This document shows, one piece after another, positions 1 through 60,937 of a stretch of DNA of 60,937 nucleotides. Made by a program: the position numbers and the translations under genes. Source of the stretch: Candidatus Dormiibacterota bacterium (GTDB lineage Bacteria > Chloroflexota > Dormibacteria > CF-121). The stretch lies in NCBI GenBank assembly GCA_036513655.1, contig DATBYO010000124.1:1-60937 (forward strand), in the 5' to 3' direction. The notes below the pieces were generated by a model, which saw nothing but the letters and a program-made list of their open reading frames with translations, searched no databases and was not told the DNA's origin. The stretch's first letter is position 1. Each line of letters starts with the position of its first letter.

Positions 1-2035
1 CCGCGGTCCCGATCGACACCGGGATCGCACCCGCCGAGTCATCTTTCCCAAGGAGTGTCCCGCCGATCCGGCGCGCGAGCGAGACCGCGGCGACCTGGTC
101 AACGCCCGGCATCAGGATCACGAACTCGTCGCCACCCCAGCGGGTCACCAGGTCGGCGTCGCGAAGGTGCGAGCTGAGGACTGAGGCCACCCGCTTCAGG
201 ACCGCGTCGCCGGCCGCGTGGCCACGGGCATCGTTAACCTGCTTGAGCCCGTCGACGTCCAGCATGAGCACGGCGAACGGCGCCGGTGGTTCAGCCACAA
301 GCCGCTGCTCGAGCGCCTGTTCGAAGGCGCGGCGATTCGCGAGCCCGGTCAGGGGGTCGGTCCGCGCGGTGGCGGCCAGCCGTTCGATCAGGCGAGCATT
401 GAAGATCGAGACTGCGGCCTGGTTCGCGAGGATGGTCAGCAGCCGCAGGTGGTCGCCGGTGTACTGGTGGAGGCCGACTTTGACGTTGACGATCACGCCC
501 ATCAGGCGGTCTTCGAAGATCACCGGTACGGCGAGCATCGACTCATTGCTGTCGCTCGTCCCGGCGATGTGAACCGCCTTGGGATGGCGCTCGGTATCGC
601 CGACCAGCGCGCCCTGCTTTGTTTCGGCGACCCAGCCGGTGATACCCTCGCCCACCTTGAGCGCGAGCGTTTCCGCCGTTACGCCCTCGTACTCACTCCG
701 CTTGGTGTCACTGAAGTACGCCGGCCGAAGGGTGAAGCCGTCGTCCTCGAGAAGATAGATGCGGCACTGGTCGTAGGGCAGCAAGGTGGTGATGGCGCGA
801 CCGATGGTCTCGCAAATCTCAGGCACGCTGACCACCATGGCCAGTCGCGCACCCAGCTGCTGGATGGCGTCGAGGTGCTGGGTCCAAGAATGCGCGAACT
901 GCGGTTTACGGTCTTCGTGAAGAGCGCTCTCGGCCGTTCCGGCGACGTCGACCTCGCCCGATTCGATCACCTGCAGCAGCGCCTCGGCAACCTTCGGGTC
1001 GAACTGCCGGCCCGCCTGGGCGCGGATTTCCTTGAGGATCCAGTCGCGGGGCCGAGCGCGGCGGTACGGCCGATCGCTGGCCATCGCCTGGAAGGCATCG
1101 CAGGCGTGGATGATGCGCGCCTCCACGGGGATTTGCCGGCCGCGGAGCCCATCGGGGTAGCCACCGCCATCCCACCGTTCATGTTCGGCCCGGACGACCG
1201 GGCGAATGCGGACAAGGAAGGGCACTGAGGCGACGATGCGTTCACCGATCACCGGGTGTTCCCGCATGATGGCGGCCTCCTCGTCATCGAGCGGACCGGG
1301 TTTGTTGAGGATGTAGCCGGGGATGCCGATCTTGCCGATGTCGTGCAGCAGCGCTCCGTACTCGAGAAACCGCAGCGTCTCGGCATCGAGACCAAGGCGC
1401 CGGCCCACCGCCCGGGCCATCGCCGCCGTCTCCCGAGAGTGGGCTTCGGTGTGGCGGTCCTTGGCATCGAGAGCCGCCGCCAGCGCCTCGATGGTCGAGA
1501 GGTAGCTCTCTTCGAGCTGCTCGCGGCGCCGTTCAGCGAGCTGATTCTCCTCGCGGAGTGCCTTACGCCCGAGGGCAGGGATGTAGGCGCATATCACCAT
1601 GGAGGCCGCCAGCAACACGAAGGAGCGCGCGTAGTAGCCGTCCCACCCCTGCAGCACCAGCGGAAGCCCGGCCGCGAAAACCGTGATGGCCAGTGCCGCG
1701 GCGGCGATCCGAAACTCGAGGATCGACGCGGTGAAGACGACGATGACGAGGAAGAGGACCGGGAGGTGTGAGTGCGTCCCGCCGGTCGCAAAGACACCAA
1801 CCGTCAGCATTCCGATGCCCCCGAACACGACGGGGATAAAACGGCTCGCCGGAATCTGTCCCCAGGGCAGCAGCCAGCAGGCCACGCCGGCGGCATAGGC
1901 CAGGCCGGTAACGATCCACTCGGCGGTGTAGTTGACGCGCAGGTCGTTCCCGATGAAGTTCGTCGCCATCACGATGCTCGCGAGTCCCCAGAAGGAGATC
2001 GCCGCGACCCTCAGCGTCGCACGGCGCAGCTGCAT
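1..2035 (-). CDS. Membrane-anchored HD-GYP + GAF + GGDEF multidomain c-di-GMP signalling protein (C-terminus runs off the left edge)
   Basis: This frame is absent from the ORF track because no stop lies inside the window. My own translation from ATG 2035 gives hydrophobic N-terminal helices, LLHDIGKIGIP and HERWDGGGYPDG (HD-GYP, about 1154-1183), a GAF-like core (GEGITGWVAE..MLAVPV), then RDAD-N5-GGDEF (GGDEF codons 122-136). Confidence 0.85.
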   Translation of the reverse strand, partial: MQLRRATLRVAAISFWGLASIVMATNFIGNDLRVNYTAEWIVTGLAYAAGVACWLLPWGQIPASRFIPVVFGGIGMLTVGVFATGGTHSHLPVLFLVIVVFTASILEFRIAAAALAITVFAAGLPLVLQGWDGYYARSFVLLAASMVICAYIPALGRKALREENQLAERRREQLEESYLSTIEALAAALDAKDRHTEAHSRETAAMARAVGRRLGLDAETLRFLEYGALLHDIGKIGIPGYILNKPGPLDDEEAAIMREHPVIGERIVASVPFLVRIRPVVRAEHERWDGGGYPDGLRGRQIPVEARIIHACDAFQAMASDRPYRRARPRDWILKEIRAQAGRQFDPKVAEALLQVIESGEVDVAGTAESALHEDRKPQFAHSWTQHLDAIQQLGARLAMVVSVPEICETIGRAITTLLPYDQCRIYLLEDDGFTLRPAYFSDTKRSEYEGVTAETLALKVGEGITGWVAETKQGALVGDTERHPKAVHIAGTSDSNESMLAVPVIFEDRLMGVIVNVKVGLHQYTGDHLRLLTILANQAAVSIFNARLIERLAATARTDPLTGLANRRAFEQALEQRLVAEPPAPFAVLMLDVDGLKQVNDARGHAAGDAVLKRVASVLSSHLRDADLVTRWGGDEFVILMPGVDQVAAVSLARRIGGTLLGKDDSAGAIPVSIGTA

Positions 2036-2124
2036 TCGGACATCTGCGGGTGGCATGCTGGCGAATACAACGCGAGAGCGGCTGGCTTCCGTCTGGGGCT
2101 GCCGGGCGGCTAGCATGGGCCGGC

Positions 2125-2823
2125 ATGTTCTGGACCTTCGTCGACGCCTCCACGATCTCGGACGGCAGGATCGTGATCGACGGGAAACCGGGGCATCACC
2201 TGGCGCGCGTCCGACGCCTTCGGCCGGGGGAGCACGGGGTCGCCGTCTCCCGCGGACGTGAATACGAGCTCGAAGTGGTCGAGATCCAGGGCGAGCGGGT
2301 GGTGGGTCGCGTCCTCGGCGAGCGGCCAACGCGGGGCGAGGCAACGACGCCGGTCACCCTGCTCCAGGCGGTGCTCCCGAACCCCGATTTCGACGCGGTG
2401 ATCGAAGGCGGGACCGCGGTCGGAATCCACGAGTTCGTCGCCGTCCAGGCGGCGCGTTCGATCGGTCGTCCCCCCGGCAGCCGGCGGGCCCGCTGGAACG
2501 CGATCGCCCAATCCGCGGCGGAGCAGAGTCATCGCGGCGACATCCCACAGGTGACGGGGCCGATAACGCTGCCGGCGGCCCTCGATCGGGCGACCGGCAC
2601 CCGACTCTTCGCGCTCGACCCGGCGGCCGCCGTGCCCCTGCTGCACGCGGTTGACGGCTCGCCCGCCTACACCATCGCCGTCGGTCCTGAGGGAGGCTGG
2701 ACCGACGTTGAGCTGACCGTACTGCGTGCTCGCGGAGCAGTGGCGGTGAACCTCGGCCCGCGAATCCTGCGCGCGCGACTGGCCCCCGTCGTGGCCGCTG
2801 CTATCCTCGTCCAACAACGATGA
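2125..2823 (+). CDS. rsmE: 16S rRNA (uracil1498-N3)-methyltransferase RsmE
   Basis: ORF 2050-2823 trimmed to ATG 2125 (MFWTFVD). It has the RsmE-like C-terminal IAVGPEGGWTDVEL motif and is followed by mtaB, as in the Bacillus yqeU-yqeV pair. Confidence 0.8.
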   Translation: MFWTFVDASTISDGRIVIDGKPGHHLARVRRLRPGEHGVAVSRGREYELEVVEIQGERVVGRVLGERPTRGEATTPVTLLQAVLPNPDFDAVIEGGTAVGIHEFVAVQAARSIGRPPGSRRARWNAIAQSAAEQSHRGDIPQVTGPITLPAALDRATGTRLFALDPAAAVPLLHAVDGSPAYTIAVGPEGGWTDVELTVLRARGAVAVNLGPRILRARLAPVVAAAILVQQR

Positions 2824-4052
2824 ACGTCTCCATCCAAACGCTTGGGTGCAAGGTCAATTTCGCCGAGATGGCCCAGCTCGGCGACCGGCTGGCCCGGGCC
2901 GGCTTTGCTGTCTCGGATAGCGACGAGCGCGCCGACATCTGCGTGATCAACAGCTGCACGGTGACGGCCCAGGCCGACCGCAAGCTTCGAACCATGGTGC
3001 ACGGCCTCCGGCGCCGCCACCCTGATGCGCAGTTGATTCTCACGGGTTGCCATGTCGACAATCCGAACCCGCGCGTATCGGCGGTCCCCAGTGTCGACGT
3101 GGTGTTTCCGAACGCGCGCAAAGGTGAGATCTTCGACTACGTCGCATCGACCTTCACGCCGGCCGCCGGGAGCCGCGGATCGACAAGCTTCGCCCGCTCT
3201 CGTTTCTTCCTCAAGGTGCAGGACGGCTGCAATCACCGCTGCACCTACTGCATCGTGTGGCGGACCCGCGGAGCGTCCCAGAGCGACGAGGAAACCCAGC
3301 TGATCGAACGAGCCCAGCGAGCGGTCACCGATGGCCATGGCGAGATCGTGCTAACCGGCGTCGACCTGGGTGCGTTCGGCCGGGACCGCGGCATGAGTTT
3401 TGCGCCGTTCGTGCGGCGGCTGCTGGCCGCGATCGCCCCGGCACGGCTCCGCCTCAGTTCGATCAACGCGAACGACTTCACCCCGGAACTGGTGGAGCTG
3501 GCCGCGGCCCCCCGCTTCTGCCGCCATCTGCACATTCCATTGCAGTCCGGCAGTGACCAGGTGCTGAAGCGTATGGGCCGACTCTACCGCCGCAGCGACT
3601 ATCTGAGGCTGGTGGCGGCGTTGCGCGAACAATCCCCTGACATCGCCATCACCGCCGACGTCATCGTCGGCTTCCCGGGTGAGACCGATGCCGACTTCGC
3701 GGAGACGCAGGCGTTGGCCAGCGATGCCGGGTTGAGCGGGATGCATGTCTTCCGCTACTCGCCCCGGGCGGGAACAGCCGCCCCACGGCTCGGCCTGCCG
3801 GTGGATGATCCCGTGAGCCGCGACCGAAGCCACCGGCTGCAGGCGCAGGCGGATGCGCAACGCCGAGCCTACGAAACGCGATTCATCGATCGCGACCTCG
3901 AGGTGATCTGGGATCGCCGGCTGCCTTCCCGGATGCGAGGCCTGAGCGACAACTACATCACGGTCTATGCCCCCGAGCGCGGCCAGGCGCTGGGGGCCCT
4001 GGCCAGCGTTCGCCCGCTGACGCCCAGCGCCGACGGTCTCCTCTGCCGGTAA
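2820..4052 (+). CDS. mtaB: tRNA threonylcarbamoyladenosine methylthiotransferase MtaB (radical SAM)
   Basis: N-terminal TLGCKVNFAE, radical-SAM CNHRCTYC (CxxxCxxC), 410 aa, 4-nt overlap with rsmE. Confidence 0.8.
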   Translation: MNVSIQTLGCKVNFAEMAQLGDRLARAGFAVSDSDERADICVINSCTVTAQADRKLRTMVHGLRRRHPDAQLILTGCHVDNPNPRVSAVPSVDVVFPNARKGEIFDYVASTFTPAAGSRGSTSFARSRFFLKVQDGCNHRCTYCIVWRTRGASQSDEETQLIERAQRAVTDGHGEIVLTGVDLGAFGRDRGMSFAPFVRRLLAAIAPARLRLSSINANDFTPELVELAAAPRFCRHLHIPLQSGSDQVLKRMGRLYRRSDYLRLVAALREQSPDIAITADVIVGFPGETDADFAETQALASDAGLSGMHVFRYSPRAGTAAPRLGLPVDDPVSRDRSHRLQAQADAQRRAYETRFIDRDLEVIWDRRLPSRMRGLSDNYITVYAPERGQALGALASVRPLTPSADGLLCR

Positions 4053-4061
4053 GCTTGGCCG

Positions 4062-4409
4062 ATGGCTGAGGACTGCCTCTTCTGCAAGATCTTTGCGCGG
4101 GAGATTCCGGCAAAGGAAGTCTTCCGGGACGAGGAAATCGTTGCCTTCGAGGACATCCGTCCGGTCGCCCCGACCCACGTCCTGATCATTCCAAGGGAGC
4201 ACATCCCATCGGTCCACGAGCTGAAGCCCGACCACAGTCACATGCTCGGCCGGATCTTCGAGGTGGCAAACCGGATCGCCGACGAGCGGAAGATCGATCG
4301 GGATGGGTACCGCCTGGTCTTCAATAAAGGTCCGCAGGCGGGCCAGTCCGTCTACCACCTGCACGCCCACCTGCTGGGCGGGCGCGCGATGGGCTGGCCA
4401 CCAGGCTAG
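4062..4409 (+). CDS. HIT-family (histidine triad) nucleotide-binding protein
   Basis: CLFCKI N-terminus and HLHAHLLGG (HxHxHxx) triad; 115 aa. Confidence 0.85.
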   Translation: MAEDCLFCKIFAREIPAKEVFRDEEIVAFEDIRPVAPTHVLIIPREHIPSVHELKPDHSHMLGRIFEVANRIADERKIDRDGYRLVFNKGPQAGQSVYHLHAHLLGGRAMGWPPG

Positions 4410-4519
4410 CGCCTCAACGCCGTTCGCAAGGTCTGTCACAAGGCTGCTACAGCTTGACCGCGTCGGGGCCAGCCGCGTGAAACAAAGGCCGTAACTGGCC
4501 CGCGGTAGCGTGGTCGCAA

Positions 4520-5530
4520 ATGCGACTCCCAGCCTGGCGTGCCAAGAACCCGGAGGCGCGGCGCCGCCGCCGGCGCCTCAGCTACTGGCTGTTCTTCGCC
4601 GGATTACTGGCGATTTTCTTCCTGGTGCGTGCCATTCCTGCCGACTGGGAGATCGGACCGTTCCGGATCGACACCAGCGGCAGCGCCGCCGACCCGCAAG
4701 CCAGCCTGTATTTCGCCGACGACCCGCACGCCCCGTTCTGGCTGCTGGTTCCGACGTTCAATCTTCCACCTCGCTTCTTTGCCGCGCGCCCAGGCGCGCC
4801 GCGCCCGGTCGCCCTCGGGCCAACCCAGTCCCCGGCGCCGTCCGGAAGCGCCTCCCCTTCATCCAGCGCTTCGACCTCGCCGAGTGCAACGCCGTCCGGG
4901 TCCGCGAGGCCGACCGCATCTCCGTCGGCGCAGCCGAGCGCCTCCCCCACCCCCACAGCTGGACCAACGCCGGCGCCCACCCCGGCACCTACCCCGACGC
5001 CTACCCCCACACCAACGCCCACGCCAAGGCCAACACCCACGCCAACGCCCACGCCAACGCCAACACCCACGCCAACGCCCACGCCAACACCCACCCCCAC
5101 GCCCACACCCACGCCGACGCCAACACCGACGCCCACACCGACCCCAACCCCAACGCCAACACCGACGCCCACGCCCACGCCGACTCCGACCCCGACGCCA
5201 ACACCGACGCCCGCGCCGCTGGCGATCACGTCCGCCGCTGAGTCAGTGACGAAAACTGGGGGCGAGTGCGGCCAGAGCGCCAAGGTCACGGCGACCGGCA
5301 GCGTCACCACCAATGGCGCCGGCGGCACGGTGACCTACTACTGGGTCCGCAAGGACGACACCGGGACGCACGCGCAGCCGCAGCACACGCTGACGATCGC
5401 GAAGGGCGACACCGGCGCCCATGCCGTGGTCACCGATGTCTGGACACCGGGCAGCTCCGGCAGTGAGCAGCTGGTGTTCGTCAGCCCGACCTACCCGCTG
5501 GCAGCGAAAGCCTTCAACTGCGGCGGCTGA
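4520..5530 (+). CDS. Membrane-anchored protein with a long Thr-Pro linker and a small C-terminal beta-rich domain
   Basis: Arg-rich N-terminus plus TM helix ([15 protein letters not shown]), a Ser/Ala/Pro stretch, about 40 TP dipeptides, then a roughly 100-aa domain with two Cys. The other five frames across the repeat are low-complexity artefacts. Confidence 0.65.
4946..5215 (+). repeat. Hexanucleotide (ACN CCN)n coding microsatellite-like tract (Thr-Pro linker)
   Basis: Direct reading: a period-6 repeat spanning aa 143-232 of the 4520-5530 ORF. It is open in all six frames. Confidence 0.9.
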
Positions 5531-5555
5531 TCCGGCGGATCGGCGGAGAGCGGGC

Positions 5556-6410
5556 TCAGGCGGCGGCGGCGACCTGATAGCGCATGATCTTTCCCGGACC
5601 CGAGCGCTTGGCCGCATAGAGAGCCTCGTCGGCGTGCGCCAGCAGCACCTCCGGCGTGGTCCCATCATCGGGGAACACGGCAATGCCGATGCTGAACGAG
5701 ACATCGACATTCGTGCCGCGGAGCGTCTGCCCCATCGACCGGTAGATGTCCTGGATTCGCGAGGCGACCACCATCGCGCCGGCACCGTCGGCGTCCGATA
5801 AGAGCAGCACGAATTCATCACCGCCGAAGCGGAAGGGTTCGTCGCCGACCCGCACGGCAAAGCGCAGCAAGTTGGCAAGTTCCTTCAACAACTCGTTGCC
5901 AACACCGTGGCCCAGCCGGTCGTTGACCGGCTTGAACCCGTCGACGTCCATCATCATCACCGCCATCCGCCGGCCGGTCCGTGCCGCCGGCCCGAGCCAG
6001 GTCGGGAGCTGCTCCTGCAGGGCTCGGAGGTTGTGAAGGCCGGTCAGCTCATCGACCCGGCTCATGCGCATCAGGCGCCGGCGCTCTTGCTCCCAGTTGC
6101 TCGTGAGCAGCGCCGCGTACCCGTACATCAGGACATGGGTCAGGAGGTTGACGATCAGCGTCGTTCCTGTGGTCCCAACGATCCCGACGCTCACGATCGC
6201 GACCCCGGCCGCGATCGCCAGTGCCATCACGCGCGGCAGCAGCATCGCGCCGCAGAGCACGATCAGGAAGTACACAAGCCGCAGGTCGAAGTCGCCGGCG
6301 ACCGATCGCTCCAGATAGGCGACGGCGGCGACCGCGGCCAGGAGGACGGCGAGCCCCATCACCCGGCGGACGCCGAGTGCCTTGCGCAGGGCCGGCTCGG
6401 CCAGGTTCAC
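5556..6410 (-). CDS. Membrane-bound diguanylate cyclase (GGDEF)
   Basis: N-terminal hydrophobic helices, DELTGLHNLRAL, and RVGD-N5-GGDEF (I-site plus active site). Confidence 0.85.
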   Translation of the reverse strand: MNLAEPALRKALGVRRVMGLAVLLAAVAAVAYLERSVAGDFDLRLVYFLIVLCGAMLLPRVMALAIAAGVAIVSVGIVGTTGTTLIVNLLTHVLMYGYAALLTSNWEQERRRLMRMSRVDELTGLHNLRALQEQLPTWLGPAARTGRRMAVMMMDVDGFKPVNDRLGHGVGNELLKELANLLRFAVRVGDEPFRFGGDEFVLLLSDADGAGAMVVASRIQDIYRSMGQTLRGTNVDVSFSIGIAVFPDDGTTPEVLLAHADEALYAAKRSGPGKIMRYQVAAAA

Positions 6411-6461
6411 GCGACCGCCAGCCTGTCGTTCATGCCTAGGCGATAACGAGGTTTTATAGCC

Positions 6462-6869
6462 CTAATTGCTCCGGCCCCGGCTCTGCCGCCACTGCATCGC
6501 GCCGCGCACGATCCAGACCGCCAGCAGCGCGACGATGCCGGCGCTCAGCGCGACGAGCGGGTAAGCACATCCGACGACCGCCCAGGGTAGGCCCAGCGCG
6601 AGGCCGCTGAGCGCCTCGCGGATCGGCACCCCCCGCCCGATCGGCGTGTCGCACGCGCGGCAGCGCCCACGTTGCGCCAGGTAGCTGATCACGGGGACCA
6701 GCTCGTCGGCGGTCAGGCGATGGTTGCAGATGCGGCAGTGCGATGGCGGCCAGAGCAGCGATTCGCCTCGCGGAACACGGTCGAGGACGACCTCGAAGAA
6801 GCTGCCCAGCGCCATCCCGAGCGGAAGCAAGAAGGCCGCTCCGAGCAGGTTGCACAGGATGTCAAGCAA
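6462..6869 (-). CDS. Prepilin peptidase N-terminal (Cys-rich, methyltransferase-type) domain protein lacking the A24 peptidase domain
   Basis: LGSFFEVVLDRVP ... CRICNHRL ... VISYLAQRGRCRACDTPI matches the PilD N-terminal CxxC..CxxC region. The protein stops at 135 aa after about 2 helices, with no GxGDxK/Asp-containing peptidase helices. TTG start, divergent from pilT with a 3-nt gap. Confidence 0.7.
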   Translation of the reverse strand: MLDILCNLLGAAFLLPLGMALGSFFEVVLDRVPRGESLLWPPSHCRICNHRLTADELVPVISYLAQRGRCRACDTPIGRGVPIREALSGLALGLPWAVVGCAYPLVALSAGIVALLAVWIVRGAMQWRQSRGRSN

Positions 6870-6872
6870 TCA

Positions 6873-7961
6873 ATGGCACCTCTAAGCCAGCCGGCCGACC
6901 CGCCTCCATTGATCATCGACGCCTACCTCCAGACCTTGCTCGACCAGACGGCCTCCGACCTGATCCTCACGGCCGGCGCGCCTCCCACCATGCGGAAGGA
7001 CGGCCTGCTGCTCCCGATTGCCAACGACCCTCTTCGCCCGGAGCAAATCGAGCAGATCGGGCACGAGATCCTGGCTGCGGAGCGCTGGACACGGTTTCAG
7101 GAGCGGGGGGACCTGGACTTCTCCTTCAACTGGAAGGGCCACGCCCGATTCCGGATCAACGCCTTCAAACAGCGAGGATCGGTCGGACTGGCGCTCCGGT
7201 TGATCCCGTACCAGATTCCGAGCTTCGACCAGCTCGGCGTTCCGATGGTCGTGCGCGGTCTCACCCGGCTGAACCAGGGGCTGATCCTCGTCACCGGACC
7301 GACCGGCTCGGGCAAATCGTCGACGCTGGCCGCGATGGTCAACGATATCGTCGCCACCCGGCCGTGCCACGTGATCACCATCGAGGACCCGATCGAGTAC
7401 GTCTATCGCCATCAGCGAGGTATTGTCGAGCAACGGGAGGTCGGCGCGGACGTGCCATCCTTCGCCGATGCCTTGCGGGCAGCGCTGCGGCAAACACCGG
7501 ACGTGCTGCTGGTCGGTGAGATGCGCGACCTGGAGACGATCTCCGCGGCGATCACGATCGCGGAAACCGGTCACCTGGTGCTGGCCACGCTCCACACCAA
7601 CGACACGACCCAGGCGGTCGACCGGATGGTCGATGTCTTCCCCGCGGAGCAGCAGCAGCAGGTGCGGGTTCAGCTATCGAACACCCTGGCCGCGGTGATC
7701 TACCAGCAGCTGCTGCCGAGGCGGGACGGCCCGGGCCGCGTGGCGGCGTTCGAGGTCCTGCTCAACACGATCGCGGTCCAGAACCTGATCAAGGAAGGCA
7801 AGACCCGCCAGCTTCGCAACGTGCTGGAAACCGGGGCGAAGGACCACATGAACACGATGGAGCGAAGCCTCGGCGACCTGATCAAGGCGGGCCTGATCGA
7901 CGTCAGCGTCGCGGCCTCGCGCGCCCAACATCCCGACGAACTGCGCCGGCTGGCAGCTTAG
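6873..7961 (+). CDS. pilT: Type IV pilus retraction ATPase PilT
   Basis: ORF 6672-7961 trimmed to ATG 6873 (MAPLSQ). Walker A GPTGSGKSS, LLVGEMRD, ATLHTN, and the PilT-type AVQNLIKEGK motif; about 362 aa with no GspE N-domain. Confidence 0.9.
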   Translation: MAPLSQPADPPPLIIDAYLQTLLDQTASDLILTAGAPPTMRKDGLLLPIANDPLRPEQIEQIGHEILAAERWTRFQERGDLDFSFNWKGHARFRINAFKQRGSVGLALRLIPYQIPSFDQLGVPMVVRGLTRLNQGLILVTGPTGSGKSSTLAAMVNDIVATRPCHVITIEDPIEYVYRHQRGIVEQREVGADVPSFADALRAALRQTPDVLLVGEMRDLETISAAITIAETGHLVLATLHTNDTTQAVDRMVDVFPAEQQQQVRVQLSNTLAAVIYQQLLPRRDGPGRVAAFEVLLNTIAVQNLIKEGKTRQLRNVLETGAKDHMNTMERSLGDLIKAGLIDVSVAASRAQHPDELRRLAA

Positions 7962-8023
7962 CAACCCCACCAGGCTAGCCGCAGGTTTGCCCCGGTTGAC
8001 GCGTTTGCTCCGGTTGGAAACAT

Positions 8024-8215
8024 ATGAAGCCGGCGCTTTCCACAAGCGAGGCGGCGCGATGGCTCGGGATCAGTAAGTCGACCCTGATCCGCGCGGTGAA
8101 CCGGGGCGACATTCAGCCGGCGTTTCGCACCCCCGGCCGGCACCTGCGTTTCACGGTCGACGATCTCAACGCGATTCGGCGCCGGCTGCGAGGGCCGGCC
8201 GGGGAGGTCGCGTGA
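8024..8215 (+). CDS. Small excisionase/MerR-like helix-turn-helix (HTH_17-type) DNA-binding protein
   Basis: LSTSEAARWLGISKSTLIRAVNRGDI..GRHLRFTVDDL pattern; 63 aa; GTGA overlap with pilB. Confidence 0.7.
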   Translation: MKPALSTSEAARWLGISKSTLIRAVNRGDIQPAFRTPGRHLRFTVDDLNAIRRRLRGPAGEVA

Positions 8216-9939
8216 GCGCCGTCGAACCCGAGAGCACGGGAAAGCTCGCGACCCGCCAGCAGAAGCGGCTGGGAGAATTGCTCCTCGAGAACGGCCTCCT
8301 CACGCCGGAGCAGCTCGATCAGGCGCTGATGGAGCAGCAGCGGCAACACCTACCGCTCGGCCAGGTGCTTCTTGCCCAAGGGCTGGTCGACGAGGCCGCG
8401 CTGGCCGGAGTGCTGAGCCTGCATTTCAAGGTCCCGCAGATCGATTTTTCTCGCACCCGGGTGGAGAAGGAGGCGCTGGCGCTCATCCCCGAGTCGTACG
8501 CGCAGGAAAACACCATCCTTCCGATCCGCGTGCGAAACGACGAGCTCGAGGTGGCGACGGTCGACCCGGGGGACCTGGCCTTGCTGGCAGAACTGAAGGT
8601 GCTGACGCGCAAGCGGATCAAGCCGATCATTGCCGTGAGCTCGGAGATCAACAAGGCGATCCTCCAGTACTACAAACTGGAGGCGGGCGTCAGCCGCCAC
8701 GTGCGCTCGTTCGAGGAAACGTTCCAGCCGACCGGCGGCGGACGCCGTCTGGCGGAGGTCAAGCAGGACGCGCCGGTCGTCCAGATCGTGGACCTGATCG
8801 TGGCCCAGGGCGTCGAGGAGCGCGCCTCCGACATTCACATCGAGCCCCAGCAGGACCATCTCCGGGTTCGCTTCCGGATCGACGGGGTGCTGCACGACGC
8901 GACCAAACTCCCGGTCACCCTCGCCGCCCCGATCGCGTCGCGCCTCAAATTGCTCGCCAACCTCGACATCGTGGACAAGCGTCACAGTCAGGACGGCCAG
9001 ATCCAAACCACCGTCGAAGGACGTCCTCTGGACATTCGGGTGGGCACGATCGAGACCATCTGGGGTGAGAAGGTCGTCCTCCGGCTGCTGGAACGGTCCC
9101 GGTCGATCCTTCGGCTCGACACCCTCGGGTTCTCTCCAACCACGAGGGAGACCTTCATGGACTTGATCCGGTCCCCCTACGGAATGATCCTGGTCACGGG
9201 CCCCACCGGCAGCGGAAAGACGACCACCCTCTACGCCGCGCTCAACGAACTCGACAGCGTCGAGCAGAACGTCATGACCATCGAGGATCCCGTCGAGTAC
9301 ACGTTCGAGAACATCAACCAGATCCAGATCAATCGCCTGGCCGGCATTACCTTCGCCAATGGGCTTCGCTCCATCCTGCGGCAGGACCCGGACGCCATCC
9401 TGGTCGGCGAGATCCGCGACAAGGAGACCGCCGAGATCTCGGTGCAATCCGCCCTGACCGGACATCTCGTTCTTACCTCCCTGCACGCCACGGACGCGGT
9501 TGGGGCCATCTACCGCTTCCTGGAGATGGGCATCGAGCCCTTCATGGTCGCCTCCTCCGTGATCGGGGTGGAGGCGCAGCGACTCGTGCGTCGCATTTGC
9601 GAGAAGTGCGCGGTTGCCGACCGGCCGGCGCTCGAACAATTCGCGTTTTACGAGTCGATCGGCGGCAAGGGGTCGGTGTTCATGCGCGGCACCGGCTGTT
9701 CCCATTGTTCCCACACCGGCTTCCACGGCCGGATCGGGATCTTCGAGATCCTCAAGGTCAACGACGCGGTCAAGCAGCTGATCGTGCGCAATTCGCCGCC
9801 GGAGGCGCTGCGCAAACACGTGGTCGACAGCGGGATGACCACCCTGCGCGAGTCCGGCTTGGCGAAGATCGACGAGGGCCTGACGACGATCGGCGAGGTC
9901 ATGCGCTCGGTGCATGTTGGCGAGGTCATCAATGCCTAA
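8212..9939 (+). CDS. pilB: Type IV pilus assembly ATPase PilB/GspE with N-terminal MshEN-type domain
   Basis: Tandem RLGxxLLxxGLL..L..L..Q motifs at aa 19-71, Walker A GPTGSGKTT, ILVGEIRD, TSLHAT, and a tetra-Cys cluster (CEKC..CSHC). Confidence 0.9.
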   Translation: MSAVEPESTGKLATRQQKRLGELLLENGLLTPEQLDQALMEQQRQHLPLGQVLLAQGLVDEAALAGVLSLHFKVPQIDFSRTRVEKEALALIPESYAQENTILPIRVRNDELEVATVDPGDLALLAELKVLTRKRIKPIIAVSSEINKAILQYYKLEAGVSRHVRSFEETFQPTGGGRRLAEVKQDAPVVQIVDLIVAQGVEERASDIHIEPQQDHLRVRFRIDGVLHDATKLPVTLAAPIASRLKLLANLDIVDKRHSQDGQIQTTVEGRPLDIRVGTIETIWGEKVVLRLLERSRSILRLDTLGFSPTTRETFMDLIRSPYGMILVTGPTGSGKTTTLYAALNELDSVEQNVMTIEDPVEYTFENINQIQINRLAGITFANGLRSILRQDPDAILVGEIRDKETAEISVQSALTGHLVLTSLHATDAVGAIYRFLEMGIEPFMVASSVIGVEAQRLVRRICEKCAVADRPALEQFAFYESIGGKGSVFMRGTGCSHCSHTGFHGRIGIFEILKVNDAVKQLIVRNSPPEALRKHVVDSGMTTLRESGLAKIDEGLTTIGEVMRSVHVGEVINA

Positions 9940-11143
9940 TTACGCGTACCGCGGTTATACCGACACTGGCCAGCGGCGCGATGGACAGATCGAGGCGTCC
10001 GGAACATCGGCGGCCGAACAGGTGCTCTGGAAGCAGGGCCTCAAGGTGGTTCGACTCTCCACCGCGCCGGCCAAAAAGACGATGGCGGATTACTTCCCCT
10101 CGCTCTTCCACGTCTCGCAGATGGAGATCATCCTCTTCACGCGTCAGCTCGCCACATTCGTGGGGGCCGGAGTACCGATGAGCCGCGCGCTCGGCACCAT
10201 CGCGGAGGAAACGGGGTCGTCCCTGTTCAGGCGGATCGTCCTCTCGGTCCTCGAAGACCTCGAGCAGGGCCGAAACCTTTCTGAAGCGCTCGTCAAGCAT
10301 CCGAATATCTTCCCGGCGCTCTATGTCGACCTGATTCGCGTGGCAGAGCTCACCGGGAACCTCGAGGCCACCCTGAAGGAGCTCGCGGGTTATCTGCGCC
10401 GCGACCTTAACACGATGCGCCGGGTGCGAACCGCCATGATCTATCCGGCCGTGATCATGGTGGTCGCGACCGTGGTCGTGATCATTCTGGTCTTCTTCGC
10501 GCTTCCGGCGTTCGTCAAGATCTTCGCCGAATTCCACGTCGAGCTGCCGCTTCCCACCAGGATCCTGATCGGCATGGTGGATTTCATTCGCACCTGGGTG
10601 GTGGCGATCGGCGCGGGAATCGCGGCCATAGGGACCGGCGTCGTCCTCGCGCTCCGGACCGAGCGGGGCGTCTACACGAAGGACCAGCTCCTGCTGAAGC
10701 TGCCGATCTTCGGGGCGATCGTCTTGTCGGCCATCCTGAATCGCTTTGCCCGCACCCTGGCGATGGTGCTCAAAGCCGGCGTCCCGTTAGGGCAGACGTT
10801 CGACGCCGTGATCGGCGGAACCGGTAACAAAGTCTTCCAGCGCGGCCTCCTGACCGTCAAAGAGCAGATGACCAGTGGCGAGGGTTTCGCGGGTCCCCTG
10901 ATCCGCACCCACCTGTTCCCGCCGATGATGACCCAGATGGTGCGCGTGGGTGAAGAAACCGGAACGCTCGATACCTACCTCGAGCAGGCCGCGGACTTCT
11001 ACGAAGAGGAACTCGAATACCGCATCCGCGCCATGACCTCCTTGATCGAGCCGGTCATGACGGTGGCGGTTGGACTGGTCGTTGGCTTCATCGCGGTGTC
11101 GTTGATCTCGGCCATGTACGGCCTGATCGGAGCGCTCAAATGA
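9932..11143 (+). CDS. pilC: Type IV pilus platform protein PilC
   Basis: ORF 9914-11143 trimmed to ATG 9932 (MPNYAYRGY), overlapping the pilB stop. Two GspF-type repeats with polytopic helices. Confidence 0.85.
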   Translation: MPNYAYRGYTDTGQRRDGQIEASGTSAAEQVLWKQGLKVVRLSTAPAKKTMADYFPSLFHVSQMEIILFTRQLATFVGAGVPMSRALGTIAEETGSSLFRRIVLSVLEDLEQGRNLSEALVKHPNIFPALYVDLIRVAELTGNLEATLKELAGYLRRDLNTMRRVRTAMIYPAVIMVVATVVVIILVFFALPAFVKIFAEFHVELPLPTRILIGMVDFIRTWVVAIGAGIAAIGTGVVLALRTERGVYTKDQLLLKLPIFGAIVLSAILNRFARTLAMVLKAGVPLGQTFDAVIGGTGNKVFQRGLLTVKEQMTSGEGFAGPLIRTHLFPPMMTQMVRVGEETGTLDTYLEQAADFYEEELEYRIRAMTSLIEPVMTVAVGLVVGFIAVSLISAMYGLIGALK

Positions 11144-11544
11144 GACGAGGCCGGCACGGCTTCAGCCTGATCGAGACGATGGTGGCCCTCGCGCTGCTGG
11201 GGATCATCGTCGTCGCGGTCTTGAGCGCTTTCTCGAGCGCCACCCTCGCCGGCTACCGGCACGGGCTGGATACCACACTCGACCGGCTGGTCCGCTCTGA
11301 CGCGGAGTTCATCAAGCGACAGGCCTACGTGCCAAAGCCGCCGCCCGCCGGCACGTATGCCAACCTGCCCGCGCCAGCCGGCTATACCTTCGCGATCCAG
11401 GTCCTGTACTACTCGCCGGGGCCCGTGCCACCGCGCGGCTTTCTCGCGACGAACCCCGAGCGCGGTCTGCAGCAGATCACGCTGACGGCGACCGCCCCGG
11501 GCGGAGCTTCGGAGCAAGTGATCTTCTTCAAGGTACGGCCGTGA
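11140..11544 (+). CDS. Minor (pre)pilin with N-terminal cleavage/methylation motif
   Basis: RHG/FSLIETMVALALLGII class III signal; ATGA overlap with pilC. Confidence 0.75.
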   Translation: MRRGRHGFSLIETMVALALLGIIVVAVLSAFSSATLAGYRHGLDTTLDRLVRSDAEFIKRQAYVPKPPPAGTYANLPAPAGYTFAIQVLYYSPGPVPPRGFLATNPERGLQQITLTATAPGGASEQVIFFKVRP

Positions 11545-12029
11545 TCGCCCGGCGACATCGACAGGCTGGGTTCACCCTCGTCGAGATGATGGTCGGCATG
11601 CTGGTCGGCACCGCGGTTTCGCTCGCCCTGGCGAGCGCGTTCCTTCTCGGATACCGGACGATCAGCCAGGAAGCGCGCCAGATCGCCGCCGACCAGGCGA
11701 TCAGCACCGCGAGCCTGCCGATGGTGCGTGACCTCACCAGCGCGACCACGATTTCACAGGGGACCATCACGCCAGCCGTCGGGACACTGACGATCACCTA
11801 CGGAGCAGCGCCGGTGACGACGGTGACCTACCGAATCGACGCCAGGAACAACCTGATCAGGACCGTTGGTGGCGTCTCCACGGTGGCGTCCCGCGGAATG
11901 GCGAGCGTCAGGATCGCCCCGCCCGCTCCGGCGTGCTACTACACCGTGACGCTGACCCCGTCGGCGGTCGGCGCCGTGGCCGTGGCCCTCAACGTTAGTA
12001 CGCGGGTTGGACCGCAGGGGTGTTACTGA
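11541..12029 (+). CDS. Minor (pre)pilin, PilW-like
   Basis: QAG/FTLVEMMVGMLVG class III signal; GTGA overlap with the upstream gene. Confidence 0.75.
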   Translation: MIARRHRQAGFTLVEMMVGMLVGTAVSLALASAFLLGYRTISQEARQIAADQAISTASLPMVRDLTSATTISQGTITPAVGTLTITYGAAPVTTVTYRIDARNNLIRTVGGVSTVASRGMASVRIAPPAPACYYTVTLTPSAVGAVAVALNVSTRVGPQGCY

Positions 12030-12457
12030 TGGCTAATCGCCGGCGCCGGCAACGGGGACAGGCGCTGTTGGTGGTGCTCGTCTTCCTTGCCGCGTTCATG
12101 GTGCTCATCTGGGCATCGCTGCGGCTGGCCAGCGACGCGTTCCTCGGGTTGGGCGCCGTCCGGACCGATACTCACGTCACCTACGCGCTCGACGCCGGCG
12201 TTGCCTACGGTCTCGAGTACGCCCACCTGACCGGCACCAACTGCGTGGCGGTCAACCCCCCAAACTTCGCCGTCAACTATCCGCCGGCTACCACGGTCAC
12301 GGTCCGCATGACGATCCCGGCGGGTTGCAACGCCGGCAACCCGATGTACAACCTACGGGTGACGGCGACCGGCACCTCGCGAATCGTGCAGGCCCAGATC
12401 TATCAAAGCAACGTTGGCCCGAATCCCTGGCTTGTTCGGTGGGAGGCCTATCAATGA
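12029..12457 (+). CDS. PilX-like pilus assembly protein
   Basis: RGQALLVVLVFLAAFMVL N-terminal anchor without the G/F-E5 motif. ATG 12029 overlaps the previous stop (TGATG); the track start at GTG 12020 is also possible. Confidence 0.55.
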   Translation: MANRRRRQRGQALLVVLVFLAAFMVLIWASLRLASDAFLGLGAVRTDTHVTYALDAGVAYGLEYAHLTGTNCVAVNPPNFAVNYPPATTVTVRMTIPAGCNAGNPMYNLRVTATGTSRIVQAQIYQSNVGPNPWLVRWEAYQ

Positions 12458-12538
12458 ACTGGCGCGACTCCCTGGCTCGTTCGGTGGGAGGCCTATCAAT
12501 CAACTGGCGCGAGTCCCTGGCTGGTGCGGTGGGAGGCC
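12424..12538 (+). repeat. 45-bp tandem repeat, about 2.5 copies, spanning the pilX-like stop and pilM start
   Basis: Copies start at 12424, 12469 and 12514 (tccctggctNgtNcggtgggaggcctatcaatNaactggcgcgaN). Copy 1 carries GGGAGG-N7-ATGA; copy 2 has ATCA at the same place. Confidence 0.9.
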
Positions 12539-13455
12539 GACGGGGGAAGCCGGTCATCGCCATGGACCTCGGCGCGCGCGAGCTGAAGCTGGTTCAATTC
12601 GACGACGGCCGGCTGACGCGCCACACATCAGTGCCACTCTCGGAGGCTGGGTTCATCGATGGAATCCCCACGCCGGAGTTGGCCGCGGCGATCAGGCGCG
12701 CCGTGCAATCCGGAGGCTTCGCCGCTCAGACCGCACGGCTCGCCATCCCGGATAGCGGCGTGGCCGTGCGTGACTTTCCGCTGCCCGCTGTGCCGCGTAG
12801 CGAGCTCAGCCGCGCGGTGACCTTCGAGGGGCGCCGGCTGGTCCCGATGAGTGCCGGCGATGTCTACTACGGCTGGCACGCAACCAGGACCTCCTATGGC
12901 TACGGCGTCTACCTGGTAGCCGCCCGTCGCGACATGATCGACGCGATCACGACCATGGTCAGCGCGGCGGGGCTCCGCCTCGAGCGTGTGGACCTGAAGC
13001 CGCTGGCCCTCGCGCGTGGCGCGGGCGTCCGCGATGGCCTCGTGCTGGAGTGGAACGCGACTGAGGCCACCCTGGTCCTGATGGTCGCGAGCCGGCCCCG
13101 CTTCTTTCGCACGTTTGTGCTCGACGCGCCGGCAGATGACATCGACGCCCAGTTCGACGAGCTGGTGCTTTCGCTCAACGCGCTTGTCAAGTTCATGCGC
13201 AGCGCCGAGCCGGACGTGCCAATCGGTCCGGCTACGTCGCTAGCACTGGGCGGGCGCTTTGCCTTCATCGACCATGGCATCGAGCGCGCGCGCGACCGGT
13301 TCGAGTTTGCCGTCGTCCCTCCGATCCAGCAAGTCCCCTGCCCGCCTGACTTCCCCTGGCAGGCGCACCTTGCTGAATTGGGCCTGCTATCACCCCAGCG
13401 CTGGCACGCCCGCCTGACTCCGTCACAGGGAGGTGACAACCGTGTCGCAGCCTGA
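12454..13455 (+). CDS. pilM: Type IV pilus assembly protein PilM (actin-like ATPase fold)
   Basis: VIAMDLGARELKLV start of the conserved core. ATG 12454 has a GGGAGG SD 7 nt upstream and an ATGA overlap. Alternative start ATG 12562 (MDLGARELKLV) would leave the repeat untranslated. Confidence 0.75.
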   Translation: MNWRDSLARSVGGLSINWRESLAGAVGGRRGKPVIAMDLGARELKLVQFDDGRLTRHTSVPLSEAGFIDGIPTPELAAAIRRAVQSGGFAAQTARLAIPDSGVAVRDFPLPAVPRSELSRAVTFEGRRLVPMSAGDVYYGWHATRTSYGYGVYLVAARRDMIDAITTMVSAAGLRLERVDLKPLALARGAGVRDGLVLEWNATEATLVLMVASRPRFFRTFVLDAPADDIDAQFDELVLSLNALVKFMRSAEPDVPIGPATSLALGGRFAFIDHGIERARDRFEFAVVPPIQQVPCPPDFPWQAHLAELGLLSPQRWHARLTPSQGGDNRVAA

Positions 13456-13588
13456 TGACTCCGTCGCGATCGACTTCGCGCCCCCGCCGCCTGCCGGCCG
13501 CCGTCAGGTCCAGATTGCGGCGGCCGTCGTCGCCCTGGTGCTCATCGCCGGTCTTGTCGTTGGCGTGACGCAACTGCTACTCCGCTGA
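13442..13588 (+). CDS. 48-aa single-TM protein, possible minimal PilN-like stub
   Basis: Not in the track (below 60 aa). GTG 13442 overlaps the pilM end. Translation: MSQPDDSVAIDFAPPPPAGRRQVQIAAAVVALVLIAGLVVGVTQLLLR, a short cytoplasmic peptide plus one helix. Its position after pilM matches pilN. Confidence 0.4.
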   Translation: MSQPDDSVAIDFAPPPPAGRRQVQIAAAVVALVLIAGLVVGVTQLLLR

Positions 13589-13659
13589 GCGAACTTTTAC
13601 GGAGTCCGCAAGATTGCGGCCCTACGCTCGACCTGACTCAAAGGAGGTGTTCACAACTG

Positions 13660-14079
13660 ATGCTGTTCCAACTCATCCACAAGGCACGCAACCGTTCGCA
13701 GCGTAGCCAGGCTGGATTCACGCTCGTCGAGCTGCTCGTCGTCATTGCCATCCTCGGCATCCTGGCAGCGATCGTCCTCTTCAACATCTCCGGCGTAAAC
13801 GCCAGCGCGGCCTGCAACGCGATGCGCACCGACGGCGCCACCATCCAGGGCGCTGCCGACCTCTACTACAACAACCTGGCCGTCTATCCCGTGCTGCCCG
13901 CCGATAACGCCGCGCCTGCGAACGGCGCTGCCGTCAACGTCACCGAACTCCTGACCAGTAACTTGCTCCATCAGCGCCCCGCGGCCACCGAGACCTTCAC
14001 GTACATCACCGGTGCCAACTATGGCAACGGGACCGTCCACGGAGTCCTCGCCGGCGCCGCGTGCACCTACAACCCGTAA
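13660..14079 (+). CDS. pilA: Major type IV pilin (paralogue 1)
   Basis: QAG/FTLVELLVVIAILGILAAIV class III signal, an AGGAGG SD upstream, and a C-terminal Cys pair. Confidence 0.85.
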   Translation: MLFQLIHKARNRSQRSQAGFTLVELLVVIAILGILAAIVLFNISGVNASAACNAMRTDGATIQGAADLYYNNLAVYPVLPADNAAPANGAAVNVTELLTSNLLHQRPAATETFTYITGANYGNGTVHGVLAGAACTYNP

Positions 14080-14097
14080 AACCGACTTCCGGAATGG

Positions 14098-14132
14098 ATC
14101 GGCCGGCCTCGCAGCCGGCCGATTTCGTTTCT
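14098..14132 (+). terminator. Rho-independent terminator after pilA paralogue 1
   Basis: Stem atcggccggc (14098-14107) pairs with gccggccgat (14114-14123), 6-nt loop, followed by ttcgtttct. Confidence 0.7.
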
Positions 14133-14253
14133 GCCTCGGAAATGAGGTCCTCCCGGGCGTGCGCGATCGTCACGCGGCTGCGACGACGCTGAGCGAACTT
14201 TTACGGAGTCCGCAAGATTACAGCCCTACGCTCGACCTGACTCTCAGGAGACC

Positions 14254-14685
14254 ATGAAAGCCAACCTGCTCTCTAAGCGCCTCGCCGACGCCCGCCATCG
14301 CGCCCGCCGCGGCCAGGCCGGGTTCACGCTGGTCGAACTGCTGGTCGTCATCGCCATCCTCGGCATCCTGGCGGCGATCGTCCTGTTCAACATCTCGGGC
14401 GTGAACGCCAGCGCGGCGTGCAACGCCATGCGCACCGACGGCGCCACCGTCCAGGGGGCCGCCGACCTCTACTACAACAACCGTCTCCTCTATCCAGTAC
14501 TCCCAGCTGACGTGGCCGCCCCCGCGAACGGCGCCGCCGTCAACGTCACCGAGCTGCTGACCAGCAACTTGCTCCACCAGCGCCCGGCCGCCACCGAGAC
14601 CTTCACGTACATCACTGGTGCCAACTACGGCAACGGCACGGTCCACGGGGTCCTCGCCGGCGCGGCCTGTACCTACAACCCCTAG
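14254..14685 (+). CDS. pilA: Major type IV pilin (paralogue 2)
   Basis: The mature part is nearly identical to paralogue 1 but the leader peptide is unrelated (MKANLLSKRLADARHRARRGQAG/F). The same 5' leader is repeated 604 bp downstream of the first copy. Confidence 0.85.
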   Translation: MKANLLSKRLADARHRARRGQAGFTLVELLVVIAILGILAAIVLFNISGVNASAACNAMRTDGATVQGAADLYYNNRLLYPVLPADVAAPANGAAVNVTELLTSNLLHQRPAATETFTYITGANYGNGTVHGVLAGAACTYNP

Positions 14686-14975
14686 TCGCTATCGCTTCGT
14701 CGGCTCAATCTTCCGGCCTTGGTCTGGATCGCCGAGGAAGTAGAAGAGCAATGGGGAGCCGGGCGAGCCTTCCACGTAAAGTTGCGTCCCGTAGCTGCCC
14801 TCAAACCTTAGTTGAATCTGCTGGGGCCATCGTTCTTGACGAGTTGCCATCTCCCGCTTCCGCTGTTCCGGTCGATCACCTCAGAGCCGTGAAAGGCCCC
14901 GGGGAGGTCGGAGTCCGACCGATGCGAGGATCTGGAGCAGCAGCAGGGGTCGGATCGCGTGCCTGGTGATCGTAG

Positions 14976-15962
14976 CTAGGCGATCTTGGCCTCGTCGTCC
15001 TGAGTCCCGGCGATTCGCTGGGGGAGCGACGACGTGGCGAAGGCGGCGACCAACCGGGGGTCCCACTGCGAACCCGAGCCGGCCGCGAGGATCTCGAGGG
15101 TTTTGGCCACCGTGTGCTTGGGCCGGTAGGGGCGGTCCGTGATCATGGCATGGAAGGCGTCCGCCACTGAAACGATGCGCGCCATGATCGGGATGGCCGG
15201 CCCCTGCAATTTGTCGGGGTAGCCGGTCCCGTCCCAACGCTCGTGGTGGTGCCGGATAGCCGGCGCCAGCACCGTGGCCGGGCGAAAGGGCCCGGTGATC
15301 TCGGCGCCCAGGATCGTGTGCTGTTTGATCCGGTCGAACTCCTCCGGTGTCAGGGCGCCCTGTTTGTTGAGCAGCTCTTCCGGGAGGCTGATCTGGCCGA
15401 TGTCATGCAAGAGGCCGGCGTGGTAGGCGACTTCCTGGTCCTCGGCGTCGAGGCCGATGAGCCGAGCCAGGGCCTGCGCGGTCAGAGCCACGCGGTCATC
15501 GAAGGGCGCCTTCGACTCGGTCGGGTTCTCCCGCTTCACCAGCTGACGCAGGCTCTCATGCGTGCTGATCATGTCCTTGCGAAGTTCCTTGAGGCGGAGC
15601 AGCGCCCGGACGCGGACCTGGAGGTCGCGCAGCGTGATCGGCTTGACGATCAGGTCATCGCCACCGGCCTCCACCATCTTCGCCCGCTCCGGCCGGGGAT
15701 CGAATCCGGTCATCATCAACACCGGGATCTCGGCGGTCGCCGGGTCCGACTTCAATCGCTTACACGCCTCGTGGCCGTTCATCACCGGCATCTCGATATC
15801 CATCACGATGAGGTCGGGCTTGAGCCGGTTCGCGACGCGGACCGCTTCTTCGCCATTGCTGGCGGCTTCCGTCCAAAAACCGAGGTTGGAGAGCTGGCCG
15901 CAGAGCAGGTCGCGATTGGCACTGCTGTCGTCGGTGACGAGGATCGTGCGGCGCTCGGGCAT
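14976..15962 (-). CDS. Response regulator with HD-GYP output domain (RpfG-like)
   Basis: ORF 14976-16262 trimmed to ATG 15962 (MPERRTILVTDD). REC motifs (DLIVMDIEMP, KP), LLHDIGQ and HHHERWDGTGYPD. The usual first His of the HD-GYP fold (ETGxH) is not evident (FDDRVA). Confidence 0.8.
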   Translation of the reverse strand: MPERRTILVTDDSSANRDLLCGQLSNLGFWTEAASNGEEAVRVANRLKPDLIVMDIEMPVMNGHEACKRLKSDPATAEIPVLMMTGFDPRPERAKMVEAGGDDLIVKPITLRDLQVRVRALLRLKELRKDMISTHESLRQLVKRENPTESKAPFDDRVALTAQALARLIGLDAEDQEVAYHAGLLHDIGQISLPEELLNKQGALTPEEFDRIKQHTILGAEITGPFRPATVLAPAIRHHHERWDGTGYPDKLQGPAIPIMARIVSVADAFHAMITDRPYRPKHTVAKTLEILAAGSGSQWDPRLVAAFATSSLPQRIAGTQDDEAKIA

Positions 15963-16032
15963 CGGCCCGGAGGGGAGGGCTTCCACTGGCTGTAAGACGT
16001 AGGAAGTCGGACCTTCCTTCGTTGCACGGAAA

Positions 16033-18459
16033 GTGGAGCGTCGCATCACACTACCGGCGGCGCCGCTGACCATAAAACCGTCCAGCCTCCTCTCCGTCGA
16101 CGAGGTGGCGGCCGCCATCCACCGGCACCCCGAAGTCGTGCGACGGCAGGCGCGCGACGGCCGGCTGCCAGGAGAGAAGATCGGCCGGGTCTGGTTCTTT
16201 CGCCCGGAGCGGTTGGCCGAAGCCGGCTTCAGCCAGTTCCTTTCGCAGGTGGCCCGCGACAATACGGACGCCCCACCCGGCGAGCCGCAGGCGACGCCCC
16301 TGGTCAGGGTGCTCGGCGAGGCCGGCCTCCAGGCCCTCCAGCACCTGGATCGGTCCGCGATTTTCGAGGCGGTGGGGAGCCGGCTCGGGGAGGCCGGGCT
16401 GTCGACCTACCTTTTCGATCGAACGCCGGATGGGAAGGGGCTGACGGTCGCCTTCCGGCACGCGCTACACGCAGCGATCGAGATCTCGAAGCTCACCGGC
16501 CGCGAGGAGGTGGGCAACTTCATCCCCTTTGAGCGCATCCCCATCCTGCGCGAGGTGTGCTCCACCCTCCGGCCGCACTACGTCGGCAACCACGACGAGC
16601 TGGTCGGACGGGTCGCGATCGCGCTCACGCCGGAGGCCGCGGGCAACGCGCGGCGGGTGAGCGAGCTGCTGGAGCTGCACACCCTGATTTCGGCACCGCT
16701 GGTCGTCGGCGAGCGGGCCATCGGCGCCATCACCGTGATGGGCCCCGGACTGCGCGAGTCCGACCTGCCCGCCGTGATGGCGTTCGCCAACCAGACCGCG
16801 GCGGCGCTGGAAACGTCGCGGCTGCTCGAGGAGTCGCGGCAGACGGAAGAAGCGATGGTCCTGACGCTGGCCGGCGCCATCGAGCTGCGCGAGGCGCTCC
16901 ACAGCCGCGGCTACGAGCATGCCGAGCTCGCCGAGCGCTTCGCCGAACATCTCGGCTACGATCCGGGGCGGCGCCGGCGGGTGCGGTACGCGGCACTGCT
17001 GCAGGACCTGGGCAAGCTCACGCTCCCCGACACGATCTTGAAGAACCGCGGCCGGCTGGATTCGGAAGAGCGGGCCTTGATGATGACCCACCCGGTCGTC
17101 GCGGCGGATCTGCTGGGTCGCTTCAAGCCGCTTGCCGACCTGGCGCCGCTGGTCCGGTCCCACCACGAGTGGTTCAACGGCGAGGGGTATCCCGACGGCC
17201 TAAAGGCAGAGGCGATTCCGATCGAGACGCGGATCGTGTCCGTGATCAACGCATTCTTCAATGTCACCTTCGACCTGCCGGTCAAGACGCCAACGACCGT
17301 TGCCGAGGGCTTGCAGGAGCTGACGCGGTTCGCCGGCATCAACCTCGATCCGGGTTTGACCGAGGCCTTCGTGCTCATGTGCCGCCAAGCCGAGGCGGCC
17401 CGGAGCCCATGGTTCCAAACGCTGATCGAGGCGATGTTTGCCTCGCAGTCGAGTACCCGCCCGACTGCACCACGCGACATCCTCTCGGTGGCGGACTCGC
17501 GCGAGCTCCGCATCATCTATCGGATCGCACAGGAGACCACTGCCGTGCTCGACCTGGATACCCTGCTGACCCGCATCGTCACCATCATCCGTGAGGTGAT
17601 GGGGTACTACATGGTGTCGATCCTCTTGCCGGCGAACCAGGCGACCGAGTTGAGAGTCGGAGCTCATAGCGGCTACGCGGTCGACATCACCGGGCTCACC
17701 ATCCCGATCGCCCAGGGGATCACCGGCTGGGTGTATACGCACGGCGTTCCGCAAATCATCCCTGCGGTCCAGGCCGATCCACGATACATCGGGCTCGACG
17801 ATCAGGTTCACTCCGAGCTGGCGTTTCCGCTGATGAGCCGGGGCCGTGTGGTTGGCGTGCTCAATGCCGAGAGCCAGCAGGCCGATGCCTTCTCGGAGGC
17901 CGACGTCGCGCTCATGTCAGCGGTCGGATCCCAGCTGGCATCCTGCCTGGAGGTCGCGCAGCTGCACGACACGCTCAAGCGCGAGGCAAGCCATGATCCG
18001 CTGACCCGCCTCAACAACCGCCGGCATTTCCTCGAGCGGATCGAGCTGCAGATCATGCAGGCCACCAGCACCGGTGAGAGCTTCTCTCTCGTCTTCCTCG
18101 ACGTGGACGATCTGAAACGGATCAACGACACCTATGGGCACCTCGCGGGCGACGCACTGCTTCGCGAAGTGTCCAACGCGTTGATGGACGCGGTCCGTGG
18201 AGAGGATGTGGTCGCCCGCTACGGCGGTGACGAGTTCGTTGTCCTGCTGCCGACTACGGCGGCGGCGGCCGCGGCCAGTGTGGCGCAGCGCATCTCGGAT
18301 GGGATCGCGCGTCATCGCTTCATGGCCGGGCGCGAGCTGCTGCAGATCCCTGGGGTCAGCTTCGGCCTGGCGACCTTCCCGAAGGACGGCGCGACGGCGG
18401 AGGAACTCCTGGCGTCGGCGGACGCCACCCTGTACCAACACAAGCGCCGGGCAAGCTAG
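16033..18459 (+). CDS. HTH_17-like / GAF-like / degenerate HD-GYP / GAF / GGDEF multidomain protein
   Basis: N-terminal LLSVDEVAAAI..RDGRLPGEKIGRVWFF HTH; LLQDLGK (QD instead of HD, 17002-17007); HHEWFNGEGYP (17161-17193); VINAFFN; a second GAF (GITGWVY..AFPLMS); RGED-N5-GGDEF (18223-18237). Confidence 0.8.
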   Translation: MERRITLPAAPLTIKPSSLLSVDEVAAAIHRHPEVVRRQARDGRLPGEKIGRVWFFRPERLAEAGFSQFLSQVARDNTDAPPGEPQATPLVRVLGEAGLQALQHLDRSAIFEAVGSRLGEAGLSTYLFDRTPDGKGLTVAFRHALHAAIEISKLTGREEVGNFIPFERIPILREVCSTLRPHYVGNHDELVGRVAIALTPEAAGNARRVSELLELHTLISAPLVVGERAIGAITVMGPGLRESDLPAVMAFANQTAAALETSRLLEESRQTEEAMVLTLAGAIELREALHSRGYEHAELAERFAEHLGYDPGRRRRVRYAALLQDLGKLTLPDTILKNRGRLDSEERALMMTHPVVAADLLGRFKPLADLAPLVRSHHEWFNGEGYPDGLKAEAIPIETRIVSVINAFFNVTFDLPVKTPTTVAEGLQELTRFAGINLDPGLTEAFVLMCRQAEAARSPWFQTLIEAMFASQSSTRPTAPRDILSVADSRELRIIYRIAQETTAVLDLDTLLTRIVTIIREVMGYYMVSILLPANQATELRVGAHSGYAVDITGLTIPIAQGITGWVYTHGVPQIIPAVQADPRYIGLDDQVHSELAFPLMSRGRVVGVLNAESQQADAFSEADVALMSAVGSQLASCLEVAQLHDTLKREASHDPLTRLNNRRHFLERIELQIMQATSTGESFSLVFLDVDDLKRINDTYGHLAGDALLREVSNALMDAVRGEDVVARYGGDEFVVLLPTTAAAAAASVAQRISDGIARHRFMAGRELLQIPGVSFGLATFPKDGATAEELLASADATLYQHKRRAS

Positions 18460-18626
18460 CAGCGCAGGGCGCACGGCGCATTAGCAGTTAGCGAGGCCGC
18501 AGGCCGAGCCGCGCTTTCGCGCGTAAAGCGGCGGCGCCGTATGCCGCTCGCGCGAGCCCACGAGGACACGTTCTTAAGTCCGAGTGCGCCGCGAGAGGCT
18601 GGACGGCGCACCGGCGCGTGAAAGTT

Positions 18627-19670
18627 CTAGCCGAAGACCTGCTGGAGATCGTACAGCTCGCGCGGCACCCGGCGGGTTTCCGCAATCACATCGCGCAGCG
18701 GCACCACCGCGACCTGCCCGTCCCGCCGGATCGGGATCACCCCTGCCTTCCCATCGGCCAGCAAGTCGGTCGCCGAAACGCCCAGCCGGGTTGCCCAGAT
18801 GCGGTCGATCGGCGACGGCGAACCGCCGCGCTGCAGGTGGCCGAGCACGGTCACCCGCGTCTCGAATCCGGTCGCCTCCTCGATCCGGGTGCTGAGCGAA
18901 TCACCGACGCCTTGTTTGGCCAGCTGCACGTGGCCGAAGGCGTCCCGCTTCTCGGCGGCGGCCGTGGCGGCCATCGCCGGCTGGAGCGCGCGCATCTTCA
19001 CACCCTCGGCCACGACGATGATGCTGAAGTCCTTGCCTTCGCCGCGACGGCGGTGCAGATGCTCGACGACCGCGTCGAGCTCGGCCGGGAATTCCGGGAT
19101 GAGGATCATGTCCGCGCCGCCCGCGAGGCCGCCCACCATCGCGACCCAACCGGTGTCACGGCCCATCACCTCCACCACCATCACCCGATGGTGCGCTGAT
19201 GCGGTGGTGTGCAAGCGATCGAGGGCCTCGACGACCACCCCGACCGCGGTATCGAAGCCGATGCAGAACTCCGTAACCGAGAGGTCGTTGTCGATCGTCT
19301 TCGGGACGCCGACGACCGGATAGCCGGCGTCGCTCATGGCGGCCGCGACCGACAGCGTGTCGTCACCGCCGATCGCCACCAGACCCTGGACACCGCTGCC
19401 CTTCAGCAGGCTGATGACGTTCTCGACGCCGCCTTTCTCCTTGAGGGGATTGGTGCGAGAGGTACCCAGGATCGTGCCGCCAAGGGGAAGGATGCCGCGC
19501 ACGGATGTCGGCGTCAGATCTTCGAGATCGCCTTCGCCGAGCACGCCGGCCCAACCGTTCTTGATGCCGCTGACCTGGAACCCACGCTGGAAGGCGCGGC
19601 GCACCACCCCACGGATGGCGGCGTTGAGGCCAGGCGCGTCGCCACCGCCGGTGAGAACGCCGATTCGCAC
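18627..19670 (-). CDS. 6-phosphofructokinase, with residues typical of PPi-dependent enzymes
   Basis: GGGDAPGLNA, IGGDDT (Asp at the position of E. coli G104), GVPKTIDND (Lys at the position of G124), MGR. Confidence 0.85.
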   Translation of the reverse strand: MRIGVLTGGGDAPGLNAAIRGVVRRAFQRGFQVSGIKNGWAGVLGEGDLEDLTPTSVRGILPLGGTILGTSRTNPLKEKGGVENVISLLKGSGVQGLVAIGGDDTLSVAAAMSDAGYPVVGVPKTIDNDLSVTEFCIGFDTAVGVVVEALDRLHTTASAHHRVMVVEVMGRDTGWVAMVGGLAGGADMILIPEFPAELDAVVEHLHRRRGEGKDFSIIVVAEGVKMRALQPAMAATAAAEKRDAFGHVQLAKQGVGDSLSTRIEEATGFETRVTVLGHLQRGGSPSPIDRIWATRLGVSATDLLADGKAGVIPIRRDGQVAVVPLRDVIAETRRVPRELYDLQQVFG

Positions 19671-19690
19671 GACGCCTAGTCTAGCCGGGC

Positions 19691-20302
19691 CTACCTCGAA
19701 TCGCGACCGGCGGAGGTCAAATTGAGGATCAGCATGACCGCACCCACGGCAATGATCAGCGCTCCCACCGCCACGCCGGCGGTGCGGTCGAAATGGTAGC
19801 CGCCGATGCCGATGACACCTTCGAAGAACGCGGCGCCGGCGAGGAACACCACGAGTCCGATGCCCGCCAGGCGTGTGCCAGTCCGCACATTGCCAGGGCG
19901 ACTCGCCCTGAGCCCATAGAGGATCATGCCGGCGCCGATCGCGCCCGGAAAGACGAGCGCCCAGGCGTAGGCCCAGCTCTCGAAATGGTCGGTACTGTTC
20001 TGATAGAGCAGGATCAGCCCCGACACGGTGATGATGCTGCCCAGGATGGCGAGGCCCTCGCTGACGGCACCCCTCGCGGTCAGCGCGAGGAAGAGGATCA
20101 CCACACCGGGGGCGATCACGAAGAAGGGCCAGCCATAGTGCCCGATGTCGATCCGCACGAACTGACCGGCCAGCAGGATGGCTCCGATGACGACCAGCAG
20201 CCCGCCGAGAACCATCGATTGCCGGCGTGGCTGGTACGGCGTCGGTCTAGGGCGGGGTTCCGGGACGGCGGCGGGAACGCTTGGCGGCGGTCCGTCGGCC
20301 AT
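19691..20302 (-). CDS. Integral membrane protein, unknown function
   Basis: Five to six hydrophobic helices after a Pro-rich N-terminus. Start is either 20302 (56-nt overlap with the nth tail) or the internal ATG 20215. Confidence 0.55.
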   Translation of the reverse strand: MADGPPPSVPAAVPEPRPRPTPYQPRRQSMVLGGLLVVIGAILLAGQFVRIDIGHYGWPFFVIAPGVVILFLALTARGAVSEGLAILGSIITVSGLILLYQNSTDHFESWAYAWALVFPGAIGAGMILYGLRASRPGNVRTGTRLAGIGLVVFLAGAAFFEGVIGIGGYHFDRTAGVAVGALIIAVGAVMLILNLTSAGRDSR

Positions 20303-21014
20303 GCGCCAACCTTACCCCCGCACGTGTCGCTGTCGCTGTGCTGGCTGGCCGCCGCCCCTTCGCTCGGGTGGTCGACGAGGGGCAGAAGTCGTTCAACACA
20401 CACTCCGGGCAGCGAGGCGCCCGGGCGAGGCAAATCCGACGTCCGTGCAGGATCAGGCGCAGGCTGAAGCCGGTCCACTCCTCGGGCGGCAACATCTTCG
20501 TCACCTCGGCCTCGATCTTCACCGGATCGGTGCTCTTGGTAAGACCCAGGCGCCGCGTCAGTCGCTTGACGTGCGTGTCGACGGCAAACCCGGGGATGCC
20601 GAAGGCGACGCCGAGCACGACATTGGCGGTCTTGCGACCGACGCCCGGCAGGGTGACGAGATCTTCGATCCGGGGTGGTACCTCGCCGCCGAATCGCTCG
20701 AGAAGGGCGGCACTGGCCCCGATGATGGTTTTGGCCTTCACGTGGAAGAACCCGGTCGGCTTGATGATCGCCTCGACCTCCCGGGGATCCGCATGGGCGA
20801 GCGCGGCCGCATCTGGATATCTGGCAAACAGCTTCGGTGTCACCGCGTTGACGGACCGATCCGTCGTCTGGGCCGAGAGGATCGTCGCAATCAACATCTG
20901 GAACGGGTTCCCGTGCTCGAGTTCGGAGACCGCCGGGTACAGCGCCTTGAGTCGCTCCGCAGCCAGGCGCGCGCGATCCTTCGCGGTCATCCGTACCTTT
21001 GGCAGCTCGGCCAC
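20247..21014 (-). CDS. nth: Endonuclease III
   Basis: HhH-GPD (LPGVGRKTANVVL), catalytic DTHV, 4Fe-4S loop CLARAPRCPECVLNDFC, and a basic C-terminal tail. Confidence 0.85.
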   Translation of the reverse strand: MAELPKVRMTAKDRARLAAERLKALYPAVSELEHGNPFQMLIATILSAQTTDRSVNAVTPKLFARYPDAAALAHADPREVEAIIKPTGFFHVKAKTIIGASAALLERFGGEVPPRIEDLVTLPGVGRKTANVVLGVAFGIPGFAVDTHVKRLTRRLGLTKSTDPVKIEAEVTKMLPPEEWTGFSLRLILHGRRICLARAPRCPECVLNDFCPSSTTRAKGRRPASTATATRAGVRLAHGRRTAAKRSRRRPGTPP

Positions 21015-21135
21015 AGGTCAAGACTAGCCGTAACAGCTCAGTGACGAGGTGGGCTAGGGTGGCGCGCAAAGTTGATCTTGGCGAGCCGTTACTCGCGATG
21101 TGGGCGCGCCCTCAGCCGACGCCGGTCGGTCCTCG

Positions 21136-23811
21136 ATGCACAGCCTGCGCTGGTACATCAGCGTTGGCTTCCTGATGGTCGGGGTTGGCCCCTTGATCTT
21201 CTTCGGCGCGCAGCGAATCTCGGCGCTGTTTACGACCCAGAACAGCACCATCCAGCAAAAGCACGAACCGATGGCGGAGAGCCTGGCGCAGGGGGTTTAC
21301 GGCTACCTGCTGGATCAGACCTCAGCCTTGCAGAGCACGGCGTCCCAGATCGAGTCCGACAACGATTCCGGCATCCCCAAGCTCAACACCTCGACCTTCA
21401 ATCCAGCCCACATGAACCAGGAGCTGGCCGCCGCCCACTCCGCCCAACCGGCCCTCCTCCAGCTCTACGTCGGCAACCTGGCGGGACGGGCGATCGCCGC
21501 CGCACCCCCCGCCGGTGTGGGCGTCGACTACAGCGACTGGAACTACGTCAAGGACGTGCTCAACCCGCGCCGGATCGGGCCCAAGTACTCCGACGTGGTG
21601 CGGTCAAGTGGCGATGCCAGCGTGGCCGCCGTCGTCATCGCCGTGCCCATCCTGGACACGGGTCGCAACCTGGTGGGCTTTCTCGCCGGCACCGTGAACC
21701 TCTCCGAGGTGCAGCGGCTGTCCAACTACAGCCGGATCGGGGTCAACGGCCAGGCGGTCGTGGTCGACCGTCGCGGTCGCGTGATCGCGCATCCGCGTGA
21801 CGACTGGCGGACCGCAGCCAAGGATCTCTCCTCATCGGCGATCTTCCAGCAGTCGCTCGGGCAGGAGACCGGCGTGAGCTGGTACACGGACCCCGACGGG
21901 AACGTCCCCCGGGCCGCCGGCTTCGCCACGGTCCCGGTGGTCGGCTGGAAGGTTTGGGTCTCGCAGCCGGTCGCCGAGCTGCGATCGGAGCTGACCCCCT
22001 TGATCCTGAGCACGGTCGAGTGGCTGCTGGTGGCCATCGTGCTGGCGCTGGTGCTGGGCTTCCTCGCCGCCGCCTGGATCACCCGGCCGGTCGACGAGCT
22101 GAACCGGGCGGCCAGCCGGATCGCCCAGGGCGACTTCGTGACCCCGCTCAAGGTGCCGGAACGTTTCGCGGCCAAGGAACTGCGAGCGCTAGCCCGCACC
22201 TTCAACCAGATGGCGCACCAGCTCAGCGGTGCCTACCAGACCCTGGAAGAGAAGGTGTCGCAGCGGACCTCGGAGCTGCAGGCGGCCAACCAGGAGCTCG
22301 CCCGAGCCAACAAACTGAAATCGGAGTTCCTGGCTAACGTGTCGCACGAGCTGCGGACCCCGCTGTCGGCGATCATCGGCTTCTCCCAGATCCTGCTCGA
22401 TGGCATCGACGGGCCGGTCACCGAGGAACAGGAGCAGGACATCTCGCAGGTCAACAAGAGCGGCCAGTCCCTGCTCGCCCTGATCAACCAGATCCTCGAC
22501 CTCAGCAAGATCGAGGCCGGCAAGATGGAGCTGTCGCTCGAGCGGGTCGACCTGCCCAACCTGATCGGCTCGGTGCTCGACAGCATCAGCCCGCTGGCCC
22601 AGGAGAAGGGGCTGCAAATCGACACCCGGTTCGCGCTCGGGCTCCCCGCGGTCGAGGCCGATCCTGGGCGCCTCAAGCAGATTGTCATCAATCTGCTGTC
22701 CAACGCCGTCAAGTTCACCGAGCGCGGCCACATCGAGATCGTGGCCCAGCCGTCGGGCCGGATGGTGCGGATCGCGGTCAAAGACACCGGCATCGGCATC
22801 TCGGACGAGGCGCAGAAAGTCATCTTCGAAGAGTTCGTCCAGGGGGACGGAAGCAGTACCCGCCGGCACGGCGGCACCGGCCTCGGCCTCAGTATCGTGC
22901 GCAAGCTGGTGGAGATGCACGGTGGGGCCATCGCGGTCGTGAGCGAGCCCGGCGTGGGCAGCACGTTCACCTTTACCGTGCCGGCCTGGGCCTCCGGTCA
23001 AGCCGCGCTTGGCCCGGCTCAACGACGGCCGCTCCGCCGCCCCAATCAAGGTCTGCCGGGGGCCGCGATCCTGGTGGTCGACGACGACCCGAGCGTCCGG
23101 CAACTGATTGCTCGCCATCTCGAGCAGGAAGGCTGGAAGACGGTGCAAGCCTCGAACGCCGCCGACGCCTTGCAGCTCGCGCGCGAGGTCCGGCCGATGT
23201 TGATCACGCTCGACATCATGATGCCGGACGCCTCCGGGTGGTGGGTGCTGGAAAAATTGAAGGAAGACCCGCAAACCGCGGGAATCCCGGTGCTGGTGGT
23301 GACGATCGTCGAGGACCAGCGGCTGGTGTTCGCGCTGGGCGCCTCGGACTACCTCGGCAAGCCGTACGAGCGTGGTGCCCTGATCGCCAAGATCCACCGG
23401 CTCTTGCCCACGCTCGAGGGCAAGCGCGTCCTGGTCGTCGACGACGATCCTGAGGCGCGGACGATGCTCGGCAAGATCCTCAAAGAAGAGCGGGCCGAGG
23501 TGGTGGGCGCGGCCAGCGGGGATGAGGCGATGGCCATGATCGCGCAATCACCACCCGACCTCGTGCTGCTCGACCTGATGATGCCCGGGATGAGCGGCTT
23601 CGAGATGGTCGCGCGTTTGCGCGCCCAACCGGCGGTCGCCGGCATCCCGGTAATGATCGTCAGCGCCAAGGAGCTGACGGCGGAGGACGTGCTGACGCTG
23701 AATGGTCATATCCAGCGATTCGTCGCGAAGGGGTCGATCGAACCGGAGGGCTTGACCAACGCGGTTCGCCAGATGCTCGGTGACAATAAAACGCAAGGAG
23801 CCGCCGCATGA
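21136..23811 (+). CDS. Hybrid sensor histidine kinase (periplasmic Cache-like sensor, HAMP, HisKA, HATPase, two REC domains)
   Basis: H-box SHELRTPLSAIIGF, NAVKFT, DTGIGI, GGTGLGLSI; two receivers (ILVVDDDPS..TLDIMMP; VLVVDDDPE..LLDLMMP). ATG 21136 preferred over GTG 21100. Confidence 0.85.
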   Translation: MHSLRWYISVGFLMVGVGPLIFFGAQRISALFTTQNSTIQQKHEPMAESLAQGVYGYLLDQTSALQSTASQIESDNDSGIPKLNTSTFNPAHMNQELAAAHSAQPALLQLYVGNLAGRAIAAAPPAGVGVDYSDWNYVKDVLNPRRIGPKYSDVVRSSGDASVAAVVIAVPILDTGRNLVGFLAGTVNLSEVQRLSNYSRIGVNGQAVVVDRRGRVIAHPRDDWRTAAKDLSSSAIFQQSLGQETGVSWYTDPDGNVPRAAGFATVPVVGWKVWVSQPVAELRSELTPLILSTVEWLLVAIVLALVLGFLAAAWITRPVDELNRAASRIAQGDFVTPLKVPERFAAKELRALARTFNQMAHQLSGAYQTLEEKVSQRTSELQAANQELARANKLKSEFLANVSHELRTPLSAIIGFSQILLDGIDGPVTEEQEQDISQVNKSGQSLLALINQILDLSKIEAGKMELSLERVDLPNLIGSVLDSISPLAQEKGLQIDTRFALGLPAVEADPGRLKQIVINLLSNAVKFTERGHIEIVAQPSGRMVRIAVKDTGIGISDEAQKVIFEEFVQGDGSSTRRHGGTGLGLSIVRKLVEMHGGAIAVVSEPGVGSTFTFTVPAWASGQAALGPAQRRPLRRPNQGLPGAAILVVDDDPSVRQLIARHLEQEGWKTVQASNAADALQLAREVRPMLITLDIMMPDASGWWVLEKLKEDPQTAGIPVLVVTIVEDQRLVFALGASDYLGKPYERGALIAKIHRLLPTLEGKRVLVVDDDPEARTMLGKILKEERAEVVGAASGDEAMAMIAQSPPDLVLLDLMMPGMSGFEMVARLRAQPAVAGIPVMIVSAKELTAEDVLTLNGHIQRFVAKGSIEPEGLTNAVRQMLGDNKTQGAAA

Positions 23812-24200
23812 ATCAACTGATCCTCGTGGTCGAAGACGACGCGACAATGCAAAAGATGGCGCTCAAAATCCTGCGATCGCGCGGCTTCAGCTGCGAGCTC
23901 GCGCGCAACGGCCGGGAGGCGGTAACGATGGCCGCCACACTGAAGCCCGGCTTGATCCTGATGGATCTTTCGCTGCCGGAGATGAACGGCTGGGAGGCGA
24001 CCCGGGCGCTCAAGGCGGACCCAGCGCTCGCCCAGATTCCGGTGGTGGCCATCACGGCTCATGCCATGGTGGGCGACCGGGAGACCGCCATCGCGGCCGG
24101 CTGCACCGAATGCCTGACGAAGCCTTACGAGCTGGACGAATTGATCGCGCTGGTCGAGCGCTACATCGGTCCCGCCCAGGCGCAGGCCAAGATCGCCTGA
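23808..24200 (+). CDS. Single-domain CheY-like response regulator
   Basis: LILVVEDD, ILMDLSLPEMNG, TKP; ATGA overlap with the hybrid kinase. Confidence 0.85.
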   Translation: MNQLILVVEDDATMQKMALKILRSRGFSCELARNGREAVTMAATLKPGLILMDLSLPEMNGWEATRALKADPALAQIPVVAITAHAMVGDRETAIAAGCTECLTKPYELDELIALVERYIGPAQAQAKIA

Positions 24201-24288
24201 TTCGCGCCGTCACTCTCCGTGTCTGACCGGTGGGTGACGATCGTGTAAACGGCGCAAACCTTGGCGCCGCGGACGCGTTGCGCGACCC

Positions 24289-24984
24289 ATGGCCGATCTT
24301 CTGCGGCGCTGGCGCGCCCCCCTCCTGGGCGGCATCGCCGTCTTCGTCCTCAGCTTTCCGCTCCTCATGTTGCACCCGGCTTCGATCACGCCGGTGGCAG
24401 CCGCGTATGGCGTCAAGCCGGCCGACGTCGAGGCCGGTGACCGCCTCGTATTCGCGCAGCGGGCTCGGGAACAACAGGCGGCCATGGCCGCCGAGCAGCT
24501 GCTGGCCGCGGCCGCCACCCCCATGCCGCTGGTCTCGGCGCCGCTTGCCAACGCGGTTCACCAGGCGGCGGCACCGCCTCGCTCCGCACCGGCACCCGCC
24601 CCGGCGGTCGTTCGGGCGAACAGCATTGTCATTCCGCGGCTCGGTCTCAACCAACCGGTCGGCTGGTACAGCGATTGCCTGGGGCGGGCTCCAGTACCCC
24701 GGTGGGGCACCTGGCGCTGGAGCTGCGCCGGCGCGAACAACATCTACATCATGGCGCACAACCCCGGGATCTTCACCCCGATCCTCGGTCTCCGCGCCGG
24801 CGATCTCGTTCGCTACGCGGATGCCACCGGCCGGGTCCACACCTACCGGGTCAGCTCGACGACAATCGTGAGCAACACGCAGATGTGGCCGCTGGGCGCC
24901 ACCTCGTCCTCGACACTGACCCTGCAGACCTGCTGGACCTGGGATGGCAGTCGCGACTTCATCGTCCGCGCGCTCGAGATCTAG
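24289..24984 (+). CDS. Sortase-family transpeptidase
   Basis: N-terminal anchor helix, His in IMAHNPG, the active-site motif LTLQTC (TLxTC), and a downstream Arg (FIVRA). Confidence 0.7.
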   Translation: MADLLRRWRAPLLGGIAVFVLSFPLLMLHPASITPVAAAYGVKPADVEAGDRLVFAQRAREQQAAMAAEQLLAAAATPMPLVSAPLANAVHQAAAPPRSAPAPAPAVVRANSIVIPRLGLNQPVGWYSDCLGRAPVPRWGTWRWSCAGANNIYIMAHNPGIFTPILGLRAGDLVRYADATGRVHTYRVSSTTIVSNTQMWPLGATSSSTLTLQTCWTWDGSRDFIVRALEI

Positions 24985-24991
24985 ACGAGCT

Positions 24992-25555
24992 TTAGACGGC
25001 GGCGCGTGCCTCGACCCGGCCGCTATTGGGATCGAAGTACAGCCGTGGACGGACGTTCGGATCACGTCCAAAGTAGACGAGCTCCCAGGCCGCCTCGCCC
25101 AAGCCTTGCTGGCTGTGAATGTCGCCCGGAGCGTCGGGAAACCAGGCGACGTCTCCGGGGCCAAGCTCGCGAGTCTCGATGATTCGGAGCGTTGCCTGCT
25201 CCGGGCGAGACCCATCGTCCTGCCGGGCCCAGAGGATGTGCCGGTCGCGGCCGCGAATCACGCAGATGACACCCCAGGAGTTGTGGTTGTGGACCGGCGT
25301 CGGCGCCTCAGCCGAGAAGCGCCCTAGCATCAGCGTCGATCCCTTCGGCCCATGTCCGAGGATGGTCGCCTGCGCGCTGGCCTGGTGTAACGCGTCCAGC
25401 CTGGATTGATCGATCAGATTTCGATCAGTGGCCAGCGTCCGAAGGTGATCTCCAATCCGCGCGAAGGCTGTCGGGCCTGGGCCTTGATCCGCCACCAGCG
25501 TCTCCGCGCTGGCGAAGAACCGCTCCAAGCCAGACGCTGGCTCCATGGAGCCCAT
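24992..25555 (-). CDS. Cupin-fold protein, cysteine dioxygenase type I-like
   Basis: The C-terminal 187 aa of ORF 24992-26152, starting at ATG 25555 or 25546. Metal-binding pattern VHNHNSW..G..IHS. The upstream part of the track ORF is Arg-rich junk that crosses the repeat element. Confidence 0.55.
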   Translation of the reverse strand: MGSMEPASGLERFFASAETLVADQGPGPTAFARIGDHLRTLATDRNLIDQSRLDALHQASAQATILGHGPKGSTLMLGRFSAEAPTPVHNHNSWGVICVIRGRDRHILWARQDDGSRPEQATLRIIETRELGPGDVAWFPDAPGDIHSQQGLGEAAWELVYFGRDPNVRPRLYFDPNSGRVEARAAV

Positions 25556-25572
25556 TATCGAGCAGGCCTGTT

Positions 25573-25641
25573 CCTCCCCCTCTGGGAGAGGGCAGGGTCC
25601 CAATGTCCCCCTCCCCCTGTGGGGGAGGGCAGGGTGGGGGC
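25573..25641 (+). repeat. Two tandem copies of the dispersed C-rich/G-rich hairpin repeat
   Basis: cctccccctctgggagagggcagggtccc (25573-25601) and ccccctccccctgtgggggagggcagggtgggggc (25607-25641). Confidence 0.85.
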
Positions 25642-25647
25642 TCGCTT

Positions 25648-25947
25648 TCAGGCAGCTTTCAGATGAAGCAGGTCCCGGCAGCGGTCGAGCCAACGCGTCA
25701 GCAGGCGCTCTTCCTCTCGTAGCTCGGCCATCTTCCCCGGGTACTGCTCGATGTTGGCGTGCAAGAGGTTGAAGCGGTCGCGCGTCAGCGGATCCGCGCC
25801 GAAGATCGCCTTGAGCGTCAGCGCCCGCTGATGCTCCCGGGTCAGCTCCGCCATCTGCTCCTGCACGCGGTCGAGCTCGCCTCGCATGTCGGCGGCGATG
25901 TCCTTCACAATCTCCGAGTCGATCGGCTCCGGCTGTACGACGTTCAT
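25648..25947 (-). CDS. 99-aa predicted coiled-coil protein, unknown function
   Basis: Heptad-like charged sequence (ELDRVQEQMAELTREHQ..MAELREEERLL); ATGA overlap with the CpaF-like gene upstream. Confidence 0.5.
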   Translation of the reverse strand: MNVVQPEPIDSEIVKDIAADMRGELDRVQEQMAELTREHQRALTLKAIFGADPLTRDRFNLLHANIEQYPGKMAELREEERLLTRWLDRCRDLLHLKAA

Positions 25948-27236
25948 CGGCGCACCCCCAGCGTAAAGTCCGGCGCCTTGCGGTCGGGATAGAGGGCGGC
26001 GAGCGCCGGCGAGATCGCCACCTTCTTGAGGTAGATCTTGGCCATGGCATTCGGGCGGATCCCCGTCGGGCTGAGCTTGCCCTGGATTTTTCCGTTCCCG
26101 TCGACGCCCGTTTCCTCGAACGTGAAGACATCCTGCAGGGTGATCGTGTCACCCTCGCGGCCGACGATTTCGGTGATGTTCACGATGCGACGGGAGCCGT
26201 CTCGAAGGCGGGAGGTCTGGACGATGAGGTGGATCGCCGAGGCGATCTGCTCCCGAATGGCGCGCTGTGGAAGGTCGACCCCCGACATCAGCACCAGCGT
26301 CTCCAGCCGGGCGAGCGTGTCGCGCGGCGAGTTGGCATGGATGGTCGTCAGCGAGCCATCGTGACCCGTATTCATCGCCTGCAACATGTCCAGCGCCTCG
26401 CCACTGCGGCACTCGCCGATCACGATCCGGTCCGGCCGCATGCGGAGGGCATTCGCAACCAGTTCGCGAATACTGATCCGCCCGGTGCCGTCGATTCGTG
26501 ACGGACGGGATTCGAGGCGGACCTTATGCGGCTGGCGAAGCTGCAACTCGGCGGCGTCCTCGATGGTGACCACCCGTTCGGTGTCAGGGATGAACGACGA
26601 CAAAACGTTGAGCATCGTGGTCTTGCCCGAACCGGTGCCGCCCGCGACCAGGACGTTGAAGTGGGCCTTGACGCAGGCCTCCAGGAACGCCGCCCCCTCG
26701 GCCGTGAGGGTGCCGAAGTTGATCAGGTCCTGGACGGTGTAGGGATCCCGCGCAAACTTCCGAATGGTGAGGGACGCCCCGTCGATCGCCAGCGGTGGAA
26801 TGATCGCGTTGACCCGTGAGCCATCTGGGAGCCGACAGTCCACCATCGGCGATTCCTCGTCGATCCGCCGTCCGACAAAGGCGGCGATTTCTCGAATCAC
26901 CCGGATCAACTCGGCGTCGCTCGCGAACTTTACGTCGACCGGGGTCAGTTGACCATTGCGTTCGATGTACACCTGGTTGGGCCCGTTGACCATGATCTCG
27001 CTGATGCTGTCGTCGTTCAGCAGCGCGGTGATCGGGCCGTAGTCGCGCCCGGCGAGGCCCAGGGTGTCGCCGTCAACCGGCGATTCCACCTCGGCCAGAT
27101 GGAACGTGACAGCGGACCCCACGCGCCGACGATACGGCCGCAAGCCTACGGCAGACCTAACAGGACTCGCGCCTTTCGCGGACGTTAACCCGACTGTCAA
27201 ATCCGGGTCCGGGAATGGTCGCGGACCGGCCAACAA
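25944..27236 (-). CDS. CpaF/TadA-type secretion ATPase
   Basis: ISEIMVNGP, Walker A GGTGSGKTT, VTIEDAAEL, IVIGECRSGEA, MNTGHDGSLTTIHAN. The start is uncertain (TTG 27236 or GTG 27122). Confidence 0.85.
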   Translation of the reverse strand: MLAGPRPFPDPDLTVGLTSAKGASPVRSAVGLRPYRRRVGSAVTFHLAEVESPVDGDTLGLAGRDYGPITALLNDDSISEIMVNGPNQVYIERNGQLTPVDVKFASDAELIRVIREIAAFVGRRIDEESPMVDCRLPDGSRVNAIIPPLAIDGASLTIRKFARDPYTVQDLINFGTLTAEGAAFLEACVKAHFNVLVAGGTGSGKTTMLNVLSSFIPDTERVVTIEDAAELQLRQPHKVRLESRPSRIDGTGRISIRELVANALRMRPDRIVIGECRSGEALDMLQAMNTGHDGSLTTIHANSPRDTLARLETLVLMSGVDLPQRAIREQIASAIHLIVQTSRLRDGSRRIVNITEIVGREGDTITLQDVFTFEETGVDGNGKIQGKLSPTGIRPNAMAKIYLKKVAISPALAALYPDRKAPDFTLGVRR

Positions 27237-27359
27237 CCGTAAAGAACGGATCCCGGGAGGGCTCTCAGGGATGTCTAAGGCCGTGATGCGGACGCTCTCA
27301 TGCGGCGGCGCAACACTGGCCCTGTCGAAATCGTCGAAAACACAGGAGGTCGTTCACAA

Positions 27360-27956
27360 ATGTTCGGCAAGGTATTCGCAGGAATCGCGACAGCGGGCGT
27401 TCTGGCGGGCGTGCTCGCCACAGGCGCCATGGCGGCGCCGGCGGCGACGGCAACGCCGAACCCGGCCAAAACGCAGCGGCCGGTGGCGAAGGATCTTTTT
27501 GGCGGGACCGTGACGGCGATCAACGAGACCCAGATCACCATCAAGAACGCCAAGAGCGGCAGCAAGACGTTTCTCCGCACCGACGCGACGGTCATCGTCA
27601 AGGGCCGTAATGAGAAGGCCATGTGGTCGGAGATCGAAGTCAACAGTCACGTCAGTGTTCGCTACGAAACCCGCGACGGCAAGCTCTACCTCAAGCGCGT
27701 GCACATCGGCCGGGCACACGTCGCCGGCAAAGTCCAGAGCGTCAATGGCAACACCGTCACGATTCGCACCCGTGACGGGAAGGACGTCAGGCTGACCGTC
27801 AACGCCAGCACCAAGTACTTCCAGGTCATCGGCAAGAAGCAGCGTCAGCCTGGTTCGCTCGGCGACATCAAGGCCGGCACCCGCCTGATCGCGGCCGGCA
27901 GCTACGACGCGAGCCACAACTTCGACGCCGCGCTCGTCGCCTACCGCAACAAGTAG
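27360..27956 (+). CDS. Secreted protein with two DUF5666-like repeats
   Basis: ATG 27360 preceded by AGGAGG, signal peptide ending AMAAPA, and repeated G(T/K)V..(I/V)N..(I/V)TI.. modules. Confidence 0.6.
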   Translation: MFGKVFAGIATAGVLAGVLATGAMAAPAATATPNPAKTQRPVAKDLFGGTVTAINETQITIKNAKSGSKTFLRTDATVIVKGRNEKAMWSEIEVNSHVSVRYETRDGKLYLKRVHIGRAHVAGKVQSVNGNTVTIRTRDGKDVRLTVNASTKYFQVIGKKQRQPGSLGDIKAGTRLIAAGSYDASHNFDAALVAYRNK

Positions 27957-28004
27957 CCGCCTCTTCTCCCCATGAGCCCCGGCACCCCACCGGGGCTCTT
28001 TCCG

Positions 28005-28643
28005 TTACGGCGCCAGCCGCTCGAGGCGCCAGCCACCTTTGGCCAGCCGCTTGTAGCGGAGCCGGTCGTGCAACCGGTTCTCGCGATGCACCCAGAATTC
28101 GATCGTTTGCGGAACGACGCGATACCCGCCCCAGTTGTGCGGCAGCGGTACGGCCGCGCCCTCGTACTTCGCCGCCAGCGCGGCCACCGCGTCCTCGAGC
28201 ACGGCACGATTGCGAATCACGGCGCTCTGGGGCGACGCCCAGGCGCTCAGCTGGCTGGCGAGGGGGCGGCCGTGGAAGTAGGCGGCCGATTCCTCGGCGG
28301 ATTGCTTGACCACCGCGCCCGCGACCCGCACCTGCCGGCCGAGCTTCGGCCAGTAGATGACCAGCGCCGCCCGCGGATTCTCCGCCAGGTCGCGCCCTTT
28401 GTGGCTGTCGTAGTTGGTAAAGAAGCCGAAACCTCGCTCGTCGACGCCTCGCAGGAGCACCATCCGAGCCGAGGGCTCACCGGATCGGGTGCTGGTCGCG
28501 ACGGTCATCGCCTCCGGGAGGATCTCACCGGCGGCCACCGCCTCCTTGAACCAGGCAGCGAATTGTTTCAGCGGATCAGCGTCGGCGCTGCCTTCCGCGA
28601 GGATCGGCAGCGGCTGCGCTATGGAAGCAACCCGTGCGACCAG
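28005..28643 (-). CDS. pdxH: Pyridoxamine 5'-phosphate oxidase
   Basis: ADPLKQFAAWF, RMVLLRG, FFTNYDSHKG, WGGYRV, IEFWVHRENRLHDR, ERLAP. The 5' end is unresolved: I see no ATG/GTG/TTG in frame between the implausible ATG 28925 and the conserved core. CTG 28643 is given as a placeholder. Confidence 0.75.
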   Translation of the reverse strand: MVARVASIAQPLPILAEGSADADPLKQFAAWFKEAVAAGEILPEAMTVATSTRSGEPSARMVLLRGVDERGFGFFTNYDSHKGRDLAENPRAALVIYWPKLGRQVRVAGAVVKQSAEESAAYFHGRPLASQLSAWASPQSAVIRNRAVLEDAVAALAAKYEGAAVPLPHNWGGYRVVPQTIEFWVHRENRLHDRLRYKRLAKGGWRLERLAP

Positions 28644-29005
28644 CGGACGTTGCCCTCTTTGTCCACCGGCGCGTGCTGCCGCGCGATCACCCAGACGCCG
28701 GCCTTCTCCAGCTGCGTCTGGGCCTCGATCTCGTCGAGGTCCGTGCTGGCGACCAGGTCCCAGCGGCTGGGCTTGATCGACCAGCCCAGCGTTTCCATCT
28801 TCGAGAGGAGCACCGAGAGCTTGCGCAGGCGGTACCCGAGCGATTCCCCGAGCGCCAGCACGGACGCGCTGGCCGGCGCCGAGTCGGCGGTCGTTCCGTA
28901 GCTCTCGTAGAGCCGCTCGATCCATTCCGGGACCTCGCCGTCGACGGTCCCGGCCAGCTCCTCGCGAGGAGGGCCAAACAGGCAGAGCTTCAAGCGGGCC
29001 ACCAT
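28619..29005 (-). CDS. Hypothetical protein
   Basis: Balanced amino-acid composition (MVARLKLCLFGPPREEL..WIERLYESYG..) in contrast to the overlapping frame. Start ATG 29005 preferred over 29035. Confidence 0.5.
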   Translation of the reverse strand: MVARLKLCLFGPPREELAGTVDGEVPEWIERLYESYGTTADSAPASASVLALGESLGYRLRKLSVLLSKMETLGWSIKPSRWDLVASTDLDEIEAQTQLEKAGVWVIARQHAPVDKEGNVRWSHGLLP

Positions 29006-29016
29006 CCTATTATCCG

Positions 29017-29937
29017 GTGGCAGTGTCCCCCCCACCCTCCGGACGGCAGTATGTCCTGACCTCGGGCGACCAGGAAGCCGTCATCACCGAGGTTGGCGCT
29101 GGCCTTCGCACCTATGCGGTCGACGGGCGCGACGTCATCGATGGTTTTGGAGAGGACGAGATGTGCAGCATCGCCCGCGGCCAGTTGCTCTTGCCGTGGC
29201 CGAACCGGATCGAGGACGGCCGGTACGAATTTGCGGGCGCACTCCATCAGTTGCCGCTCAGCGAGCCGGCGCGGTACAACGCGCTGCACGGACTGACCCG
29301 CTGGGTGAACTGGACCGCCCTGGAGCAGGCACCCGACCGCGTGCTGCTGTCGCTGGTGCTGCATCCTCAGGACGGCTACCCGTTCACGCTCCGTTTTGAC
29401 GTCGAGTACCGGGTCGCGGCCGGCGGTCTCCGCATACAGACCACCGCAACGAACCTCGGGAGGCACGCCGCCCCCTTTGGCGCCGGCCACCATCCCTACC
29501 TGACGGTCGGCACGCTCATCGATCAGGCGCTCCTCAAGCTGCCCGCGTTGATGCGGCTCGAAGCCAACGACCGGCTGATCCCGACTGGGCGCTTGCTTCC
29601 GAATCGGGGAACGCGATACGACTTCCTCGAGTTGCGGCCTATCGGGCCGTTGACCATGGACACCGCCTTCGCGAATCTGATTCCGGACAGCGACGGGCTC
29701 ATCCGGGTTCATCTCCAGGCACCCGGGGGGGACCCCCGGGTGACGCTCTGGATGGATGGGGTCTACAAGTTCCTGATGGTGTTTACGGCGGACACGATCC
29801 CGCAGCCCGCCCGCCGGCGGCGCAGCATCGCGATCGAACCGATGACCTGTGCGCCGAACGCCTTCCGCACCGGCGACGGGCTGATGGTGCTCCAGCCCGG
29901 CCAATCCTGGAGCGGCAGTTGGGGGATTTTGCGGTAG
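29017..29937 (+). CDS. Aldose 1-epimerase (galactose mutarotase-like) family protein
   Basis: LLPWPNRI.DG.Y, NALHG, FGAGHHPYL and IEPMTCAPNAF, typical of the mutarotase fold. Confidence 0.75.
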   Translation: MAVSPPPSGRQYVLTSGDQEAVITEVGAGLRTYAVDGRDVIDGFGEDEMCSIARGQLLLPWPNRIEDGRYEFAGALHQLPLSEPARYNALHGLTRWVNWTALEQAPDRVLLSLVLHPQDGYPFTLRFDVEYRVAAGGLRIQTTATNLGRHAAPFGAGHHPYLTVGTLIDQALLKLPALMRLEANDRLIPTGRLLPNRGTRYDFLELRPIGPLTMDTAFANLIPDSDGLIRVHLQAPGGDPRVTLWMDGVYKFLMVFTADTIPQPARRRRSIAIEPMTCAPNAFRTGDGLMVLQPGQSWSGSWGILR

Positions 29938-30026
29938 CTTAGGCGGCTCGACGTAGCCGGTGTCGGTCTGCCAATATCAGGGTAAGGACATCACGCTTCG
30001 GCTGTAGCCGTATGGAGGGAAAGCTG

Positions 30027-32552
30027 ATGGTGTACGGGAAGATTTACGTCCCCCTCGATAACTCGGACCATTCCAATGCGGCTATCGAGGTCGCCATTCA
30101 GCTCGCAAAATCGACGCAGGCCAAGCTCGTTGGGACCCATGTGTACGCGGCGCGGATGCACGACGTGCGCTTCAAACAGATGGAGTACACGCTCCCGGAG
30201 GAATATCAGCACGAGCAGGAGCTCGAGCGTCAACGGAAGATCCACGACTCGCTGATCACCCGCGGGCTGCAGCTGATCTCGGATTCCTATCTCGACGTCA
30301 TGAAGGCGGCCTGCGATCGGGCGGGTCTTCCCTTCGAGTACAAGACATTCGACGGCAAGAATTGGGAATGCCTGGTCGACGACGTCGCCGAGTCGGACTA
30401 CGACCTGGTGATCATGGGCGCGCTCGGCATGGGCGCGGTCAAGGACAGCATGATCGGCAGCGTCGCCGATCGGGTGGTGCGTCGCATCCGCGTCGACTCG
30501 CTCGTCGTGCGCGATCCGCATCCGTTCCGAGATGACGCGTCAGATCGGATCGTGGTTGCCATCGATGGTAGCCCGCAGTCCTTCGCCGGCCTTCGGACGG
30601 CGATTGGGTTGGCGCGGGCCCTTGGCAAGCAGGTTGAGGCGGTCTCCGTCTACGACCCCTACCTCCACTACGCGATGTTCAACGGCATCGTCGACGTCCT
30701 CTCCGCGGAAGCCTCCAAGATCTTCCGCTTCAAGGAGCAGGAACAGCTCCACGAGGAGATCATCGACACCGGGCTGGCCAAGATCTATGAATCGCACCTG
30801 CGAGTCGCGCAGTCGGTGGCTCGCGATGAAGGCGTCGAGATCAAGACGACGCTCCTCGACGGCAAGGCCTTCAAGAAGGTCCTTCAATACGTTCGGCAGG
30901 ACCCGCCCTGGCTCCTGGTGATCGGCCGGATCGGGGTGCACTCCGCGGCACAGATGGACATCGGCAGCAACAGCGACAACTTGCTCCGCCTGGCACCGGT
31001 CAGCGTCCTGCTGTCGAGCCGCACCTACGTTCCCCCGGTTGATGTGCAGGCGGAGGCTAGCGTTGCCTGGACCGAGGAGGCGGAGGCACGCATGGAGAAA
31101 GTGCCGGCCGGGTTTCGCGCGATCACGCGCACCGCCATCTGCCGCTACGCGATGGAACGCGGGCACTCGATCATCAGCTCCTCGATCATCGACCTGGCGG
31201 TGTCGGAGGTGATGCCCGAGCATGCCGCTCGCGCCATGGGTGTCGAGCCGGCTGGCTCGATGGCCCGTATCACCAGCGAGGAAACCACCGCGACCTGGAT
31301 CTGCCGCCGTTGCGGCCGTCCGGCCCGGGCGGAGAAACCGCAGTCGTGCCCTGTCTGCGAGGGCACCAGCTTTCAGCCGATCGACAAAGCGGCGATCGCC
31401 GCCGCCGCGACCCGCGAGGGCGGCGTGGAGGAAGAGGAGGCCTTCGACGGCTTCAAGGTCAAGTGGACCGCTGACGCCAAGGAGATCCTCAACCGCGTGC
31501 CCAAGGGATACGAGCGACGCCGGGTCAAGGCGCGGATCGAAAAGATCGCCCGGGTCCAACGCCTGCCGAGCATCACGAGGGATTTCGCCGACACGAACCT
31601 GGACGAGGCGTACGCGCCGGTGGCCGAGGTGGTCAGCGACACGCTGCCGCCGGCGCCGAAGCCCGCCGCCGAGACGCCCCTCATCTGGACCGACGAGGCG
31701 GTGCAGCGGATGGAGCGGGTGCCGGGCGGCTTCATGCGGATGCTGGCTCGCACCAAGGTCGAGGAGTTTGCCCGCAAGATCCAGGCGAATACCATCACCC
31801 GCGACGTGGTCGAAGGCGGGCTGGTCGATGCCAGGCTGATGATGGATCAGGCGCTCAAGGCCCACTCGCCGGAGGTGGTGAAGGCCGCGATGCAGGTCCA
31901 CGGCCATAACGGCGATGGCAACGGCGCCGAACCCCGGGAACCTTCACCCGGGTGGACCGAGGATGGAGTCCGGCGGCTCAACGAGGTTGAGATCCGCGCC
32001 GAGGAAAAATTCGATCCCTCCCGAGCTCGTGAACTCGCGCAGCACGCCGCCGAATCCCGGGCGGCGCGAACCTCGGAGGCGATCAATGCGGCCTTCCTGG
32101 AGCGGCTGGGGATCAAGATCGGCTACGGTCATCCGCTCAGCCCAAAGACCTTCGAGCACCGCTTCACCTGGTCGCCGGAGGCGGAGGCACGCCTCGCCAA
32201 CCTCCCCTCGTACTGCCGCGAGCTGAGCCGCTGGCGCGTGGAGTGGACGGCGGCCAAGAAAGGCCTTGGCCCGGTGATCACGCCGGCAGTAATGGACGTG
32301 AAGTTCGACATGTGGGGCGAAGTCTCGGACGCCCTGCAGCAGAAGGGGCCGCAGATGGCCTGGGAGCCGGAGGCGGAGAAGCGGCTCGAGAACATGCCGC
32401 CCTTCGTGAAAGGCCAGGTGATGGCGGCGGTCGAGGGCAATGCCCAGGAGCTCGGCGAAGAGCGAGTCACGACAAAGGTGATGGACGCCGTCATCCAGAA
32501 GTGGATCGAGACGGGCGATTTCCATGAAGGTCGATACGGCTTCAGAGCCTAG
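30027..32552 (+). CDS. Two universal-stress-protein domains + Zn-ribbon + six PCP_red-like (protochlorophyllide reductase B C-terminal type) repeats
   Basis: ATG 30027 has a GGAGGG SD 7 nt upstream; the track start is 30012. USP motifs (IYVPLDNSDHS..GALGMG..GSVADRVV; IVVAIDGSP..GRIGVH..GSNSDNLL). CRRC..CPVC ribbon (about 31302-31358). Repeats of W(T/S/E)xEAxxR(M/L)xxVPxxxR...A...G...IT between about 31068 and 32507. Confidence 0.7.
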   Translation: MVYGKIYVPLDNSDHSNAAIEVAIQLAKSTQAKLVGTHVYAARMHDVRFKQMEYTLPEEYQHEQELERQRKIHDSLITRGLQLISDSYLDVMKAACDRAGLPFEYKTFDGKNWECLVDDVAESDYDLVIMGALGMGAVKDSMIGSVADRVVRRIRVDSLVVRDPHPFRDDASDRIVVAIDGSPQSFAGLRTAIGLARALGKQVEAVSVYDPYLHYAMFNGIVDVLSAEASKIFRFKEQEQLHEEIIDTGLAKIYESHLRVAQSVARDEGVEIKTTLLDGKAFKKVLQYVRQDPPWLLVIGRIGVHSAAQMDIGSNSDNLLRLAPVSVLLSSRTYVPPVDVQAEASVAWTEEAEARMEKVPAGFRAITRTAICRYAMERGHSIISSSIIDLAVSEVMPEHAARAMGVEPAGSMARITSEETTATWICRRCGRPARAEKPQSCPVCEGTSFQPIDKAAIAAAATREGGVEEEEAFDGFKVKWTADAKEILNRVPKGYERRRVKARIEKIARVQRLPSITRDFADTNLDEAYAPVAEVVSDTLPPAPKPAAETPLIWTDEAVQRMERVPGGFMRMLARTKVEEFARKIQANTITRDVVEGGLVDARLMMDQALKAHSPEVVKAAMQVHGHNGDGNGAEPREPSPGWTEDGVRRLNEVEIRAEEKFDPSRARELAQHAAESRAARTSEAINAAFLERLGIKIGYGHPLSPKTFEHRFTWSPEAEARLANLPSYCRELSRWRVEWTAAKKGLGPVITPAVMDVKFDMWGEVSDALQQKGPQMAWEPEAEKRLENMPPFVKGQVMAAVEGNAQELGEERVTTKVMDAVIQKWIETGDFHEGRYGFRA

Positions 32553-33480
32553 CCTGCTCAGCGCCGTTGCCCTGAGCCGCTCCTACCGCGGGGGGAAGGG
32601 CGTCTTCGACGTGACGCTCAAGCTGGCGCCCGGCGAGGTGCTGGGCTTGATGGGCCCGAACGGCTCCGGAAAGACCACGCTCCTTCGGGTACTCGCGACC
32701 GCCGCCGCACCGACCGCGGGGCGCGTTGCCTGGTTCGGCAATGCGAATCGACGCGATCCGTCGGTGCGCCGGCGGCTGGGCATCATGCTGGATCAGGCGG
32801 CCCATTTCGACCAGATGACGGGCTACCAGAACGCCTGGTTCTTTGCGCGCCAGTACGGCGTCCCGCGAATCCTGGCCGCTGAGCGGTTGGAGGAGCTGCT
32901 TCGCTGGTGCGGACTCTGGGACGCGCGCGACCAGCTGGTCCGAGAATACTCGCTCGGCATGAGGCGCAAGCTCAACCTGGTCGAGGCCCTCGTGCACCGT
33001 CCCGCGATCCTTCTGCTCGATGAGCCGACGCTGGCGCTGGACTATCGGGCCGAGCTCGATCTGATCGAACGTCTGCGGCTGCTCACGCTGACCGGCATCG
33101 GGGTGGTGCTCGCAACCAACGACGTGCACCTGGCGGAGCGCATCTGCGACTATGTCGTCTTCCTGCACCAGGGGCGCGCCATCCGGGAAGGGCGCCCTCC
33201 AGAACTCTTGACGGAACTTGCCGGCTCCAAAGAGGTGCAGCTGCAGGTCAACTCGCCGGTCGGTCTCGAGAACCTCCGTTCACTGCCTGAAGTCCAGGCC
33301 GCAACCGTCGAAGGCGACACCGTCCACATCATCCTGGCTCGCGGCGCGAACCCCGCCCAGGTGCTGGCCGTCCTCAACGGCACGGCCGACCTGGTGAGCA
33401 ACATGCGGGTGCGCCGGCCAAACCTCGGCGATCTCTTTTTGAAGCTGACCGGAGTCGCCTTACCCGCGGAGCCGAAGTAG
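32524..33480 (+). CDS. ABC transporter ATP-binding protein
   Basis: Walker A GPNGSGKTT, signature YSLGMRRKL, Walker B ILLLDEP; 29-nt overlap with the upstream gene. Confidence 0.85.
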   Translation: MKVDTASEPSLLSAVALSRSYRGGKGVFDVTLKLAPGEVLGLMGPNGSGKTTLLRVLATAAAPTAGRVAWFGNANRRDPSVRRRLGIMLDQAAHFDQMTGYQNAWFFARQYGVPRILAAERLEELLRWCGLWDARDQLVREYSLGMRRKLNLVEALVHRPAILLLDEPTLALDYRAELDLIERLRLLTLTGIGVVLATNDVHLAERICDYVVFLHQGRAIREGRPPELLTELAGSKEVQLQVNSPVGLENLRSLPEVQAATVEGDTVHIILARGANPAQVLAVLNGTADLVSNMRVRRPNLGDLFLKLTGVALPAEPK

Positions 33481-34187
33481 TGCTCGCCGGCACTGTCTGG
33501 CAGCGGGAGCTGGTCGAGTTCGCCCAGCGTCGCCGCGCCCTGGTCATCAAGCTGGTCTTTCCGCTGCTGGTTGCCGTGCCGCTGGTTCTCAGCAATGTCC
33601 CCGCGGTCTATGCCGCCACGACCCTGACGATGCTGGTCGCGATCATCGGCCCCCTTGGCGCGGGCGCCGTCCTCACCCGCGAGCGGCAGAACGGCCTGGT
33701 GCTGCGCTATCGAACGCTGCCGGTGACCCCCGGCCGTCTGCTCATCGAGCGTCTGGGCACCAACGCAGCCATCGATTTCCTCCAGGTGCTTCCCGTCCTG
33801 GCCTTGATCGCCCTCCGACATCCCGGCCAGTTCGCCTGGTGGCCGGCGCTCCTGCTGAGCGTGGCCGGCGTGCTGCTGATCGGCAATCTGATGGGCGCGG
33901 TCGCCAGCACCCTTTCCGATTCACCCGGCGAGGTGATGCTCTACGTCATCATCCCGCTGCTGCCGCTGCTCTACCTGGCCGGCGTCTTTACCCCGCTCAC
34001 GCAGCCGGCACTGCTCGTCGTTTCGCGCCTGCTTCCGTTCAGTTACCTGCACGAGTCACTGCTTGGGGCGCTCGGGGGTCAGCCCAACCTCCTGCCGTGG
34101 GAGACGTTGCTCGGCGGTTTCGGCTTCCTCGTCGGCGCCGCCGGTCTGACCGGCCGGCTGGGACGGCGCGTTCTCGAGTCGGACTGA
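33480..34187 (+). CDS. ABC-2 type transporter permease
   Basis: Six predicted helices, a TRERQNG motif (ABC-2 EREQGT-like), TAGTG junction. Confidence 0.7.
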   Translation: MLAGTVWQRELVEFAQRRRALVIKLVFPLLVAVPLVLSNVPAVYAATTLTMLVAIIGPLGAGAVLTRERQNGLVLRYRTLPVTPGRLLIERLGTNAAIDFLQVLPVLALIALRHPGQFAWWPALLLSVAGVLLIGNLMGAVASTLSDSPGEVMLYVIIPLLPLLYLAGVFTPLTQPALLVVSRLLPFSYLHESLLGALGGQPNLLPWETLLGGFGFLVGAAGLTGRLGRRVLESD

Positions 34188-34193
34188 CACTCC

Positions 34194-35441
34194 GTGACAA
34201 CCACGGTTATCGCCGCGTCGTTCTCTATCGACCAGCCTGGCATCCAACTGCCCTTCGTCACCAACCGCTGGGCGGTCGGATTTTTCTTCCTGGTCCACAT
34301 CATCTTTGGCTCGTTCACCATGGGTGCCCTGGTGCTCGGGCCCACGTTCGAGTGGATCGGCCTTCGACGCGAGGACCCCCGGTACGAGCGCTACGCGCGG
34401 GCGCTCGGCAACGTCAACCTGAAGATCTTCAGCCTTGGCGCGACCCTCGGCGGGTTCGCGGTCATCGTGGTCACCGCACTCTACCCGAGGTTCTTCGTGA
34501 CGCTGATCACGCTCTTCTTCTGGCCGGCGGTGGTCGCCTTCAGCATCTGGTTCCTGACACTGGGCGGCATCCTCCTCTACAACCTGCGCTGGGACCGCTT
34601 CCGGCTGCGTAAGGGGATCCACATCGCGATCGGTTATGCCACGGCCGCCACCGAGCACATCTTTCTCTTCATCATCGTGGCCCTCGACAGCTATCTGCTG
34701 ACACCCGGGTCCGGCCAGGGTACGAGTGCCTTCTTCAACCCGTCGTACTGGCCGGAGCTCGGCCATCGGTTCGTCGGGAATCTGTCCTGGGCATCGTTCT
34801 TCATCGCCGCGGTGGCCGCGGTCTATGCGGCCGCCAGCCGGCTCCCCGCCAACCGCCTCTATTTCCATTGGGCGGCGCGGACCAGCCTGGTGGTGGGGTT
34901 TGTCACGCTGGTGGTACAGATCGTGCTCGGGGCGGTCTTCGTGGAAAGCATCAAGCAGGGGTCGCCCGGTGCGTTCCACTATTCACTCCAGGGTCCCTTC
35001 GCCTGGCTCTGGCTGGTGCAGGCGACGTTTATCGCCATCCTGCTGGTGGGCAGCAACCTCTACTTCTGGCAGTCCCGCCCAACCCCGCCGGCGCCGATCC
35101 TGACGGCCATCGTGGTCGTGGGGTCGCTGATCACGATGGCGCCGGCCGCGCTGTTCCCCAAAGGCCTGTTCTGGCTGCGCTACGTAGCGCTCGGCGTCGC
35201 GGTGCTGCTCAGCCTGCTGCACTGGCTGATCTCGCGACCGCGAACGCGGGCCATGACCCAGGACCTCCGGCGGAGTAGCCAGGTGACGCTCGCGGTGACG
35301 GGGGCGAGCGCCCTCCTGCTTTTCTTGCTGATGGGTGTGATCCGGACGACGGCGCGTAGCGACTACACGATTTACGGCGTCATGAAAGAGTCCGACAGCT
35401 ACGGGATCTTTCAGGGCCCATCGAACGGCTACTACCCATGA
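34194..35441 (+). CDS. Cytochrome bd superfamily CydA-like protein 1, lacking a Q-loop
   Basis: NRWAVGFFFLVHIIFGSF aligns with E. coli CydA helix 1 (H19) and LGHRFVGNL with the H186 region. Only about 20 residues separate helices 6 and 7. Confidence 0.65.
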   Translation: MTTTVIAASFSIDQPGIQLPFVTNRWAVGFFFLVHIIFGSFTMGALVLGPTFEWIGLRREDPRYERYARALGNVNLKIFSLGATLGGFAVIVVTALYPRFFVTLITLFFWPAVVAFSIWFLTLGGILLYNLRWDRFRLRKGIHIAIGYATAATEHIFLFIIVALDSYLLTPGSGQGTSAFFNPSYWPELGHRFVGNLSWASFFIAAVAAVYAAASRLPANRLYFHWAARTSLVVGFVTLVVQIVLGAVFVESIKQGSPGAFHYSLQGPFAWLWLVQATFIAILLVGSNLYFWQSRPTPPAPILTAIVVVGSLITMAPAALFPKGLFWLRYVALGVAVLLSLLHWLISRPRTRAMTQDLRRSSQVTLAVTGASALLLFLLMGVIRTTARSDYTIYGVMKESDSYGIFQGPSNGYYP

Positions 35442-35450
35442 GCGAGCAAT

Positions 35451-35490
35451 CTCCCTCCCCCGCATGCGGGGGAGGGCCAGGGTGGGGGCG
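35451..35490 (+). repeat. Dispersed C-rich/G-rich hairpin repeat copy
   Basis: tccctcccccgcatgcgggggagggccagggtgggggcgc, with a perfect 24-nt palindrome followed by a G-tract tail. Confidence 0.85.
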
Positions 35491-35495
35491 CGCTG

Positions 35496-35732
35496 ATGGG
35501 TGATCTCCAGACCTTCTTCTATCTGGCGTTGATCAGCGCGATCATGGTGGGACTCACGCTCCTATTCGTGCTCATCGTGCTGCGGGGATTGCGCCGGTGG
35601 TACCGGCAGGCCCACGGCCAGACGCCGCTCACCTTCTGGCTGACCGGCGGCGCGGTTACGGTTGCCCTGCTCTTCATCCTTGTCGGCACCGCGGGCGTGC
35701 TCTACGGCTTTCTCCGCTATGGCACATCGTGA
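35496..35732 (+). CDS. 78-aa two-helix membrane protein
   Basis: Two clear hydrophobic helices. It overlaps the Rieske start by 14 nt and sits inside the respiratory cluster. Confidence 0.5.
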   Translation: MGDLQTFFYLALISAIMVGLTLLFVLIVLRGLRRWYRQAHGQTPLTFWLTGGAVTVALLFILVGTAGVLYGFLRYGTS

Positions 35733-36210
35733 CCCGCGGCGGCTGAGCCGCCGGCAGTTCGCCGTCCTCGGTACCCAGTTGGCCGGCGCCGTCGTGGCAG
35801 TGCTGCTGGGGATTCCGATCGTCGGCTTCTTGATCTCGCCGCTATTCCGGCGCGAGCAGGTGGTCTGGCGGGAAGTGGGCGACATCGCCCGCGTCCCCGA
35901 TGCGGAGCCGACCAAGTTCGACGTCTCCTTCCCGCAACAGGCCTGGACGCAGGTGGATATCAAGGCCGCCGTCTACGTGGTGAAACGTAACGGCAACACC
36001 AGGGTCTTCTCCAATGTCTGCAGCCACATGCAATGTCCGGTTCGGTGGGAAACCACCCTCGGCCAGTTTCTTTGTCCCTGCCACGGCGGCCTCTATGACA
36101 TGGACGGCACGAACGTCGGCGGGCCGCCGCCGAAGCCCCTGCCCCAGTTCGTGCACCGGATCGACGGTACAACCCTTTTCGTCCAGAACCGCTTCACCGA
36201 GGAGATCTAG
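35719..36210 (+). CDS. Rieske 2Fe-2S protein with Tat signal
   Basis: ORF 35662-36210 trimmed to ATG 35719; RRLSRRQF twin-arginine motif, TM helix, CSHMQC and CPCHGG boxes. Confidence 0.85.
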   Translation: MAHRDPRRLSRRQFAVLGTQLAGAVVAVLLGIPIVGFLISPLFRREQVVWREVGDIARVPDAEPTKFDVSFPQQAWTQVDIKAAVYVVKRNGNTRVFSNVCSHMQCPVRWETTLGQFLCPCHGGLYDMDGTNVGGPPPKPLPQFVHRIDGTTLFVQNRFTEEI

Positions 36211-37376
36211 TGGTCCGCCGGCTCGGAGCAGCCTACAACTGGTTCGACGAGCGAACGGCGATCCGCAGCTTGCTGCGGAAGGGCCTGTACGAAGCGGTGC
36301 CAGTTCGCGGGGCCTGGTTCTACACCCTGGGCAGCGCCACGCTCGTCTTGATCCTCCTCCAGCTGATCACCGGCATCTTCCTCACGCTGCTGTACGTCCC
36401 GTCGGTCACGGAGGCCTGGGCGAGCTTGAACTACCTGAAAGCGCACGATGCCTTCGGCTCGATCGTCCGCGGGATTCATCTGTGGTCCGCCTACATCCTG
36501 TTGTTCGTGATCGGCCTCCACATGGTGCGGACCTTCTTTTCCGGCTCCTATAAGCGCCCGCGGGAACTCAACTGGGTGACCGGCGTCGGGCTCTTTCTCC
36601 TCGTCCTGGTGATGGCGATCACCGGCGCCTTTCTTCCGTGGGACCAGGCGGCGTATTGGACTGCCGTGGTCGTCACGAATGTCCCCTCCTACACCCCCGT
36701 GATCGGACCATTCCTGCGGGCACTCTGGCGCGGTGGAGATTTCGTCGGTCCGATCACGCTCAGCCGCAGCTTCGGCATCCATGTCTGGCTGATCCCGGCC
36801 ATCCTCTTCCCGCTGATCGGCGCGCACCTCGCGCTGCTGCGTAAACATGGCGAATTCGGCTCGTACATCAATTACCGGGGGGCCTACCGAAGCCGCGAGG
36901 GGGTGGACGTGCCGCCGGCGCCGGTGCAGCGTCCGATCGAGCCGCCCTATCCGGCCGTGCCTACCGATGAGCTCTGGGCCGCTCCCCTCGAGACCGAGGA
37001 TTTCTACCCGCATCAGACGTTCAAGGACGGTGTCATTTCGGCGGCGCTGGTCGTTCTCGTCTTCATCCTGGCGGTCGCCATCGGCGCCCCCCTCGAGGCG
37101 ATCGCCGATCCGTCCACGACGAGCTACACGCCCGTGCCCGAATGGTTCTTCCTGCCGCTCGATGAACTGCTCGTGCTGGTCCCGCAACAACTGATCCCGC
37201 TGGTCCTCGTGCTCCCCGCGGGAGGGGTTCTCCTGCTGCTCGCGCTGCCCTTCATCGATCGCGGCCCGGAGCGCAACCCGTTCGAACGTCCGGCGGTGAT
37301 GGTGCCGGGAGCGTTCGCCGTGCTCTTCGTCGTCATCCTGACCTTGCTCGGCTCGGGGCGGCTCTTCAACCTATGA
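36210..37376 (+). CDS. Cytochrome b (fused b6 / subunit IV type)
   Basis: His pairs GIHLW..GLHMV and GIHVW..GAHLA, a PEWFFLP (PEWY-type) Qo motif; TAGTG junction with the Rieske gene. Confidence 0.85.
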   Translation: MVRRLGAAYNWFDERTAIRSLLRKGLYEAVPVRGAWFYTLGSATLVLILLQLITGIFLTLLYVPSVTEAWASLNYLKAHDAFGSIVRGIHLWSAYILLFVIGLHMVRTFFSGSYKRPRELNWVTGVGLFLLVLVMAITGAFLPWDQAAYWTAVVVTNVPSYTPVIGPFLRALWRGGDFVGPITLSRSFGIHVWLIPAILFPLIGAHLALLRKHGEFGSYINYRGAYRSREGVDVPPAPVQRPIEPPYPAVPTDELWAAPLETEDFYPHQTFKDGVISAALVVLVFILAVAIGAPLEAIADPSTTSYTPVPEWFFLPLDELLVLVPQQLIPLVLVLPAGGVLLLLALPFIDRGPERNPFERPAVMVPGAFAVLFVVILTLLGSGRLFNL

Positions 37377-38749
37377 GCGCGCTGCTCGCGATCATCGGGC
37401 CGGCGCTTCACGTGCTCGCCACCCAACTGCCCCCACAGGCCCCGCAAGGTCGCAATATCGTCGGCGCCCAGGTCGCGATCGGCAGTCTGTTCTCGCTCCA
37501 CATCCTGATCGCGGGACTGGTGAGCGGGGCCGGCGAGCTCGGGCCGGCGATCGAGTTCCTCGGCTACATGCGGCAGCGTCGCACCTACGATCGGCTGGCC
37601 CACGGGTTGGGTCGCTTCATCACGCTCTATTTCAGCGTCAGCTCGACGATCGCGATCCTGCTGATCACCGTGCTGCTCGTCGGTTTTTGGGGCCATTTCT
37701 GGACGACCATCGTGACGATCGGCTTCTGGCCACTCTTGATCGAGGCCTGGACCTTCGTTCTCCAGGTGTCGCTTGCCTATCTCTGGTACTACACCTGGGA
37801 GCCGCTTCGATCGTTCAAGGGGGTGCACATGGCGATCGGCGGCCTGCTGGCGATCGCCTCCTTCCTCCAGGTCTACATGATCGACGTGATCGCCAGCTAC
37901 ATGCTGACCCCGACCAACCCACAGAACCCGATTCGCCTGGCCCTCAATCCGACGTCGTACCCGTTGACGGTCCATCGAACGATCGGCAACCTCGCCTACA
38001 TCGGGTTTGCCTTCGGGGGGTTCTGCGCCATTCGGTATCTGCGGGCAAAGACCGCCGAGGACAAGCGCTTCTACGACTGGGCGGGCAGTTTCGGGTTGCT
38101 GTGGGGCGTCTCGATGACGCTGCTCCAGCCGGTGGTTGGCTACTCCTATGCCAAGGAGATCCAGCTCCATGCGTATGGCAGTTGGTACAAGATGATGTTC
38201 GGGACCCTGAGCCCGGTGTTCCTCTGGCAGATCACGCTGCTCGGCATCATGTTCCTCACCGCCACCATTTATTTCGCCCGTCGATTGCGGACCGACGGGG
38301 CACGCGGAGCGGGATTGCTCAGAGCCATGTCGGTCGGGATGGTGCTGACCACGCTGCTGGCCGCCCAGCCCTACCACCTCGGCCTCACCTACGACGCGGT
38401 GGCGGCTGCCGGACTCAACCGGCCGTTCTGGGAGGGTGGCCTGATCAACCCGCTGGGATCGATGATTCCGTGGAAAGTGCTGGCGCTGATGTTCTACACG
38501 CTGATCGCGATCGCGGCGGTCGTCTGGTACCTGCGCGGGTTGCCGGGCGTCGTCTGGGGCACCGCCCGCCGCGGCGAGCAGCGGATCCTGGTGCTGATGG
38601 CGGTCTTGACGATGGCGATGATCGTCACCATGGGATTCATCCGGGAGAACGGTCGAGGACCCTTCCTGATCTCCGGGGAGATGACCATCCAGGGCCAGCA
38701 AAATGTCCAGACGGCCCAGCCGACGCCGGCGCCGCAGTCCAGCCCTTAG
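37373..38749 (+). CDS. Cytochrome bd superfamily CydA-like protein 2, lacking a Q-loop
   Basis: SLHILIAG (H19-like), LIEAWTFVLQ (E99-like), TVHRTIGNL (H186-like), a short helix 6-7 connection; ATGA overlap with cytochrome b. Confidence 0.65.
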   Translation: MSALLAIIGPALHVLATQLPPQAPQGRNIVGAQVAIGSLFSLHILIAGLVSGAGELGPAIEFLGYMRQRRTYDRLAHGLGRFITLYFSVSSTIAILLITVLLVGFWGHFWTTIVTIGFWPLLIEAWTFVLQVSLAYLWYYTWEPLRSFKGVHMAIGGLLAIASFLQVYMIDVIASYMLTPTNPQNPIRLALNPTSYPLTVHRTIGNLAYIGFAFGGFCAIRYLRAKTAEDKRFYDWAGSFGLLWGVSMTLLQPVVGYSYAKEIQLHAYGSWYKMMFGTLSPVFLWQITLLGIMFLTATIYFARRLRTDGARGAGLLRAMSVGMVLTTLLAAQPYHLGLTYDAVAAAGLNRPFWEGGLINPLGSMIPWKVLALMFYTLIAIAAVVWYLRGLPGVVWGTARRGEQRILVLMAVLTMAMIVTMGFIRENGRGPFLISGEMTIQGQQNVQTAQPTPAPQSSP

Positions 38750-38759
38750 GGGCGCCGTT

Positions 38760-38794
38760 CCCTCCCCTTCTGGGGGAGGGCAGGGTGGAGGCCC
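38760..38794 (+). repeat. Dispersed C-rich/G-rich hairpin repeat copy between convergent genes
   Basis: ccctccccttctgggggagggcagggtggaggccc. Confidence 0.8.
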
Positions 38795-39970
38795 CTACAT
38801 GGCGCAGGGCCCGACGGGCACCGGCTGCGTGCGCCCCTCGGCCTGGTCGATGTCGGTTTGGACCTCGGCATCGGTCAGGGCATAGGCCTGGCCCGGCTGG
38901 CTGGTCGACGCGGCGAAGATGACGCCCACGACGTGGCCGTCCAGGTCGACCAGCGGTCCACCCGAGTTGCCGGGCTGGACCTTCGCTTGCAGGGTCCAAA
39001 TGCTTCGCACCACGAGCTTTTGTCCGTAGATGTCGCGACCCTCCGCCTGATACTCGCCATTGACGACCGCGGGCGCGACATCCTCACCACCACCACCCGG
39101 GTAGCCGATCGCCGCCCCCTGGGTCCCGGCATGCGCGATTGCCTGGGGGATCGGTGCCAGTTGCAGCGACTTTACGTAGAGGATGGCGACGTCGCGGTCC
39201 GGGTCGAAGAGAACAATTTGGGCACTCAAGGCGCGCCCGGCAGGAGTACGCACCAACGTCCCCTGGGTGCCCGCCACCACGTGCGCGTTCGTCAGCACCA
39301 GGCCCGGTCCCACAGGGAAACCGCTGCCGAAGACAATGCCGCCGCAGCCGTAACCCTGGATCTTCAGGGTCTCGTCGGCGGCGGCCCGAACGCCGGGCGT
39401 GTTGGCGTTGGACGGCAGCGGCAAGGCCGAAGGCGCCGGCTCTAGTCCCGAAAACGCGGCGGGGAAGTTGACCCCGGCGATGATGGTCTCCACCCTCGCC
39501 AGGAAGGCCGGCGGCCGCGGAGCGATGGCGTCCAACGTTCGCAGCACCGCAGACCGCTGGATCGCACTGGACAGCTGCGGACTCGGAACCCGATAGAGGC
39601 TCAGCCCCAGGAACCAGGACACCGAGAGCACCGCGAGAGCGGAGAAGATGGCGCCGGCAAAGCTGTCGACCCGGCCGCTCTCCGGCCGCGCCAGCAGTCG
39701 CAAACGGATCGGCTCGCCAACCCAGTAGCCGAGGCTGCTGCCGATCGCGCCAAGGACGATCAGGACCAGGACGGCCCCCAGGGAACGCACGGTCGAATCG
39801 ACGATCTTGAGCGCATCCATTAGGACCGGCGCCACGGCGGCGCCCACGATGACGCCAAGAACGAGGCCGGCATATTGCGCCAGGGAGAGCCAGAACCCGC
39901 GGCGATATCCGCTGCCGACCGCAAAGATGATCGCGACCAGGATGATGAGGTCGATGAAGGTGAAGCGCAT
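38795..39970 (-). CDS. CvpA-like membrane domain fused to a trypsin-like serine protease (MarP-like)
   Basis: ORF 38795-40099 trimmed to ATG 39970 (MRFTFIDLIILVAI). Four N-terminal helices, then the triad motifs TNAHVV, DRDVAIL and GNSGGPL. Confidence 0.75.
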   Translation of the reverse strand: MRFTFIDLIILVAIIFAVGSGYRRGFWLSLAQYAGLVLGVIVGAAVAPVLMDALKIVDSTVRSLGAVLVLIVLGAIGSSLGYWVGEPIRLRLLARPESGRVDSFAGAIFSALAVLSVSWFLGLSLYRVPSPQLSSAIQRSAVLRTLDAIAPRPPAFLARVETIIAGVNFPAAFSGLEPAPSALPLPSNANTPGVRAAADETLKIQGYGCGGIVFGSGFPVGPGLVLTNAHVVAGTQGTLVRTPAGRALSAQIVLFDPDRDVAILYVKSLQLAPIPQAIAHAGTQGAAIGYPGGGGEDVAPAVVNGEYQAEGRDIYGQKLVVRSIWTLQAKVQPGNSGGPLVDLDGHVVGVIFAASTSQPGQAYALTDAEVQTDIDQAEGRTQPVPVGPCAM

Positions 39971-40236
39971 CAGGCGTGGACTCGAAGGTCGCTGCGCGGC
40001 TTCCCGACACAAATCAGGGCGTAGCCTTCGGCCAGTTCCTCGTTGCTGATCAACCACGCCTCGGTTTGGTCGATGATGCCGTCGACCCTGACCATGCACG
40101 TTTTGCAGCGGCCTTTTCGGCAGTCGAAGGCGAGCGGCAGGCCGGCCCGCAGCCCGGCTCCGAGAATGCCTTCATCCTCGGCCACCTCGACTGTCGTTCC
40201 GCTTCTGACGAAGGTGACATGGAAGGACCGCGCCAT
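39970..40236 (-). CDS. Plant-type 2Fe-2S ferredoxin-like protein
   Basis: ATG 40236 (MARSFHVTFV), CRKGRCKTC plus ALICVG Cys pattern; ATGA overlaps on both sides. Confidence 0.7.
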   Translation of the reverse strand: MARSFHVTFVRSGTTVEVAEDEGILGAGLRAGLPLAFDCRKGRCKTCMVRVDGIIDQTEAWLISNEELAEGYALICVGKPRSDLRVHA

Positions 40237-40433
40237 CAGCGGCTCTTGATCGCCGTAATGACGCGAAAGAGATATTCGCCGGCGGCCAGCACCACGATGA
40301 TCATGCCCATGGCAACGAGACGGGGCCGCAGCCAACTCCGGTAGAAGCTGCCGCGCCATGCGGGGCCGATCAACAATGCGATCACGATGGCAGCCGCGGC
40401 GATCACGAGGACGATACGGAACGCCGTCGACAC
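40236..40433 (-). CDS. 65-aa two-helix membrane protein
   Basis: Hydrophobic helices IVLVIAAAAIVIALLI and LVAMGMIIVVLAA; first gene of the ferredoxin/protease operon. Confidence 0.45.
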   Translation of the reverse strand: MSTAFRIVLVIAAAAIVIALLIGPAWRGSFYRSWLRPRLVAMGMIIVVLAAGEYLFRVITAIKSR

Positions 40434-40456
40434 CGGGCTAGTCTATCGAGCGCGCG

Positions 40457-41578
40457 CTACTCGAGGCCGATGACGTGCTTGAACTTATCGAAGAAGCCCT
40501 TTTCGATGTGTTGGGGCTTGCCGCTGACGCCGCCGAGCGTGCGCAGGGCTTCCTTTTGTTCCTCGCTCAGGCTGGTGGGAATCACGACCCGCACATAGAC
40601 GATCTGATCTCCGCGACGACCCGAGCGCACATGGGGGACGCCGCGGCCGTGGATCCGGATCATCTTCCCGTATTGGGTGCCGGCCGGAATCTCGACTCGC
40701 TCCGGCCCGTCGACCGTCGGGATCTCGACGGTGTCACCAAGGGCGGCCTGGGCGATGCTCAATGGCAGCTCGTAGACGACGTCCGTGCCGTTCCGTTTCA
40801 GCACCGCATGCGGCTTGACGTGGATGACGATGTAGAGGTCACCCGCGGCGCCACCCCGAGGCCCTACCTCGCCTTCACCGGCGAGCCGGATCTGTGATCC
40901 GCCATCGACGCCGGCGGGAATCGTCACCCGCACCTTTTTTTCTCCGGGCCGGTGGCCGCTGCCGCCGCAGGTCCGGCAGGGTCGCTCGATGACCTTGCCC
41001 TCCCCGTTGCATCGAGGGCAGCTGGCGACGTTGACGATCTGCCCGAAGATCGACTGGGTGGCCCGCCGCACCTGGCCGGCGCCGCGGCACTGCGGACAGG
41101 TCTGCGGTGAGGTGCCGGCTTCCGCGCCGCTTCCCTTACAGGCCGCGCAGGGCTCGGCCCGGGGGATGGTCAGCTCGCGCTCGACGCCGAAGACGGCCTC
41201 TTCGAACGTGAGCCGCAGGTCGAGTCTGAGGTCAGTCCCGCGCCGTGGGCCGGTGCGGCCCCGTCCGGCGGCCGCCGCGCCGAAGAACATGTCGAAGATG
41301 TCATTGATGCCGCCGAACCCTGCGCCGCCGAAATCGAATCCCGGCGTGCCCTGCGTGCCGGCATGGCCAAAGGTGTCATAGCGCTGCCGTTTCGATTGGT
41401 CGCTCAGGACCTCGTAGGCCTCGTTGACTTCCTTGAAGCGGGCCTCGGCTTGCGGATCGTTTGGGTTACGGTCGGGGTGAAACTGGAGCGCCAGCTTCCG
41501 ATAGGCGCGCTTCAATTCTTCGGCGCTGGCATTCCGTCCGACACCGAGGACCTCGTAGTAATCCCGCTTGATCGCCAT
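40457..41578 (-). CDS. dnaJ: Chaperone DnaJ (type I)
   Basis: J-domain HPDRNP, a G/F region, and four CxxCxGxG repeats. Confidence 0.95.
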
Positions 41579-41587
41579 ACGGTGGTG

Positions 41588-42199
41588 CTAGGACTTTAAC
41601 GCGCGCGGGTGCGCAACCTTGACCAGGGTCGGGCGGAGCACCCGCTCGTGAAGCCGGTAGCCAGGCTGCATCTCCTCAACGATCGTGCCCTCTTCGTGCT
41701 CGTCGGTCTCCTCCTGCGCAATGGCCTCGTGCTGCGAAGGGTCGAACTTCTCACCGACCGACGGGATGGTCGAAAGGCCCTGGGCCCGGAGGGTGTCCTC
41801 GAATTGGCGCGCGACCATCTTGACGCCGTTGTACCAGTTGGGATCCACCCCTTCGGGGGCATGGTCCAGCGCGCGGCGGAGATTGTCGAGGATGGGAAGC
41901 AGCTTGCGCAGCAACTCCTCGTTGGCGTACTGGGTCCGGTCGCCGAGTTCCTGCCGAGTGCGGCGCTTGTAGTTGTCGAAGTCGGCCGCGAGCCGCTGGT
42001 AACGGGCGAAGGTGGCCTGTGCCTCGTCGCGCGCCGCCTGAAGGTCAGGATCGACCGGCAGTTGATCCTGGCGCGGCTGCTCCGCATCTACCGCTGAGCT
42101 GGCCCTGGCGTCGACGACACCGGGGCGGCCCTTCTGACCGCCCGTCTCGGGCTGGTCGGGGGATTGATGCTTTGGTGGCATGTCTTGCTTTTTACCCAT
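41588..42199 (-). CDS. grpE: Nucleotide exchange factor GrpE
   Basis: RLAADFDNYKRR and a C-terminal beta domain (FDPSQHEAI..GYRLHERVLRP). Confidence 0.9.
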   Translation of the reverse strand: MGKKQDMPPKHQSPDQPETGGQKGRPGVVDARASSAVDAEQPRQDQLPVDPDLQAARDEAQATFARYQRLAADFDNYKRRTRQELGDRTQYANEELLRKLLPILDNLRRALDHAPEGVDPNWYNGVKMVARQFEDTLRAQGLSTIPSVGEKFDPSQHEAIAQEETDEHEEGTIVEEMQPGYRLHERVLRPTLVKVAHPRALKS

Positions 42200-42215
42200 T
42201 GAGAATGGCCTCGAA

Positions 42216-43256
42216 TCAGTTGCCGAGGTGGGCCAGGACCTCGGACGTTGCGTGGCTGACCAGCCGCACCCGGGCGACCACCTGGCCGTAATGCATGCGG
42301 GTCGGCCCGATCACCCCGATCGTGCCTCGCACCCGATCAGCCATCTTGTACGTGGTCAGCACCAGGCTGCATTCCCGCAGGCCACTGCTCGTGTTCTCTC
42401 GCCCGATGATGATCTCGACATCCTTCTCGAACGCCACCTGCTGCAGAATGCCGGCCAGCTGGGCGCCCTGCTCGAGCAATTCCATCAGCTCCTCCAACCG
42501 GCTGACCTCGACGAACTCGGGGTGACGGAGCAGATTGCGCACCCCGTCATGCAGGACCACCGTCTGCCTCTGCGCCTGATGCGTGGTGATCGAGTCGATC
42601 AGCCGCTCGATGATGCGGCGCTGTTCAGCTTTTTCGGGACCCAGCTCGTCTAAGCGGACCGCGAGCTCCTCGGCGGTCTGCCCCTTGACCTTCTGATTCA
42701 GCATGGCCGCCATTCGGCTGAGGTCGTCCTGGGTGGTCGCCCGCTCGAGATGCACGACCTGCTGCTTGATCAGGTTGCCTTCGAGCACGAGGATGATCAG
42801 GACCGACTGGGGCTCGAGCGAGACCAGGTCGATGTGCTTGATGCGGGACTCGCTGACCTCCGGCGCGGTGACCAGGGAGACGTTCTCGGTCACCTGCGAC
42901 AGCACCATTGCCGCCTTCTCTAGGATCCCGTCGACACTGCGTGGCGCCGTTTCGAACTCCTGTTTCACGGTCCGCCGAGCCGTCGCTGAGGCCGCCTCCG
43001 GCTCCATCAGAAAGTCCACGAAGTAGCGGTAACCCCGGTCGGTGGGAATGCGGCCGGCGGAGGTGTGCGGCTGGTGCAGGTAGCCGGTCCCCACCAGGTC
43101 GGCCAGCTCGTTGCGGATCGTCGCCGAGGAGAGCGCGATGAAGTACTTGGCCGCCAGCACCTGAGATCCGACCGGCACCCCCGTCACGGTGTAGTCCGAG
43201 ACGACGGCTTTCAGGATCTGCTGCTTACGCTCGTCGAGCGGGGTGGGTTCCAGCAT
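42216..43256 (-). CDS. hrcA: Heat-inducible transcription repressor HrcA
   Basis: LDERKQQILKAVVSDYTVTGVPVGSQ winged-helix N-terminus; 346 aa; CIRCE immediately upstream. Confidence 0.9.
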   Translation of the reverse strand: MLEPTPLDERKQQILKAVVSDYTVTGVPVGSQVLAAKYFIALSSATIRNELADLVGTGYLHQPHTSAGRIPTDRGYRYFVDFLMEPEAASATARRTVKQEFETAPRSVDGILEKAAMVLSQVTENVSLVTAPEVSESRIKHIDLVSLEPQSVLIILVLEGNLIKQQVVHLERATTQDDLSRMAAMLNQKVKGQTAEELAVRLDELGPEKAEQRRIIERLIDSITTHQAQRQTVVLHDGVRNLLRHPEFVEVSRLEELMELLEQGAQLAGILQQVAFEKDVEIIIGRENTSSGLRECSLVLTTYKMADRVRGTIGVIGPTRMHYGQVVARVRLVSHATSEVLAHLGN

Positions 43257-43258
43257 GG

Positions 43259-43285
43259 TTGGCAGTCTCGATCACCGAGTGCTAA
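43259..43285 (-). promoter_or_regulatory. CIRCE operator (HrcA binding site)
   Basis: Minus strand reads TTAGCACTC-N9-GACTGCCAA against the consensus TTAGCACTC-N9-GAGTGCTAA: one arm perfect, the other 7/9. It ends 2 nt before the hrcA ATG. Confidence 0.7.
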
Positions 43286-43290
43286 ATCGG

Positions 43291-43320
43291 ATTGTACCGG
43301 CTATTCTCGCTCCATGCCCA
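43291..43320 (-). promoter_or_regulatory. Possible hrcA promoter (TGGGCA-N18-TACAAT)
   Basis: Minus-strand TACAAT at 43296-43291, 5 nt upstream of CIRCE; the -35 match is weak. Confidence 0.3.
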
Positions 43321-43937
43321 CCCCGGTCCGAATCTACTCGGACTACGTCTGACCCTTCTGCTACATCGACTCGGTCGGAGTCGAGCGGCTGGAGCGCGAA
43401 TACGACGTCGAGATCGACTGGGTGCCCTTCGAGCTGCATCCCGAGATCCCGCCAGAGGGGCGGCCGCGCGACGAGGTGCTGCCGCTGGCCTACCTGGCCC
43501 AGGCCGAGGCGGGCGTGAACCGACTGGCCACGGCGGTCGGACTTCGACTCAAGTTGCACGACCGGCTCATCAACTCGCGCCCCGCCCTGCAGGCGGCTGA
43601 ATTCGCCCGGGAACAGGGGCGCTTCGCGCCGATGCACCGGGAGCTGTTCAGGGCGTACTGGGATGAGGGGCGCGACGTCTCCGCCATCGAGGTTCTGCGG
43701 GAGGTCGCCGCGCGGACCGGTGTCGACGTTGCCGGGATGGAGTCGGCGGTCGAAGAGAACCGGTTCGGTGATTACCTGGATGCGCGTCGCGCCGAGGCGG
43801 AGGACCTGATGATCAACGGCATCCCGGCCCACGTGATCGCCGATCGCTATCTTGTGATGGGCGCGCAGCCCTACGACCTGTTCGAACGCGTCATGGCCAA
43901 AGCCGGCGTCCCCAAACGCGCGGGGGAATCGTCGTGA
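43314..43937 (+). CDS. DsbA/FrnE-like thiol-disulfide oxidoreductase with in-frame TGA at the first Cys of CPxC (candidate selenoprotein, alternatively a pseudogene)
   Basis: ATG 43314 gives MPTPVRIYSDYV-TGA(43350-43352)-PFCYIDSVG..VEIDWVPFELHPEIPPEG, continuous with track ORF 43422-43937. Confidence 0.6.
43360..43389 (+). promoter_or_regulatory. SECIS-like stem-loop downstream of the in-frame TGA
   Basis: Upper stem 43366-43372/43378-43384 (7 bp), loop GGUCG, bulged A 43365, lower helix 43360-43364/43385-43389. Confidence 0.45.
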
Positions 43938-43953
43938 TCGGTGGCGCCGCGGC

Positions 43954-44289
43954 CTAGGAGAAGCGGTGCTGCTGGACGGCTCGCACGAGTAAGCCGGCGC
44001 CGACGACCGCCACCAGTAGGAAGACCGTCACAGCCAACGGCGTCCGCATGTCGTATCGACAGGTCGCACATTCGCGGATGACGTTGATAAGAATGGCTGC
44101 GCCGGCCAATCCGGCACCGACCATGTAGGCGCCGGGTTGCTCCGGTTGGCTTCTGAACCTGATGAGCAGAAGCACCAGGAAGACGATCGCGGTGATCAGG
44201 GGCAGGGGTCCGGCCGCGAGTGCCGCGTAGCCGAGCGCGGCACCGGCAAGAAGAAAAGCGACAGCAGAGAGCAGAACCCGAGTGTTCAC
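43954..44289 (-). CDS. Small integral membrane protein
   Basis: Four hydrophobic segments; 111 aa. Confidence 0.5.
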   Translation of the reverse strand: MNTRVLLSAVAFLLAGAALGYAALAAGPLPLITAIVFLVLLLIRFRSQPEQPGAYMVGAGLAGAAILINVIRECATCRYDMRTPLAVTVFLLVAVVGAGLLVRAVQQHRFS

Positions 44290-44364
44290 CCGCCAAGGAT
44301 AGCCAAGGCAGAATGGGCCATTTGGGCGCTGGCGAACGCCGTCGCACCGGGCTAGACTGACCGC

Positions 44365-44769
44365 ATGGCGCGGCTCGCCCTCGTGATTGCCGTGGTGGGC
44401 GTCCTCTTGGCGGCGGCCGGGTTATTCGTCGCGCTGGCGGTCGGTCTCCCAGCACTCGGGCTCAACCCATACGGGCGAAATCCTCTCGATGAGACGCTTC
44501 GAGGACTTGGCACCGCCGCAACGCTCTACGCAACCGGGGCCGCCTTGCTGGCCACCGCGACGCGGTGGGCCCGCACCCACCGCGGGCCGCTACCTGTCGC
44601 AATGGTCCCCTTCTTCGGTGGGTTCGTCGCGCTCCTATGCCTATTCCAGGCCGTAGTCGGCTATTGGACCAACATTCCAGAACTGCTGTTCTTCACCATC
44701 GGCATCGCCGCCCCAGTCGCGCTCGGCGCTCAGCCTTGGAGTAGCGCGCGCTATTCTCGTCCGATGTAG
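44365..44769 (+). CDS. Small integral membrane protein
   Basis: Four hydrophobic segments; 134 aa. Confidence 0.5.
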   Translation: MARLALVIAVVGVLLAAAGLFVALAVGLPALGLNPYGRNPLDETLRGLGTAATLYATGAALLATATRWARTHRGPLPVAMVPFFGGFVALLCLFQAVVGYWTNIPELLFFTIGIAAPVALGAQPWSSARYSRPM

Positions 44770-45809
44770 TCGGCGAGAAGACGGTTGAGGTCCGGGAGCC
44801 CGGGTCGAAGGCCATACCTCTTCTCCGCGCCGAGGCTGAGGCGAATCAGCCCGGCGGAGCGTAGGACCGCAAGGTGGCCATGGAGCGTGGATTTGGACAA
44901 GCCGAGGGACTGGACGAGGTCGGCCAAACGCCGGTCGCCCACCGCGAGCTCGCGCAGCAGCCGCAGGCGGGTCTCATCCCCCAGCGCCCGGTACATGAGA
45001 ACGAGATCTCGCTCGGGCTCCCCCGAAGCCGTCGCGCCGGCCCGATAGCAAATGATCTTGGTGCTCTCCCAATCCGAGATCGTGATCCACGGTCGGGTGA
45101 CGATGGACGGAACGAGGAGCACTCGGTCGATGCCGGCTTCGCCTTCATAGTTGATGCCGCCGGTGGCAAAATCCACGAGCTGGTGGGGTGACATCCGGCG
45201 CGCGGCTTTCGACTTGGCGGTGACGTCGGCGGCCAGCGCCTCCACACCGTCGCCCATCGGGATGAAGACCTCGAGGTTGAAACGGCTGACCACCTCGATC
45301 GTGAGCCGCTTGACCTCCCGCGCACCCAACCCGAGCAGGCGTTTGACGGTCGTCGAGTCGCTGGCGTGGCCGCGTGTCGCCAGCGCGGCGGCCGCCTTCG
45401 GCTCACCCGCGAGTGCCGCTTTGATAAGCGCCTGACCCTCGGCCGTCCGCAACGCCGGGAGACGGCCGCCGATCAAAGCGATCAGCACATCGACCGCGGA
45501 CGTGGCGCGTAGATGGGTCAGCAGGCGCTCGAGGTCATGCGCGCCTCCCGCTTCGTTGACCATTCCGAGCAGGAGGAACCATCGTGGACCGTCGGTGCCC
45601 GCCAGCCTCCGAAGCGCAGTGACCAGCTCGCTCGAGGCCGCCGCCCGCGCCCGTGCGAACCATGCCTTGCCGACTTCGTACGACTCCTGTGGCTCATCGC
45701 CGGTGAACATCGAGAGGCCCAGCAGCGCCTCGTAGGCCGTCCCCCACTCGAGGGACGCGGCGAACGGCGGCGGGGCGCTGACGGTCTGCCGCAAGCGGGG
45801 ATTGGCCAT
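44751..45809 (-). CDS. ArsR-family transcriptional regulator with a large N-terminal domain
   Basis: C-terminal winged HTH: ALGDETRLRLLRELAVGDRRLADLVQSLGLSKSTLHGHLAVLRSAGLI. Divergent from the MFS transporter. Confidence 0.75.
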   Translation of the reverse strand: MANPRLRQTVSAPPPFAASLEWGTAYEALLGLSMFTGDEPQESYEVGKAWFARARAAASSELVTALRRLAGTDGPRWFLLLGMVNEAGGAHDLERLLTHLRATSAVDVLIALIGGRLPALRTAEGQALIKAALAGEPKAAAALATRGHASDSTTVKRLLGLGAREVKRLTIEVVSRFNLEVFIPMGDGVEALAADVTAKSKAARRMSPHQLVDFATGGINYEGEAGIDRVLLVPSIVTRPWITISDWESTKIICYRAGATASGEPERDLVLMYRALGDETRLRLLRELAVGDRRLADLVQSLGLSKSTLHGHLAVLRSAGLIRLSLGAEKRYGLRPGLPDLNRLLADYIGRE

Positions 45810-45880
45810 CTATTCGGTAGTCATGATACGCTGCGTTCGGTGAAAGACGAACGTGGTGAGGGAGCCTCCAATCTGTTGAA

Positions 45881-45915
45881 CCCTTCGTCTTCGGGGGAGG
45901 GCAGGGTGGGGGCCC
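45881..45915 (+). repeat. Dispersed C-rich/G-rich repeat copy overlapping the MFS gene start
   Basis: cccttcgtcttcgggggagggcagggtgggggccc; the left arm is degenerate. Confidence 0.75.
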
Positions 45916-47159
45916 TCCGATACCGCGACTTTCGTCTCTTCTGGGCGGCGCGGGCCATCAGCGTCGCGGGCGACCGCATTTCCTTACTGGCCCTACCGAC
46001 CGTCGCGATCCTGGTGCTGGGGGCTTCGTCGGCGCAGGTCGGCATCCTCAACGCGATCGGGACGCTCGCCTGGCCCGCGCTCGCGTTGTTTGCGGGGGTG
46101 TGGGTGGATCGGATTCGGCGGCGTCGCATCCTGGTGGCCACAGACCTCGGCCGGGCGGTCCTGGTCGGCTCCATTCCGTTGGCCTTCGCACTCGGCCACC
46201 TTACCTTTCCCCAACTGATCGCGGTCGCCGGCCTGGTGGGCGGGATGACTGTCTTCTTCGACCTCGCCGCCACGGCTCATGTGCCGTCCCTGGTGCCGCG
46301 CACCGATTGGGCCGACGCGAACGCGAAGCTCGAGGTGGCCCAGCAGGCCGTCGCCACCGGGGCGCCCGGCCTGGCCGGTCTCCTCATCACATGGTTGTCG
46401 GCGCCCTTCGCCATCGTGTTCGACGCGGTCTCGTTCCTCGTCTCCGGCATGCTGGTCGCGGCAACCGAACCGGGTCCGCCGCCGCTAGCCGCGAACCGCC
46501 GACCTAGCCTCGCGGCGGAGGCGGCCGAGGGCGTCCGATTTCTCCTGCGCGATCCGGCCCTGGTCCGGATCACCATCTGCGCCGCGGTCTCGAATGTGGG
46601 GCTCTTGATGGGACTGGCGCTGCAGCTCATCTTCCTGTACCGGGTGATGCACCTATCGCCTGCGGTGGTCGGCGTGTGCTTTGCGTTGGGAAGCCTGGCC
46701 AGCCTGGTGGGAGCGGTTTACAACCGGCGGATCATGGCCCGACTTGGGATCCACCGCACGCTCTTGCTCTCGACGTTCGTTGAGGGTATTTCCTACGTGC
46801 TCATTCCCGCAGGGGTCCTCGCACCCGTGATTCCGCTCTTGATCGCCGCATTGGTCCTGAGCGGCTTCTTCAACACCACCTGGAACGTCAGCGTCACGAC
46901 CTTCCGCCAGACCCGGGTGGCGCCACAGTTGCTTGGCCGAGTCAGCGCAGCGGGGCGGGTGGTCGGCTACGGAGCCTTGCCCGTCGGATCGTTGCTCGGG
47001 GGCCTATTGGGCCAAGCGTTTTCTACCCAGATGGGAGAGCGACGCGGCCTGGCGATCGCCCTCGCGGTCGCATCCCTCGTCGCCGGCAGCTCAGCGCTAG
47101 CCCTGCTCCGAGGAAACGGCTTCGATCTGAGACCCGACACCGCGTCCGACCATGCCTAG
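45906..47159 (+). CDS. MFS transporter (EntS/MFS_3-like)
   Basis: The conserved beginning YRDFRLFWAARAISVAGD follows GTG 45906 (in frame with track ORF 45513). TTG 45876 is also possible. About 12 helices. Confidence 0.75.
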   Translation: MGALRYRDFRLFWAARAISVAGDRISLLALPTVAILVLGASSAQVGILNAIGTLAWPALALFAGVWVDRIRRRRILVATDLGRAVLVGSIPLAFALGHLTFPQLIAVAGLVGGMTVFFDLAATAHVPSLVPRTDWADANAKLEVAQQAVATGAPGLAGLLITWLSAPFAIVFDAVSFLVSGMLVAATEPGPPPLAANRRPSLAAEAAEGVRFLLRDPALVRITICAAVSNVGLLMGLALQLIFLYRVMHLSPAVVGVCFALGSLASLVGAVYNRRIMARLGIHRTLLLSTFVEGISYVLIPAGVLAPVIPLLIAALVLSGFFNTTWNVSVTTFRQTRVAPQLLGRVSAAGRVVGYGALPVGSLLGGLLGQAFSTQMGERRGLAIALAVASLVAGSSALALLRGNGFDLRPDTASDHA

Positions 47160-47186
47160 TCTTTCGCATTTCAGGAGGTGCAGCGG

Positions 47187-48209
47187 ATGCGTTACCGGCT
47201 GTTAGGCGATTCCGGCATCAGGGTGAGCGAGCTCGCGCTGGGGACCATGACCTTCGGTACGGCCTGGGGGTGGGGCGCTGCGCCCGATGAATGCGCGCGC
47301 ATCGTCGCTGCGTACGCCGATGCGGGCGGCAACTTCATCGACACTGCCTGCAACTACACCGACGGTGAGTCGGAGGCGATCGTCGGCGAGCTCCTGCAGG
47401 GCCGGCGAGATCAGTTCGTGCTGGCGACTAAATACACGCTCACGGTCGACCGCGCTGATCCCAATGCAGGTGGCAATCACCGCAAGAGCCTTCGGCGGAT
47501 CGTGGAGCAGAGCTTGCGGCGCCTGCGCACGGACTACATCGACCTCTTATGGCTCCACATGTGGGACGGGCTGACCTCCGTCGAGCAGCTGATGCAGGCA
47601 CTGGACGTCCAGGTGCGTTCCGGGAAGGTGCTGCACATCGCCTTCTCCGATACGCCGGCCTGGATTGTCAGCCAGGCATGCGAGGTGGCGCGAGCAGCAG
47701 GCTGGTCGTTAGCGGTCGCGGTGCAAGCGCCGTATAGTGCCTCGGCCCGCGACATCGAACGCGAGTTGCTGCCGATGGCCGCGGCGCACGGGATGGCCGC
47801 GCTCACCTGGGGCGCCATGGACGGCGGTGTGCTGACCGGCAAGTATGCCGCGGGAGGGGATCGACCCCGCCGCTACGGGAACGCCCCCGTGTCCGCGCGA
47901 CATGCTCGGATTGCCTCGGTGGTCGGAGACATCGGCCGCGAGCATGGCGCCACGGCGGCCCAGGCATGTCTCGCCTGGGTGCTGGGCCGGAGAAAGACTG
48001 GATGGAACATCATCCCGATCCTCGGCGCTCGCAACGAGGTGCAGCTGCGAGAGAACTTGGGCGGGCTCGAGGTTCAGCTCGATGACCAGGCCATCCGCCG
48101 GCTGGACGAGGCAGCCGAGTTCCGGCTCGGCTTTCCGCGCAGCTTCCTCGAAGACGACGAGGTGATCGAGCTCATCTTCGGCCGCACCCGGGCGCTGCTC
48201 GATACCTGA
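47187..48209 (+). CDS. Aldo/keto reductase
   Basis: ATG 47187 with AGGAGG 8 nt upstream; LGTMTFG, DTACNYTDGESE, LHMWD. Confidence 0.85.
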   Translation: MRYRLLGDSGIRVSELALGTMTFGTAWGWGAAPDECARIVAAYADAGGNFIDTACNYTDGESEAIVGELLQGRRDQFVLATKYTLTVDRADPNAGGNHRKSLRRIVEQSLRRLRTDYIDLLWLHMWDGLTSVEQLMQALDVQVRSGKVLHIAFSDTPAWIVSQACEVARAAGWSLAVAVQAPYSASARDIERELLPMAAAHGMAALTWGAMDGGVLTGKYAAGGDRPRRYGNAPVSARHARIASVVGDIGREHGATAAQACLAWVLGRRKTGWNIIPILGARNEVQLRENLGGLEVQLDDQAIRRLDEAAEFRLGFPRSFLEDDEVIELIFGRTRALLDT

Positions 48210-48210
48210 G

Positions 48211-49329
48211 TTACCCGAGGAACGCGGCGCCGACCTGATTGGCTAATTCGACGCCGCGGCGCGTCAGGCGCACCTGGCCAGCCTCCTCGACCAGCAGACC
48301 CGCAGAGACGAGCTCTTGGCGTTGAACGGGGAAGTCATGCGCCGAGCCGGTTCCCGCCAGGAGTCGGACGCCGATCATGGCCGCCTCGCCGCGGGCACGC
48401 GCCGGCGACAATGTCTCGCTGCCGTCCAGCGCATGGCCCGTTGCGGAAACCTTCCTGATGTACGCGTGCGGCCCCTTCAGGTTCCACCGCCGCTCGGTGC
48501 TCGAGTCGTCCAGCCGGAACATCGAATGCGCGCCGGCCCCGCAGCCGAGGTATGGCTGGTAGTTCCAGGCGGCCAGGTTATGCCGGCAGGCGAATCCGGG
48601 TCGCGACCAGTTCGAGATTTCGTAGTGGTCATAGCCGGCGGCCTCCAGTCGCGCTGCCGCGCCCCAGTACTGCTCGAGCTGATCGTCGGCGCCGGGCATG
48701 CGGACCAGGCCGGTCCTGACCTCCTGGCCGAGCCGGGTCCCCGACTCAACCGTCAGCTCATAGGCCGACAGATGCTGGACGCCTTCGGCAAGCACCGCGT
48801 CGAGCGTCTCGTGCCAGGTGGCGAGATCCACCCCGGGCACCCCGAACAGCAAGTCGGCGCTGACGTTCGCGAACCCGCCGGCACGCGCCGTGCGGATCGC
48901 GCCGATCGCATCCGGGCCGGAATGGAGCCGTTCCAGGAAGCGCAGTGCGTCGGGTTGCAGGCTCTGTACGCCGATGCTGAGCCGATTGACGCCGGCCTGC
49001 AGCCAGCCATCAACGGTCTCGCTCGTCACGTTGCTTGGGTTCGCTTCGAGCGTGATCTCGGCTCCGGGCGCGAGGCCGACGGCGCGCACGCGGTCAAGGA
49101 TCTGGCCTACCTGAGGGGTCGTCAGCAAGCTGGGCGTGCCACCACCGATGAAGACCGTGTCGACCGGCCCGATGGGAACTTGGGCGACCGCGCGGTCGAT
49201 TTCGTGGCTGAGCGCGTCGACGTAGGGAGAGATCAGTCCCTCCAGGACGGCATAGGCGTTGAAGTCGCAGTACTTGCAGACCCAGGTGCAGAACGGCACG
49301 TGCAGGTAGAGGCTGTGAATGCGTTCCAT
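48211..49329 (-). CDS. hemW: Radical SAM heme chaperone HemW (HemN-like)
   Basis: ORF trimmed to ATG 49329 ([24 protein letters not shown], CxxxCxxC); ATGA overlap with lepA. Confidence 0.85.
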   Translation of the reverse strand: MERIHSLYLHVPFCTWVCKYCDFNAYAVLEGLISPYVDALSHEIDRAVAQVPIGPVDTVFIGGGTPSLLTTPQVGQILDRVRAVGLAPGAEITLEANPSNVTSETVDGWLQAGVNRLSIGVQSLQPDALRFLERLHSGPDAIGAIRTARAGGFANVSADLLFGVPGVDLATWHETLDAVLAEGVQHLSAYELTVESGTRLGQEVRTGLVRMPGADDQLEQYWGAAARLEAAGYDHYEISNWSRPGFACRHNLAAWNYQPYLGCGAGAHSMFRLDDSSTERRWNLKGPHAYIRKVSATGHALDGSETLSPARARGEAAMIGVRLLAGTGSAHDFPVQRQELVSAGLLVEEAGQVRLTRRGVELANQVGAAFLG

Positions 49330-51134
49330 CAGTCCAGGCTCAACACCGCCATGAAGGCCTCCTGCGGGATCTCGACGTTGCCGACGCGTTTCAGGCGCTT
49401 CTTTCCTTCCTTCTGCTTCTCGAGCAGCTTCCGCTTCCGGGTCACGTCGCCGCCGTAGCACTTGGCGGTGACGTCTTTGCGCATCGCCGGCACGGTTTCC
49501 CGGGCGACGATCTTGCCGCCGATCGCGGCCTGGATCGGAACCTCGAAGAGCTGGCGGGGAATGAGGGTCTTGAGCTTTTCCGCCAGGCGACGCCCTTGCT
49601 GCTGCGCCTTGCTGCGATCGACGATCATCGACAGCGCGTCGACGGGCGAGCCCGCAACGAGCACGTCGAGCTTGACGAGATTCGCTTCCTCGAAACCGAC
49701 CAGCTCGTAGTTGAGTGAGGCATATCCCTTGCTGCGCGACTTGAGCTGGTCGTAGTAGTCGTGGATGATCTCGGCCAGCGGCATCCGGTAGGTGATGACG
49801 ACCCGGTCGCCCGGTTCGTACTCCATATTGAGGAACTGACCGCGCCGCTCCTGGCTGAGCTCCATCATGTTGCCGACGTAGGTGCTCGGCACGACGATGG
49901 TCGCGAGCACCATCGGCTCACTGATCGCCTCGATCTCGCCGGGATCGGGGAGATGATCCGGATTGTCGACCGGCACCTCCTCACCGTTGCGCAGCTTGAC
50001 TCGGTACTCGACGGTGGGCGCCGTGCCGAGCAGGGTCAGGTTGAACTCGCGCTCGAGGCGCTCCTGGACGATCTCCATGTGTAGCAGGCCCAGGAAGCCG
50101 CATCGAAACCCGAAGCCCAGCGCCGCTGACGTCTCCGGCTCGTAGATGAGGGCAGCATCGTTCAGCTGAAGTTTCTCGAGCGCGTCCTTGAGCTGCTGGT
50201 ACTGCTCGGTGTCGGTGGGGAACAGACCGGCGAACACCATGGGGGTGACATGACGGTACCCGGGCAGCGGCGCTGCGGCGGGCCGGGCCTCGTCGGTCAC
50301 CGTGTCGCCCACGCGTGAGTCGCGGACGTTGCGGATGTTGGCGATCAGGTAGCCGACCTCGCCGGCGGTCAGGTCATCGACAGGCGTGCGTTCTGGGCGG
50401 AAGATGCCAACCTCATCGACTTCGAACGACTTTCCGGTCTGCATCATCTGGATGCGCATGCCGGGGCGCAGCGTGCCCTCGAGTACCCGGATGTAGGTCA
50501 CGACCCCTCGGTAGGCGTCGAACTTGGCGTCGAAGATCAGTGCGCGCAGGGGCGCGGCGGAGTCTCCCGTTGGTGGCGGGACCCGATGGACGACCGCCTC
50601 CAGGATCTCCTTGGTCCCGATCCCCTGGCGGGCGCTGGCGAAGATGACCGTTTCGGCCGGTAAGCCGATCACCTTCTCGATCTCTTCGCGAACCAGCTCG
50701 GGGTTCCCCTGCGGGAGGTCGATCTTGTTGACGACCGGGATGATCGTCAGATTGTGGTCAAGAGCCTGGTGCACATTCGCCAGCGTCTGCGCCTCGATCC
50801 CCTGCGAGGCGTCGACCACCAGGATGGCGCCGTCGCAGGCGGCCAGCGCCCGCGAGACTTCATAGGAGAAGTCGACGTGGCCGGGGGTGTCGATCAAGTT
50901 GATCTGGTACGTGTTGCCGTCGTCGGCCTTGTACAGCATCCGGACGGCCTGCGCCTTGATGGTGATCCCCCGCTCGCGCTCGAGATCGAGTTGGTCAAGT
51001 ACCTGCTCGACCATATCCCGCGGCGCCACCGTGCCCGTGTACTCGAGCAGGCGGTCGGAGAGCGTGGTCTTTCCGTGATCGACGTGCGCGATGACGGAGA
51101 TGGCGCGCGTCAGATGGGTCGGCGTGGACACCAA
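49329..51134 (-). CDS. lepA: Translation elongation factor 4 (LepA)
   Basis: [22 protein letters not shown], and the characteristic LepA C-terminal domain; 601 aa. Confidence 0.95.
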
Positions 51135-51163
51135 CGGAGTTTATCGGGCACTCGGGCCTTTAT

Positions 51164-51199
51164 CCCCTCCCCCGACCGGCGGAGGCCCCGGGTGAGGCC
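51164..51199 (+). repeat. Degenerate copy of the dispersed C-rich/G-rich repeat
   Basis: cccctcccccgaccggcggaggccccgggtgaggcc. Confidence 0.35.
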
Positions 51200-51201
51200 G
51201 A

Positions 51202-52233
51202 TTAGCTGCGGGAGGCCCTGGAGGCGCTGGGAAGGTTCTGGGCGATGCTACCGAGCTCCCGGCGGCCGGCAGCCTTTACCCGGTGCGCCAGGACCATCTC
51301 CGCCACCTCATTGACCTCGGGGACGCCGACCTCGGGCACCCCTCGGTAGGCGGCCAGCGCCTGGGAGGCCTTCCGGCCGACCAAATCGGCGCGATGCCCG
51401 TCCACCTGGAGGCTGACATTGAGCTCGGCGAGCGCCCGGAGGATCCCGGGCGGCATCACCACATGCGGGAAGCGCACGATGGCCTCGGCGATCCGGGTAC
51501 CAATCTCGGCATCCTGCCCGGCGAACCGCTTGCTGAAGGCGGCCGGATTGGACTCCCACTCTTCGCGACGCTCCACGATCTGGACCCGCTGCCCGATGTC
51601 CTTGATGCCTTCGACATCGACCGTCAGACCGAATCGATCGAGCAGCTGGGGCCGCAGGTCCCCCTCTTCCGGGTTCATCGTCCCGACCAGGATGAAGCGC
51701 GCCGGATGCCAGATCGAAATGCCCTCGCGTTCCACCACGTTGACGCCCATCGCGGCGGCATCGAGCAGCACGTCGACCAGATGGTCGTCGAGCAGGTTCA
51801 CCTCGTCGACGTAGAGGATGTTTCGGTTCGCCTCGGCCAGGACGCCGGGCTCGAACCGGCGCTCACCGCTTTTGATCGCCGCCTCGATGTCGATCGCCCC
51901 GACCACCCTGTCCTCTGAGGCATTGATGGGCAGCTCGACGACGCGCATCCGGCGGCGAGCGCGCGGGAGCGTCTCGCCGCGGGCCAACCGGTCCTGGCAA
52001 TCCGAGCAGAGCGACTCGGTCGCGTCCGGGTCGCACCGGTAAGGACAGTCCGCGACGACGGTCAGCTCCGGAAGCAGGCGGGCCAGGGCCCGCACCGCCG
52101 TCGACTTGCCGGTACCCTTCTCGCCTCGAATCAGGACGCCCCCGATCGCCGGATGGATCGCGTTCAAGACCAGGGCAAGCTTCATCTTGTCCTGGCCGAC
52201 GATGGCGCTGAAGGGATAGACAAACCGTTCCAT
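51202..52233 (-). CDS. ChlI/BchI-family AAA+ chelatase ATPase subunit
   Basis: Walker [10 protein letters not shown], Walker [26 protein letters not shown], and a CPYRC-X8-CSDC insertion. Confidence 0.8.
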
Positions 52234-54323
52234 CAGGCTGACCCTGTCCTTAGCATCTCACGCTGGACGCTGTCGACGATCGCACTTTGCGAGAGATCGA
52301 ACAACCCGTAGTAGCGGCCGCCAAGGCGCTCGGCCAGGTCGCCACAGACGTTGAACGCATAGGCACCGTAGAGACTCGTCACTCGATTGCGGGGATAGCC
52401 CGGCTGGCTGCCAAAGTCCCGGGTGGAGTCGATCACCATTGCTCGAATGCCCTCTTGCTTGATCTGCCCGGCCATTCGCTGGGCCTCGAGGAGCGGCTCT
52501 TCGCCGAAGAGGCTGATGTTCCCTCGCCCATCGCTGATCAGCACTAACAACGGATAGACCTGCGGATCTCGCAACCGCTCCGTCTTGACCAATTTCAACC
52601 CGGTCATCAACCCGTGGGTCAGTGGCGTGGTCCCCCCGATGCTGAGCCGCTCCAAGCGGCGCTCGGCGAGATCCACGCTCGATGTCGGCCGCAACACGAC
52701 GCGGGCGTTGCGCCCGCTGAAGGCGACGAGCGCCACCTTGTCGCGACGGACGTAGGCATGGCGGAGCAGCGACAGAATGGCTCCTTTGGTAGCCAGCATC
52801 CGCTGTTCGGCATCCATCGAGGCGGATGCATCGACCACGAAGACGATCAGGTTCCCGGTCTTTCGCTCCCGAACTTTCTGACGAAGGTCCTGGCTTTCCA
52901 GCTGGAGCTGGTTGGTGGCATCAGGCGCCGTTTGCCGGCGGCTGAGCTGGTAGGGCGCAGCCGCCCGCACGGTCGCATCGAAGGCCACATCGGTGACCTT
53001 CTCCACCTGCGAGCTTCGCACATATCGGCCGCGTTTCGTCTGACTTTTCGTGGAGGTCCGCTTCCCGGCCGCGCGTCGTGCCTGCCGTTCTCGGGGCAGG
53101 TCCAGCTTCTTGACGGCGAAGGTCCGCAGTTGGATGACCGCGTCCGCCTCGGCGTCGACGGTCTCGTTGGTCGGGGACTCACGCGACTCGGAGGTCGTCC
53201 ACCCTTCGTTGGACTCGCCGCCGGACGCGCCTTCCTGCTGCGTCACGTCGGAGCGAACCGCCTTGGTCGTCTCGGTCGGCGAGGCGGCCTGGATCTGCGC
53301 CAGCTGCTCGGCTGCGCGCGACGCGAGCTCCTGCACCTGTACCTGCTTGTCGCTGAACGGCTCCCGCCGACGGTGCGCCAGCGCAAGCTCGAGAGCTTCG
53401 AGCACGTCCGGCAGCTCGACAACTGATCCGCCGCGCAGCGCGCAAATGGCCCGAGCCGTTCGGGCGACCACCAGGTCGGCGCGATGGCCGGCCACCGAAC
53501 CATCAAGGCAGAGCCGAGCGATCAGCGTGCGGATCGGATCCGGGAGCTCGACCGCCGACAGGCGGCGGGTTGCCTCCTGCAGCAGTCCGCGAAGTTGCGC
53601 TTCCCGCTCCGCCCAGACACCGTGAACGGCCAGCGGGTCCTGGAGGAAATCGCGCTCCAACTCCATGACGCGCAGCCGCTGGTCGATGTCGGTCGGCGTG
53701 ACGACGTCGACACATAGCCCAAACCGGTCCAGCAGCTGCGGCCGGAGCTCACCCTCCTCGGGGTTCATGGTGCCGACCAGGATGAAGTGGGAGGGGTGAA
53801 CCACGGACATTCCCTCCCGTTCGACCACGTTGACGCCCATCGCCGCGGCATCGAGCAGGACGTCGACAAGGTGGTCGTCTAACAGGTTGACCTCATCGAC
53901 ATAGAGAAGGTTGCGGTTCGCCTCGGCGAGCACGCCGGGCTGAAACCGCCGGGTCCCGGCGCGGACCGCCGCCTCGATGTCGATCGAGCCGACCAGCCGG
54001 TCTTCGGAGGCGTTGATGGGCAGGTCGACGATCCGCATCGGCAGCCGCGTGACAGGCAGGGCCCCTGCCGTGGCGCGCCGCCGGCAGTCGTCGCAGTATC
54101 GGGAGGGAATCGCCGGGTCGCAGCGGTACGGGCAGCTCTCGACCGCGTCGTAATCCGGCAGTAATCGGGCGAGCGCGCGCACCGCCGATGATTTCGCGGT
54201 GCCGCGGTCGCCGCGGATCAGCACCCCGCCGATGGCTGGATCGACAGCATTGAGCAGGAGCGCCTTCTTCATCTGCTCCTGGCCCACGATGGCGGAGAAC
54301 GGCAGCGTCAATTGGAACGGCAC
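52233..54323 (-). CDS. ChlD/BchD-like subunit: ChlI-like AAA+ module, acidic/polar linker and C-terminal vWA domain
   Basis: The N-terminal roughly 330 aa are highly similar to the neighbouring ChlI-like protein, but the P-loop reads GDRGTAKSS. vWA MIDAS is [14 protein letters not shown] overlap with the chlI-like gene. Confidence 0.8.
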
Positions 54324-54387
54324 GGTTAGATACTAGCCAGCGGCCGCTTGATGAAAACCTCCCGCTTGGCGATGCGGGTTAGGGGAG

Positions 54388-55536
54388 CTACAGATCGAGT
54401 TCTTTGGCGATGATCTCGCGCATGATTTCGTTGGTGCCTGCGCCGATCGGGCCGAGCCGTGCGTCGCGCCAGGCGCGCTGGATCGGGTACTCCATCATGT
54501 AGCCGTAGCCGCCGTGGATCTGGAGCGCCCGGTCGGCGACCTTCACGTCGGCTTCGGTCGCGGCGATCTTCGCCATGGAGACTTCCTTCGTGCACGCTAG
54601 CTTCTGTGAATGGAGCCAGAGCGCGTAGTAGGTCAGCTGGCGCGCCTGCTCGATCATCAGCGCCATGTCGGCGATCTCATGCCGGATCACCTGCATCGAG
54701 GTCAGCGTCTTTCCAAACTGGGTACGGTTGGCGGCGTAGTCGACCGCAAGCTCCAGGCTCCGCTGCGCCGACGCCACCGCTGAAATGGCGATCCAGAGCC
54801 GCTCCCATTGAAAGTTCCCCACGGCCTGGTAAAAGCCCCCGTTCTCGTCGCCGAGTCGGTTCTCAACCGGCACGCGGCAGTCCTGGAACACCAACTCCGC
54901 GGTGTCCGACGCGCGCCAGCCCAACTTGTCCAACTTGCGTCCGACGCTGTAGCCGGGCGTCCCTCGTTCGACGACCAGGACTGACAACCCCTGATGGCCG
55001 CCCTCCGGCTTCGTCCGCACCAGGATGACGACCAGGTCGGCGTTGACGCCGTTGGTGATGAACATCTTGGTGCCGCTGACGATGTAGGCGTCACCATCGC
55101 GACGAGCGATGGTCTGGACGTGCGCGATGTCCGAGCCGCCCGACGGCTCCGTCACACCGAGCGCGACGATCTTCTCGCCCTTGATGGCGGGAGGCAACCA
55201 GCGCTCGCGCTGCGCGTCGTTGCCGAACTCATTGATCGGCGGTGTGGCAATCGCGACATGAGCGCCAATCCCCGCAGCCACTCCTCCGGAGCCACAGCGG
55301 GCGAGCTCCTCGAAGAGGATGGCCTCGTAAATGACACCGGCATTCGTCCCCCCGTATTCCTCGGGGTACTTCAGTCCGAGCAGGTCGAGCGCGGCGAAGC
55401 GAGCGAAGAGCTCCCGCGGAAACTGCTGCGCCGCCTCCCACGCGTCGACGTGAGGGCGGACCTCGTTCTCGATGAAGCGGCGGACGGTGCCCCTGAACTC
55501 CTCGTGCTCCGGCGCGAAGAGGTGCGAACGGGGCAC
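54388..55536 (-). CDS. Acyl-CoA dehydrogenase
   Basis: GVTEPSGGSD, a catalytic-base region (GGYGYMMEYP) and ARLGPIGAGTNEI; 382 aa. Confidence 0.9.
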   Translation of the reverse strand: MPRSHLFAPEHEEFRGTVRRFIENEVRPHVDAWEAAQQFPRELFARFAALDLLGLKYPEEYGGTNAGVIYEAILFEELARCGSGGVAAGIGAHVAIATPPINEFGNDAQRERWLPPAIKGEKIVALGVTEPSGGSDIAHVQTIARRDGDAYIVSGTKMFITNGVNADLVVILVRTKPEGGHQGLSVLVVERGTPGYSVGRKLDKLGWRASDTAELVFQDCRVPVENRLGDENGGFYQAVGNFQWERLWIAISAVASAQRSLELAVDYAANRTQFGKTLTSMQVIRHEIADMALMIEQARQLTYYALWLHSQKLACTKEVSMAKIAATEADVKVADRALQIHGGYGYMMEYPIQRAWRDARLGPIGAGTNEIMREIIAKELDL

Positions 55537-55538
55537 GC

Positions 55539-56012
55539 TTACGTTTGCCAGTAGTTGATGAACTCCGGGTATTCGGCGACCGCCGCCGTTGCCACCTCGT
55601 CCGGTAGCCGCACGAACATGCCGCGCGCCTCGGCGAGTACCGTGCCGTCCATCAACTCCACCGCGCCGATCGTATCGATGGCACCATCCCGCTCACGGGC
55701 CACTTCCCCCCAGACCCGGAGCGGCTGGTCGATGGGGGCGGGGCGTCGATAGCGGATATCGAGCTTGCCCGTGACCAACCATTCCTTGCGGAGCGCACCG
55801 GTACGGCTCATCGTTTCATCGAGCATCGTCGCCAGGATCCCGCCGTGCAGGACGCCAGGGAATCCCTGGAAGCGCTGAGCCGGCTTGTAGTCGGCGACGA
55901 TGCGGTCGCCGTCTCGCCGGAAGGTCAATTTCAGACCGGACTCGTTGCGATGGCCGCAGGCGAAGCACCGCTGGTATGTTGTTTCATCATTGAGTTTGTC
56001 GGGGTCTTGCAC
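55539..56012 (-). CDS. PaaI/4HBT-type hotdog-fold thioesterase
   Basis: CFACG..N..GL and the GVLHGGILATMLDE motif. Confidence 0.75.
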   Translation of the reverse strand: MQDPDKLNDETTYQRCFACGHRNESGLKLTFRRDGDRIVADYKPAQRFQGFPGVLHGGILATMLDETMSRTGALRKEWLVTGKLDIRYRRPAPIDQPLRVWGEVARERDGAIDTIGAVELMDGTVLAEARGMFVRLPDEVATAAVAEYPEFINYWQT

Positions 56013-56056
56013 GGCCGCCGACCAGTTTATCAGCCGATCTGGAGGGAGCCCGAGCA

Positions 56057-57208
56057 GTGAACCGGCGGTCTGAAGCGATTGCGCAACTCCTGGAGACCGC
56101 GCTCTCGGAACGCTTCGCCACGCCCGTCATCGAGTTGCTGCAGGCCATGCCGATCCCCGTTGCCGTGATTGAGGCTGGGGATCTTCGCGCCCTCGCGGTC
56201 AATGAATCTATGGCCGGGGTGTTGCACCGTCCCGACCCGGCGGGCCTCACCCTCTCCGCCATCCTCCCTCCAGCTCATCCCCTTTCGGACCCTCGGCCGT
56301 TCCACTCGGTGGCCACCAGCGGCGAGCCCTTTGCCAGCATCGTGGTCATCGATGGCCAGACCTGGGAGTGGTTCATCCGCCCGCTCAAGGGACCGGGCCG
56401 GGCGGTCGAGCACTTCGTGACCGGTCTGGTCGCGAGCCCGGCGGCGCCACTTGACCTCGACGTCGCCCGGCTTCGCGACATGAATGCCGCCAAGACCGAG
56501 TTCTTGAACATGGCGGCGCACGAATTGCGAACCCCGTTGAGCGTAATCCTCGGCTACGGCTCCCTACTGGCCCAGGGTGGGCTGAGTGAGGAACACCAGA
56601 AGCTGGCCGGTGCACGAATTTACGAGAAGACGCGGCAGCTCAGCCGACTGATCATGGACATGAGCCTGGTCGGCCGCTTCGACGAGCTGGGATCGTCGAT
56701 GACGCGCCAGGCGATCGACCTGGTCGGCCTCCTCGAGGACATCCTCAAAGACCAGCAGCGGCGCTTCGCCGACCTGGCCATCGAATTCGAGTTCGAGGCG
56801 CTCAGGGCGCCGGTCCGGGGGAACGGGTACTGGCTCAGGCTGGCGATCCGCGAACTGCTGGACAATGCCGTCCGCTTCCGGCCCGGCCCCACAGGACGGA
56901 TCGACGTCAGCCTCTCCGAGGTTGACGGCAACTGGCGGATCAGCGTGCTCGATGACGGTTTCGGGATCGAGCCGCAGAACCAGGGGCAGCTCTTCAAGCG
57001 ATTCGCGCGCATCGAGACCGATGCCAACCGCCACCTGGTCGGTATGGGGATCGGCCTTTACATCGTCCAGGAGGTCGCCCGCGCCCATGGCGGCCGGGTG
57101 CTGGTGGATAGCCGCCCGGGGGTCGGAAGTGAATTCATGCTCGAATTGCCTTCGGGCGACAAGGTGATAGCCGACCTGAGTGACAACCCGAAAGGCCGCG
57201 ATCTATAG
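56057..57208 (+). CDS. Cytoplasmic sensor histidine kinase (PAS-like + HisKA + HATPase)
   Basis: H-box AAHELRTPLSVILGY, NAVRF, DDGFGI, GMGIGLYIV; no cognate regulator adjacent. Confidence 0.85.
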   Translation: MNRRSEAIAQLLETALSERFATPVIELLQAMPIPVAVIEAGDLRALAVNESMAGVLHRPDPAGLTLSAILPPAHPLSDPRPFHSVATSGEPFASIVVIDGQTWEWFIRPLKGPGRAVEHFVTGLVASPAAPLDLDVARLRDMNAAKTEFLNMAAHELRTPLSVILGYGSLLAQGGLSEEHQKLAGARIYEKTRQLSRLIMDMSLVGRFDELGSSMTRQAIDLVGLLEDILKDQQRRFADLAIEFEFEALRAPVRGNGYWLRLAIRELLDNAVRFRPGPTGRIDVSLSEVDGNWRISVLDDGFGIEPQNQGQLFKRFARIETDANRHLVGMGIGLYIVQEVARAHGGRVLVDSRPGVGSEFMLELPSGDKVIADLSDNPKGRDL

Positions 57209-57234
57209 TTGAGGCGTCCTTTAGGACGTCCCCC

Positions 57235-57858
57235 ATGCTGAAAGTGCTCGTGTTGGTGGCCTTCGGCTATTTGCTCGGTTCCGTTCCTTCCGGCTGGCTT
57301 GTGATGAAGGTCTATCGCAACCAGGACGTCCGCAAGCTGGGCAGCGGCAACATCGGGGCGGCCAACGTACTCCGCGCGGGCGGTCCGGGCGCCTTTGCGA
57401 CGACGCTGATCGCCGACGGGCTGAAGGGCTTCATCCCGGTCATGATCGGCATCGCTCTTGGCCTGGGTGACAACGAGATCGCCCTGGCGGCGATCGGACT
57501 GGCGGCCGTGATCGGGCACAACTGGCCCCTGTACCTGCGCTTCAAGGGCGGGAAGGGCGTCGCGACGTCGGGCGGCGTGCTGCTGGCACTCGCCCCGGTG
57601 GCGCTCGTCCTCGCCTTGCTGACCTGGTTCCTGATCATCCGCCTCACCAAGGTGGCGTCGGTCGCGTCATTGAGCGCGGTCGCCGTCGGCTTCGTCAGCT
57701 TGATCGTGCTCCACCTTATCGGCTGGCAGGCGTGGCGCCCGGTGGGCTGGCCGGTGATCATCCTCGGGGTCACTCTCGCCGCCCTGGTCCTTATCCGGCA
57801 CCGGACCAACATCGAGCGGCTCGCCAGCGGCCGAGAGCTGAAGATCACGACGCACTGA
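57235..57858 (+). CDS. plsY: Glycerol-3-phosphate acyltransferase PlsY
   Basis: GSGNIGAANV, GHNWPL and FKGGKGVATS motifs. Confidence 0.9.
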   Translation: MLKVLVLVAFGYLLGSVPSGWLVMKVYRNQDVRKLGSGNIGAANVLRAGGPGAFATTLIADGLKGFIPVMIGIALGLGDNEIALAAIGLAAVIGHNWPLYLRFKGGKGVATSGGVLLALAPVALVLALLTWFLIIRLTKVASVASLSAVAVGFVSLIVLHLIGWQAWRPVGWPVIILGVTLAALVLIRHRTNIERLASGRELKITTH

Positions 57859-58928
57859 TGCCGGAGCGACCAGCAGCGGCGCCGCCCCTACGGTTCCTAT
57901 TCTTTGGCGCCGGCGCGGTCGGCTCCTTGCTCGGCGCCCGCCTGGCACAGACCGGCAGCGAGGTCACGCTGGTGGGACGGCCGCCTCACGTCGAGGCGGT
58001 CGCCCGCGACGGGGTGCGAATGGTCCTGGCCGGCAAGGTCAGCAGCCAATCGGTCAGGGCAGCGCGGCCGAGCATCGCGGAGGCGGGCGGTCCCTTCGAT
58101 TACGTATTTCTCACGGTCAAGAGCTATGACACGCTCGACGCGATCGAGCAGCTTCAACCCGTGCTGCGGCCCGGGACGATCCTCGGCAGTTTTCAGAATG
58201 GCGTCGGCAACGAGGAAGCGATCGCGCTGGCATTGCCTGAGCAGGCCCTGGTTGCCGGCAGCCTTATGGTGCCCGTCAGCCTGGACGAGCCCGGGACCAT
58301 CCAATTGCACTCGCGGCGCGGCGGGTTGGCGCTCGCTCCTGTTTCACCTGAAGTCAATGTCGCCCCGCTGGTGCGCAAGCTGCGCGACGCCGGCTTCAAA
58401 GCTCGCCGCTACACGGACTTTCGCGCGATGAAATGGTCGAAGCTGCTGTTCAACATCCTCGGCAATGCGCAGAGCGCCATCCTCGACCTGCCCCCGAGTC
58501 ACGTCTTCGCCGACAGCGAGCTGTTCCGCTACGAGCGGGCCGCCTTTCGGGAGGCCACCGCCGTCATGAGCCGGATGCGGCTGGCCGTCGTCTCACTTCC
58601 GGGCTTGCCAGCGGCCAGCTTGCGGCGGGCCATGAGCTTGCCACCGCTGCTCGCCCAGATGCTGCTGGAGCCCCGGCTGGGCGGCGCCCGGGGCAACAAG
58701 ATGCCGTCCCTGTGGTGGGACCTGAGCCGCGGCAAGGGCAGGACGGAGGCCGCCTATCTCAACGGCGCCGTCGTCGATGCCGGCCGTCGCTACGACGTGC
58801 CGACGCCGGTCAACTCCGTGCTCTGGGCCATCGTCGAGAAGTCGACGAAGCTTCCGTCGGAGTGGGAGCGCTATCGCCGGCAACCCGACCGGCTGAAAGC
58901 GCTCCTTCGAACGGCGTCAAAGCTCTAG
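57858..58928 (+). CDS. 2-dehydropantoate 2-reductase (ApbA/PanE family)
   Basis: ORF 57732 trimmed to ATG 57858 (TGATG junction with plsY); Rossmann motif FFGAGAVGS; C-terminal ApbA_C-like region. Confidence 0.7.
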   Translation: MPERPAAAPPLRFLFFGAGAVGSLLGARLAQTGSEVTLVGRPPHVEAVARDGVRMVLAGKVSSQSVRAARPSIAEAGGPFDYVFLTVKSYDTLDAIEQLQPVLRPGTILGSFQNGVGNEEAIALALPEQALVAGSLMVPVSLDEPGTIQLHSRRGGLALAPVSPEVNVAPLVRKLRDAGFKARRYTDFRAMKWSKLLFNILGNAQSAILDLPPSHVFADSELFRYERAAFREATAVMSRMRLAVVSLPGLPAASLRRAMSLPPLLAQMLLEPRLGGARGNKMPSLWWDLSRGKGRTEAAYLNGAVVDAGRRYDVPTPVNSVLWAIVEKSTKLPSEWERYRRQPDRLKALLRTASKL

Positions 58929-58941
58929 CGTCGGATCGGGT

Positions 58942-60408
58942 CTAGGTTCGCGCCGGCGTTCGCGCACCGGACGACTGCCGCCCCACCTGGTAGAGAACCA
59001 GATAAACGATCGTAGCCACAATCGCTCCGGCAAAGAAGCTGAGGTCGCCGAATTGCGGGTAGTTCTTGGGAACCCAGCCGAGCGGGATGGGATCGGCCTG
59101 GTCCCAGAACGGATAGGTGGCGATGATCCCGGCAAGCATGGCAACAAACCCTTTCCAGTTGGCCCAGCCCGTGTCGTAGAAGACCTGTTCCGGGTAGCGG
59201 CCGCGGTGCAGGACGAAGTCGGTGATGACCACGGCCAGCCAGGGCGTGATCCAGTAGGTGATCAGCAGCAGGAAGTTCTCGTACTTGGTCCCCGGCCCAA
59301 CGTTCGCCTGAAGCGCAAGTCCGATCACCAGTCCGATCACGCCGAAGACCAGGGCGGAGATCGCCCGCCGCCACTGGACCGCCAGGTTGATGCCCAGCGT
59401 AAGGAACGCCATCGATCCGGAGTAGATGTTCAGCACGTTGGCAGCGACCGCTCCGAGGGCGATGCCGAGCAGGACCAGAACCTGGAGCCAGACCGGAAGC
59501 GGATTGGTGAACTGCTCGGTAGGATTGGCGCCCAACTTCGAGATAGTGGCAGCAGCCGCGCCAGCGATCTCGAGCACGGTGCAGGAAACGAAGACACCCA
59601 GGCCTGCCGCCAGCGCGACACTTCTCGGGTTGGAGCTCCTGGGCAGGTAGCGGCTGTAGTCGGAGGCGAACGGGTTCCACCCGATCGCGTAGCCGAACGA
59701 GATGAAGACCGCCAGAATGAAGGCGCCGGACGCACCGCCAAACGGCACCGGTGCGCTCCCATTGAACCCGACTCCAGGGTTGGCCTTTAGCAGGATGATG
59801 ATGGTGGCGAGCCCGAAGACGGCGGTCAGGTAGGGGAAGATGATCCGCTCGAACTGGTGGATCATGTTGTGGCCGATGAAGGCGATCAGGACCTGAGCAA
59901 CGACGACGACGACGAAGGCCACCCGGAAATCGAGTGAGGCACTGTGGTTGCTCACGACCCCAACCAAGGTAACGAGGGCGAACGTGCCACTCACGCTGTT
60001 GACGATGAACCAGCCGAAGCTCGCGGTCAGCCAGCTCAGCCCCGCTGGTAGGAAGTTCCCGCGGAAACCGAAAGCAGCCCGACCTTCTACCATCTGCGGG
60101 ACACCGAAGCGTGGGCCCATGGTGGAGAGGATGGCGTGCGTGATCGAGCCCATCAGGCTGCCCAGCGTGACCCCGAACACCGTCGGCCAAAAGCCGCCGC
60201 CAAACACGGCGATCGGAAGGACGCCGACGAACACGGTCGCGAACTCCATGTTGGGCGACATCCAGGTCCAGAACAGCCGAATCGGACTGCCGTGCCGCTC
60301 ACGGTCCGAGATGTACTCGATGCCACCCGGCTCGACGGCCGTGACCTTCGAACCGTATTCCCCCTCGCGAACGGGTACGTGCGCGTCTATGTCAGTGGTT
60401 GTCGCCAC
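58942..60408 (-). CDS. codB: NCS1-family purine/cytosine permease
   Basis: About 12 helices, a CodB-like N-terminal region (ERHGSPIRLFWTWMSPNM); divergent from cytosine deaminase. Confidence 0.7.
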   Translation of the reverse strand: MATTTDIDAHVPVREGEYGSKVTAVEPGGIEYISDRERHGSPIRLFWTWMSPNMEFATVFVGVLPIAVFGGGFWPTVFGVTLGSLMGSITHAILSTMGPRFGVPQMVEGRAAFGFRGNFLPAGLSWLTASFGWFIVNSVSGTFALVTLVGVVSNHSASLDFRVAFVVVVVAQVLIAFIGHNMIHQFERIIFPYLTAVFGLATIIILLKANPGVGFNGSAPVPFGGASGAFILAVFISFGYAIGWNPFASDYSRYLPRSSNPRSVALAAGLGVFVSCTVLEIAGAAAATISKLGANPTEQFTNPLPVWLQVLVLLGIALGAVAANVLNIYSGSMAFLTLGINLAVQWRRAISALVFGVIGLVIGLALQANVGPGTKYENFLLLITYWITPWLAVVITDFVLHRGRYPEQVFYDTGWANWKGFVAMLAGIIATYPFWDQADPIPLGWVPKNYPQFGDLSFFAGAIVATIVYLVLYQVGRQSSGARTPART

Positions 60409-60505
60409 AGTCTCTCCCCATTCCCCACTTCACTGATTGCCGGCTTCGAGCGAATTCTAGGTCGTCGACCACCCCGTGTCCAGCGCGTCGTTTTACACTT
60501 CCAAC

Positions 60506-60937
60506 GTGCTCGATCTGCTGATCAACAACGCCCGGCTGCCTCGATCGGCCTCGCTCGTTTCGGTGGCGATCGAGGGCGGACGGATCGCGATGCCCCTTGC
60601 CCCCGGAACGGCGCCCCCGGCCAACGTGATCGACGCCAAAGGCGGCCTGCTCACCCCAGCGCTCGTCGAGCCACACATCCATCTCGATGCCGTGCTCACG
60701 GTCGGCCAGCCGCGGCAGAATCTCAGCGGCTCGCTCTTCGAGGGCATCGCGATCTGGGGCGAGCGAGTCAAGGACCTGACCGCTGACGACGTCAAGCGCC
60801 GGGTCGGCCAGGTACTGCGATGGCAGGTCGCCAACGGCGTGCTGTTCGTGCGCAGCCACGTCGACGTCTGCGATCCGGAGCTGCGGGCTGTCCGGGCGCT
60901 TCTCGAGCTCCGCGAGGAGATCGGCGACCAGATGGTG
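60506..60937 (+). CDS. codA: Cytosine deaminase (amidohydrolase), 5' part only; runs off the right edge
   Basis: My own translation from GTG 60506: VLDLLINNARLP..LVEPHIHLDAVL..SHVDV. It is not in the track because there is no stop in the window. Confidence 0.75.
   Translation, partial: MLDLLINNARLPRSASLVSVAIEGGRIAMPLAPGTAPPANVIDAKGGLLTPALVEPHIHLDAVLTVGQPRQNLSGSLFEGIAIWGERVKDLTADDVKRRVGQVLRWQVANGVLFVRSHVDVCDPELRAVRALLELREEIGDQMV

Follow-up and report, generated by a model that had tools for sequence, protein, structure and literature searches.

A predicted diguanylate cyclase of Dormibacterota with a BldC/MerR-like helix-turn-helix domain and a degenerate HD-GYP domain

The window, which is the whole stretch of 60,937 nucleotides that was analysed, contains a gene whose product is an unusual reshuffle of already known c-di-GMP signalling parts and a new architectural variant. 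We propose a model in which this protein combines a diguanylate cyclase, an HD-GYP domain working as a non-hydrolytic relay and an N-terminal helix-turn-helix (HTH) domain autoregulating a divergent gene pair, with type IV pili as the output, and we give about even weight to the model as a whole. If it is true, the protein would be a clear natural case of a diguanylate cyclase and a DNA-binding regulator united in one molecule; the combination of enzyme and DNA binding is already known from the EAL enzyme PdeL and, in trans, from DgcM-MlrA. [quoted passage not shown] Furthermore, for Dormibacterota, an uncultured phylum of soil, it would provide a first concrete handle, namely a small cis element and an invariant recognition helix, on how c-di-GMP controls type IV pili. 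If the model fails, the locus is that of an ordinary, well-annotated multidomain GGDEF protein. The gene and its domains are the following:

16033-18459, + strand: gene of the HTH_17-GAF-HD-GYP(degenerate)-GAF-GGDEF protein, 808 amino acids (ORF call and Pfam)
16087-16239, + strand: winged HTH, excisionase/MerR-like HTH_17, residues 19-69 (Pfam, AlphaFold, Foldseek)
16297-16752, + strand: first GAF-like domain, divergent, residues 89-240 (marginal in Pfam; AlphaFold; GAF-HD-GYP match to PmGH 4MCW)
16753-16908, + strand: long stalk helix joining the first GAF to HD-GYP, residues 241-292 (AlphaFold)
16909-17442, + strand: degenerate HD-GYP domain, residues 293-470 (Pfam, phmmer, family alignment)
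17500-17967, + strand: second GAF domain, residues 490-645 (Pfam, AlphaFold, Foldseek)
17986-18450, + strand: GGDEF diguanylate cyclase domain, residues 652-806 (Pfam, NCBIfam, alignment, Foldseek)

The reading frame named by the sequence-only reading was confirmed, with a GTG start and 808 residues, and the domain order HTH-GAF-HD-GYP-GAF-GGDEF proposed there was borne out by Pfam, AlphaFold and Foldseek. Pfam placed HD_5 at residues 287-440 (E 3e-29; PF13487, 102 bits), the second GAF at residues 506-640 (E 7e-23) and GGDEF at residues 652-806 (E 2e-44). The first GAF was only marginal in Pfam (22.1 bits, gathering score 22.4), and AlphaFold modelled residues 89-240 as a GAF fold with a pLDDT of 80-93. 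In Foldseek comparisons, the GAF-HD-GYP unit resembled PmGH, a GAF-HD-GYP phosphodiesterase of Persephonella marina (4MCW), across 413 columns and the GAF-GGDEF unit matched Dcsbis (4ZMU). The helix equivalent to the stalk holds the dimers of PmGH and DvhD together (PMC4159591, PMC13090378), and the protein studied here is probably cytoplasmic and dimeric. Invariant columns amounted to 59% of the HTH, 40% of GGDEF, 37% of the second GAF, 16% of HD-GYP and 10% of the first GAF. In the related locus L037 the start codon at the same position is ATG.

The C-terminal domain reached 151.7 bits with PF00990 (threshold 23.8) and 156 bits with TIGR00254 (threshold 37.4), and Foldseek aligned it with many GGDEF domains at a TM of about 0.8. 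The active site and the RxxD I-site claimed for it (RGED-N5-GGDEF) were both found intact: R722-G-E-D725 (18196-18207) is followed, after five residues, by the GGDEF A-site at residues 731-735 (18223-18237), and RGED and GGDEF are present in 59-60 of 60 family members. Residues D690, K695, N698, D707 and K804, as well as GGDEF 731-735, were invariant in 60 sequences, and we take the former to be the Mg/GTP residues that correspond to D327, K332, N335, D344 and K442 of PleD. The equivalent of PleD R446 is the last residue, S808, with R805 and R806 adjoining. Because these catalytic motifs are invariant, the protein is very likely competent to make c-di-GMP, as judged from its sequence, and the C-terminal GAF-GGDEF unit would carry out this synthesis under product inhibition through the I-site.

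The HD-GYP domain is related to known structures, with phmmer matches to 5Z7C, 4R8Z and 4MCW at E from 5e-23 to 8e-18 (8e-18 for 4MCW). Its motifs LLQDLGK (QD at 17002-17007), HHEWFNGEGYP (17161-17193) and INAFFN (17245-17262), like RGED-N5-GGDEF, lie where the sequence-only reading had located them. That reading considered the whole signature as replaced, and this holds for part of it. Residues H221, D305, D308 and R314 of PmGH, with which the protein shares the same GAF-stalk-HD-GYP unit, are replaced by Q324 (58/60), N/T406 (60/60; N406 here), F409 (60/60) and L415. The other part stands unaltered, since D325 (60/60), K328 (60/60), H353, H377, H378, E379 and G385-Y386-P387 (60/60) are invariant; among them D325, K328, H353, H377, H378 and Y386 match D222, K225, H250, H276, H277 and Y285 of PmGH. 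In addition, HHEWFNGEGYP turned out not to be degenerate, as HHE and GYP are intact and its N belongs to the ordinary variation of the subfamily. In relatives whose sites are otherwise canonical, the D of HHExxDG is conserved in 60 and replaced by N in 25, by G in 11 and by A in 8, and N382 is uninformative on degeneracy because N is that common in them. E185 and H189 of PmGH lack a conserved equivalent in the family, with the registration from sequence being ambiguous at both positions (R292, H290 or H296 for H189, none of them invariant).

The alignment of the metal ligands, proposed as a check on degeneracy, gave an incomplete set (H189, H221, D222, H250, H276, H277 and D305, with E185 optional), as H221 and D305 are replaced. 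The catalytic pair K225/D308 is likewise broken, with K328 kept and F409 in place of D308. PmGH is an active trinuclear-iron enzyme in which H221A and D308A essentially abolish activity, D305A markedly reduces it and the alanine mutants of K225 and D308 are inactive, while E185A and D305A mutants keep some activity (PMC4159591).

The C-terminal three-domain module is common. The [GAF]n-HD-GYP-GAF-GGDEF architecture was noted by Galperin & Chou, e.g., as MASE9-HD-GYP-GAF-GGDEF, and more than 100 clusters (50% identity level) match the protein continuously over residues ~215/270-806 at 30-38% identity, many of them sharing the motif form HHEW[FY][NG]G.GYP. These relatives differ by having canonical HD, ADAFDA and DRPYR and other N-termini, with this HTH in none of those examined; one of them, P0126, has a sub-threshold MerR_1-like N-terminus. 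The HTH-HD-GYP-GGDEF family was confined to Dormibacterota, and our literature searches retrieved no work on c-di-GMP in Dormibacterota or on HTH-GGDEF fusions. The HD-GYP substitutions are fixed in about 100 orthologues. Among about 110 more distant relatives the H221 position is His in 107 and the D305 position is D/E in 104, and Q324, N406, F409 and L415 were found only in the Dormibacterota family. The losses are specific to this lineage and are not a matter of chance or decay. As a whole domain HD-GYP evolves faster than GGDEF, the second GAF or the HTH; it is still under selection, because D325, K328, H353, HHE and GYP are invariant, and one metal site may survive, since D325, H353, H377 and H378 are all retained. 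The GAF-HD-GYP unit would derive from a PmGH-like phosphodiesterase module that lost the residues for hydrolysis only in this lineage. With its GYP loop, Lys328 and one metal site's cluster of four Asp/His residues still in place, the domain would no longer degrade c-di-GMP and would serve as a regulatory, dimerising relay setting the geometry of two GGDEF domains and two HTH heads. This relay might operate through the residual metal/ligand site, or through the GYP loop contacting either GGDEF or the REC-HD-GYP protein encoded next to it.

The DNA-binding type assigned to the N-terminus is credible on the basis of its modelled BldC-like fold and of a Pfam HTH_17 score lying at the threshold. 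This score is borderline, residues 19-63 giving 26.5 bits in the whole protein and 27.4 bits in residues 1-286 alone against a gathering score of 27; a precomputed PF12728 match exists in most orthologues. The AlphaFold model (pLDDT 83-87) comprises a short strand, two helices (22-28 and 33-42), a two-strand wing (47-50 and 53-56) and a helix. The best Foldseek matches were BldC-DNA complexes (probability 1.0, TM up to 0.75), with weak E-values for this 90-residue model (best 0.011, none ≤ 0.001), and RacA-DNA and the MerR-family NmlR-DNA were also among the top ones. Every top structural match is a winged helix that binds DNA, and several were solved on DNA. BldC of Streptomyces (6AMA/6AMK; rmsd 1.7-3.4 Å, 24-31% identity) is a developmental regulator of the same Pfam HTH_17/MerR-like group; it is a stand-alone small protein that binds direct repeats as head-to-tail multimers, whereas the HTH here is tethered to a large signalling enzyme by a variable linker of ~20 residues. 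No other domain of the protein is as conserved as the HTH, whose recognition helix, RHPEVVRRQAR, is invariant. A search with residues 16-86 for other proteins carrying this HTH recovered only short fragments of the same gene. Paralogy with a 63-residue HTH_17 protein encoded beside pilB (8024-8215) was rejected, as its similarity to the cyclase N-terminus was undetectable.

The N-terminal BldC/MerR-like winged HTH is predicted to bind DNA, and its most likely target would be a bipartite element in the region between its own gene and a divergent one:

14976-15962, - strand: divergent RpfG-type REC-HD-GYP gene, 328 amino acids (Pfam; present in 36 of 36 species-level loci)
15993-16026, no strand assigned: bipartite element TA[A/C]GACGTAGGA, variable spacer, TTCCTTCGTTGCA (intergenic alignment and metagenome matches)

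This divergent intergenic region of 70 bp holds the near-invariant element as GACGTAGGA-N9-TTCCTTCGTTG, which begins 38 nt ahead of the start codon. Its two halves form an imperfect inverted repeat (ACGtAGGAA / TTCCTtCGT), and about 36 species, with proteins as low as 54% identical, share it without change. Each locus has a single copy, always at the same distance from the start codon. Of its 103 metagenome matches, 100 fell at this gene pair, and the spacer measures 9 nt in all of them. It is a candidate operator, promoter or leader element. Since the likely target lies in the region shared with the REC-HD-GYP gene, the protein would autoregulate this c-di-GMP make-and-break gene pair. The half-site centres are 17 bp apart, an awkward distance for a rigid symmetric dimer. 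The intergenic conservation does not end at the start codon but extends over the first 8 codons, even the rare ones, and together with the fixed offset this fits a transcription- or translation-initiation signal; the element could serve as a promoter or in translation initiation, independently of the HTH.

Within the window, extra copies of either motif half were limited to chance-level matches with 3 mismatches. The pilA upstream region had been suggested as a further DNA target, a proposal that lost ground because the candidate site is found neither before the pilin genes nor anywhere else in the window apart from the gene's own divergent intergenic region. A search of Rfam with 13400-18700 stayed empty up to an E of 1, as did one with the whole window at the gathering score, and no sigma-70 promoter consensus was found in 15700-16300. 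An RNA hairpin with covariation was also considered: RNAalifold predicted 11 pairs, all invariant and with 0 compensatory changes, which neither supports nor refutes it, as covariation is uninformative for an invariant element. Another hairpin, which covers the start codon, is disrupted in several of the aligned species. The runs checked for transcripts were soil DNA metagenomes.

As the sequence-only reading had described, the REC-HD-GYP gene is divergent across the 70-bp gap and pilin genes lie nearby (13660-14079 and 14254-14685). Pfam found REC and HD_5 in this neighbour, in which the metal ligands are kept and D11, D12, D55, HD, H215, HHE and D268 are invariant; the position of K225 is Q190 (35/35) and that of D308 is H271 (35/36). 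A type IV pilus cluster adjoins the gene pair in every locus examined on that side, and includes in the window:

8212-9939, + strand: PilB extension ATPase whose N-terminus carries an MshEN c-di-GMP-binding motif (motif comparison)

The second MshEN motif of PilB is off consensus, with P for R and H for Q. PilB is the likely local receptor for the cyclase product, and c-di-GMP control of pilus assembly would be the output, given the adjoining pilus cluster and the MshEN motif. As functional evidence this linkage is weak, because synteny is generally conserved across these closely related genomes. The RpfG-GGDEF-PilZ complex of Xanthomonas (as cited in PMC4159591) ties an RpfG-type REC-HD-GYP and a GGDEF protein to type IV pili, as would be the case here, where the interaction is putative. 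That complex has PilZ, whereas PilZ was not identified here and the receptor candidate is the MshEN motif of PilB.

Several other explanations were weighed. One that we regard as unlikely is that the HTH-like domain does not bind DNA, being for instance a protein-interaction or folding module, and that the intergenic element is a shared promoter, ribosome-binding or leader sequence. The borderline Pfam score and the weak Foldseek E-values agree with it, as do the fixed start-codon offset of the element, its conservation into the first 8 codons with their rare codons and the absence of further genomic copies. However, conservation within the protein peaks in the HTH, the top structural matches of the HTH are all DNA-binding winged helices and the element lacks both a sigma-70 consensus and an Rfam match. 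Regarding the HD-GYP domain, the sequence-only reading took it as a non-hydrolytic c-di-GMP receptor feeding back on the cyclase and on DNA binding, which we find doubtful. DvhD (9RBZ/9RC0), a membrane LapD analogue that is neither a cyclase nor a DNA binder, is the precedent for an HD-GYP without hydrolytic capacity as a signalling module: it has SQ for HD and MN for HH and binds c-di-GMP metal-free without hydrolysis (PMC13090378). Its L577, K582, Y621 and M646 correspond to L323, K328, Y386 and V411 here, and the NAF sequence at the D305 position is common to both. Nevertheless, DvhD R650, equivalent to the guanine-contacting R314 of PmGH (PMC4159591, PMC13090378), is L415 here, with Arg in only 5/60, and Y652 falls on the variable residue 417 (V/T/H/I/F). 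Mutation of R650/Y652 weakens c-di-GMP stabilisation in DvhD (PMC13090378), and the sensor role is weakened by the loss of this Arg and Tyr. Moreover, DvhD lost HD and HH whereas the Dormibacterota protein keeps D, H and HH, a retained cluster that argues for a different kind of site, and a canonical c-di-GMP feedback site is already provided by the RxxD I-site.

The domain might instead be a protein-interaction pseudoenzyme, either forming a heterodimer with the REC-HD-GYP neighbour or placing its GYP loop on GGDEF, so that phosphorylation of the partner REC switches the cyclase or DNA binding; we grant this a minor chance. The gene pair is strictly co-conserved (36/36 loci), although shared regulation alone can co-conserve divergent pairs, and the GYP loop is invariant. 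The RpfG GYP motif, as cited in PMC4159591, binds GGDEF proteins and controls pilus motility in Xanthomonas, and HnoD, an HD-GYP protein without activity, inhibits a phosphodiesterase that is its partner. Furthermore, the deviations are complementary: this protein keeps K225 and has lost H221, D305 and D308, and the neighbour has all metal ligands with Q for K225 and H for D308. A precedent exists in E. coli, where the MerR-type factor MlrA, a diguanylate cyclase and a phosphodiesterase-type domain (PdeR-DgcM-MlrA) cooperate at one promoter, and the HTH-EAL trigger phosphodiesterase PdeL is a c-di-GMP enzyme which is itself a transcription factor (PMC5052742). The former are separate proteins and PdeL is an EAL fusion, whereas here a single polypeptide carries HD-GYP and not EAL. 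A pure scaffold role, however, leaves the invariant Asp/His cluster unexplained. That cluster (D325, H353, H377 and H378), together with K328 and Y386, could also point to a bifunctional enzyme, with weak phosphodiesterase or pGpG hydrolysis in which Gln324 and Asn406 act as neutral metal ligands. Residual hydrolysis is formally possible because Gln and Asn can still coordinate metals; the E185A and D305A mutants of PmGH retain some activity (PMC4159591) and the canonical relatives with the HD-GYP-GAF-GGDEF module are presumably bifunctional. We judge this very improbable, as H221A and D308A abolish PmGH activity (PMC4159591), the substrate-contacting Arg is lost and HD-GYP evolves faster than the catalytic GGDEF. 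A relay by the HD-GYP domain is the reading we prefer. A bolder reading, to which we assign only a slim chance, is a one-polypeptide trigger switch. In it, the HD-GYP domain would have turned from a bi-/trinuclear hydrolase into a mononuclear metal/ligand sensor (D325, H353, H377, H378), perhaps with the REC-HD-GYP neighbour, and would switch the protein between two states, one repressing the c-di-GMP gene pair while bound to DNA and the other working as an active cyclase that feeds MshEN-PilB. If so, the cyclase itself would be a transcription factor with a dedicated, absolutely conserved operator.

Two short HTH-HD-GYP proteins were considered as a separate family, which was rejected. P0304 is the long gene in truncated or frameshifted form, and P0245 is a genuine 284-residue deletion variant at the same locus, without GGDEF, before which the bipartite element is retained.

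The cyclase gene lies in a window with a G+C content of about 66%, and its product was dissected with Pfam and with an AlphaFold model based on an alignment of 60 orthologues (mean pLDDT 75).

The cyclase gene and its domains
16033-18459, + strand: cyclase gene, GTG start, ORF of 808 aa
aa 19-63: HTH_17 in Pfam (26.5 bits, gathering score 27; 27.4 bits with aa 1-286 scanned alone); winged HTH at aa 20-63 in the model
aa 89-240: GAF1 fold in the model
aa 242-288: stalk helix of 47 residues in the model
aa 287-440: HD_5 in Pfam (E 3e-29); all-helical HD-GYP domain at aa 293-470 in the model, with low confidence in some loops
aa 506-640: C-terminal of two GAF domains in Pfam (another, weaker GAF stretch was also matched); GAF2 at aa 490-645 in the model
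aa 652-806: GGDEF in Pfam (E 2e-44), NCBIfam being concordant; aa 656-807 in the model

When compared with the PDB by Foldseek, the model matched the GAF-GGDEF cyclase Dcsbis (4ZMU), the GAF-HD-GYP phosphodiesterase PmGH (4MCW, in an alignment of 413 columns) and, with TM of about 0.8, numerous isolated GGDEF domains. Taken together, the Pfam, AlphaFold and Foldseek results indicate that the HTH forms the head of the protein, with a PmGH-like unit behind it and a Dcsbis-like unit at the end; the order HTH-GAF-HD-GYP-GAF-GGDEF proposed by the sequence-only reading was correct. The intact GGDEF active site and RxxD I-site that it had reported were also found, since RGED, a 5-residue gap and GGDEF are invariant in the family, as are D690, K695, N698, D707 and K804. 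The straightforward reading of these residues is a GGDEF domain predicted to be an active, product-inhibited cyclase.

The HD-GYP domain was aligned to solved HD-GYP proteins, taking from PmGH the ligand list and the mutagenesis data (PMC4159591).

Equivalents of PmGH residues in the HD-GYP domain of the cyclase, with counts among 60 orthologues
H221 (metal ligand): Q324, Q in 58
D222 (metal ligand): D325, 60
K225 (catalytic): K328, 60
H250 (metal ligand): H353, 60
H276 and H277 (metal ligands): H377 and H378, 59 each
Y285 (GYP motif): Y386, 60
D305 (metal ligand): N406, N in 48 and T in 12
D308 (structural/catalytic): F409, 60
R314 (guanine contact): L415, Arg in 5
K317 (guanine contact): K418, K in 51

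The first-helix ligand H189 falls on R292 in a gap-free register, which is not confident at the sequence level; His290 and His296, near this position, are not invariant and are absent from the most divergent orthologues. In PmGH, H221A, K225A and D308A essentially abolished activity and D305A strongly reduced it (PMC4159591). The replacements of HD by QD and of ADxFDA by INAFFN described from the sequence are thus real and fixed in the family, as Q324, N/T406 and F409. However, HHEWFNGEGYP had been counted as a third replaced signature, and this did not hold, because HHE and GYP are intact and otherwise canonical relatives commonly carry N at the D position of HHExxDG (D 60, N 25, G 11, A 8), so that this Asn reads as a subfamily trait. 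Judged by its residues, the domain has not been emptied of ligands: the Asp and the three-His cluster (D325, H353, H377 and H378, all four equivalent to PmGH metal ligands) are invariant. In HD domains, four such ligands, one Asp and three His, provide one metal site.

A homologue search among 1.84 billion cluster representatives gave only one other cluster matching from residue 1 (P0121, 55% identity). Over residues ~215/270-806, more than 100 clusters aligned in one stretch, and these are [GAF]n-HD-GYP-GAF-GGDEF proteins with different N-termini, an architecture previously noted by Galperin & Chou. Among these partial-match relatives, His was found at the H221 position in 107, D/E at D305 in 104, D/E at D308 in 83 and Arg at R314 in 80, which points to a canonical and presumably bifunctional module as the ancestor. 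The Dormibacterota family appears to have inactivated its HD-GYP domain and then to have kept the altered domain in all orthologues that were compared, namely 60 proteins (70-88% identity) and those of 36 species-level genomes (to 54%). The full-length relatives, annotated in databases only as "diguanylate cyclase", all derive from soil MAGs that bear the label Candidatus Dormibacterota or, in some cases, an older Chloroflexi label; a few relative contigs are otherwise labelled (Limnocylindrales, Acidoferrum, 'Actinomycetes'). The HTH is the most conserved domain, with 59% invariant columns, followed by GGDEF (40%), GAF2 (37%), the stalk helix (31%), HD-GYP (16%) and GAF1 (10%); this gradient fits an HD-GYP domain that lost catalysis and kept a role. 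A distant relative in the representative library, P0126 (1978 aa), has a MerR_1-like N-terminus that stays below threshold (19.6 bits, threshold 21.6) before many GAF domains, a canonical HD-GYP, a GAF and a GGDEF domain, and HTH-type heads may therefore have been joined to the HD-GYP-GAF-GGDEF module more than once.

The role of the degenerate domain was considered in relation to DvhD, in which c-di-GMP is bound in a metal-free degenerate HD-GYP pocket (PDB 9RBZ) through L577, K582, Y621, M646, R650, Y652, E668 and Y523, and in which R650A and Y652A/R653A weaken c-di-GMP-dependent stabilisation (PMC13090378). This proven case and the presence of equivalents of four contacts, L577, K582, Y621 and M646 (L323, K328, Y386 and V411), agree with the c-di-GMP-sensing HD-GYP domain claimed from the sequence. 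However, the cyclase has L415 in place of R650, which corresponds to PmGH R314 (both Arg residues contact c-di-GMP/guanine), and the variable residue 417 in place of Y652, and it keeps the His cluster that DvhD has lost. As the R650 and Y652 equivalents are absent and the His cluster is kept, a c-di-GMP receptor is possible but rather unlikely. Alternatively, the domain may retain a residual single-metal or ligand site, or it may work by GYP-loop or dimer contacts, for which RpfG-GGDEF and HnoD-HnoB are precedents.

With respect to DNA binding, the HTH had been proposed from the sequence, and its Pfam score lies only at the threshold, but its conservation and fold favour the proposal. Almost no variation occurs in the segment RHPEVVRRQARDGRLP.EKIGRVWFF, and a separate model of aa 1-90 has the expected HTH fold. 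Its best Foldseek matches were complexes of BldC with DNA (probability of 1.0, TM as high as 0.75, rmsd 1.7-3.4 Å), followed by RacA-DNA and the MerR-family NmlR-DNA; the top 50 were all HTH/winged-helix DNA binders, with the weak E-values of a small domain. These data support the prediction of a real DNA-binding domain.

The 70 bp between the divergent start codons (15963-16032) are almost invariant across about 36 species and contain a bipartite element.

The intergenic element
15993-16026: core, GACGTAGGA-N9-TTCCTTCGTTG(CA)
15963-16056: wider element, with a conserved TCCAC upstream

The conserved blocks are, in order, TCCAC, TA[A/C]GACGTAGGA, a variable spacer, TTCCTTCGTTGCA, a variable Shine-Dalgarno-like stretch, and the start codon with eight codons. 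Together, blocks 2 and 3 give an imperfect inverted repeat (ACGtAGGAA / TTCCTtCGT); another possible reading is as direct repeats of CGTWGSA at a distance of 22 bp. In the eight start-proximal codons of the cyclase gene (16033-16056), which read GTG AAG CGT CGC GTC ACA CAA CC in most species, third positions are also conserved, and ACA, CAA and CGT are rare for a genome of 66% G+C; both features suggest a nucleotide-level constraint running from the element into the coding region. There is one copy per locus, beginning 38 nt upstream of the cyclase start codon, and no other was found in the 61-kb window. Of 103 exact matches in metagenomes, 100 were flanked by a REC-HD-GYP gene on one side and a gene with an HTH on the other, always with a 9-nt spacer; the remaining three were unrelated low-GC chance hits. 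An invariant recognition helix beside an invariant, locus-specific element suggests autoregulation, with the element as a predicted candidate cis element for the cyclase HTH. It could also be a promoter or leader unrelated to the HTH; it matched neither the sigma-70 consensus nor any Rfam family, and gave no covariation because its sequence never varies.

The element is kept upstream of P0245, a 284-aa HTH_17-HD-GYP protein occupying the same genomic slot in one Dormibacterota MAG (L042 2619-3473; also L043). This natural deletion variant has neither the two GAF domains nor GGDEF, so that the HTH and element pair is separated from the cyclase; in its HD-GYP domain HD and DRPYR are intact, with H at the D305 position and V at the D308 position.

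Signalling genes near the cyclase gene
14976-15962, - strand: RpfG-type REC-HD-GYP protein, in all 36 loci (78-91% identity)
21100-23811, + strand, downstream: dCache-HAMP-HisKA-HATPase-REC-REC hybrid histidine kinase

The REC-HD-GYP protein keeps all metal ligands, so that HD, H, HHE and the D305 counterpart are present, and GYP is kept as well; K225 is replaced by Gln (HDIGQ, 35/35) and D308 by His (ADAFHAM, 35/36). As mutation of K225 or D308 inactivates PmGH, this neighbour may not be a standard phosphodiesterase and its activity should not be assumed. Its deviations are complementary to those of the HD-GYP domain of the cyclase. In related loci L001-L003 a gene for a single REC domain comes after the hybrid kinase, both being kept downstream; both are candidate partners and phospho-donors of the REC-HD-GYP protein.

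The HD-GYP-GAF-GGDEF module and inactivated HD-GYP domains are each known separately, as are HTH-fused c-di-GMP enzymes (PdeL) and modules of MerR factor, cyclase and phosphodiesterase (PdeR-DgcM-MlrA; PMC5052742). In the literature we found no description of an HTH, a dead HD-GYP domain and a cyclase in one polypeptide, of this particular inactivation pattern, of an RpfG-type gene as a strict divergent partner or of a dedicated invariant element.

A type IV pilus cluster is located upstream and encodes a PilT-like ATPase, a 63-aa HTH_17 protein, PilB, PilC, minor pilins, PilM and two pilin paralogues.

Features of the pilus cluster
8024-8215, + strand: stand-alone 63-aa HTH_17 protein (46 bits), ending 4 nt inside pilB
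8212-9939, + strand: PilB, with an N-terminal MshEN c-di-GMP motif at aa 19-71
12415-12538: 45-nt tandem repeat, 2.8 copies, 91% match
13660-14079 and 14254-14685, + strand: tandem pilin genes

In PilB the first 24-residue motif, RLGELLLENGLLTPEQLDQALMEQ, is perfect with respect to the MshEN reference (PMC5013675), and after a 5-residue spacer the second, PLGQVLLAQGLVDEAALAGVLSLH, is near consensus, with P for R and H for Q. The 63-aa protein, found at the same position in L001-L003, showed no sequence similarity to the cyclase HTH when both were compared, and may regulate the pilus operon as a BldC-like protein. The pilin genes are 88% identical, with near identity from the N-methylation motif on, and since L001 and L003 have a single pilin at the same place, the pair is a recent tandem duplication. 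Finally, the 45-nt repeat, between a minor-pilin ORF and the PilM-like domain, is translated as a repeated 15-aa peptide within the long PilM ORF call; as the PilM calls in relatives are shorter (279-303 aa), the actual start of PilM may be downstream of the repeat.

Follow-up and report, generated by a model that had tools for sequence, protein, structure and literature searches.

Putative bd-like oxidases of the OR-N5 type

The operon type closest to the locus described here was catalogued as OR-N5a/b by Murali, Gennis and Hemp (2021), who recorded its petA/petB/petD context, scored the family as being without a quinol site and inferred that quinol enters the system via the bc-like module. 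Their reference pair came from Rubrobacter xylanophilus (WP_143528031.1/WP_143528035.1), and their table also holds a pair from a 'Chloroflexi bacterium' (TMC48000.1/TMC47996.1) in the same accession series as the closest relatives of the present sequence (TMD-, TME-, TMF- and TMG-). In Nitrospirales, OR-N5 genes lie directly 3' of Alternative Complex III (ACIII), another quinol-oxidising module (2025 paper), an arrangement compatible with a role of OR-N5 as terminal module supplied by a complex-III-like partner. The same paper says of the affinity of OR-N oxidases for O2 that it 'still remains unknown', and the literature contains no purified or assayed member of the family. Other 'bd-like' oxidases of Nitrospira, OR-N1 and OR-N2, were also found beside genes for complex III (Lücker 2010; Mundinger 2019, PMC6606698). 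Finally, archaeal CydAA', a member of the same superfamily, was reported to reduce O2 with b hemes only.

Organization of the locus

We analysed a stretch of 60,937 nt (hereafter the window), whose source is a soil bacterium (Dormibacterota). The features of interest are the following:

28619..29035, minus strand: conserved accessory protein, 138 aa, soluble (GC3 0.90, co-occurrence)
30012..32552, plus strand: cytoplasmic tandem-Usp/PCP_red protein, 846 aa (Pfam Usp 7.2e-40, PCP_red 2e-43)
32524..33480, plus strand: ABC transporter ATPase, DrrA/NodI-like (Pfam ABC_tran 2.2e-29)
33480..34187, plus strand: ABC-2 type permease, 235 aa (Pfam ABC2_membrane 5.3e-11)
34194..35441, plus strand: CydA-like 1, OR-N5b-type ('b', CydA') bd-superfamily subunit (Pfam Cyt_bd_oxida_I)
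35451..35491, no strand: REP-like GC-rich hairpin repeat, copy 1, in the sole real intergenic gap of the cluster
35496..35732, plus strand: two-helix membrane peptide, 78 aa, putative small subunit (hydrophobic segments, conserved position)
35719..36210, plus strand: Rieske [2Fe-2S] protein with Tat signal and one transmembrane anchor (Pfam Rieske, UCR_Fe-S_N)
36210..37376, plus strand: fused cytochrome b6/subunit IV type cytochrome b, 388 aa (PDB match, heme His, PEWF)
37373..38749, plus strand: CydA-like 2, OR-N5a-type ('a', catalytic-like) bd-superfamily subunit (Pfam Cyt_bd_oxida_I)
38758..38795, no strand: REP-like hairpin repeat, copy 2, directly after the CydA-like 2 stop codon
38795-40099, minus strand, opposite to the cluster: CvpA-trypsin protease, next gene

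The five plus-strand genes between 34194 and 38749 lie exactly where the preliminary description had placed them. All have coding-type composition (GC3 0.84-0.88) and are under purifying selection (dN/dS). The overlaps of 1-14 nt claimed for them held at three of the four junctions: 14 nt between peptide and Rieske genes if the latter starts at ATG 35719, 1 nt at the Rieske/cytochrome b junction (TAGTG) and 4 nt between cytochrome b and CydA-like 2 (ATGA). The fourth, between CydA-like 1 and the peptide, is a 54-nt gap (35442-35495) enclosing the first hairpin. The Rieske reading frame opens at 35662, ATG 35719 being the likely start. The packed same-strand array begins at 30012, not 34194, and its end is marked by the second hairpin copy. 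Gene spacing suggests that the cluster genes are co-transcribed; a promoter scan gave no match. The hairpin core, CCTCCCC-N-GGGGAGG, has three copies in the window, where 0.02 would be expected, and these copies have about 35 nt in common. Several relatives (e.g. L004, L005 and L007) lack the insert and display a CydA-like 1/peptide junction of 2 nt.

The proposed absence of CydB and of a c-type heme motif stood up as well. No CydB was detected among the scanned neighbour genes, and the CxxCH motif occurred in none of the five cluster proteins, nor in any ORF of at least 80 aa, in any frame, over the entire window.

Rieske protein, cytochrome b and small peptide

The Rieske protein matched Pfam Rieske (2e-11) and the UCR_Fe-S_N Tat signal (0.0025). 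It displayed the announced twin-arginine N-terminus (MAHRDPRRLSRRQF) and both Rieske boxes, CSHMQC and CPCHGG, with the additional pair of Cys that the disulfide would require. Its nearest solved relatives were b6f- and Thermus-type Rieske proteins.

The best PDB match of the cytochrome b was cytochrome b6 (1VF5_A, 1.2e-47, residues 8-217), while its C-terminus matched b6f subunit IV. N- and C-terminal domains are indeed fused in one protein with the PEWF motif and both His pairs (H90, H104, H191 and H206, aligned to H86/H100/H187/H202 of cytochrome b6). It contains no Cys and hence no heme ci site; its dN/dS is 0.08. The 78-aa peptide has two hydrophobic segments (GC3 0.84, dN/dS 0.28). Every Dormibacterota locus has it in this place, and it was recognisable in the more distant loci L030 (90 aa) and L032 (77 aa); the Rubrobacter cluster has no counterpart.

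The two CydA-like proteins

Membership of both proteins in the bd superfamily, as initially proposed, was borne out by Pfam and by the CydA folds of their AlphaFold2 models in Foldseek searches. CydA-like 1 and 2 matched Cyt_bd_oxida_I at 2.3e-14 and 1.1e-13, respectively, in both cases over profile positions ~3-237 of 418 only, and they are paralogs (25% identity, E 4e-32). Geobacillus CydA (5DOQ_A) was matched by CydA-like 1 at 8.6e-6 (phmmer) and by the family profile of CydA-like 2 at 3.7e-14, E124 and position 131 aligning with E101/E108. For each predicted model (pLDDT 78 and 80, respectively, pTM 0.80 for both) the top ten Foldseek matches were all CydA chains, the best for CydA-like 2 being 7OY2_C (1.2e-8). 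PDB entries to April 2026 included no closer solved structure. The link after helix 6 is short in both proteins, as was noticed earlier (about 20 residues by hydropathy, about 13-14 in the AlphaFold2 models). Yet, they are not loop-deleted versions of CydA, as each has 10 transmembrane helices with two extra ones at the Q-loop position. In CydA-like 2, the short loop after helix 6 (Y259-A-K-E-I-Q-L-H266) was strictly conserved.

The His residues assigned to E. coli H19 and H186 could be located in both paralogs, as H35/H191 in CydA-like 1 and H43/H201 in CydA-like 2. CydA-like 1 retains a third His (H143) and has lost both proton-channel Glu (A115, T122), in line with the OR-N5b pattern of Table S6 (H34, A115, T122) in Murali et al. 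CydA-like 2 displays H43, E124, Q131, H152, Q166, H201, M364 and E425, which, allowing for an offset of +18 to +20 residues, is the OR-N5a pattern of the same authors with a single exception, Q131 in place of Glu. H43, E124, H201 and E425 were invariant among the compared relatives. Residue 131, the second proton-channel Glu (E107 in E. coli), is Gln in the present sublineage, and a lineage of about 40% identity has Arg at the H126 equivalent.

The preliminary description also implied the loss of Met393. This is valid for CydA-like 1, where no candidate ligand was found, but not clearly for CydA-like 2, where the motif (L/I)G.M.PWK directly before helix 9 contains a near-invariant Met, M364, present in 42 of 43 relatives and in each of 12 diverse clade members. 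Topology, together with an HMM alignment of the C-terminal helices that is weak and not significant, suggests that M364 could replace Met393 as heme ligand.

The cluster is of the OR-N5a/b operon type, with CydA-like 2 as 'a' and CydA-like 1 as 'b'. The earlier remark that bd clades without a quinol site had been noted, none of them characterised in such a gene context, was thus only half right: it applies to the biochemistry, but the same operon context and inference were already published (Murali et al. 2021).

Conservation of gene order and accompanying genes

Across 25 Dormibacterota loci, with identities as low as 51%, the genes are arranged as b-type, (peptide), Rieske, cytochrome b, a-type. 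The same b-type to a-type order recurred in the lineage of about 40% identity, in a second Dormibacterota type and in Rubrobacterales (26-35% protein identity).

Judged from gene neighbourhoods, the conserved unit exceeds five genes and further includes the tandem-Usp/PCP_red protein, the ABC-2 transporter and the 138-aa protein. The first is composed of two Usp stretches, the tandem resembling M. tuberculosis TB31.7/Rv2623 (8.5e-5), a CxxC...CxxC zinc-ribbon and five PCP_red (BchB C-terminal-like) repeats. Its gene (dN/dS 0.11) overlaps the ABC ATPase gene by 29 nt and was directly upstream of the cluster in 23 of 23 Dormibacterota loci with sufficient upstream flank, as well as in the lineage of about 40% identity (L030/L031). 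The ATPase matched the NCBIfam drrA subfamily at 1.2e-57, under the cut-off of that model, and the permease gene is separated from CydA-like 1 by 6 nt. Both transporter genes adjoin the cluster in Dormibacterota, and in L030 and L033 they lie on its downstream side. The 138-aa protein matched no family in Pfam or PDB. Its gene was always on the minus strand and upstream of the Usp/PCP_red gene in 19 Dormibacterota loci, and it adjoins the latter in L024. Homologs of 138-143 aa (24-30% identity, E about 1e-7) are encoded directly 3' of the CydA-like 2 gene in L030, L031, L033 and L032, a co-occurrence that suggests a tie to the cluster.

Proposed electron path and alternatives

The preliminary description had proposed a cytochrome-c-free quinol:O2 supercomplex, in which a quinol-oxidising module is bracketed by a CydA/CydA' pair. 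The model is plausible and partly supported, and the anatomy of the predicted proteins fits it. We favour, with a probability of about 0.55, an OR-N5a/b-type bd-like O2 reductase that works with a dedicated quinol-oxidising module of the Rieske/cytochrome b6 type, probably as one c-heme-free membrane complex. Quinol, probably menaquinol, would be oxidised at a Qo site to which cytochrome b (PEWF) and the Tat-exported Rieske cluster both contribute. One electron would return to the quinone pool through hemes bL and bH, Q-cycle style. The other would pass from the Rieske head to a low-spin heme b of CydA-like 2, with H201 and probably M364 as ligands; it is the likely acceptor because neither cytochrome c1 nor f is present. 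With the Q-loop gone, the H201 heme would be exposed at the outer face, next to the Y259-H266 loop. From there, electrons would reach the active-site heme pair (H43, E425) for the reduction of O2, with protons delivered through the E124 channel. CydA-like 1 would stand in structurally for CydB, like CydA' in archaeal CydAA'; it has three conserved His and may hold heme as well, the 78-aa peptide being a putative small subunit. To our knowledge, there is no characterised precedent for a Rieske cluster that passes electrons directly to a b-type heme of another membrane protein.

In a first alternative, two separate, co-regulated enzymes are at work: the Rieske/cytochrome b would reduce a soluble or lipid-anchored periplasmic carrier (such as a cupredoxin, HiPIP or cytochrome c) and the CydA-like pair would be an oxidase fed by this carrier. 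Only 61 kb of the genome were visible, so that such a soluble carrier or a cytochrome c could be encoded elsewhere, and the Nitrospirales OR-N5 follows ACIII, which passes electrons via c hemes. The divergent locus L032 even displays a cupredoxin gene about 0.4 kb downstream of the last cluster gene, on the opposite strand. Yet, tblastn with this cupredoxin gave no match in the window, and no carrier gene was found in or near the cluster, either there or in the 25 Dormibacterota loci. Moreover, the CydA-like genes bracket Rieske and cytochrome b with overlapping codons in every lineage, a layout seen more typically among genes for subunits of a single complex. We consider two separate enzymes unlikely.

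The acceptor might also be other than O2, the pair acting as a multi-heme-b module that hands the high-potential Rieske electron to, for example, NO, peroxide or a substrate outside the cell or in the periplasm, or in reverse or cyclic electron flow. The function of OR-N proteins is a predicted one, and Gln at the E107 equivalent here and Arg at the H126 equivalent in the lineage of about 40% identity point in this direction, as do the three His of CydA-like 1, needless for a CydB-like partner. Likewise, anammox Rieske/cytochrome b complexes with unusual partners and proposed non-standard roles are reported (PMC12954380). Against this, CydA-like 2 has kept invariant equivalents of H19, E99 and E445, which serve the O2-reducing heme pair of characterised bd oxidases. 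Every characterised superfamily member, heme-d-free CydAA' included, is reported to reduce O2. This reading is improbable and ranks just behind the preceding one.

In E. coli CydA (bd-I), the quinol-site residues K252 and E257 are located at the start of the Q-loop. That CydA-like 2 would itself oxidise quinol at its strictly conserved loop with an adjacent Lys-Glu pair (K261/E262, H266), next to an independent, parallel bc-type complex, is nevertheless very improbable, as profile alignments to solved CydA end before this loop and none ties it to the Q-loop, the family was scored without a quinol site by Murali et al., and a bc-type complex without acceptor subunit would have no outlet.

Comparison with known systems

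Canonical CydAB[X] of E. coli, Geobacillus and Mycobacterium share the CydA fold (Foldseek E 1e-8 to 1e-5, TM 0.5-0.6) and the H19, E99, H126, H186 and E445 equivalents of CydA-like 2. The present proteins are only about 13-19% identical to them in sequence and differ by the lack of Q-loop and CydB, 10 helices instead of 9 and a quinol donor site that would be outsourced. Archaeal CydAA' (qOR4a/qOR4b) of Caldivirga maquilingensis is likewise composed of two CydA paralogs without CydB, the second replacing subunit II. Yet, its subunit A kept the quinol site and Met ligand, it has 8 helices and no Rieske/cytochrome b partner, and its A' retained the H19 equivalent only, in contrast to the three His of CydA-like 1.

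The quinol-oxidising module recalls b6f and the b6c-type complexes of Firmicutes and Heliobacteria by its b6-like cytochrome b with subunit-IV part, its Tat-exported Rieske protein and its PEWF Qo motif, while the idea of a hard-wired complex III-oxidase unit recalls the obligate bcc-aa3 supercomplex of Actinobacteria. In contrast to these systems, it is devoid of cytochrome f, cytochrome c1, a di-heme c subunit and the Cys for heme ci, and the proposed oxidase partner is bd-type instead of heme-copper. In Nitrospira OR-N1/OR-N2, bd-like genes also adjoin Rieske/cytochrome b and a III-IV type supercomplex was proposed (PMC6606698), but these are 14-helix proteins of another subfamily, with several c-type cytochromes and NXR-related subunits.

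The closest likeness is to OR-N5 as described by Murali et al., with 'a' and 'b' CydA-like paralogs of 10 helices each, devoid of Q-loop and flanking petA and petB(/D), and with residue signatures agreeing position by position. Compared with Rubrobacter, the proteins of the window are 26-35% identical, petB and petD are fused instead of split, and the 78-aa two-helix peptide, the Usp/PCP_red protein, the ABC-2 transporter and the 138-aa protein are additional. Two residues of CydA-like 2 further distinguish it from the published OR-N5 signature: Gln instead of Glu at the E107 equivalent, and a near-invariant M364 where the table gives '-' for Met.

Gene organization of the cluster

The window consists of GC-rich DNA (about 66%) from a member of Candidatus Dormibacterota, and is most closely related to soil MAGs that carry the names 'Chloroflexi bacterium CF_xx' or 'Candidatus Dormi(i)bacterota'. 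Five forward-strand genes, already called in the preliminary description, were confirmed as follows:

34194-35441, forward strand: CydA-like 1 (b-type), 415 aa
35496-35732, forward strand: two-helix peptide, 78 aa
ORF from 35662, likely start ATG 35719, end 36210, forward strand: Rieske protein, N-terminus MAHRDPRRLSRRQF, twin-arginine signal
36210-37376, forward strand: cytochrome b, 388 aa
37373-38749, forward strand: CydA-like 2 (a-type), 458 aa

All five displayed coding-type composition (GC3 of 0.84-0.88) and are under purifying selection, with dN/dS values of 0.08-0.31 against an orthologous locus about 80% identical, for which dS is near saturation. The genes had been described as overlapping throughout. 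This holds for three junctions (14, 1 and 4 nt), but at the first the genes lie 54 nt apart, separated by a GC-rich hairpin. The latter belongs to a REP-like, GC-rich repeat of about 35 nt (CCCTCCCC-loop-GGGGGAGGGCAGGGTGGGGGC) with three intergenic copies in the window, against 0.02 expected by chance:

25610-25628: hairpin repeat
35454-35475: hairpin repeat, between CydA-like 1 and the peptide gene
38761-38779: hairpin repeat, directly after the CydA-like 2 stop codon

In several relatives, the CydA-like 1/peptide junction measures only 2 nt and carries no hairpin insert. A sigma-70 promoter scan returned no sites and terminator-like matches were intragenic and close to background level, so that the operon structure rests on gene spacing and conservation.

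Conservation and distribution

The five-gene order was kept in all 25 Dormibacterota loci as far as contigs extend, a conservation on which the preliminary description had made its reading depend. Across these loci, CydA-like 1 identity ranged from 92% down to 51%. The same order was found in a lineage of about 40% identity (loci L030 and L031; a third locus, L033, is truncated on the 5' side and starts with the Rieske gene) and in a divergent Dormibacterota locus, L032. The observed arrangement is real and conserved, and stands well above chance. In Rubrobacterales, the order is b-type gene, Rieske (petA), cytochrome b6 (petB), subunit IV (petD) and a-type gene; the small peptide is absent there, and petB and petD are split whereas they are fused in the window.

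Several loci deserve separate mention. L032 (4769-10739) represents a second cluster of this type in Dormibacterota, about 36% identical to that of the window. Rubrobacter taiwanensis carries a complete cluster (L043) together with a solitary, partnerless a-type copy (L040, 7992-9323), and several Rubrobacteraceae MAGs have two loci each. A conserved gene of about 214 codons precedes the b-type gene in L043 and in R. marinus (L046). Over the full length of the cluster, some contigs labelled Eisenbacteria, Binatus, Acidoferrum or Actinomycetota (L021, L023, P0328 and P0120) shared 70-90% identity with the window. They were not taken as a sign of wide transfer, since MAG collections contain mislabelled or misbinned contigs and these are probably such cases; the name 'Candidatus Angelobacter' given to L030 may be equally untrustworthy.

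The CydA-like pair

Both CydA-like proteins belong to the bd superfamily, as had been proposed. They matched Pfam PF01654 (Cyt_bd_oxida_I) with 53.2 and 51.0 bits (gathering score 26.2), each match being confined to the first 230-odd profile positions, they carry the invariant helix-1 histidine (H35 and H43) and they adopt CydA folds. AlphaFold2 models (pLDDT 78 for CydA-like 1 and 80 for CydA-like 2, pTM 0.80) displayed ten transmembrane helices each. For both models, the ten best Foldseek matches in the PDB were all CydA chains (E 1e-8 to 1e-5, TM 0.5-0.6), followed by CydB chains, and no solved structure closer than bd-oxidase CydA was found among PDB entries to April 2026. The two proteins are paralogous to each other, with 25% identity across 406 aligned residues (E 4e-32).

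A phmmer search of the PDB with CydA-like 2 alone gave no match, a family profile being required, and neither the CydA-like proteins nor the 78-aa peptide are covered by an NCBIfam model. The database search, run on 1.84 billion cluster representatives, yielded only 264 relatives at E 0.001 or better. Since searching with the b-type profile returned only close Dormibacterota relatives (79% or more) and added no diversity, the paralogous a-type family was added to the b-type relatives in the alignment used for CydA-like 1 structure prediction. A genome-contig search with the single distant protein P0128 found no loci.

Residues were scored on an alignment of 55 full-length family representatives taken from the search of cluster representatives, and the helix-1 and H186 histidines were both retained, in agreement with the preliminary description.

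Equivalents of E. coli CydA residues in the two CydA-like proteins
H19: CydA-like 1 H35; CydA-like 2 H43
E99: CydA-like 1 A115; CydA-like 2 E124
E107: CydA-like 1 T122; CydA-like 2 Q131
H126: CydA-like 1 H143; CydA-like 2 H152
H186: CydA-like 1 H191; CydA-like 2 H201

In a family-profile alignment, E101 and E108 of Geobacillus CydA corresponded to E124 and position 131 of CydA-like 2. Among 43 relatives of the latter (36-91% identity), H43, E124, Q166, H201, Y259, K261, H266, E425 and R428 were invariant, and M364 was kept in 42. All members of the window's sublineage (61% identity or more) have Gln at position 131, where a-type proteins further away have Glu or Met. The H126 equivalent is Arg in the lineage of about 40% identity. 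The C-terminal motif I-R-E425-N-G-R-G-P-F resembles the canonical E445-x-G-R-Q-P-W, and Table S6 of Murali et al. (2021) places the E445 equivalent of their type OR-N5a at the position matching E425.

The link after helix 6 is short in both proteins (about 13-22 residues), as originally noted, and Pfam and PDB profile alignments stop before the helix 6-7 region. The accompanying claim that Met393 is missing probably holds for CydA-like 1, where no conserved Met was found at that place, but is doubtful for CydA-like 2. Helices 9 and 10 of this protein align with canonical helices 7 and 8, weakly and not significantly when taken alone. Should this alignment be correct, the place of the Q-loop would be filled by two additional helices (about 281-330) together with an outer loop of 35 residues, and M364, directly before helix 9, would occupy the place of E. 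coli Met393. M364 is a candidate heme ligand, and the conserved short loop a possible docking loop.

The Rieske/cytochrome b module

The initial reading of the central genes was borne out. The Rieske protein displays a Tat signal, CSHMQC and CPCHGG boxes and the disulfide Cys pair, and its closest counterparts are Rieske proteins of the b6f and Thermus types. Cytochrome b corresponds to cytochrome b6 over its first 217 residues (1.2e-47) and to b6f subunit IV at its C-terminal end, and it retains the PEWF motif and all four heme histidines. A heme ci site of the b6f type was considered and rejected, because this cytochrome b contains no Cys at all.

The partners reported as missing were not recovered either. 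No CxxCH-containing ORF of at least 80 aa occurs in any frame of the whole window, and no cytochrome c family was among Pfam matches of the called genes in L030-L033. Likewise, the neighbouring genes scanned included no CydB, the cluster itself being devoid of it, and no cytochrome c or heme-copper oxidase.

Accessory genes

Although the interval 34194-38749 had been presented as the unit, the conserved unit is wider and takes in three more same-strand genes directly upstream. A further gene lies beyond them:

28619-29035, reverse strand: protein of 138 aa, unmatched in Pfam and the PDB
30012-34187, forward strand: three-gene array comprising an 846-aa Usp/PCP_red protein (tandem Usp, zinc-ribbon, five PCP_red repeats) and an ABC ATPase plus ABC-2 permease pair

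Within the array, the genes overlap by 29 nt at the first junction and by 1 nt at the second, and 6 nt separate the permease gene from CydA-like 1. The Usp/PCP_red gene was located upstream of the cluster in 23 of 23 Dormibacterota loci with sufficient flank, accompanied by the ABC pair in all of these except L024. In the lineage of about 40% identity, Usp/PCP_red is directly upstream and the ABC pair is shifted downstream; both are absent from the clusters of Rubrobacter and L032. In 19 Dormibacterota loci, a gene for the 138-aa protein precedes the cluster (in L024 as an adjacent, divergent gene); it is homologous to the gene directly following the a-type gene in L030, L032 and L033. Three accessory components (Usp/PCP_red, the ABC pair and the 138-aa protein) co-travel with the cluster in two or three lineages.

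The PCP_red domain derives from the tetrapyrrole-contacting C-terminus of BchB, and a role of the Usp/PCP_red and ABC genes in heme handling or regulation is speculation at this stage; a literature search on PCP_red (PF08369) outside BchB returned nothing useful. It is equally speculative to see in the ABC-2 pair a CcmAB-like heme exporter, its Pfam and NCBIfam matches being only of generic ABC-2/DrrA type. The mycobacterial dormancy regulon includes a tandem-Usp protein of this kind, and the link of the cluster to such a protein hints at a role in persistence.

Elsewhere in the window, adjacent genes for a ChlI-like AAA+ protein (343 aa) and a ChlD-like AAA+/VWA protein (696 aa) resemble a Mg- or Co-chelatase pair (51202-54323, reverse strand); their occurrence in one window with a PCP_red protein is probably a coincidence. 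Signalling genes were recorded 6-14 kb upstream of the cluster, namely a large HTH-HD-GAF-GGDEF protein (16033-18459, forward strand) and a hybrid Cache/HAMP histidine kinase followed by a response regulator (21100-24200, forward strand).

Proposed electron route

Taken together, the cluster encodes a complete Qo-type quinol-oxidising module, an a-type subunit with the full conserved ligand set for three hemes and a b-type paralog at the CydB position, all in tight conserved linkage and with no c-type heme. The reading we favour, with a probability of roughly 0.55, is a cytochrome-c-free complex passing electrons from Rieske to the bd-like pair and on to O2, with a Q-cycle. All five proteins would assemble into one complex. 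The Rieske cluster would reduce the heme bound by H201 (and M364), which loss of the Q-loop would uncover and which the invariant YAKEIQLH loop would adjoin, and the second electron would run the Q-cycle. Reduction of O2 would take place at the H43/E425 heme pair.

Two separate complexes, joined by a carrier encoded elsewhere, would explain the same gene content; a cupredoxin gene does lie close to the L032 cluster, on the opposite strand, but no carrier gene was found near the cluster in either the window or the main Dormibacterota loci, and this arrangement appears unlikely. That the bd-like module serves an acceptor other than O2 is quite unlikely, and that the short loop retains a quinol site is highly improbable.

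The direct Rieske-to-bd route may be extended to a nine-gene unit. Its core would be the cytochrome-c-free supercomplex, with Rieske docking on the outer-face loop of the a-type subunit and reducing heme b of H201/M364; Usp/PCP_red, the ABC-2 exporter and the 138-aa protein would form a dedicated module for heme delivery, assembly or dormancy-linked control. This extension is rather doubtful. If true, it would constitute a wiring of complex III to an oxidase without known precedent, in which the accessory module would play the part that CydDC, the accessory system of canonical bd, plays for that oxidase.

If the Q-cycle is combined with bd-type charge separation, the charge conserved for each electron would be about double that of bd working by itself; from the established bioenergetics of both, this amounts to roughly two charges instead of one. 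Neither copper nor cytochrome c maturation would be needed under the direct route. Dormibacterota are abundant in nutrient-poor soils, and the complex could be one of their main respiratory routes. More generally, important uncultured or slow-growing groups, among them Nitrospira, Dormibacterota and Rubrobacter, are believed to rely on bd-like enzymes lacking a quinol site as terminal oxidases. The version linked to Rieske/cytochrome b is the simplest such system (five or six membrane proteins, no c-type heme) and hence the cleanest one for asking how Rieske could feed a bd-type oxidase and with what energy yield. Cultured Rubrobacter strains make this enzyme testable, and the candidate Met ligand, the conserved candidate docking loop and the accessory genes would help in designing such experiments.

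Comparison with known systems

The cluster lacks both the Q-loop and the CydB partner of canonical quinol-oxidising bd enzymes (qOR1-3). It shares with bc/b6f-type complexes the Tat-signal Rieske protein (two Cys, two His, disulfide) and a cytochrome b that has four heme His and a Qo motif of the PEWY type. A c-type acceptor subunit (di-heme c, c1 or f) was found neither among window ORFs of at least 80 aa nor among Pfam matches of the called genes in L030-L033.

Murali, Gennis and Hemp (2021) split the bd superfamily into qOR, OR-C and OR-N. Their OR-N5a/b operon consists of 'a' and 'b' genes with petA, petB and petD, and quinol was inferred as donor to the complex, as for bc1 and b6f. The window and 25 or more related loci displayed the matching order b, peptide, petA, petBD, a. 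Table S6 of that survey gives ten TM helices for both types, with H24/E104/E111/H132/Q146/H183/E406 for OR-N5a and H34/A115/T122/H202, without proton-channel Glu, for OR-N5b. CydA-like 2 follows the former at an offset of +18 to +20 (H43/E124/Q131/H152/Q166/H201/E425), its sole departure being Q131 instead of a Glu that more distant clade members have. CydA-like 1 follows the latter almost number for number (H35/A115/T122/H191, ten helices), with His143 at the H126 equivalent where the Rubrobacter OR-N5b reference has Asn137. A search with P0149, a representative 33% identical to CydA-like 2, gave 77 loci, nearly all of them with a Rubrobacteraceae or Rubrobacter label and the remainder labelled only 'Actinomycetota/Actinobacteria bacterium'; the Rubrobacter a-type protein has His at position 24 (H24 in L046) and is 33-35% identical to CydA-like 2. 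Residue signatures, gene context and this Rubrobacter link all point to OR-N5a/b.

The published table also lists a 'Chloroflexi bacterium' pair (TMC48000.1/TMC47996.1), and the nearest relatives of the window share that accession series (TMD86840.1, TME57054.1 and others), so the window's lineage was almost certainly included in the survey. The same OR-N names are used in a 2025 study of Nitrospirales, where OR-N5 genes lie directly downstream of Alternative Complex III and the O2 affinity of OR-N oxidases is given as still unknown. Ward et al. (2018), on Chloroflexi, did not describe this cluster, and our literature searches turned up neither biochemical nor structural work on an OR-N enzyme and nothing specific on Dormibacterota respiration.

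Seeing a candidate supercomplex in the cluster is reasonable, but repeats a published hypothesis for a catalogued operon type. The window provides no new class and adds comparative detail, namely the a/b paralog assignment, the candidate Met ligand, the possible docking loop, the Glu to Gln replacement in the proton channel, the fused petBD, the extra small subunit and the accessory genes.

Follow-up and report, generated by a model that had tools for sequence, protein, structure and literature searches.

The question raised by this locus is whether a TGA triplet, placed where a DsbA-like oxidoreductase would have its nucleophilic cysteine, terminates translation or encodes selenocysteine (Sec). 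Judging from the sequence, the latter is very probable: the gene at 43314–43937 (forward strand) would encode a 207-residue cytoplasmic oxidoreductase of the FrnE type of the DsbA family, with Sec as the first active-site residue (U13-P-F-C16). Confidence in the Sec reading is high and is founded on four computational observations: homologues show a Cys/Sec pair, the sequence is translated on either side of the TGA, a SECIS-like hairpin covaries, and SelA and SelB occur both in the lineage and in genomes with this gene. We infer that selenium is incorporated at the UGA and that it has a catalytic role.

The reading frame and its product

The frame starts at ATG 43314, comprises 207 codons plus a stop, and ends with a second TGA at 43935–43937; it reads MPTPVRIYSDYV-TGA-PFCYIDS.... 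The internal TGA is codon 13 (43350–43352, forward strand), and it falls on the first-cysteine site of the DsbA/FrnE CxxC motif, exactly where an earlier note on this DNA had placed it. The resolving residue of the resulting UxxC motif is Cys16 (TGC, 43359–43361, forward strand), the sole cysteine of the 207-residue protein; in the supporting alignment (A1), columns 22 and 23 never vary and conservation in column 24 reaches 90% or more. When U is read as C, the product matches the Pfam DSBA profile (PF01323) with E = 2.9e-33 and 115.7 bits (cut-off 25.6), over profile positions 2–189 of 191. By the Pfam match, only read-through of the TGA gives a complete domain. A comparison of the protein with NCBIfam at E ≤ 1e-30 gave no match, this threshold being too strict to inform.

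The closest solved structure is that of Deinococcus FrnE (5CNW; E = 1.6e-20, residues 5–188). U13 is aligned with Cys22, the first Cys of the FrnE CPWC motif, and Pro171 (43824–43826, forward strand), which lies in a G-I-P sequence, with the G-V-P of FrnE (5CP1/5CNW). We take the Pro171 loop to be the cis-Pro loop of thioredoxin-fold enzymes, the cis conformation being presumed from the fold. The active site U-P-F-C fits the C-P-[WF]-C motif that defines the FrnE subfamily (PMC8945050), with Sec replacing the first Cys. The domain begins at residue 5, and neither a hydrophobic leader nor a signal peptide is seen in the sequence; on both grounds, the product is presumably cytoplasmic.

For this gene, the mechanical ORF list gives only a truncated frame of 171 amino acids with a GTG start (43422–43937, forward strand). 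Public annotation follows the same pattern: one call (P0001) is the 171-residue version, and others begin MDSVGV... or VPFELHP.... The 120 closest public protein clusters, drawn from NCBI, JGI, ENA and Logan, show 74–100% identity with a query coverage of only 80–92%, and the motif is missing in all of them. Given this coverage, none of the 120 reads Cys at codon 13; all ten cluster proteins that were inspected begin after the TGA. The earlier note had expected standard gene callers to truncate the gene and had described the ORF at 43422–43937 as devoid of the redox motif on its own. Both statements are borne out, the former by the ORF list and the public calls.

The TGA codon in homologues and the selenocysteine machinery

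Across 80 genome loci, the same column of the motif D-[YF]-[VI]-x-P-[FW]-C is occupied by TGA in 18 and by TGC or TGT in 62. The 62 homologues with Cys are the more distant ones. The 18 TGA loci represent species-level genomes from several phyla and include all close relatives, which carry TGA and not Cys at codon 13. The TGA form is also found in Limnocylindria, Thermomicrobiales, Archangium, Nitrospirota and Chloroflexia, and the Myxococcota members (Archangium, L014/L015) sit within the same Sec clade. Because the TGA is common to independent assemblies, a sequencing error at 43352 is ruled out.

Both sides of the codon are conserved as protein. In codons 1–12, before the TGA, there are 38 synonymous and 13 non-synonymous differences, and by sequence comparison these upstream codons are under purifying selection. 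The in-frame stretch PFCYIDSVGVERLEREYDVEIDW between the TGA and the GTG is likewise conserved as protein. In codons 14–36, synonymous changes are depleted (22:34, versus 526:382 elsewhere), as is expected of an RNA structure within a coding sequence.

SelA and SelB are found above the NCBIfam equivalog cut-offs in three metagenome-assembled genomes (MAGs) that also carry the TGA gene, namely CF_30 (L005, L305), SMAG_U2670 (L004, L368) and CF_5 (L013, L392). SelA scores 506–549 bits in these three MAGs (cut-off 268), and SelB 349–350 bits (cut-off 242). CF_30 is the closest relative with machinery data; its HrcA is 93% identical to that encoded in the window, that is, the whole stretch of 60,937 nucleotides analysed here. 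Since MAG bins can be contaminated, co-occurrence in one bin is slightly weaker evidence than co-occurrence in an isolate genome. A SelA signature, EIGGxFRMPDVMR, designed from an alignment of Dormibacterota SelA, is present in about 49 Dormibacterota or ‘CF_’ MAGs. With a GC-biased pattern, GDKLLGGPQ, the matches listed were from mixed phyla; one Dormibacterales selA-selB locus (L115) served as bait. A scan for SelB relatives was swamped by universal G-domain 8-mers, and there were no MAGs with the TGA gene among the matches listed. SelA and SelB are not known to act other than in the synthesis and insertion of Sec.

Some searches count against the Sec reading. In the 60.9-kb window itself, no selA, selB, selD or tRNA genes were found by ARAGORN, by NCBIfam on 30 genes, or by tblastn with E. 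coli SelA, SelB and SelD; a 601-residue GTPase at 49329–51134 was considered as SelB and rejected, as it is LepA. Likewise, ARAGORN found no tRNA, tRNA-Sec included, in 73 locus scans covering about 8 kb per genome. With loci of this same size, tblastn with E. coli SelD matched 23 loci of other phyla and none from Dormibacterota.

The gaps for SelD and tRNA-Sec lend something to the possibility that the UGA is read through without Sec, either by near-cognate suppression with Cys or Trp or because TGA is generally a sense codon. Low-level insertion of Cys or Trp at Sec-UGA codons is known in other bacteria under selenium limitation. Such read-through is nevertheless improbable here: TGA is the ordinary stop of 18 of the 51 window genes, the selenoprotein gene included, so that there is no general reassignment; SelA and SelB occur in the same MAGs as the gene; and a covarying hairpin with SECIS geometry goes with the TGA rather than with the Cys forms. 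A scan of the window for other genes with in-frame TGA yielded nothing beyond normal gene ends lying in frame with the gene that follows.

The hairpin downstream of the UGA

The putative bSECIS upper stem-loop lies at 43366–43384 (forward strand). Its arms, 43366–43372 and 43378–43384, form a 7-bp stem around the loop GGUCG (43373–43377), and this is the predicted minimum-energy structure. The stem, the loop and the start of the loop at nucleotide 24, counting the U of UGA as 1, are as the earlier note had described them. The 19-nt hairpin alone has a predicted energy of −10.1 kcal/mol (z = −2.9, with 4 of 200 shuffles equally good); the fold from the UGA to +43 has −16.7 kcal/mol, and the whole 61-nt stretch is not more stable than its shuffles (z = −0.5). 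The evidence against chance, as far as sequences can provide it, is comparative: it lies in pairing and covariation, not in the folding energy of the 61 nt.

The covariation that the earlier note had proposed to look for is present. Over 18 distinct sequences, the stem is 95% paired, and three of its seven pairs have changed on both sides. The covariation score is 0.384, compared with at most 0.155 in slid registers, and none of 500 shuffles reaches this value. Where the encoded peptide shifts (from DS..G to GL..R, GL..E or GE..I), both arms change together and pairing is kept. Stems of at least 7 bp occur in the scanned interval of 17 of the 18 Sec loci versus 9 of the 62 Cys loci, at equal GC. 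In the relatives, loops comprise 3–5 nt (GGUCG, GGUCA, GUC, GUG, GUU, AGGCA or CGUGC) and stems 7–9 bp; the 15 relatives with the loop at nucleotides 24–25 have a G at loop position 1 or 2. Counted against the Sec reading, L002 and L006 have an in-register stem weakened to 5–6 bp, and no in-register hairpin is seen in L019.

A published bSECIS model (PMC13188914, Fig. 2A) describes an apical loop of 3–9 nt on an upper stem of 4–16 bp, a G as the first or second loop nucleotide, mostly with a G or U after it, a distance of 16–37 nt between UGA and apical loop, and a minimum free energy no higher than −7.5 kcal/mol. The present hairpin falls within all four limits, with a 5-nt loop on a 7-bp stem, G in first position, 20-nt spacing and −10.1 kcal/mol.

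Two elements of the earlier description did not hold. Instead of a single bulged A at 43365, the predicted fold has a 4-nt asymmetric internal loop, UACA (43362–43365), between the stem and the lower helix. The lower helix (43358–43388, forward strand), in which 43358–43361 would pair with 43385–43388, is a possible, weak and unestablished feature of the predicted fold: it is 75% paired across relatives with no compensatory changes, and it varies on one side only, the 5′ side being fixed by the Phe-Cys codons. As covariation is absent, both the lower helix and the bulged A were rejected. Rfam gave no matches for the whole window at gathering thresholds, and a permissive scan of 43250–43470 returned chance-level matches only (a microRNA family and the COG3860 RNA) and no SECIS family.

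It might be argued that the hairpin is no SECIS element at all, being a by-product of the peptide I-D-S-V-G-V-E or a regulatory or attenuator structure, with recoding achieved by other means. The unremarkable stability of the 61-nt region, the missing Rfam match and the coding constraint on the 5′ side of the lower helix would all suit this explanation. We regard it as very unlikely, because the arms change together when the peptide changes, such a stem is absent from most Cys homologues of comparable peptide and GC, synonymous sites are constrained exactly there, and the hairpin agrees in position and loop with the bSECIS model (PMC13188914). That the locus is a pseudogene, with a recent nonsense mutation or sequencing error at 43352 that leaves a dead gene or only the 171-residue product from GTG 43422, would agree with the gene calls and with a window devoid of Sec machinery, but is extremely improbable when the TGA recurs in 18 independently assembled species-level genomes, no full-length Cys form exists among the best 120 protein clusters, the codons on either side are conserved as protein, and a product from 43422 would lack the first β-strand and the whole DSBA active site.

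If the UGA at 43350–43352 is read as Sec, decoding would follow the established bacterial pathway. The hairpin, with its loop 20 nt past the UGA and G-G-U at the loop start, would be bound by SelB together with GTP and Sec-tRNA(Sec); SelB would bring Sec to the ribosome, competing there with release factor 2. The terminal TGA of the gene, like many others in the window, would stop translation normally. In the enzyme, Sec13 would attack substrate disulfides or form a selenenylsulfide, and Cys16 would resolve the intermediate in a FrnE-like manner. Compared with Cys, Sec would offer a more reactive nucleophile with a lower pKa.

Related proteins and the hrcA neighbourhood

The homologues are named ‘predicted DsbA family dithiol-disulfide isomerase’ by JGI, which we take to be the name of COG2761. 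An accepted selenoprotein family, ‘DsbA-like protein’ form 1 (UxxC; COG2761/PF01323), has been described from Sargasso Sea metagenomes, Anaeromyxobacter dehalogenans, Desulfovibrio desulfuricans and Desulfotomaculum reducens (PMC1088965, PMC1794560, PMC13188914). The present protein resembles it in the PF01323 domain, in a UxxC motif with Sec first, and in a SECIS that follows closely and has G in its small apical loop. Membership in this family, whose published representatives are NIP15863.1 and AACY01178397, would rest on PF01323, the name of the COG and the UxxC motif. The host differs, being Dormibacterota/Limnocylindria, and the pairing with hrcA and CIRCE is undescribed for the family.

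With D. radiodurans FrnE (DR_0659; 5CNW/5CP1), a disulfide isomerase/reductase of the DsbA family that is cytoplasmic, the protein shares the SD-x-x-[C/U]-P-[WF]-C-Y-I block, the G-[IV]-P loop and the lack of a signal peptide, although FrnE has Cys in place of Sec. FrnE also has a C-terminal CxxxxC motif (residues 239–244) that regenerates the active site, whereas the present protein stops at residue 207 and lacks it. The motif is likewise missing from FrnE of S. roseofulvus and D. maricopensis (PMC8945050), and so does not define the subfamily. With neither this tail nor any Cys besides Cys16, the protein must have a recycling partner different from that of FrnE. FrnE is induced by stress and guards against cadmium, diamide and oxidative stress (PMC8945050); such induction would fit a gene that adjoins heat-shock genes.

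Like the SECIS of E. coli fdhF, the hairpin, presumably bound by SelB, lies inside the gene immediately 3′ of the UGA, and its apical loop, about 20 nt from the UGA, contains G-G-U-C. It differs in that no equivalent of the bulged U is demonstrated and support for a lower helix is lacking; beyond the loop, the two sequences are unrelated. Between different genes, bSECIS elements are often dissimilar (PMC13188914).

With periplasmic DsbA of the E. coli type, the protein shares, at the level of the family and by its PF01323 match, the thioredoxin fold into which a helical domain is inserted and an active site of the CxxC type where helix 1 begins. A reading as periplasmic oxidase was rejected: there is no signal peptide, the motif is of the C-P-F-C type rather than C-P-H-C, similarity to DsbA-type structures is weak (E about 1e-5), and no dsbB partner is seen nearby.

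The gene is separated by a 57-bp spacer from hrcA (42216–43256, reverse strand), the first gene of a divergent hrcA-grpE-dnaJ cluster (grpE 41588–42199; dnaJ 40457–41578) in the ORF list; the three names are our reading of the translations. In L001, L002 and L004–L011, too, the divergently oriented neighbour is an hrcA homologue, with 72–94% identity. Within the spacer, 2 nt from the hrcA start, a regular-expression search allowing at most two mismatches per arm found a CIRCE-like inverted repeat, TTGGCAGTC-N9-GAGTGCTAA (43259–43285). The CIRCE consensus is TTAGCACTC-N9-GAGTGCTAA, next to a heat-shock operon; the arms match it at 7/9 and 9/9 positions. The repeat is found in the same ten relatives, with near-constant arms and a variable spacer. 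A promoter-like site for hrcA (43291–43320, reverse strand; −35 TGGGCA, 18 nt, −10 TACAAT) is the only match in 43150–44100 (shuffle mean 0.2), and its −35 element overlaps the ATG of the selenoprotein gene.

From this arrangement, the CIRCE-like repeat may regulate both genes. A wider proposal is tentative, and we consider it rather doubtful: the Sec-containing FrnE-like gene would belong to an HrcA/CIRCE heat-shock regulon, with the 57 bp as a bidirectional control region whose CIRCE operator would also govern hrcA-grpE-dnaJ, would be induced together with the chaperones, and would be conserved as such across Dormibacterota and Limnocylindria. The mRNA would then possibly be leaderless, from a −10-like TATTCT at 43302–43307.

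The selenoprotein family has been known since 2005, and what is new here is the Dormibacterota lineage; knowledge of Sec decoding or of DsbA-like selenoproteins is not changed. In the searchable literature, no joint mention of Dormibacterota/Limnocylindria soil bacteria and selenocysteine was found. The Sec trait is probably present in Dormibacterota, an uncultured phylum that is common in soils, with SelA/SelB in dozens of MAGs, and for this gene of a very abundant soil lineage, function prediction and selenoproteome counts are wrong. Its constant pairing with hrcA and CIRCE suggests that selenium-dependent thiol chemistry is linked to the heat-shock response; if the regulon proposal is true, a selenoenzyme for disulfide repair would be wired directly into the response to protein-folding stress.

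Reading frame and in-frame UGA

The gene at 43314-43937 (+) very probably encodes a genuine selenocysteine-containing FrnE-like DsbA that belongs to a known selenoprotein family. The earlier note had proposed a DsbA/FrnE-like UxxC selenoprotein here, and both its observation and its interpretation are judged right. Sequence reading and translation confirm the frame as described there: from ATG 43314 it runs MPTPVRIYSDYV-TGA-PFCYIDSVGVERLEREYDVEIDWVPFELHP..., with the candidate Sec codon at 43350-43352 and the stop TGA at 43935-43937. A mechanical ORF list gives only 43422-43937 for this gene (GTG start, 171 aa). The 207-aa product, with TGA read as Cys, matches Pfam DSBA (PF01323) with E=2.9e-33 over profile positions 2-189 of 191; since this spans nearly the whole profile, the first β-strand and the active site lie upstream of the called ORF.

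Public records are shortened in the same way, as the earlier note had predicted for gene callers. Among 5.8 billion protein clusters searched, 609 relatives were found; the best 120 of them have 74-100% identity, lengths of 167-206 aa and a query coverage of only 80-92%; no Cys is annotated at the TGA position in any of these 120. Ten fetched relatives begin ‘MDSVGV...’, ‘MEREYD...’ or ‘VPFELHP...’, in every case after the TGA. ‘MDSVGV’, the start of NCBI orthologues P0002, P0003, P0006, P0007 and P0075, corresponds to the codons I-D-S-V-G-V; annotation has apparently placed the start at this Ile codon, which is ATC wherever genome loci were read, and so avoided the TGA.

The genome collection includes 80 loci encoding relatives of the window protein. 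At the first Cys position, 18 of these have a stop, always TGA, and 62 have a Cys codon (TGC in 40, TGT in 22), so that orthologues carry one or the other, a point the earlier note had wished to see checked. Of the TGA loci, eight come from Dormibacterota MAGs and three from MAGs with a Limnocylindria or Eisenbacteria label; MAG CF_5, a Thermomicrobiales MAG and a Nitrospirota MAG contribute one each, and Archangium (including the cultured A. violaceum Cb vi76) and Chloroflexi/Chloroflexia MAGs two each. Of the 19 Sec forms, 17 make up one pure clade across several phyla in a neighbour-joining tree built without bootstrap; the other two (loci L016 and L019) are placed apart, among Cys forms.

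Reassignment of the genetic code can be dismissed, because TGA serves as a normal stop in 18 of 51 window genes, the selenoprotein gene among them. Substitutions between the window and ten close relatives show translation of the short N-terminal stretch in the frame of ATG 43314: codons 1-12, upstream of the TGA, have 38 synonymous and 13 non-synonymous changes. The corresponding counts are 22 and 34 for codons 14-36, the hairpin region (43353-43421), and 526 and 382 for codons 37-200. The depletion of silent changes at codons 14-36 fits an RNA structure embedded in the coding sequence.

The hairpin as a probable SECIS element

The 7-bp stem described in the earlier note (43366-43372/43378-43384; loop GGUCG) is part of the predicted RNA fold 3' of the TGA. 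Two details differ: what had been taken for a single bulged A is a 4-nt asymmetric loop, UACA (43362-43365), beneath the stem, and the proposed lower helix, paired in only 75% of cells and with one-sided variation, is not counted. The whole 61-nt region does not exceed shuffled sequence in stability (z=-0.5), and the 19-nt hairpin by itself is more stable than shuffles (-10.1 kcal/mol, z=-2.9).

The expected covariation is borne out. In 95% of cells across the 19 TGA sequences (18 distinct), the seven stem pairs are present, and three of these pairs have changed on both sides (U-A to C-G/G-C; C-G to U-A/A-U; C-G to A-U). The covariation score is 0.384 at the true register, compared with no more than 0.155 when the register is slid by 1-3 nt, and is reached by none of 500 shuffles. 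The residues coded by both arms vary jointly (DS..G, GL..R, GL..E, GE..I), and thus pairing is kept. The corresponding interval of Cys-form homologues, whose GC is equal (0.62 vs 0.63), serves as control: the longest stem averages 7.3 bp in Sec loci and 4.6 bp in Cys loci; it reaches 7 bp or more in 17/18 and 9/62, respectively.

A published bacterial SECIS model has four requirements (PMC13188914, Fig. 2A), and the hairpin agrees with all of them: a loop of 3-9 nt on an upper stem of 4-16 bp (here 5 nt and 7 bp), G within the first two loop positions (GGUCG), a UGA-to-loop distance of 16-37 nt (20 nt), and an energy of -7.5 kcal/mol or lower (-10.1 kcal/mol). The hairpin has no match in Rfam.

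Selenocysteine machinery and protein type

The window contains no tRNA genes, and neither an NCBIfam scan of 30 window genes nor tblastn with the E. coli SelA, SelB and SelD proteins found selA, selB or selD there. A cytochrome b6-like gene (36210-37376, +) also matches ‘selenite/tellurite reduction operon b-type cytochrome ExtP’ (194.7 bits, cut-off 290), which is taken as general cytochrome b similarity with no selenium link.

The machinery was assessed in the lineage, i.e. in other MAGs, beyond the 60,937-nt window. A first SelA scan used a GC-biased back-translation of the universal motif GDKLLGGPQ. It led to a Candidatus Dormibacterales MAG (LS2_sbin.55, locus L115) in which selA lies next to selB, both above NCBIfam equivalog cut-offs, and the phosphofructokinase has 71% identity to that of the window. 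This pfk directly follows selA-selB (L115 1922-6333); the window pfk (18627-19670) adjoins neither gene, so the sel operon does not keep a constant position across the phylum. A SelB-based scan, which saturated on universal motifs, found eight Dormibacterota MAGs. The signature EIGGxFRMPDVMR was derived from seven aligned Dormibacterota SelA proteins; other phyla have FRIPD instead. The signature matches at least 119 loci; among the matches listed, the label is Dormibacterota for 36 and ‘Chloroflexi bacterium CF_’ for 13, the latter MAGs coming from the study that also yielded the window's relatives. MAG CF_13 has two same-strand matches 420 nt apart (L309 3681-3718 and 4101-4138), which may reflect either a duplication within selA or an artefact of its assembly.

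In at least three MAGs, the bin with the SelA signature is the bin with the TGA gene: CF_30 (TGA-DsbA locus L005, 81% identity to the window protein; selA-selB locus L305), SMAG_U2670 (L004, 80%; L368) and CF_5 (L013, 44%; L392). Their SelA proteins score 506-549 bits (cut-off 268) and their SelB proteins 349-350 bits (cut-off 242). CF_30 is a close relative, its HrcA being 93% identical to that of the window. Of the Sec genes that the earlier note wished to see sought in the rest of the genome, selA and selB are thus present in the lineage; searches of Dormibacterota pieces of about 8 kb each gave neither SelD nor tRNA-Sec, which is no evidence of absence.

By domain, motif and SECIS type, the window gene fits the DsbA-like form 1 family, whose UxxC selenoproteins are assigned to COG2761, the FrnE COG. 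That family was reported in 2005 from the Sargasso Sea with nine sequences (PMC1088965), was later found in Anaeromyxobacter dehalogenans, Desulfovibrio desulfuricans and Desulfotomaculum reducens (PMC1794560), and is entered in a 2026 review as ‘DsbA-like protein form 1, PF01323, UxxC’ (PMC13188914). A literature search found no paper containing both ‘Dormibacter’ and ‘selenocysteine’, and the host lineage appears to be new for the family.

Among solved structures, Deinococcus radiodurans FrnE (5CNW/5CP1; E=1.6e-20) is the nearest, whereas periplasmic DsbA-type structures match weakly (E about 1e-5). The block SDYV-U-PFCYI aligns to SDIA-C-PWCYI of FrnE, and G-I-P171 to G-V-P. FrnE proteins are oxidoreductases of the DsbA family that carry a CP(W/F)C site and are predicted to be cytoplasmic; the D. 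radiodurans enzyme acts as a disulfide isomerase and reductase, and radiation, desiccation and cadmium induce it, while it confers protection against cadmium and diamide (PMC8945050). The window protein has no leader peptide, C16 is its sole Cys, and it has no counterpart of the C-terminal CxxxxC by which D. radiodurans FrnE is regenerated; the FrnE proteins of S. roseofulvus and D. maricopensis are likewise without this motif. On these sequence features it is read as a putative cytoplasmic disulfide reductase or isomerase, in which Sec13 would be the attacking residue and Cys16 would resolve the intermediate.

Genomic setting and the divergent hrcA

Elsewhere in the window, pilT, pilB and pilC of a type IV pilus stand in a row (6672-11143), PilB having an MshE-type c-di-GMP-binding N-terminus; c-di-GMP signalling proteins (14976-18459) lie between these and a separate TadA-family secretion ATPase (25944-27236). 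In an 846-aa ORF (30012-32552, +), strong NCBIfam matches are confined to protochlorophyllide reductase subunit B (BchB), of which only the final ~48 residues align (E=3e-26, residues 778-825 of the ORF); a second, weaker copy is at residues 344-392, and UspE is matched faintly; this architecture is odd in a lineage not known as phototrophic. Adjoining AAA+ chelatase subunits, BchI/ChlI-like (343 aa) and BchD/ChlD-like (696 aa), are encoded at 51202-54323 (-); for both the best model is ‘putative cobaltochelatase’, with scores below its cut-off.

The selenoprotein gene is divergent from hrcA (42216-43256), grpE and dnaJ. The 57-bp spacer towards hrcA contains an inverted repeat, TTGGCAGTC-N9-GAGTGCTAA (43259-43285), which closely matches the consensus of CIRCE, the operator recognised by HrcA. 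All ten relatives with an available upstream region (L001, L002, L004-L011) have the repeat, its arms nearly constant and its spacer variable, and hrcA is the divergent neighbour in each; in more distant homologues no hrcA match was obtained. The only promoter-like site in 43150-44100 is that of hrcA (-10 TACAAT, 43296-43291; -35 TGGGCA, 43320-43315), and its -35 overlaps the selenoprotein ATG. TATTCT (43302-43307), noted by eye 6 nt before that ATG, could be the -10 of a leaderless selenoprotein transcript. It may be hypothesised from this arrangement that HrcA controls the selenoprotein gene through the CIRCE-like repeat; a literature search combining CIRCE, HrcA and DsbA gave nothing relevant.

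In practical terms, a widespread and consistent mis-annotation of a selenoprotein gene can be corrected. The gene also puts Sec use on record for Dormibacterota, and raises a testable hypothesis of heat-shock co-regulation.
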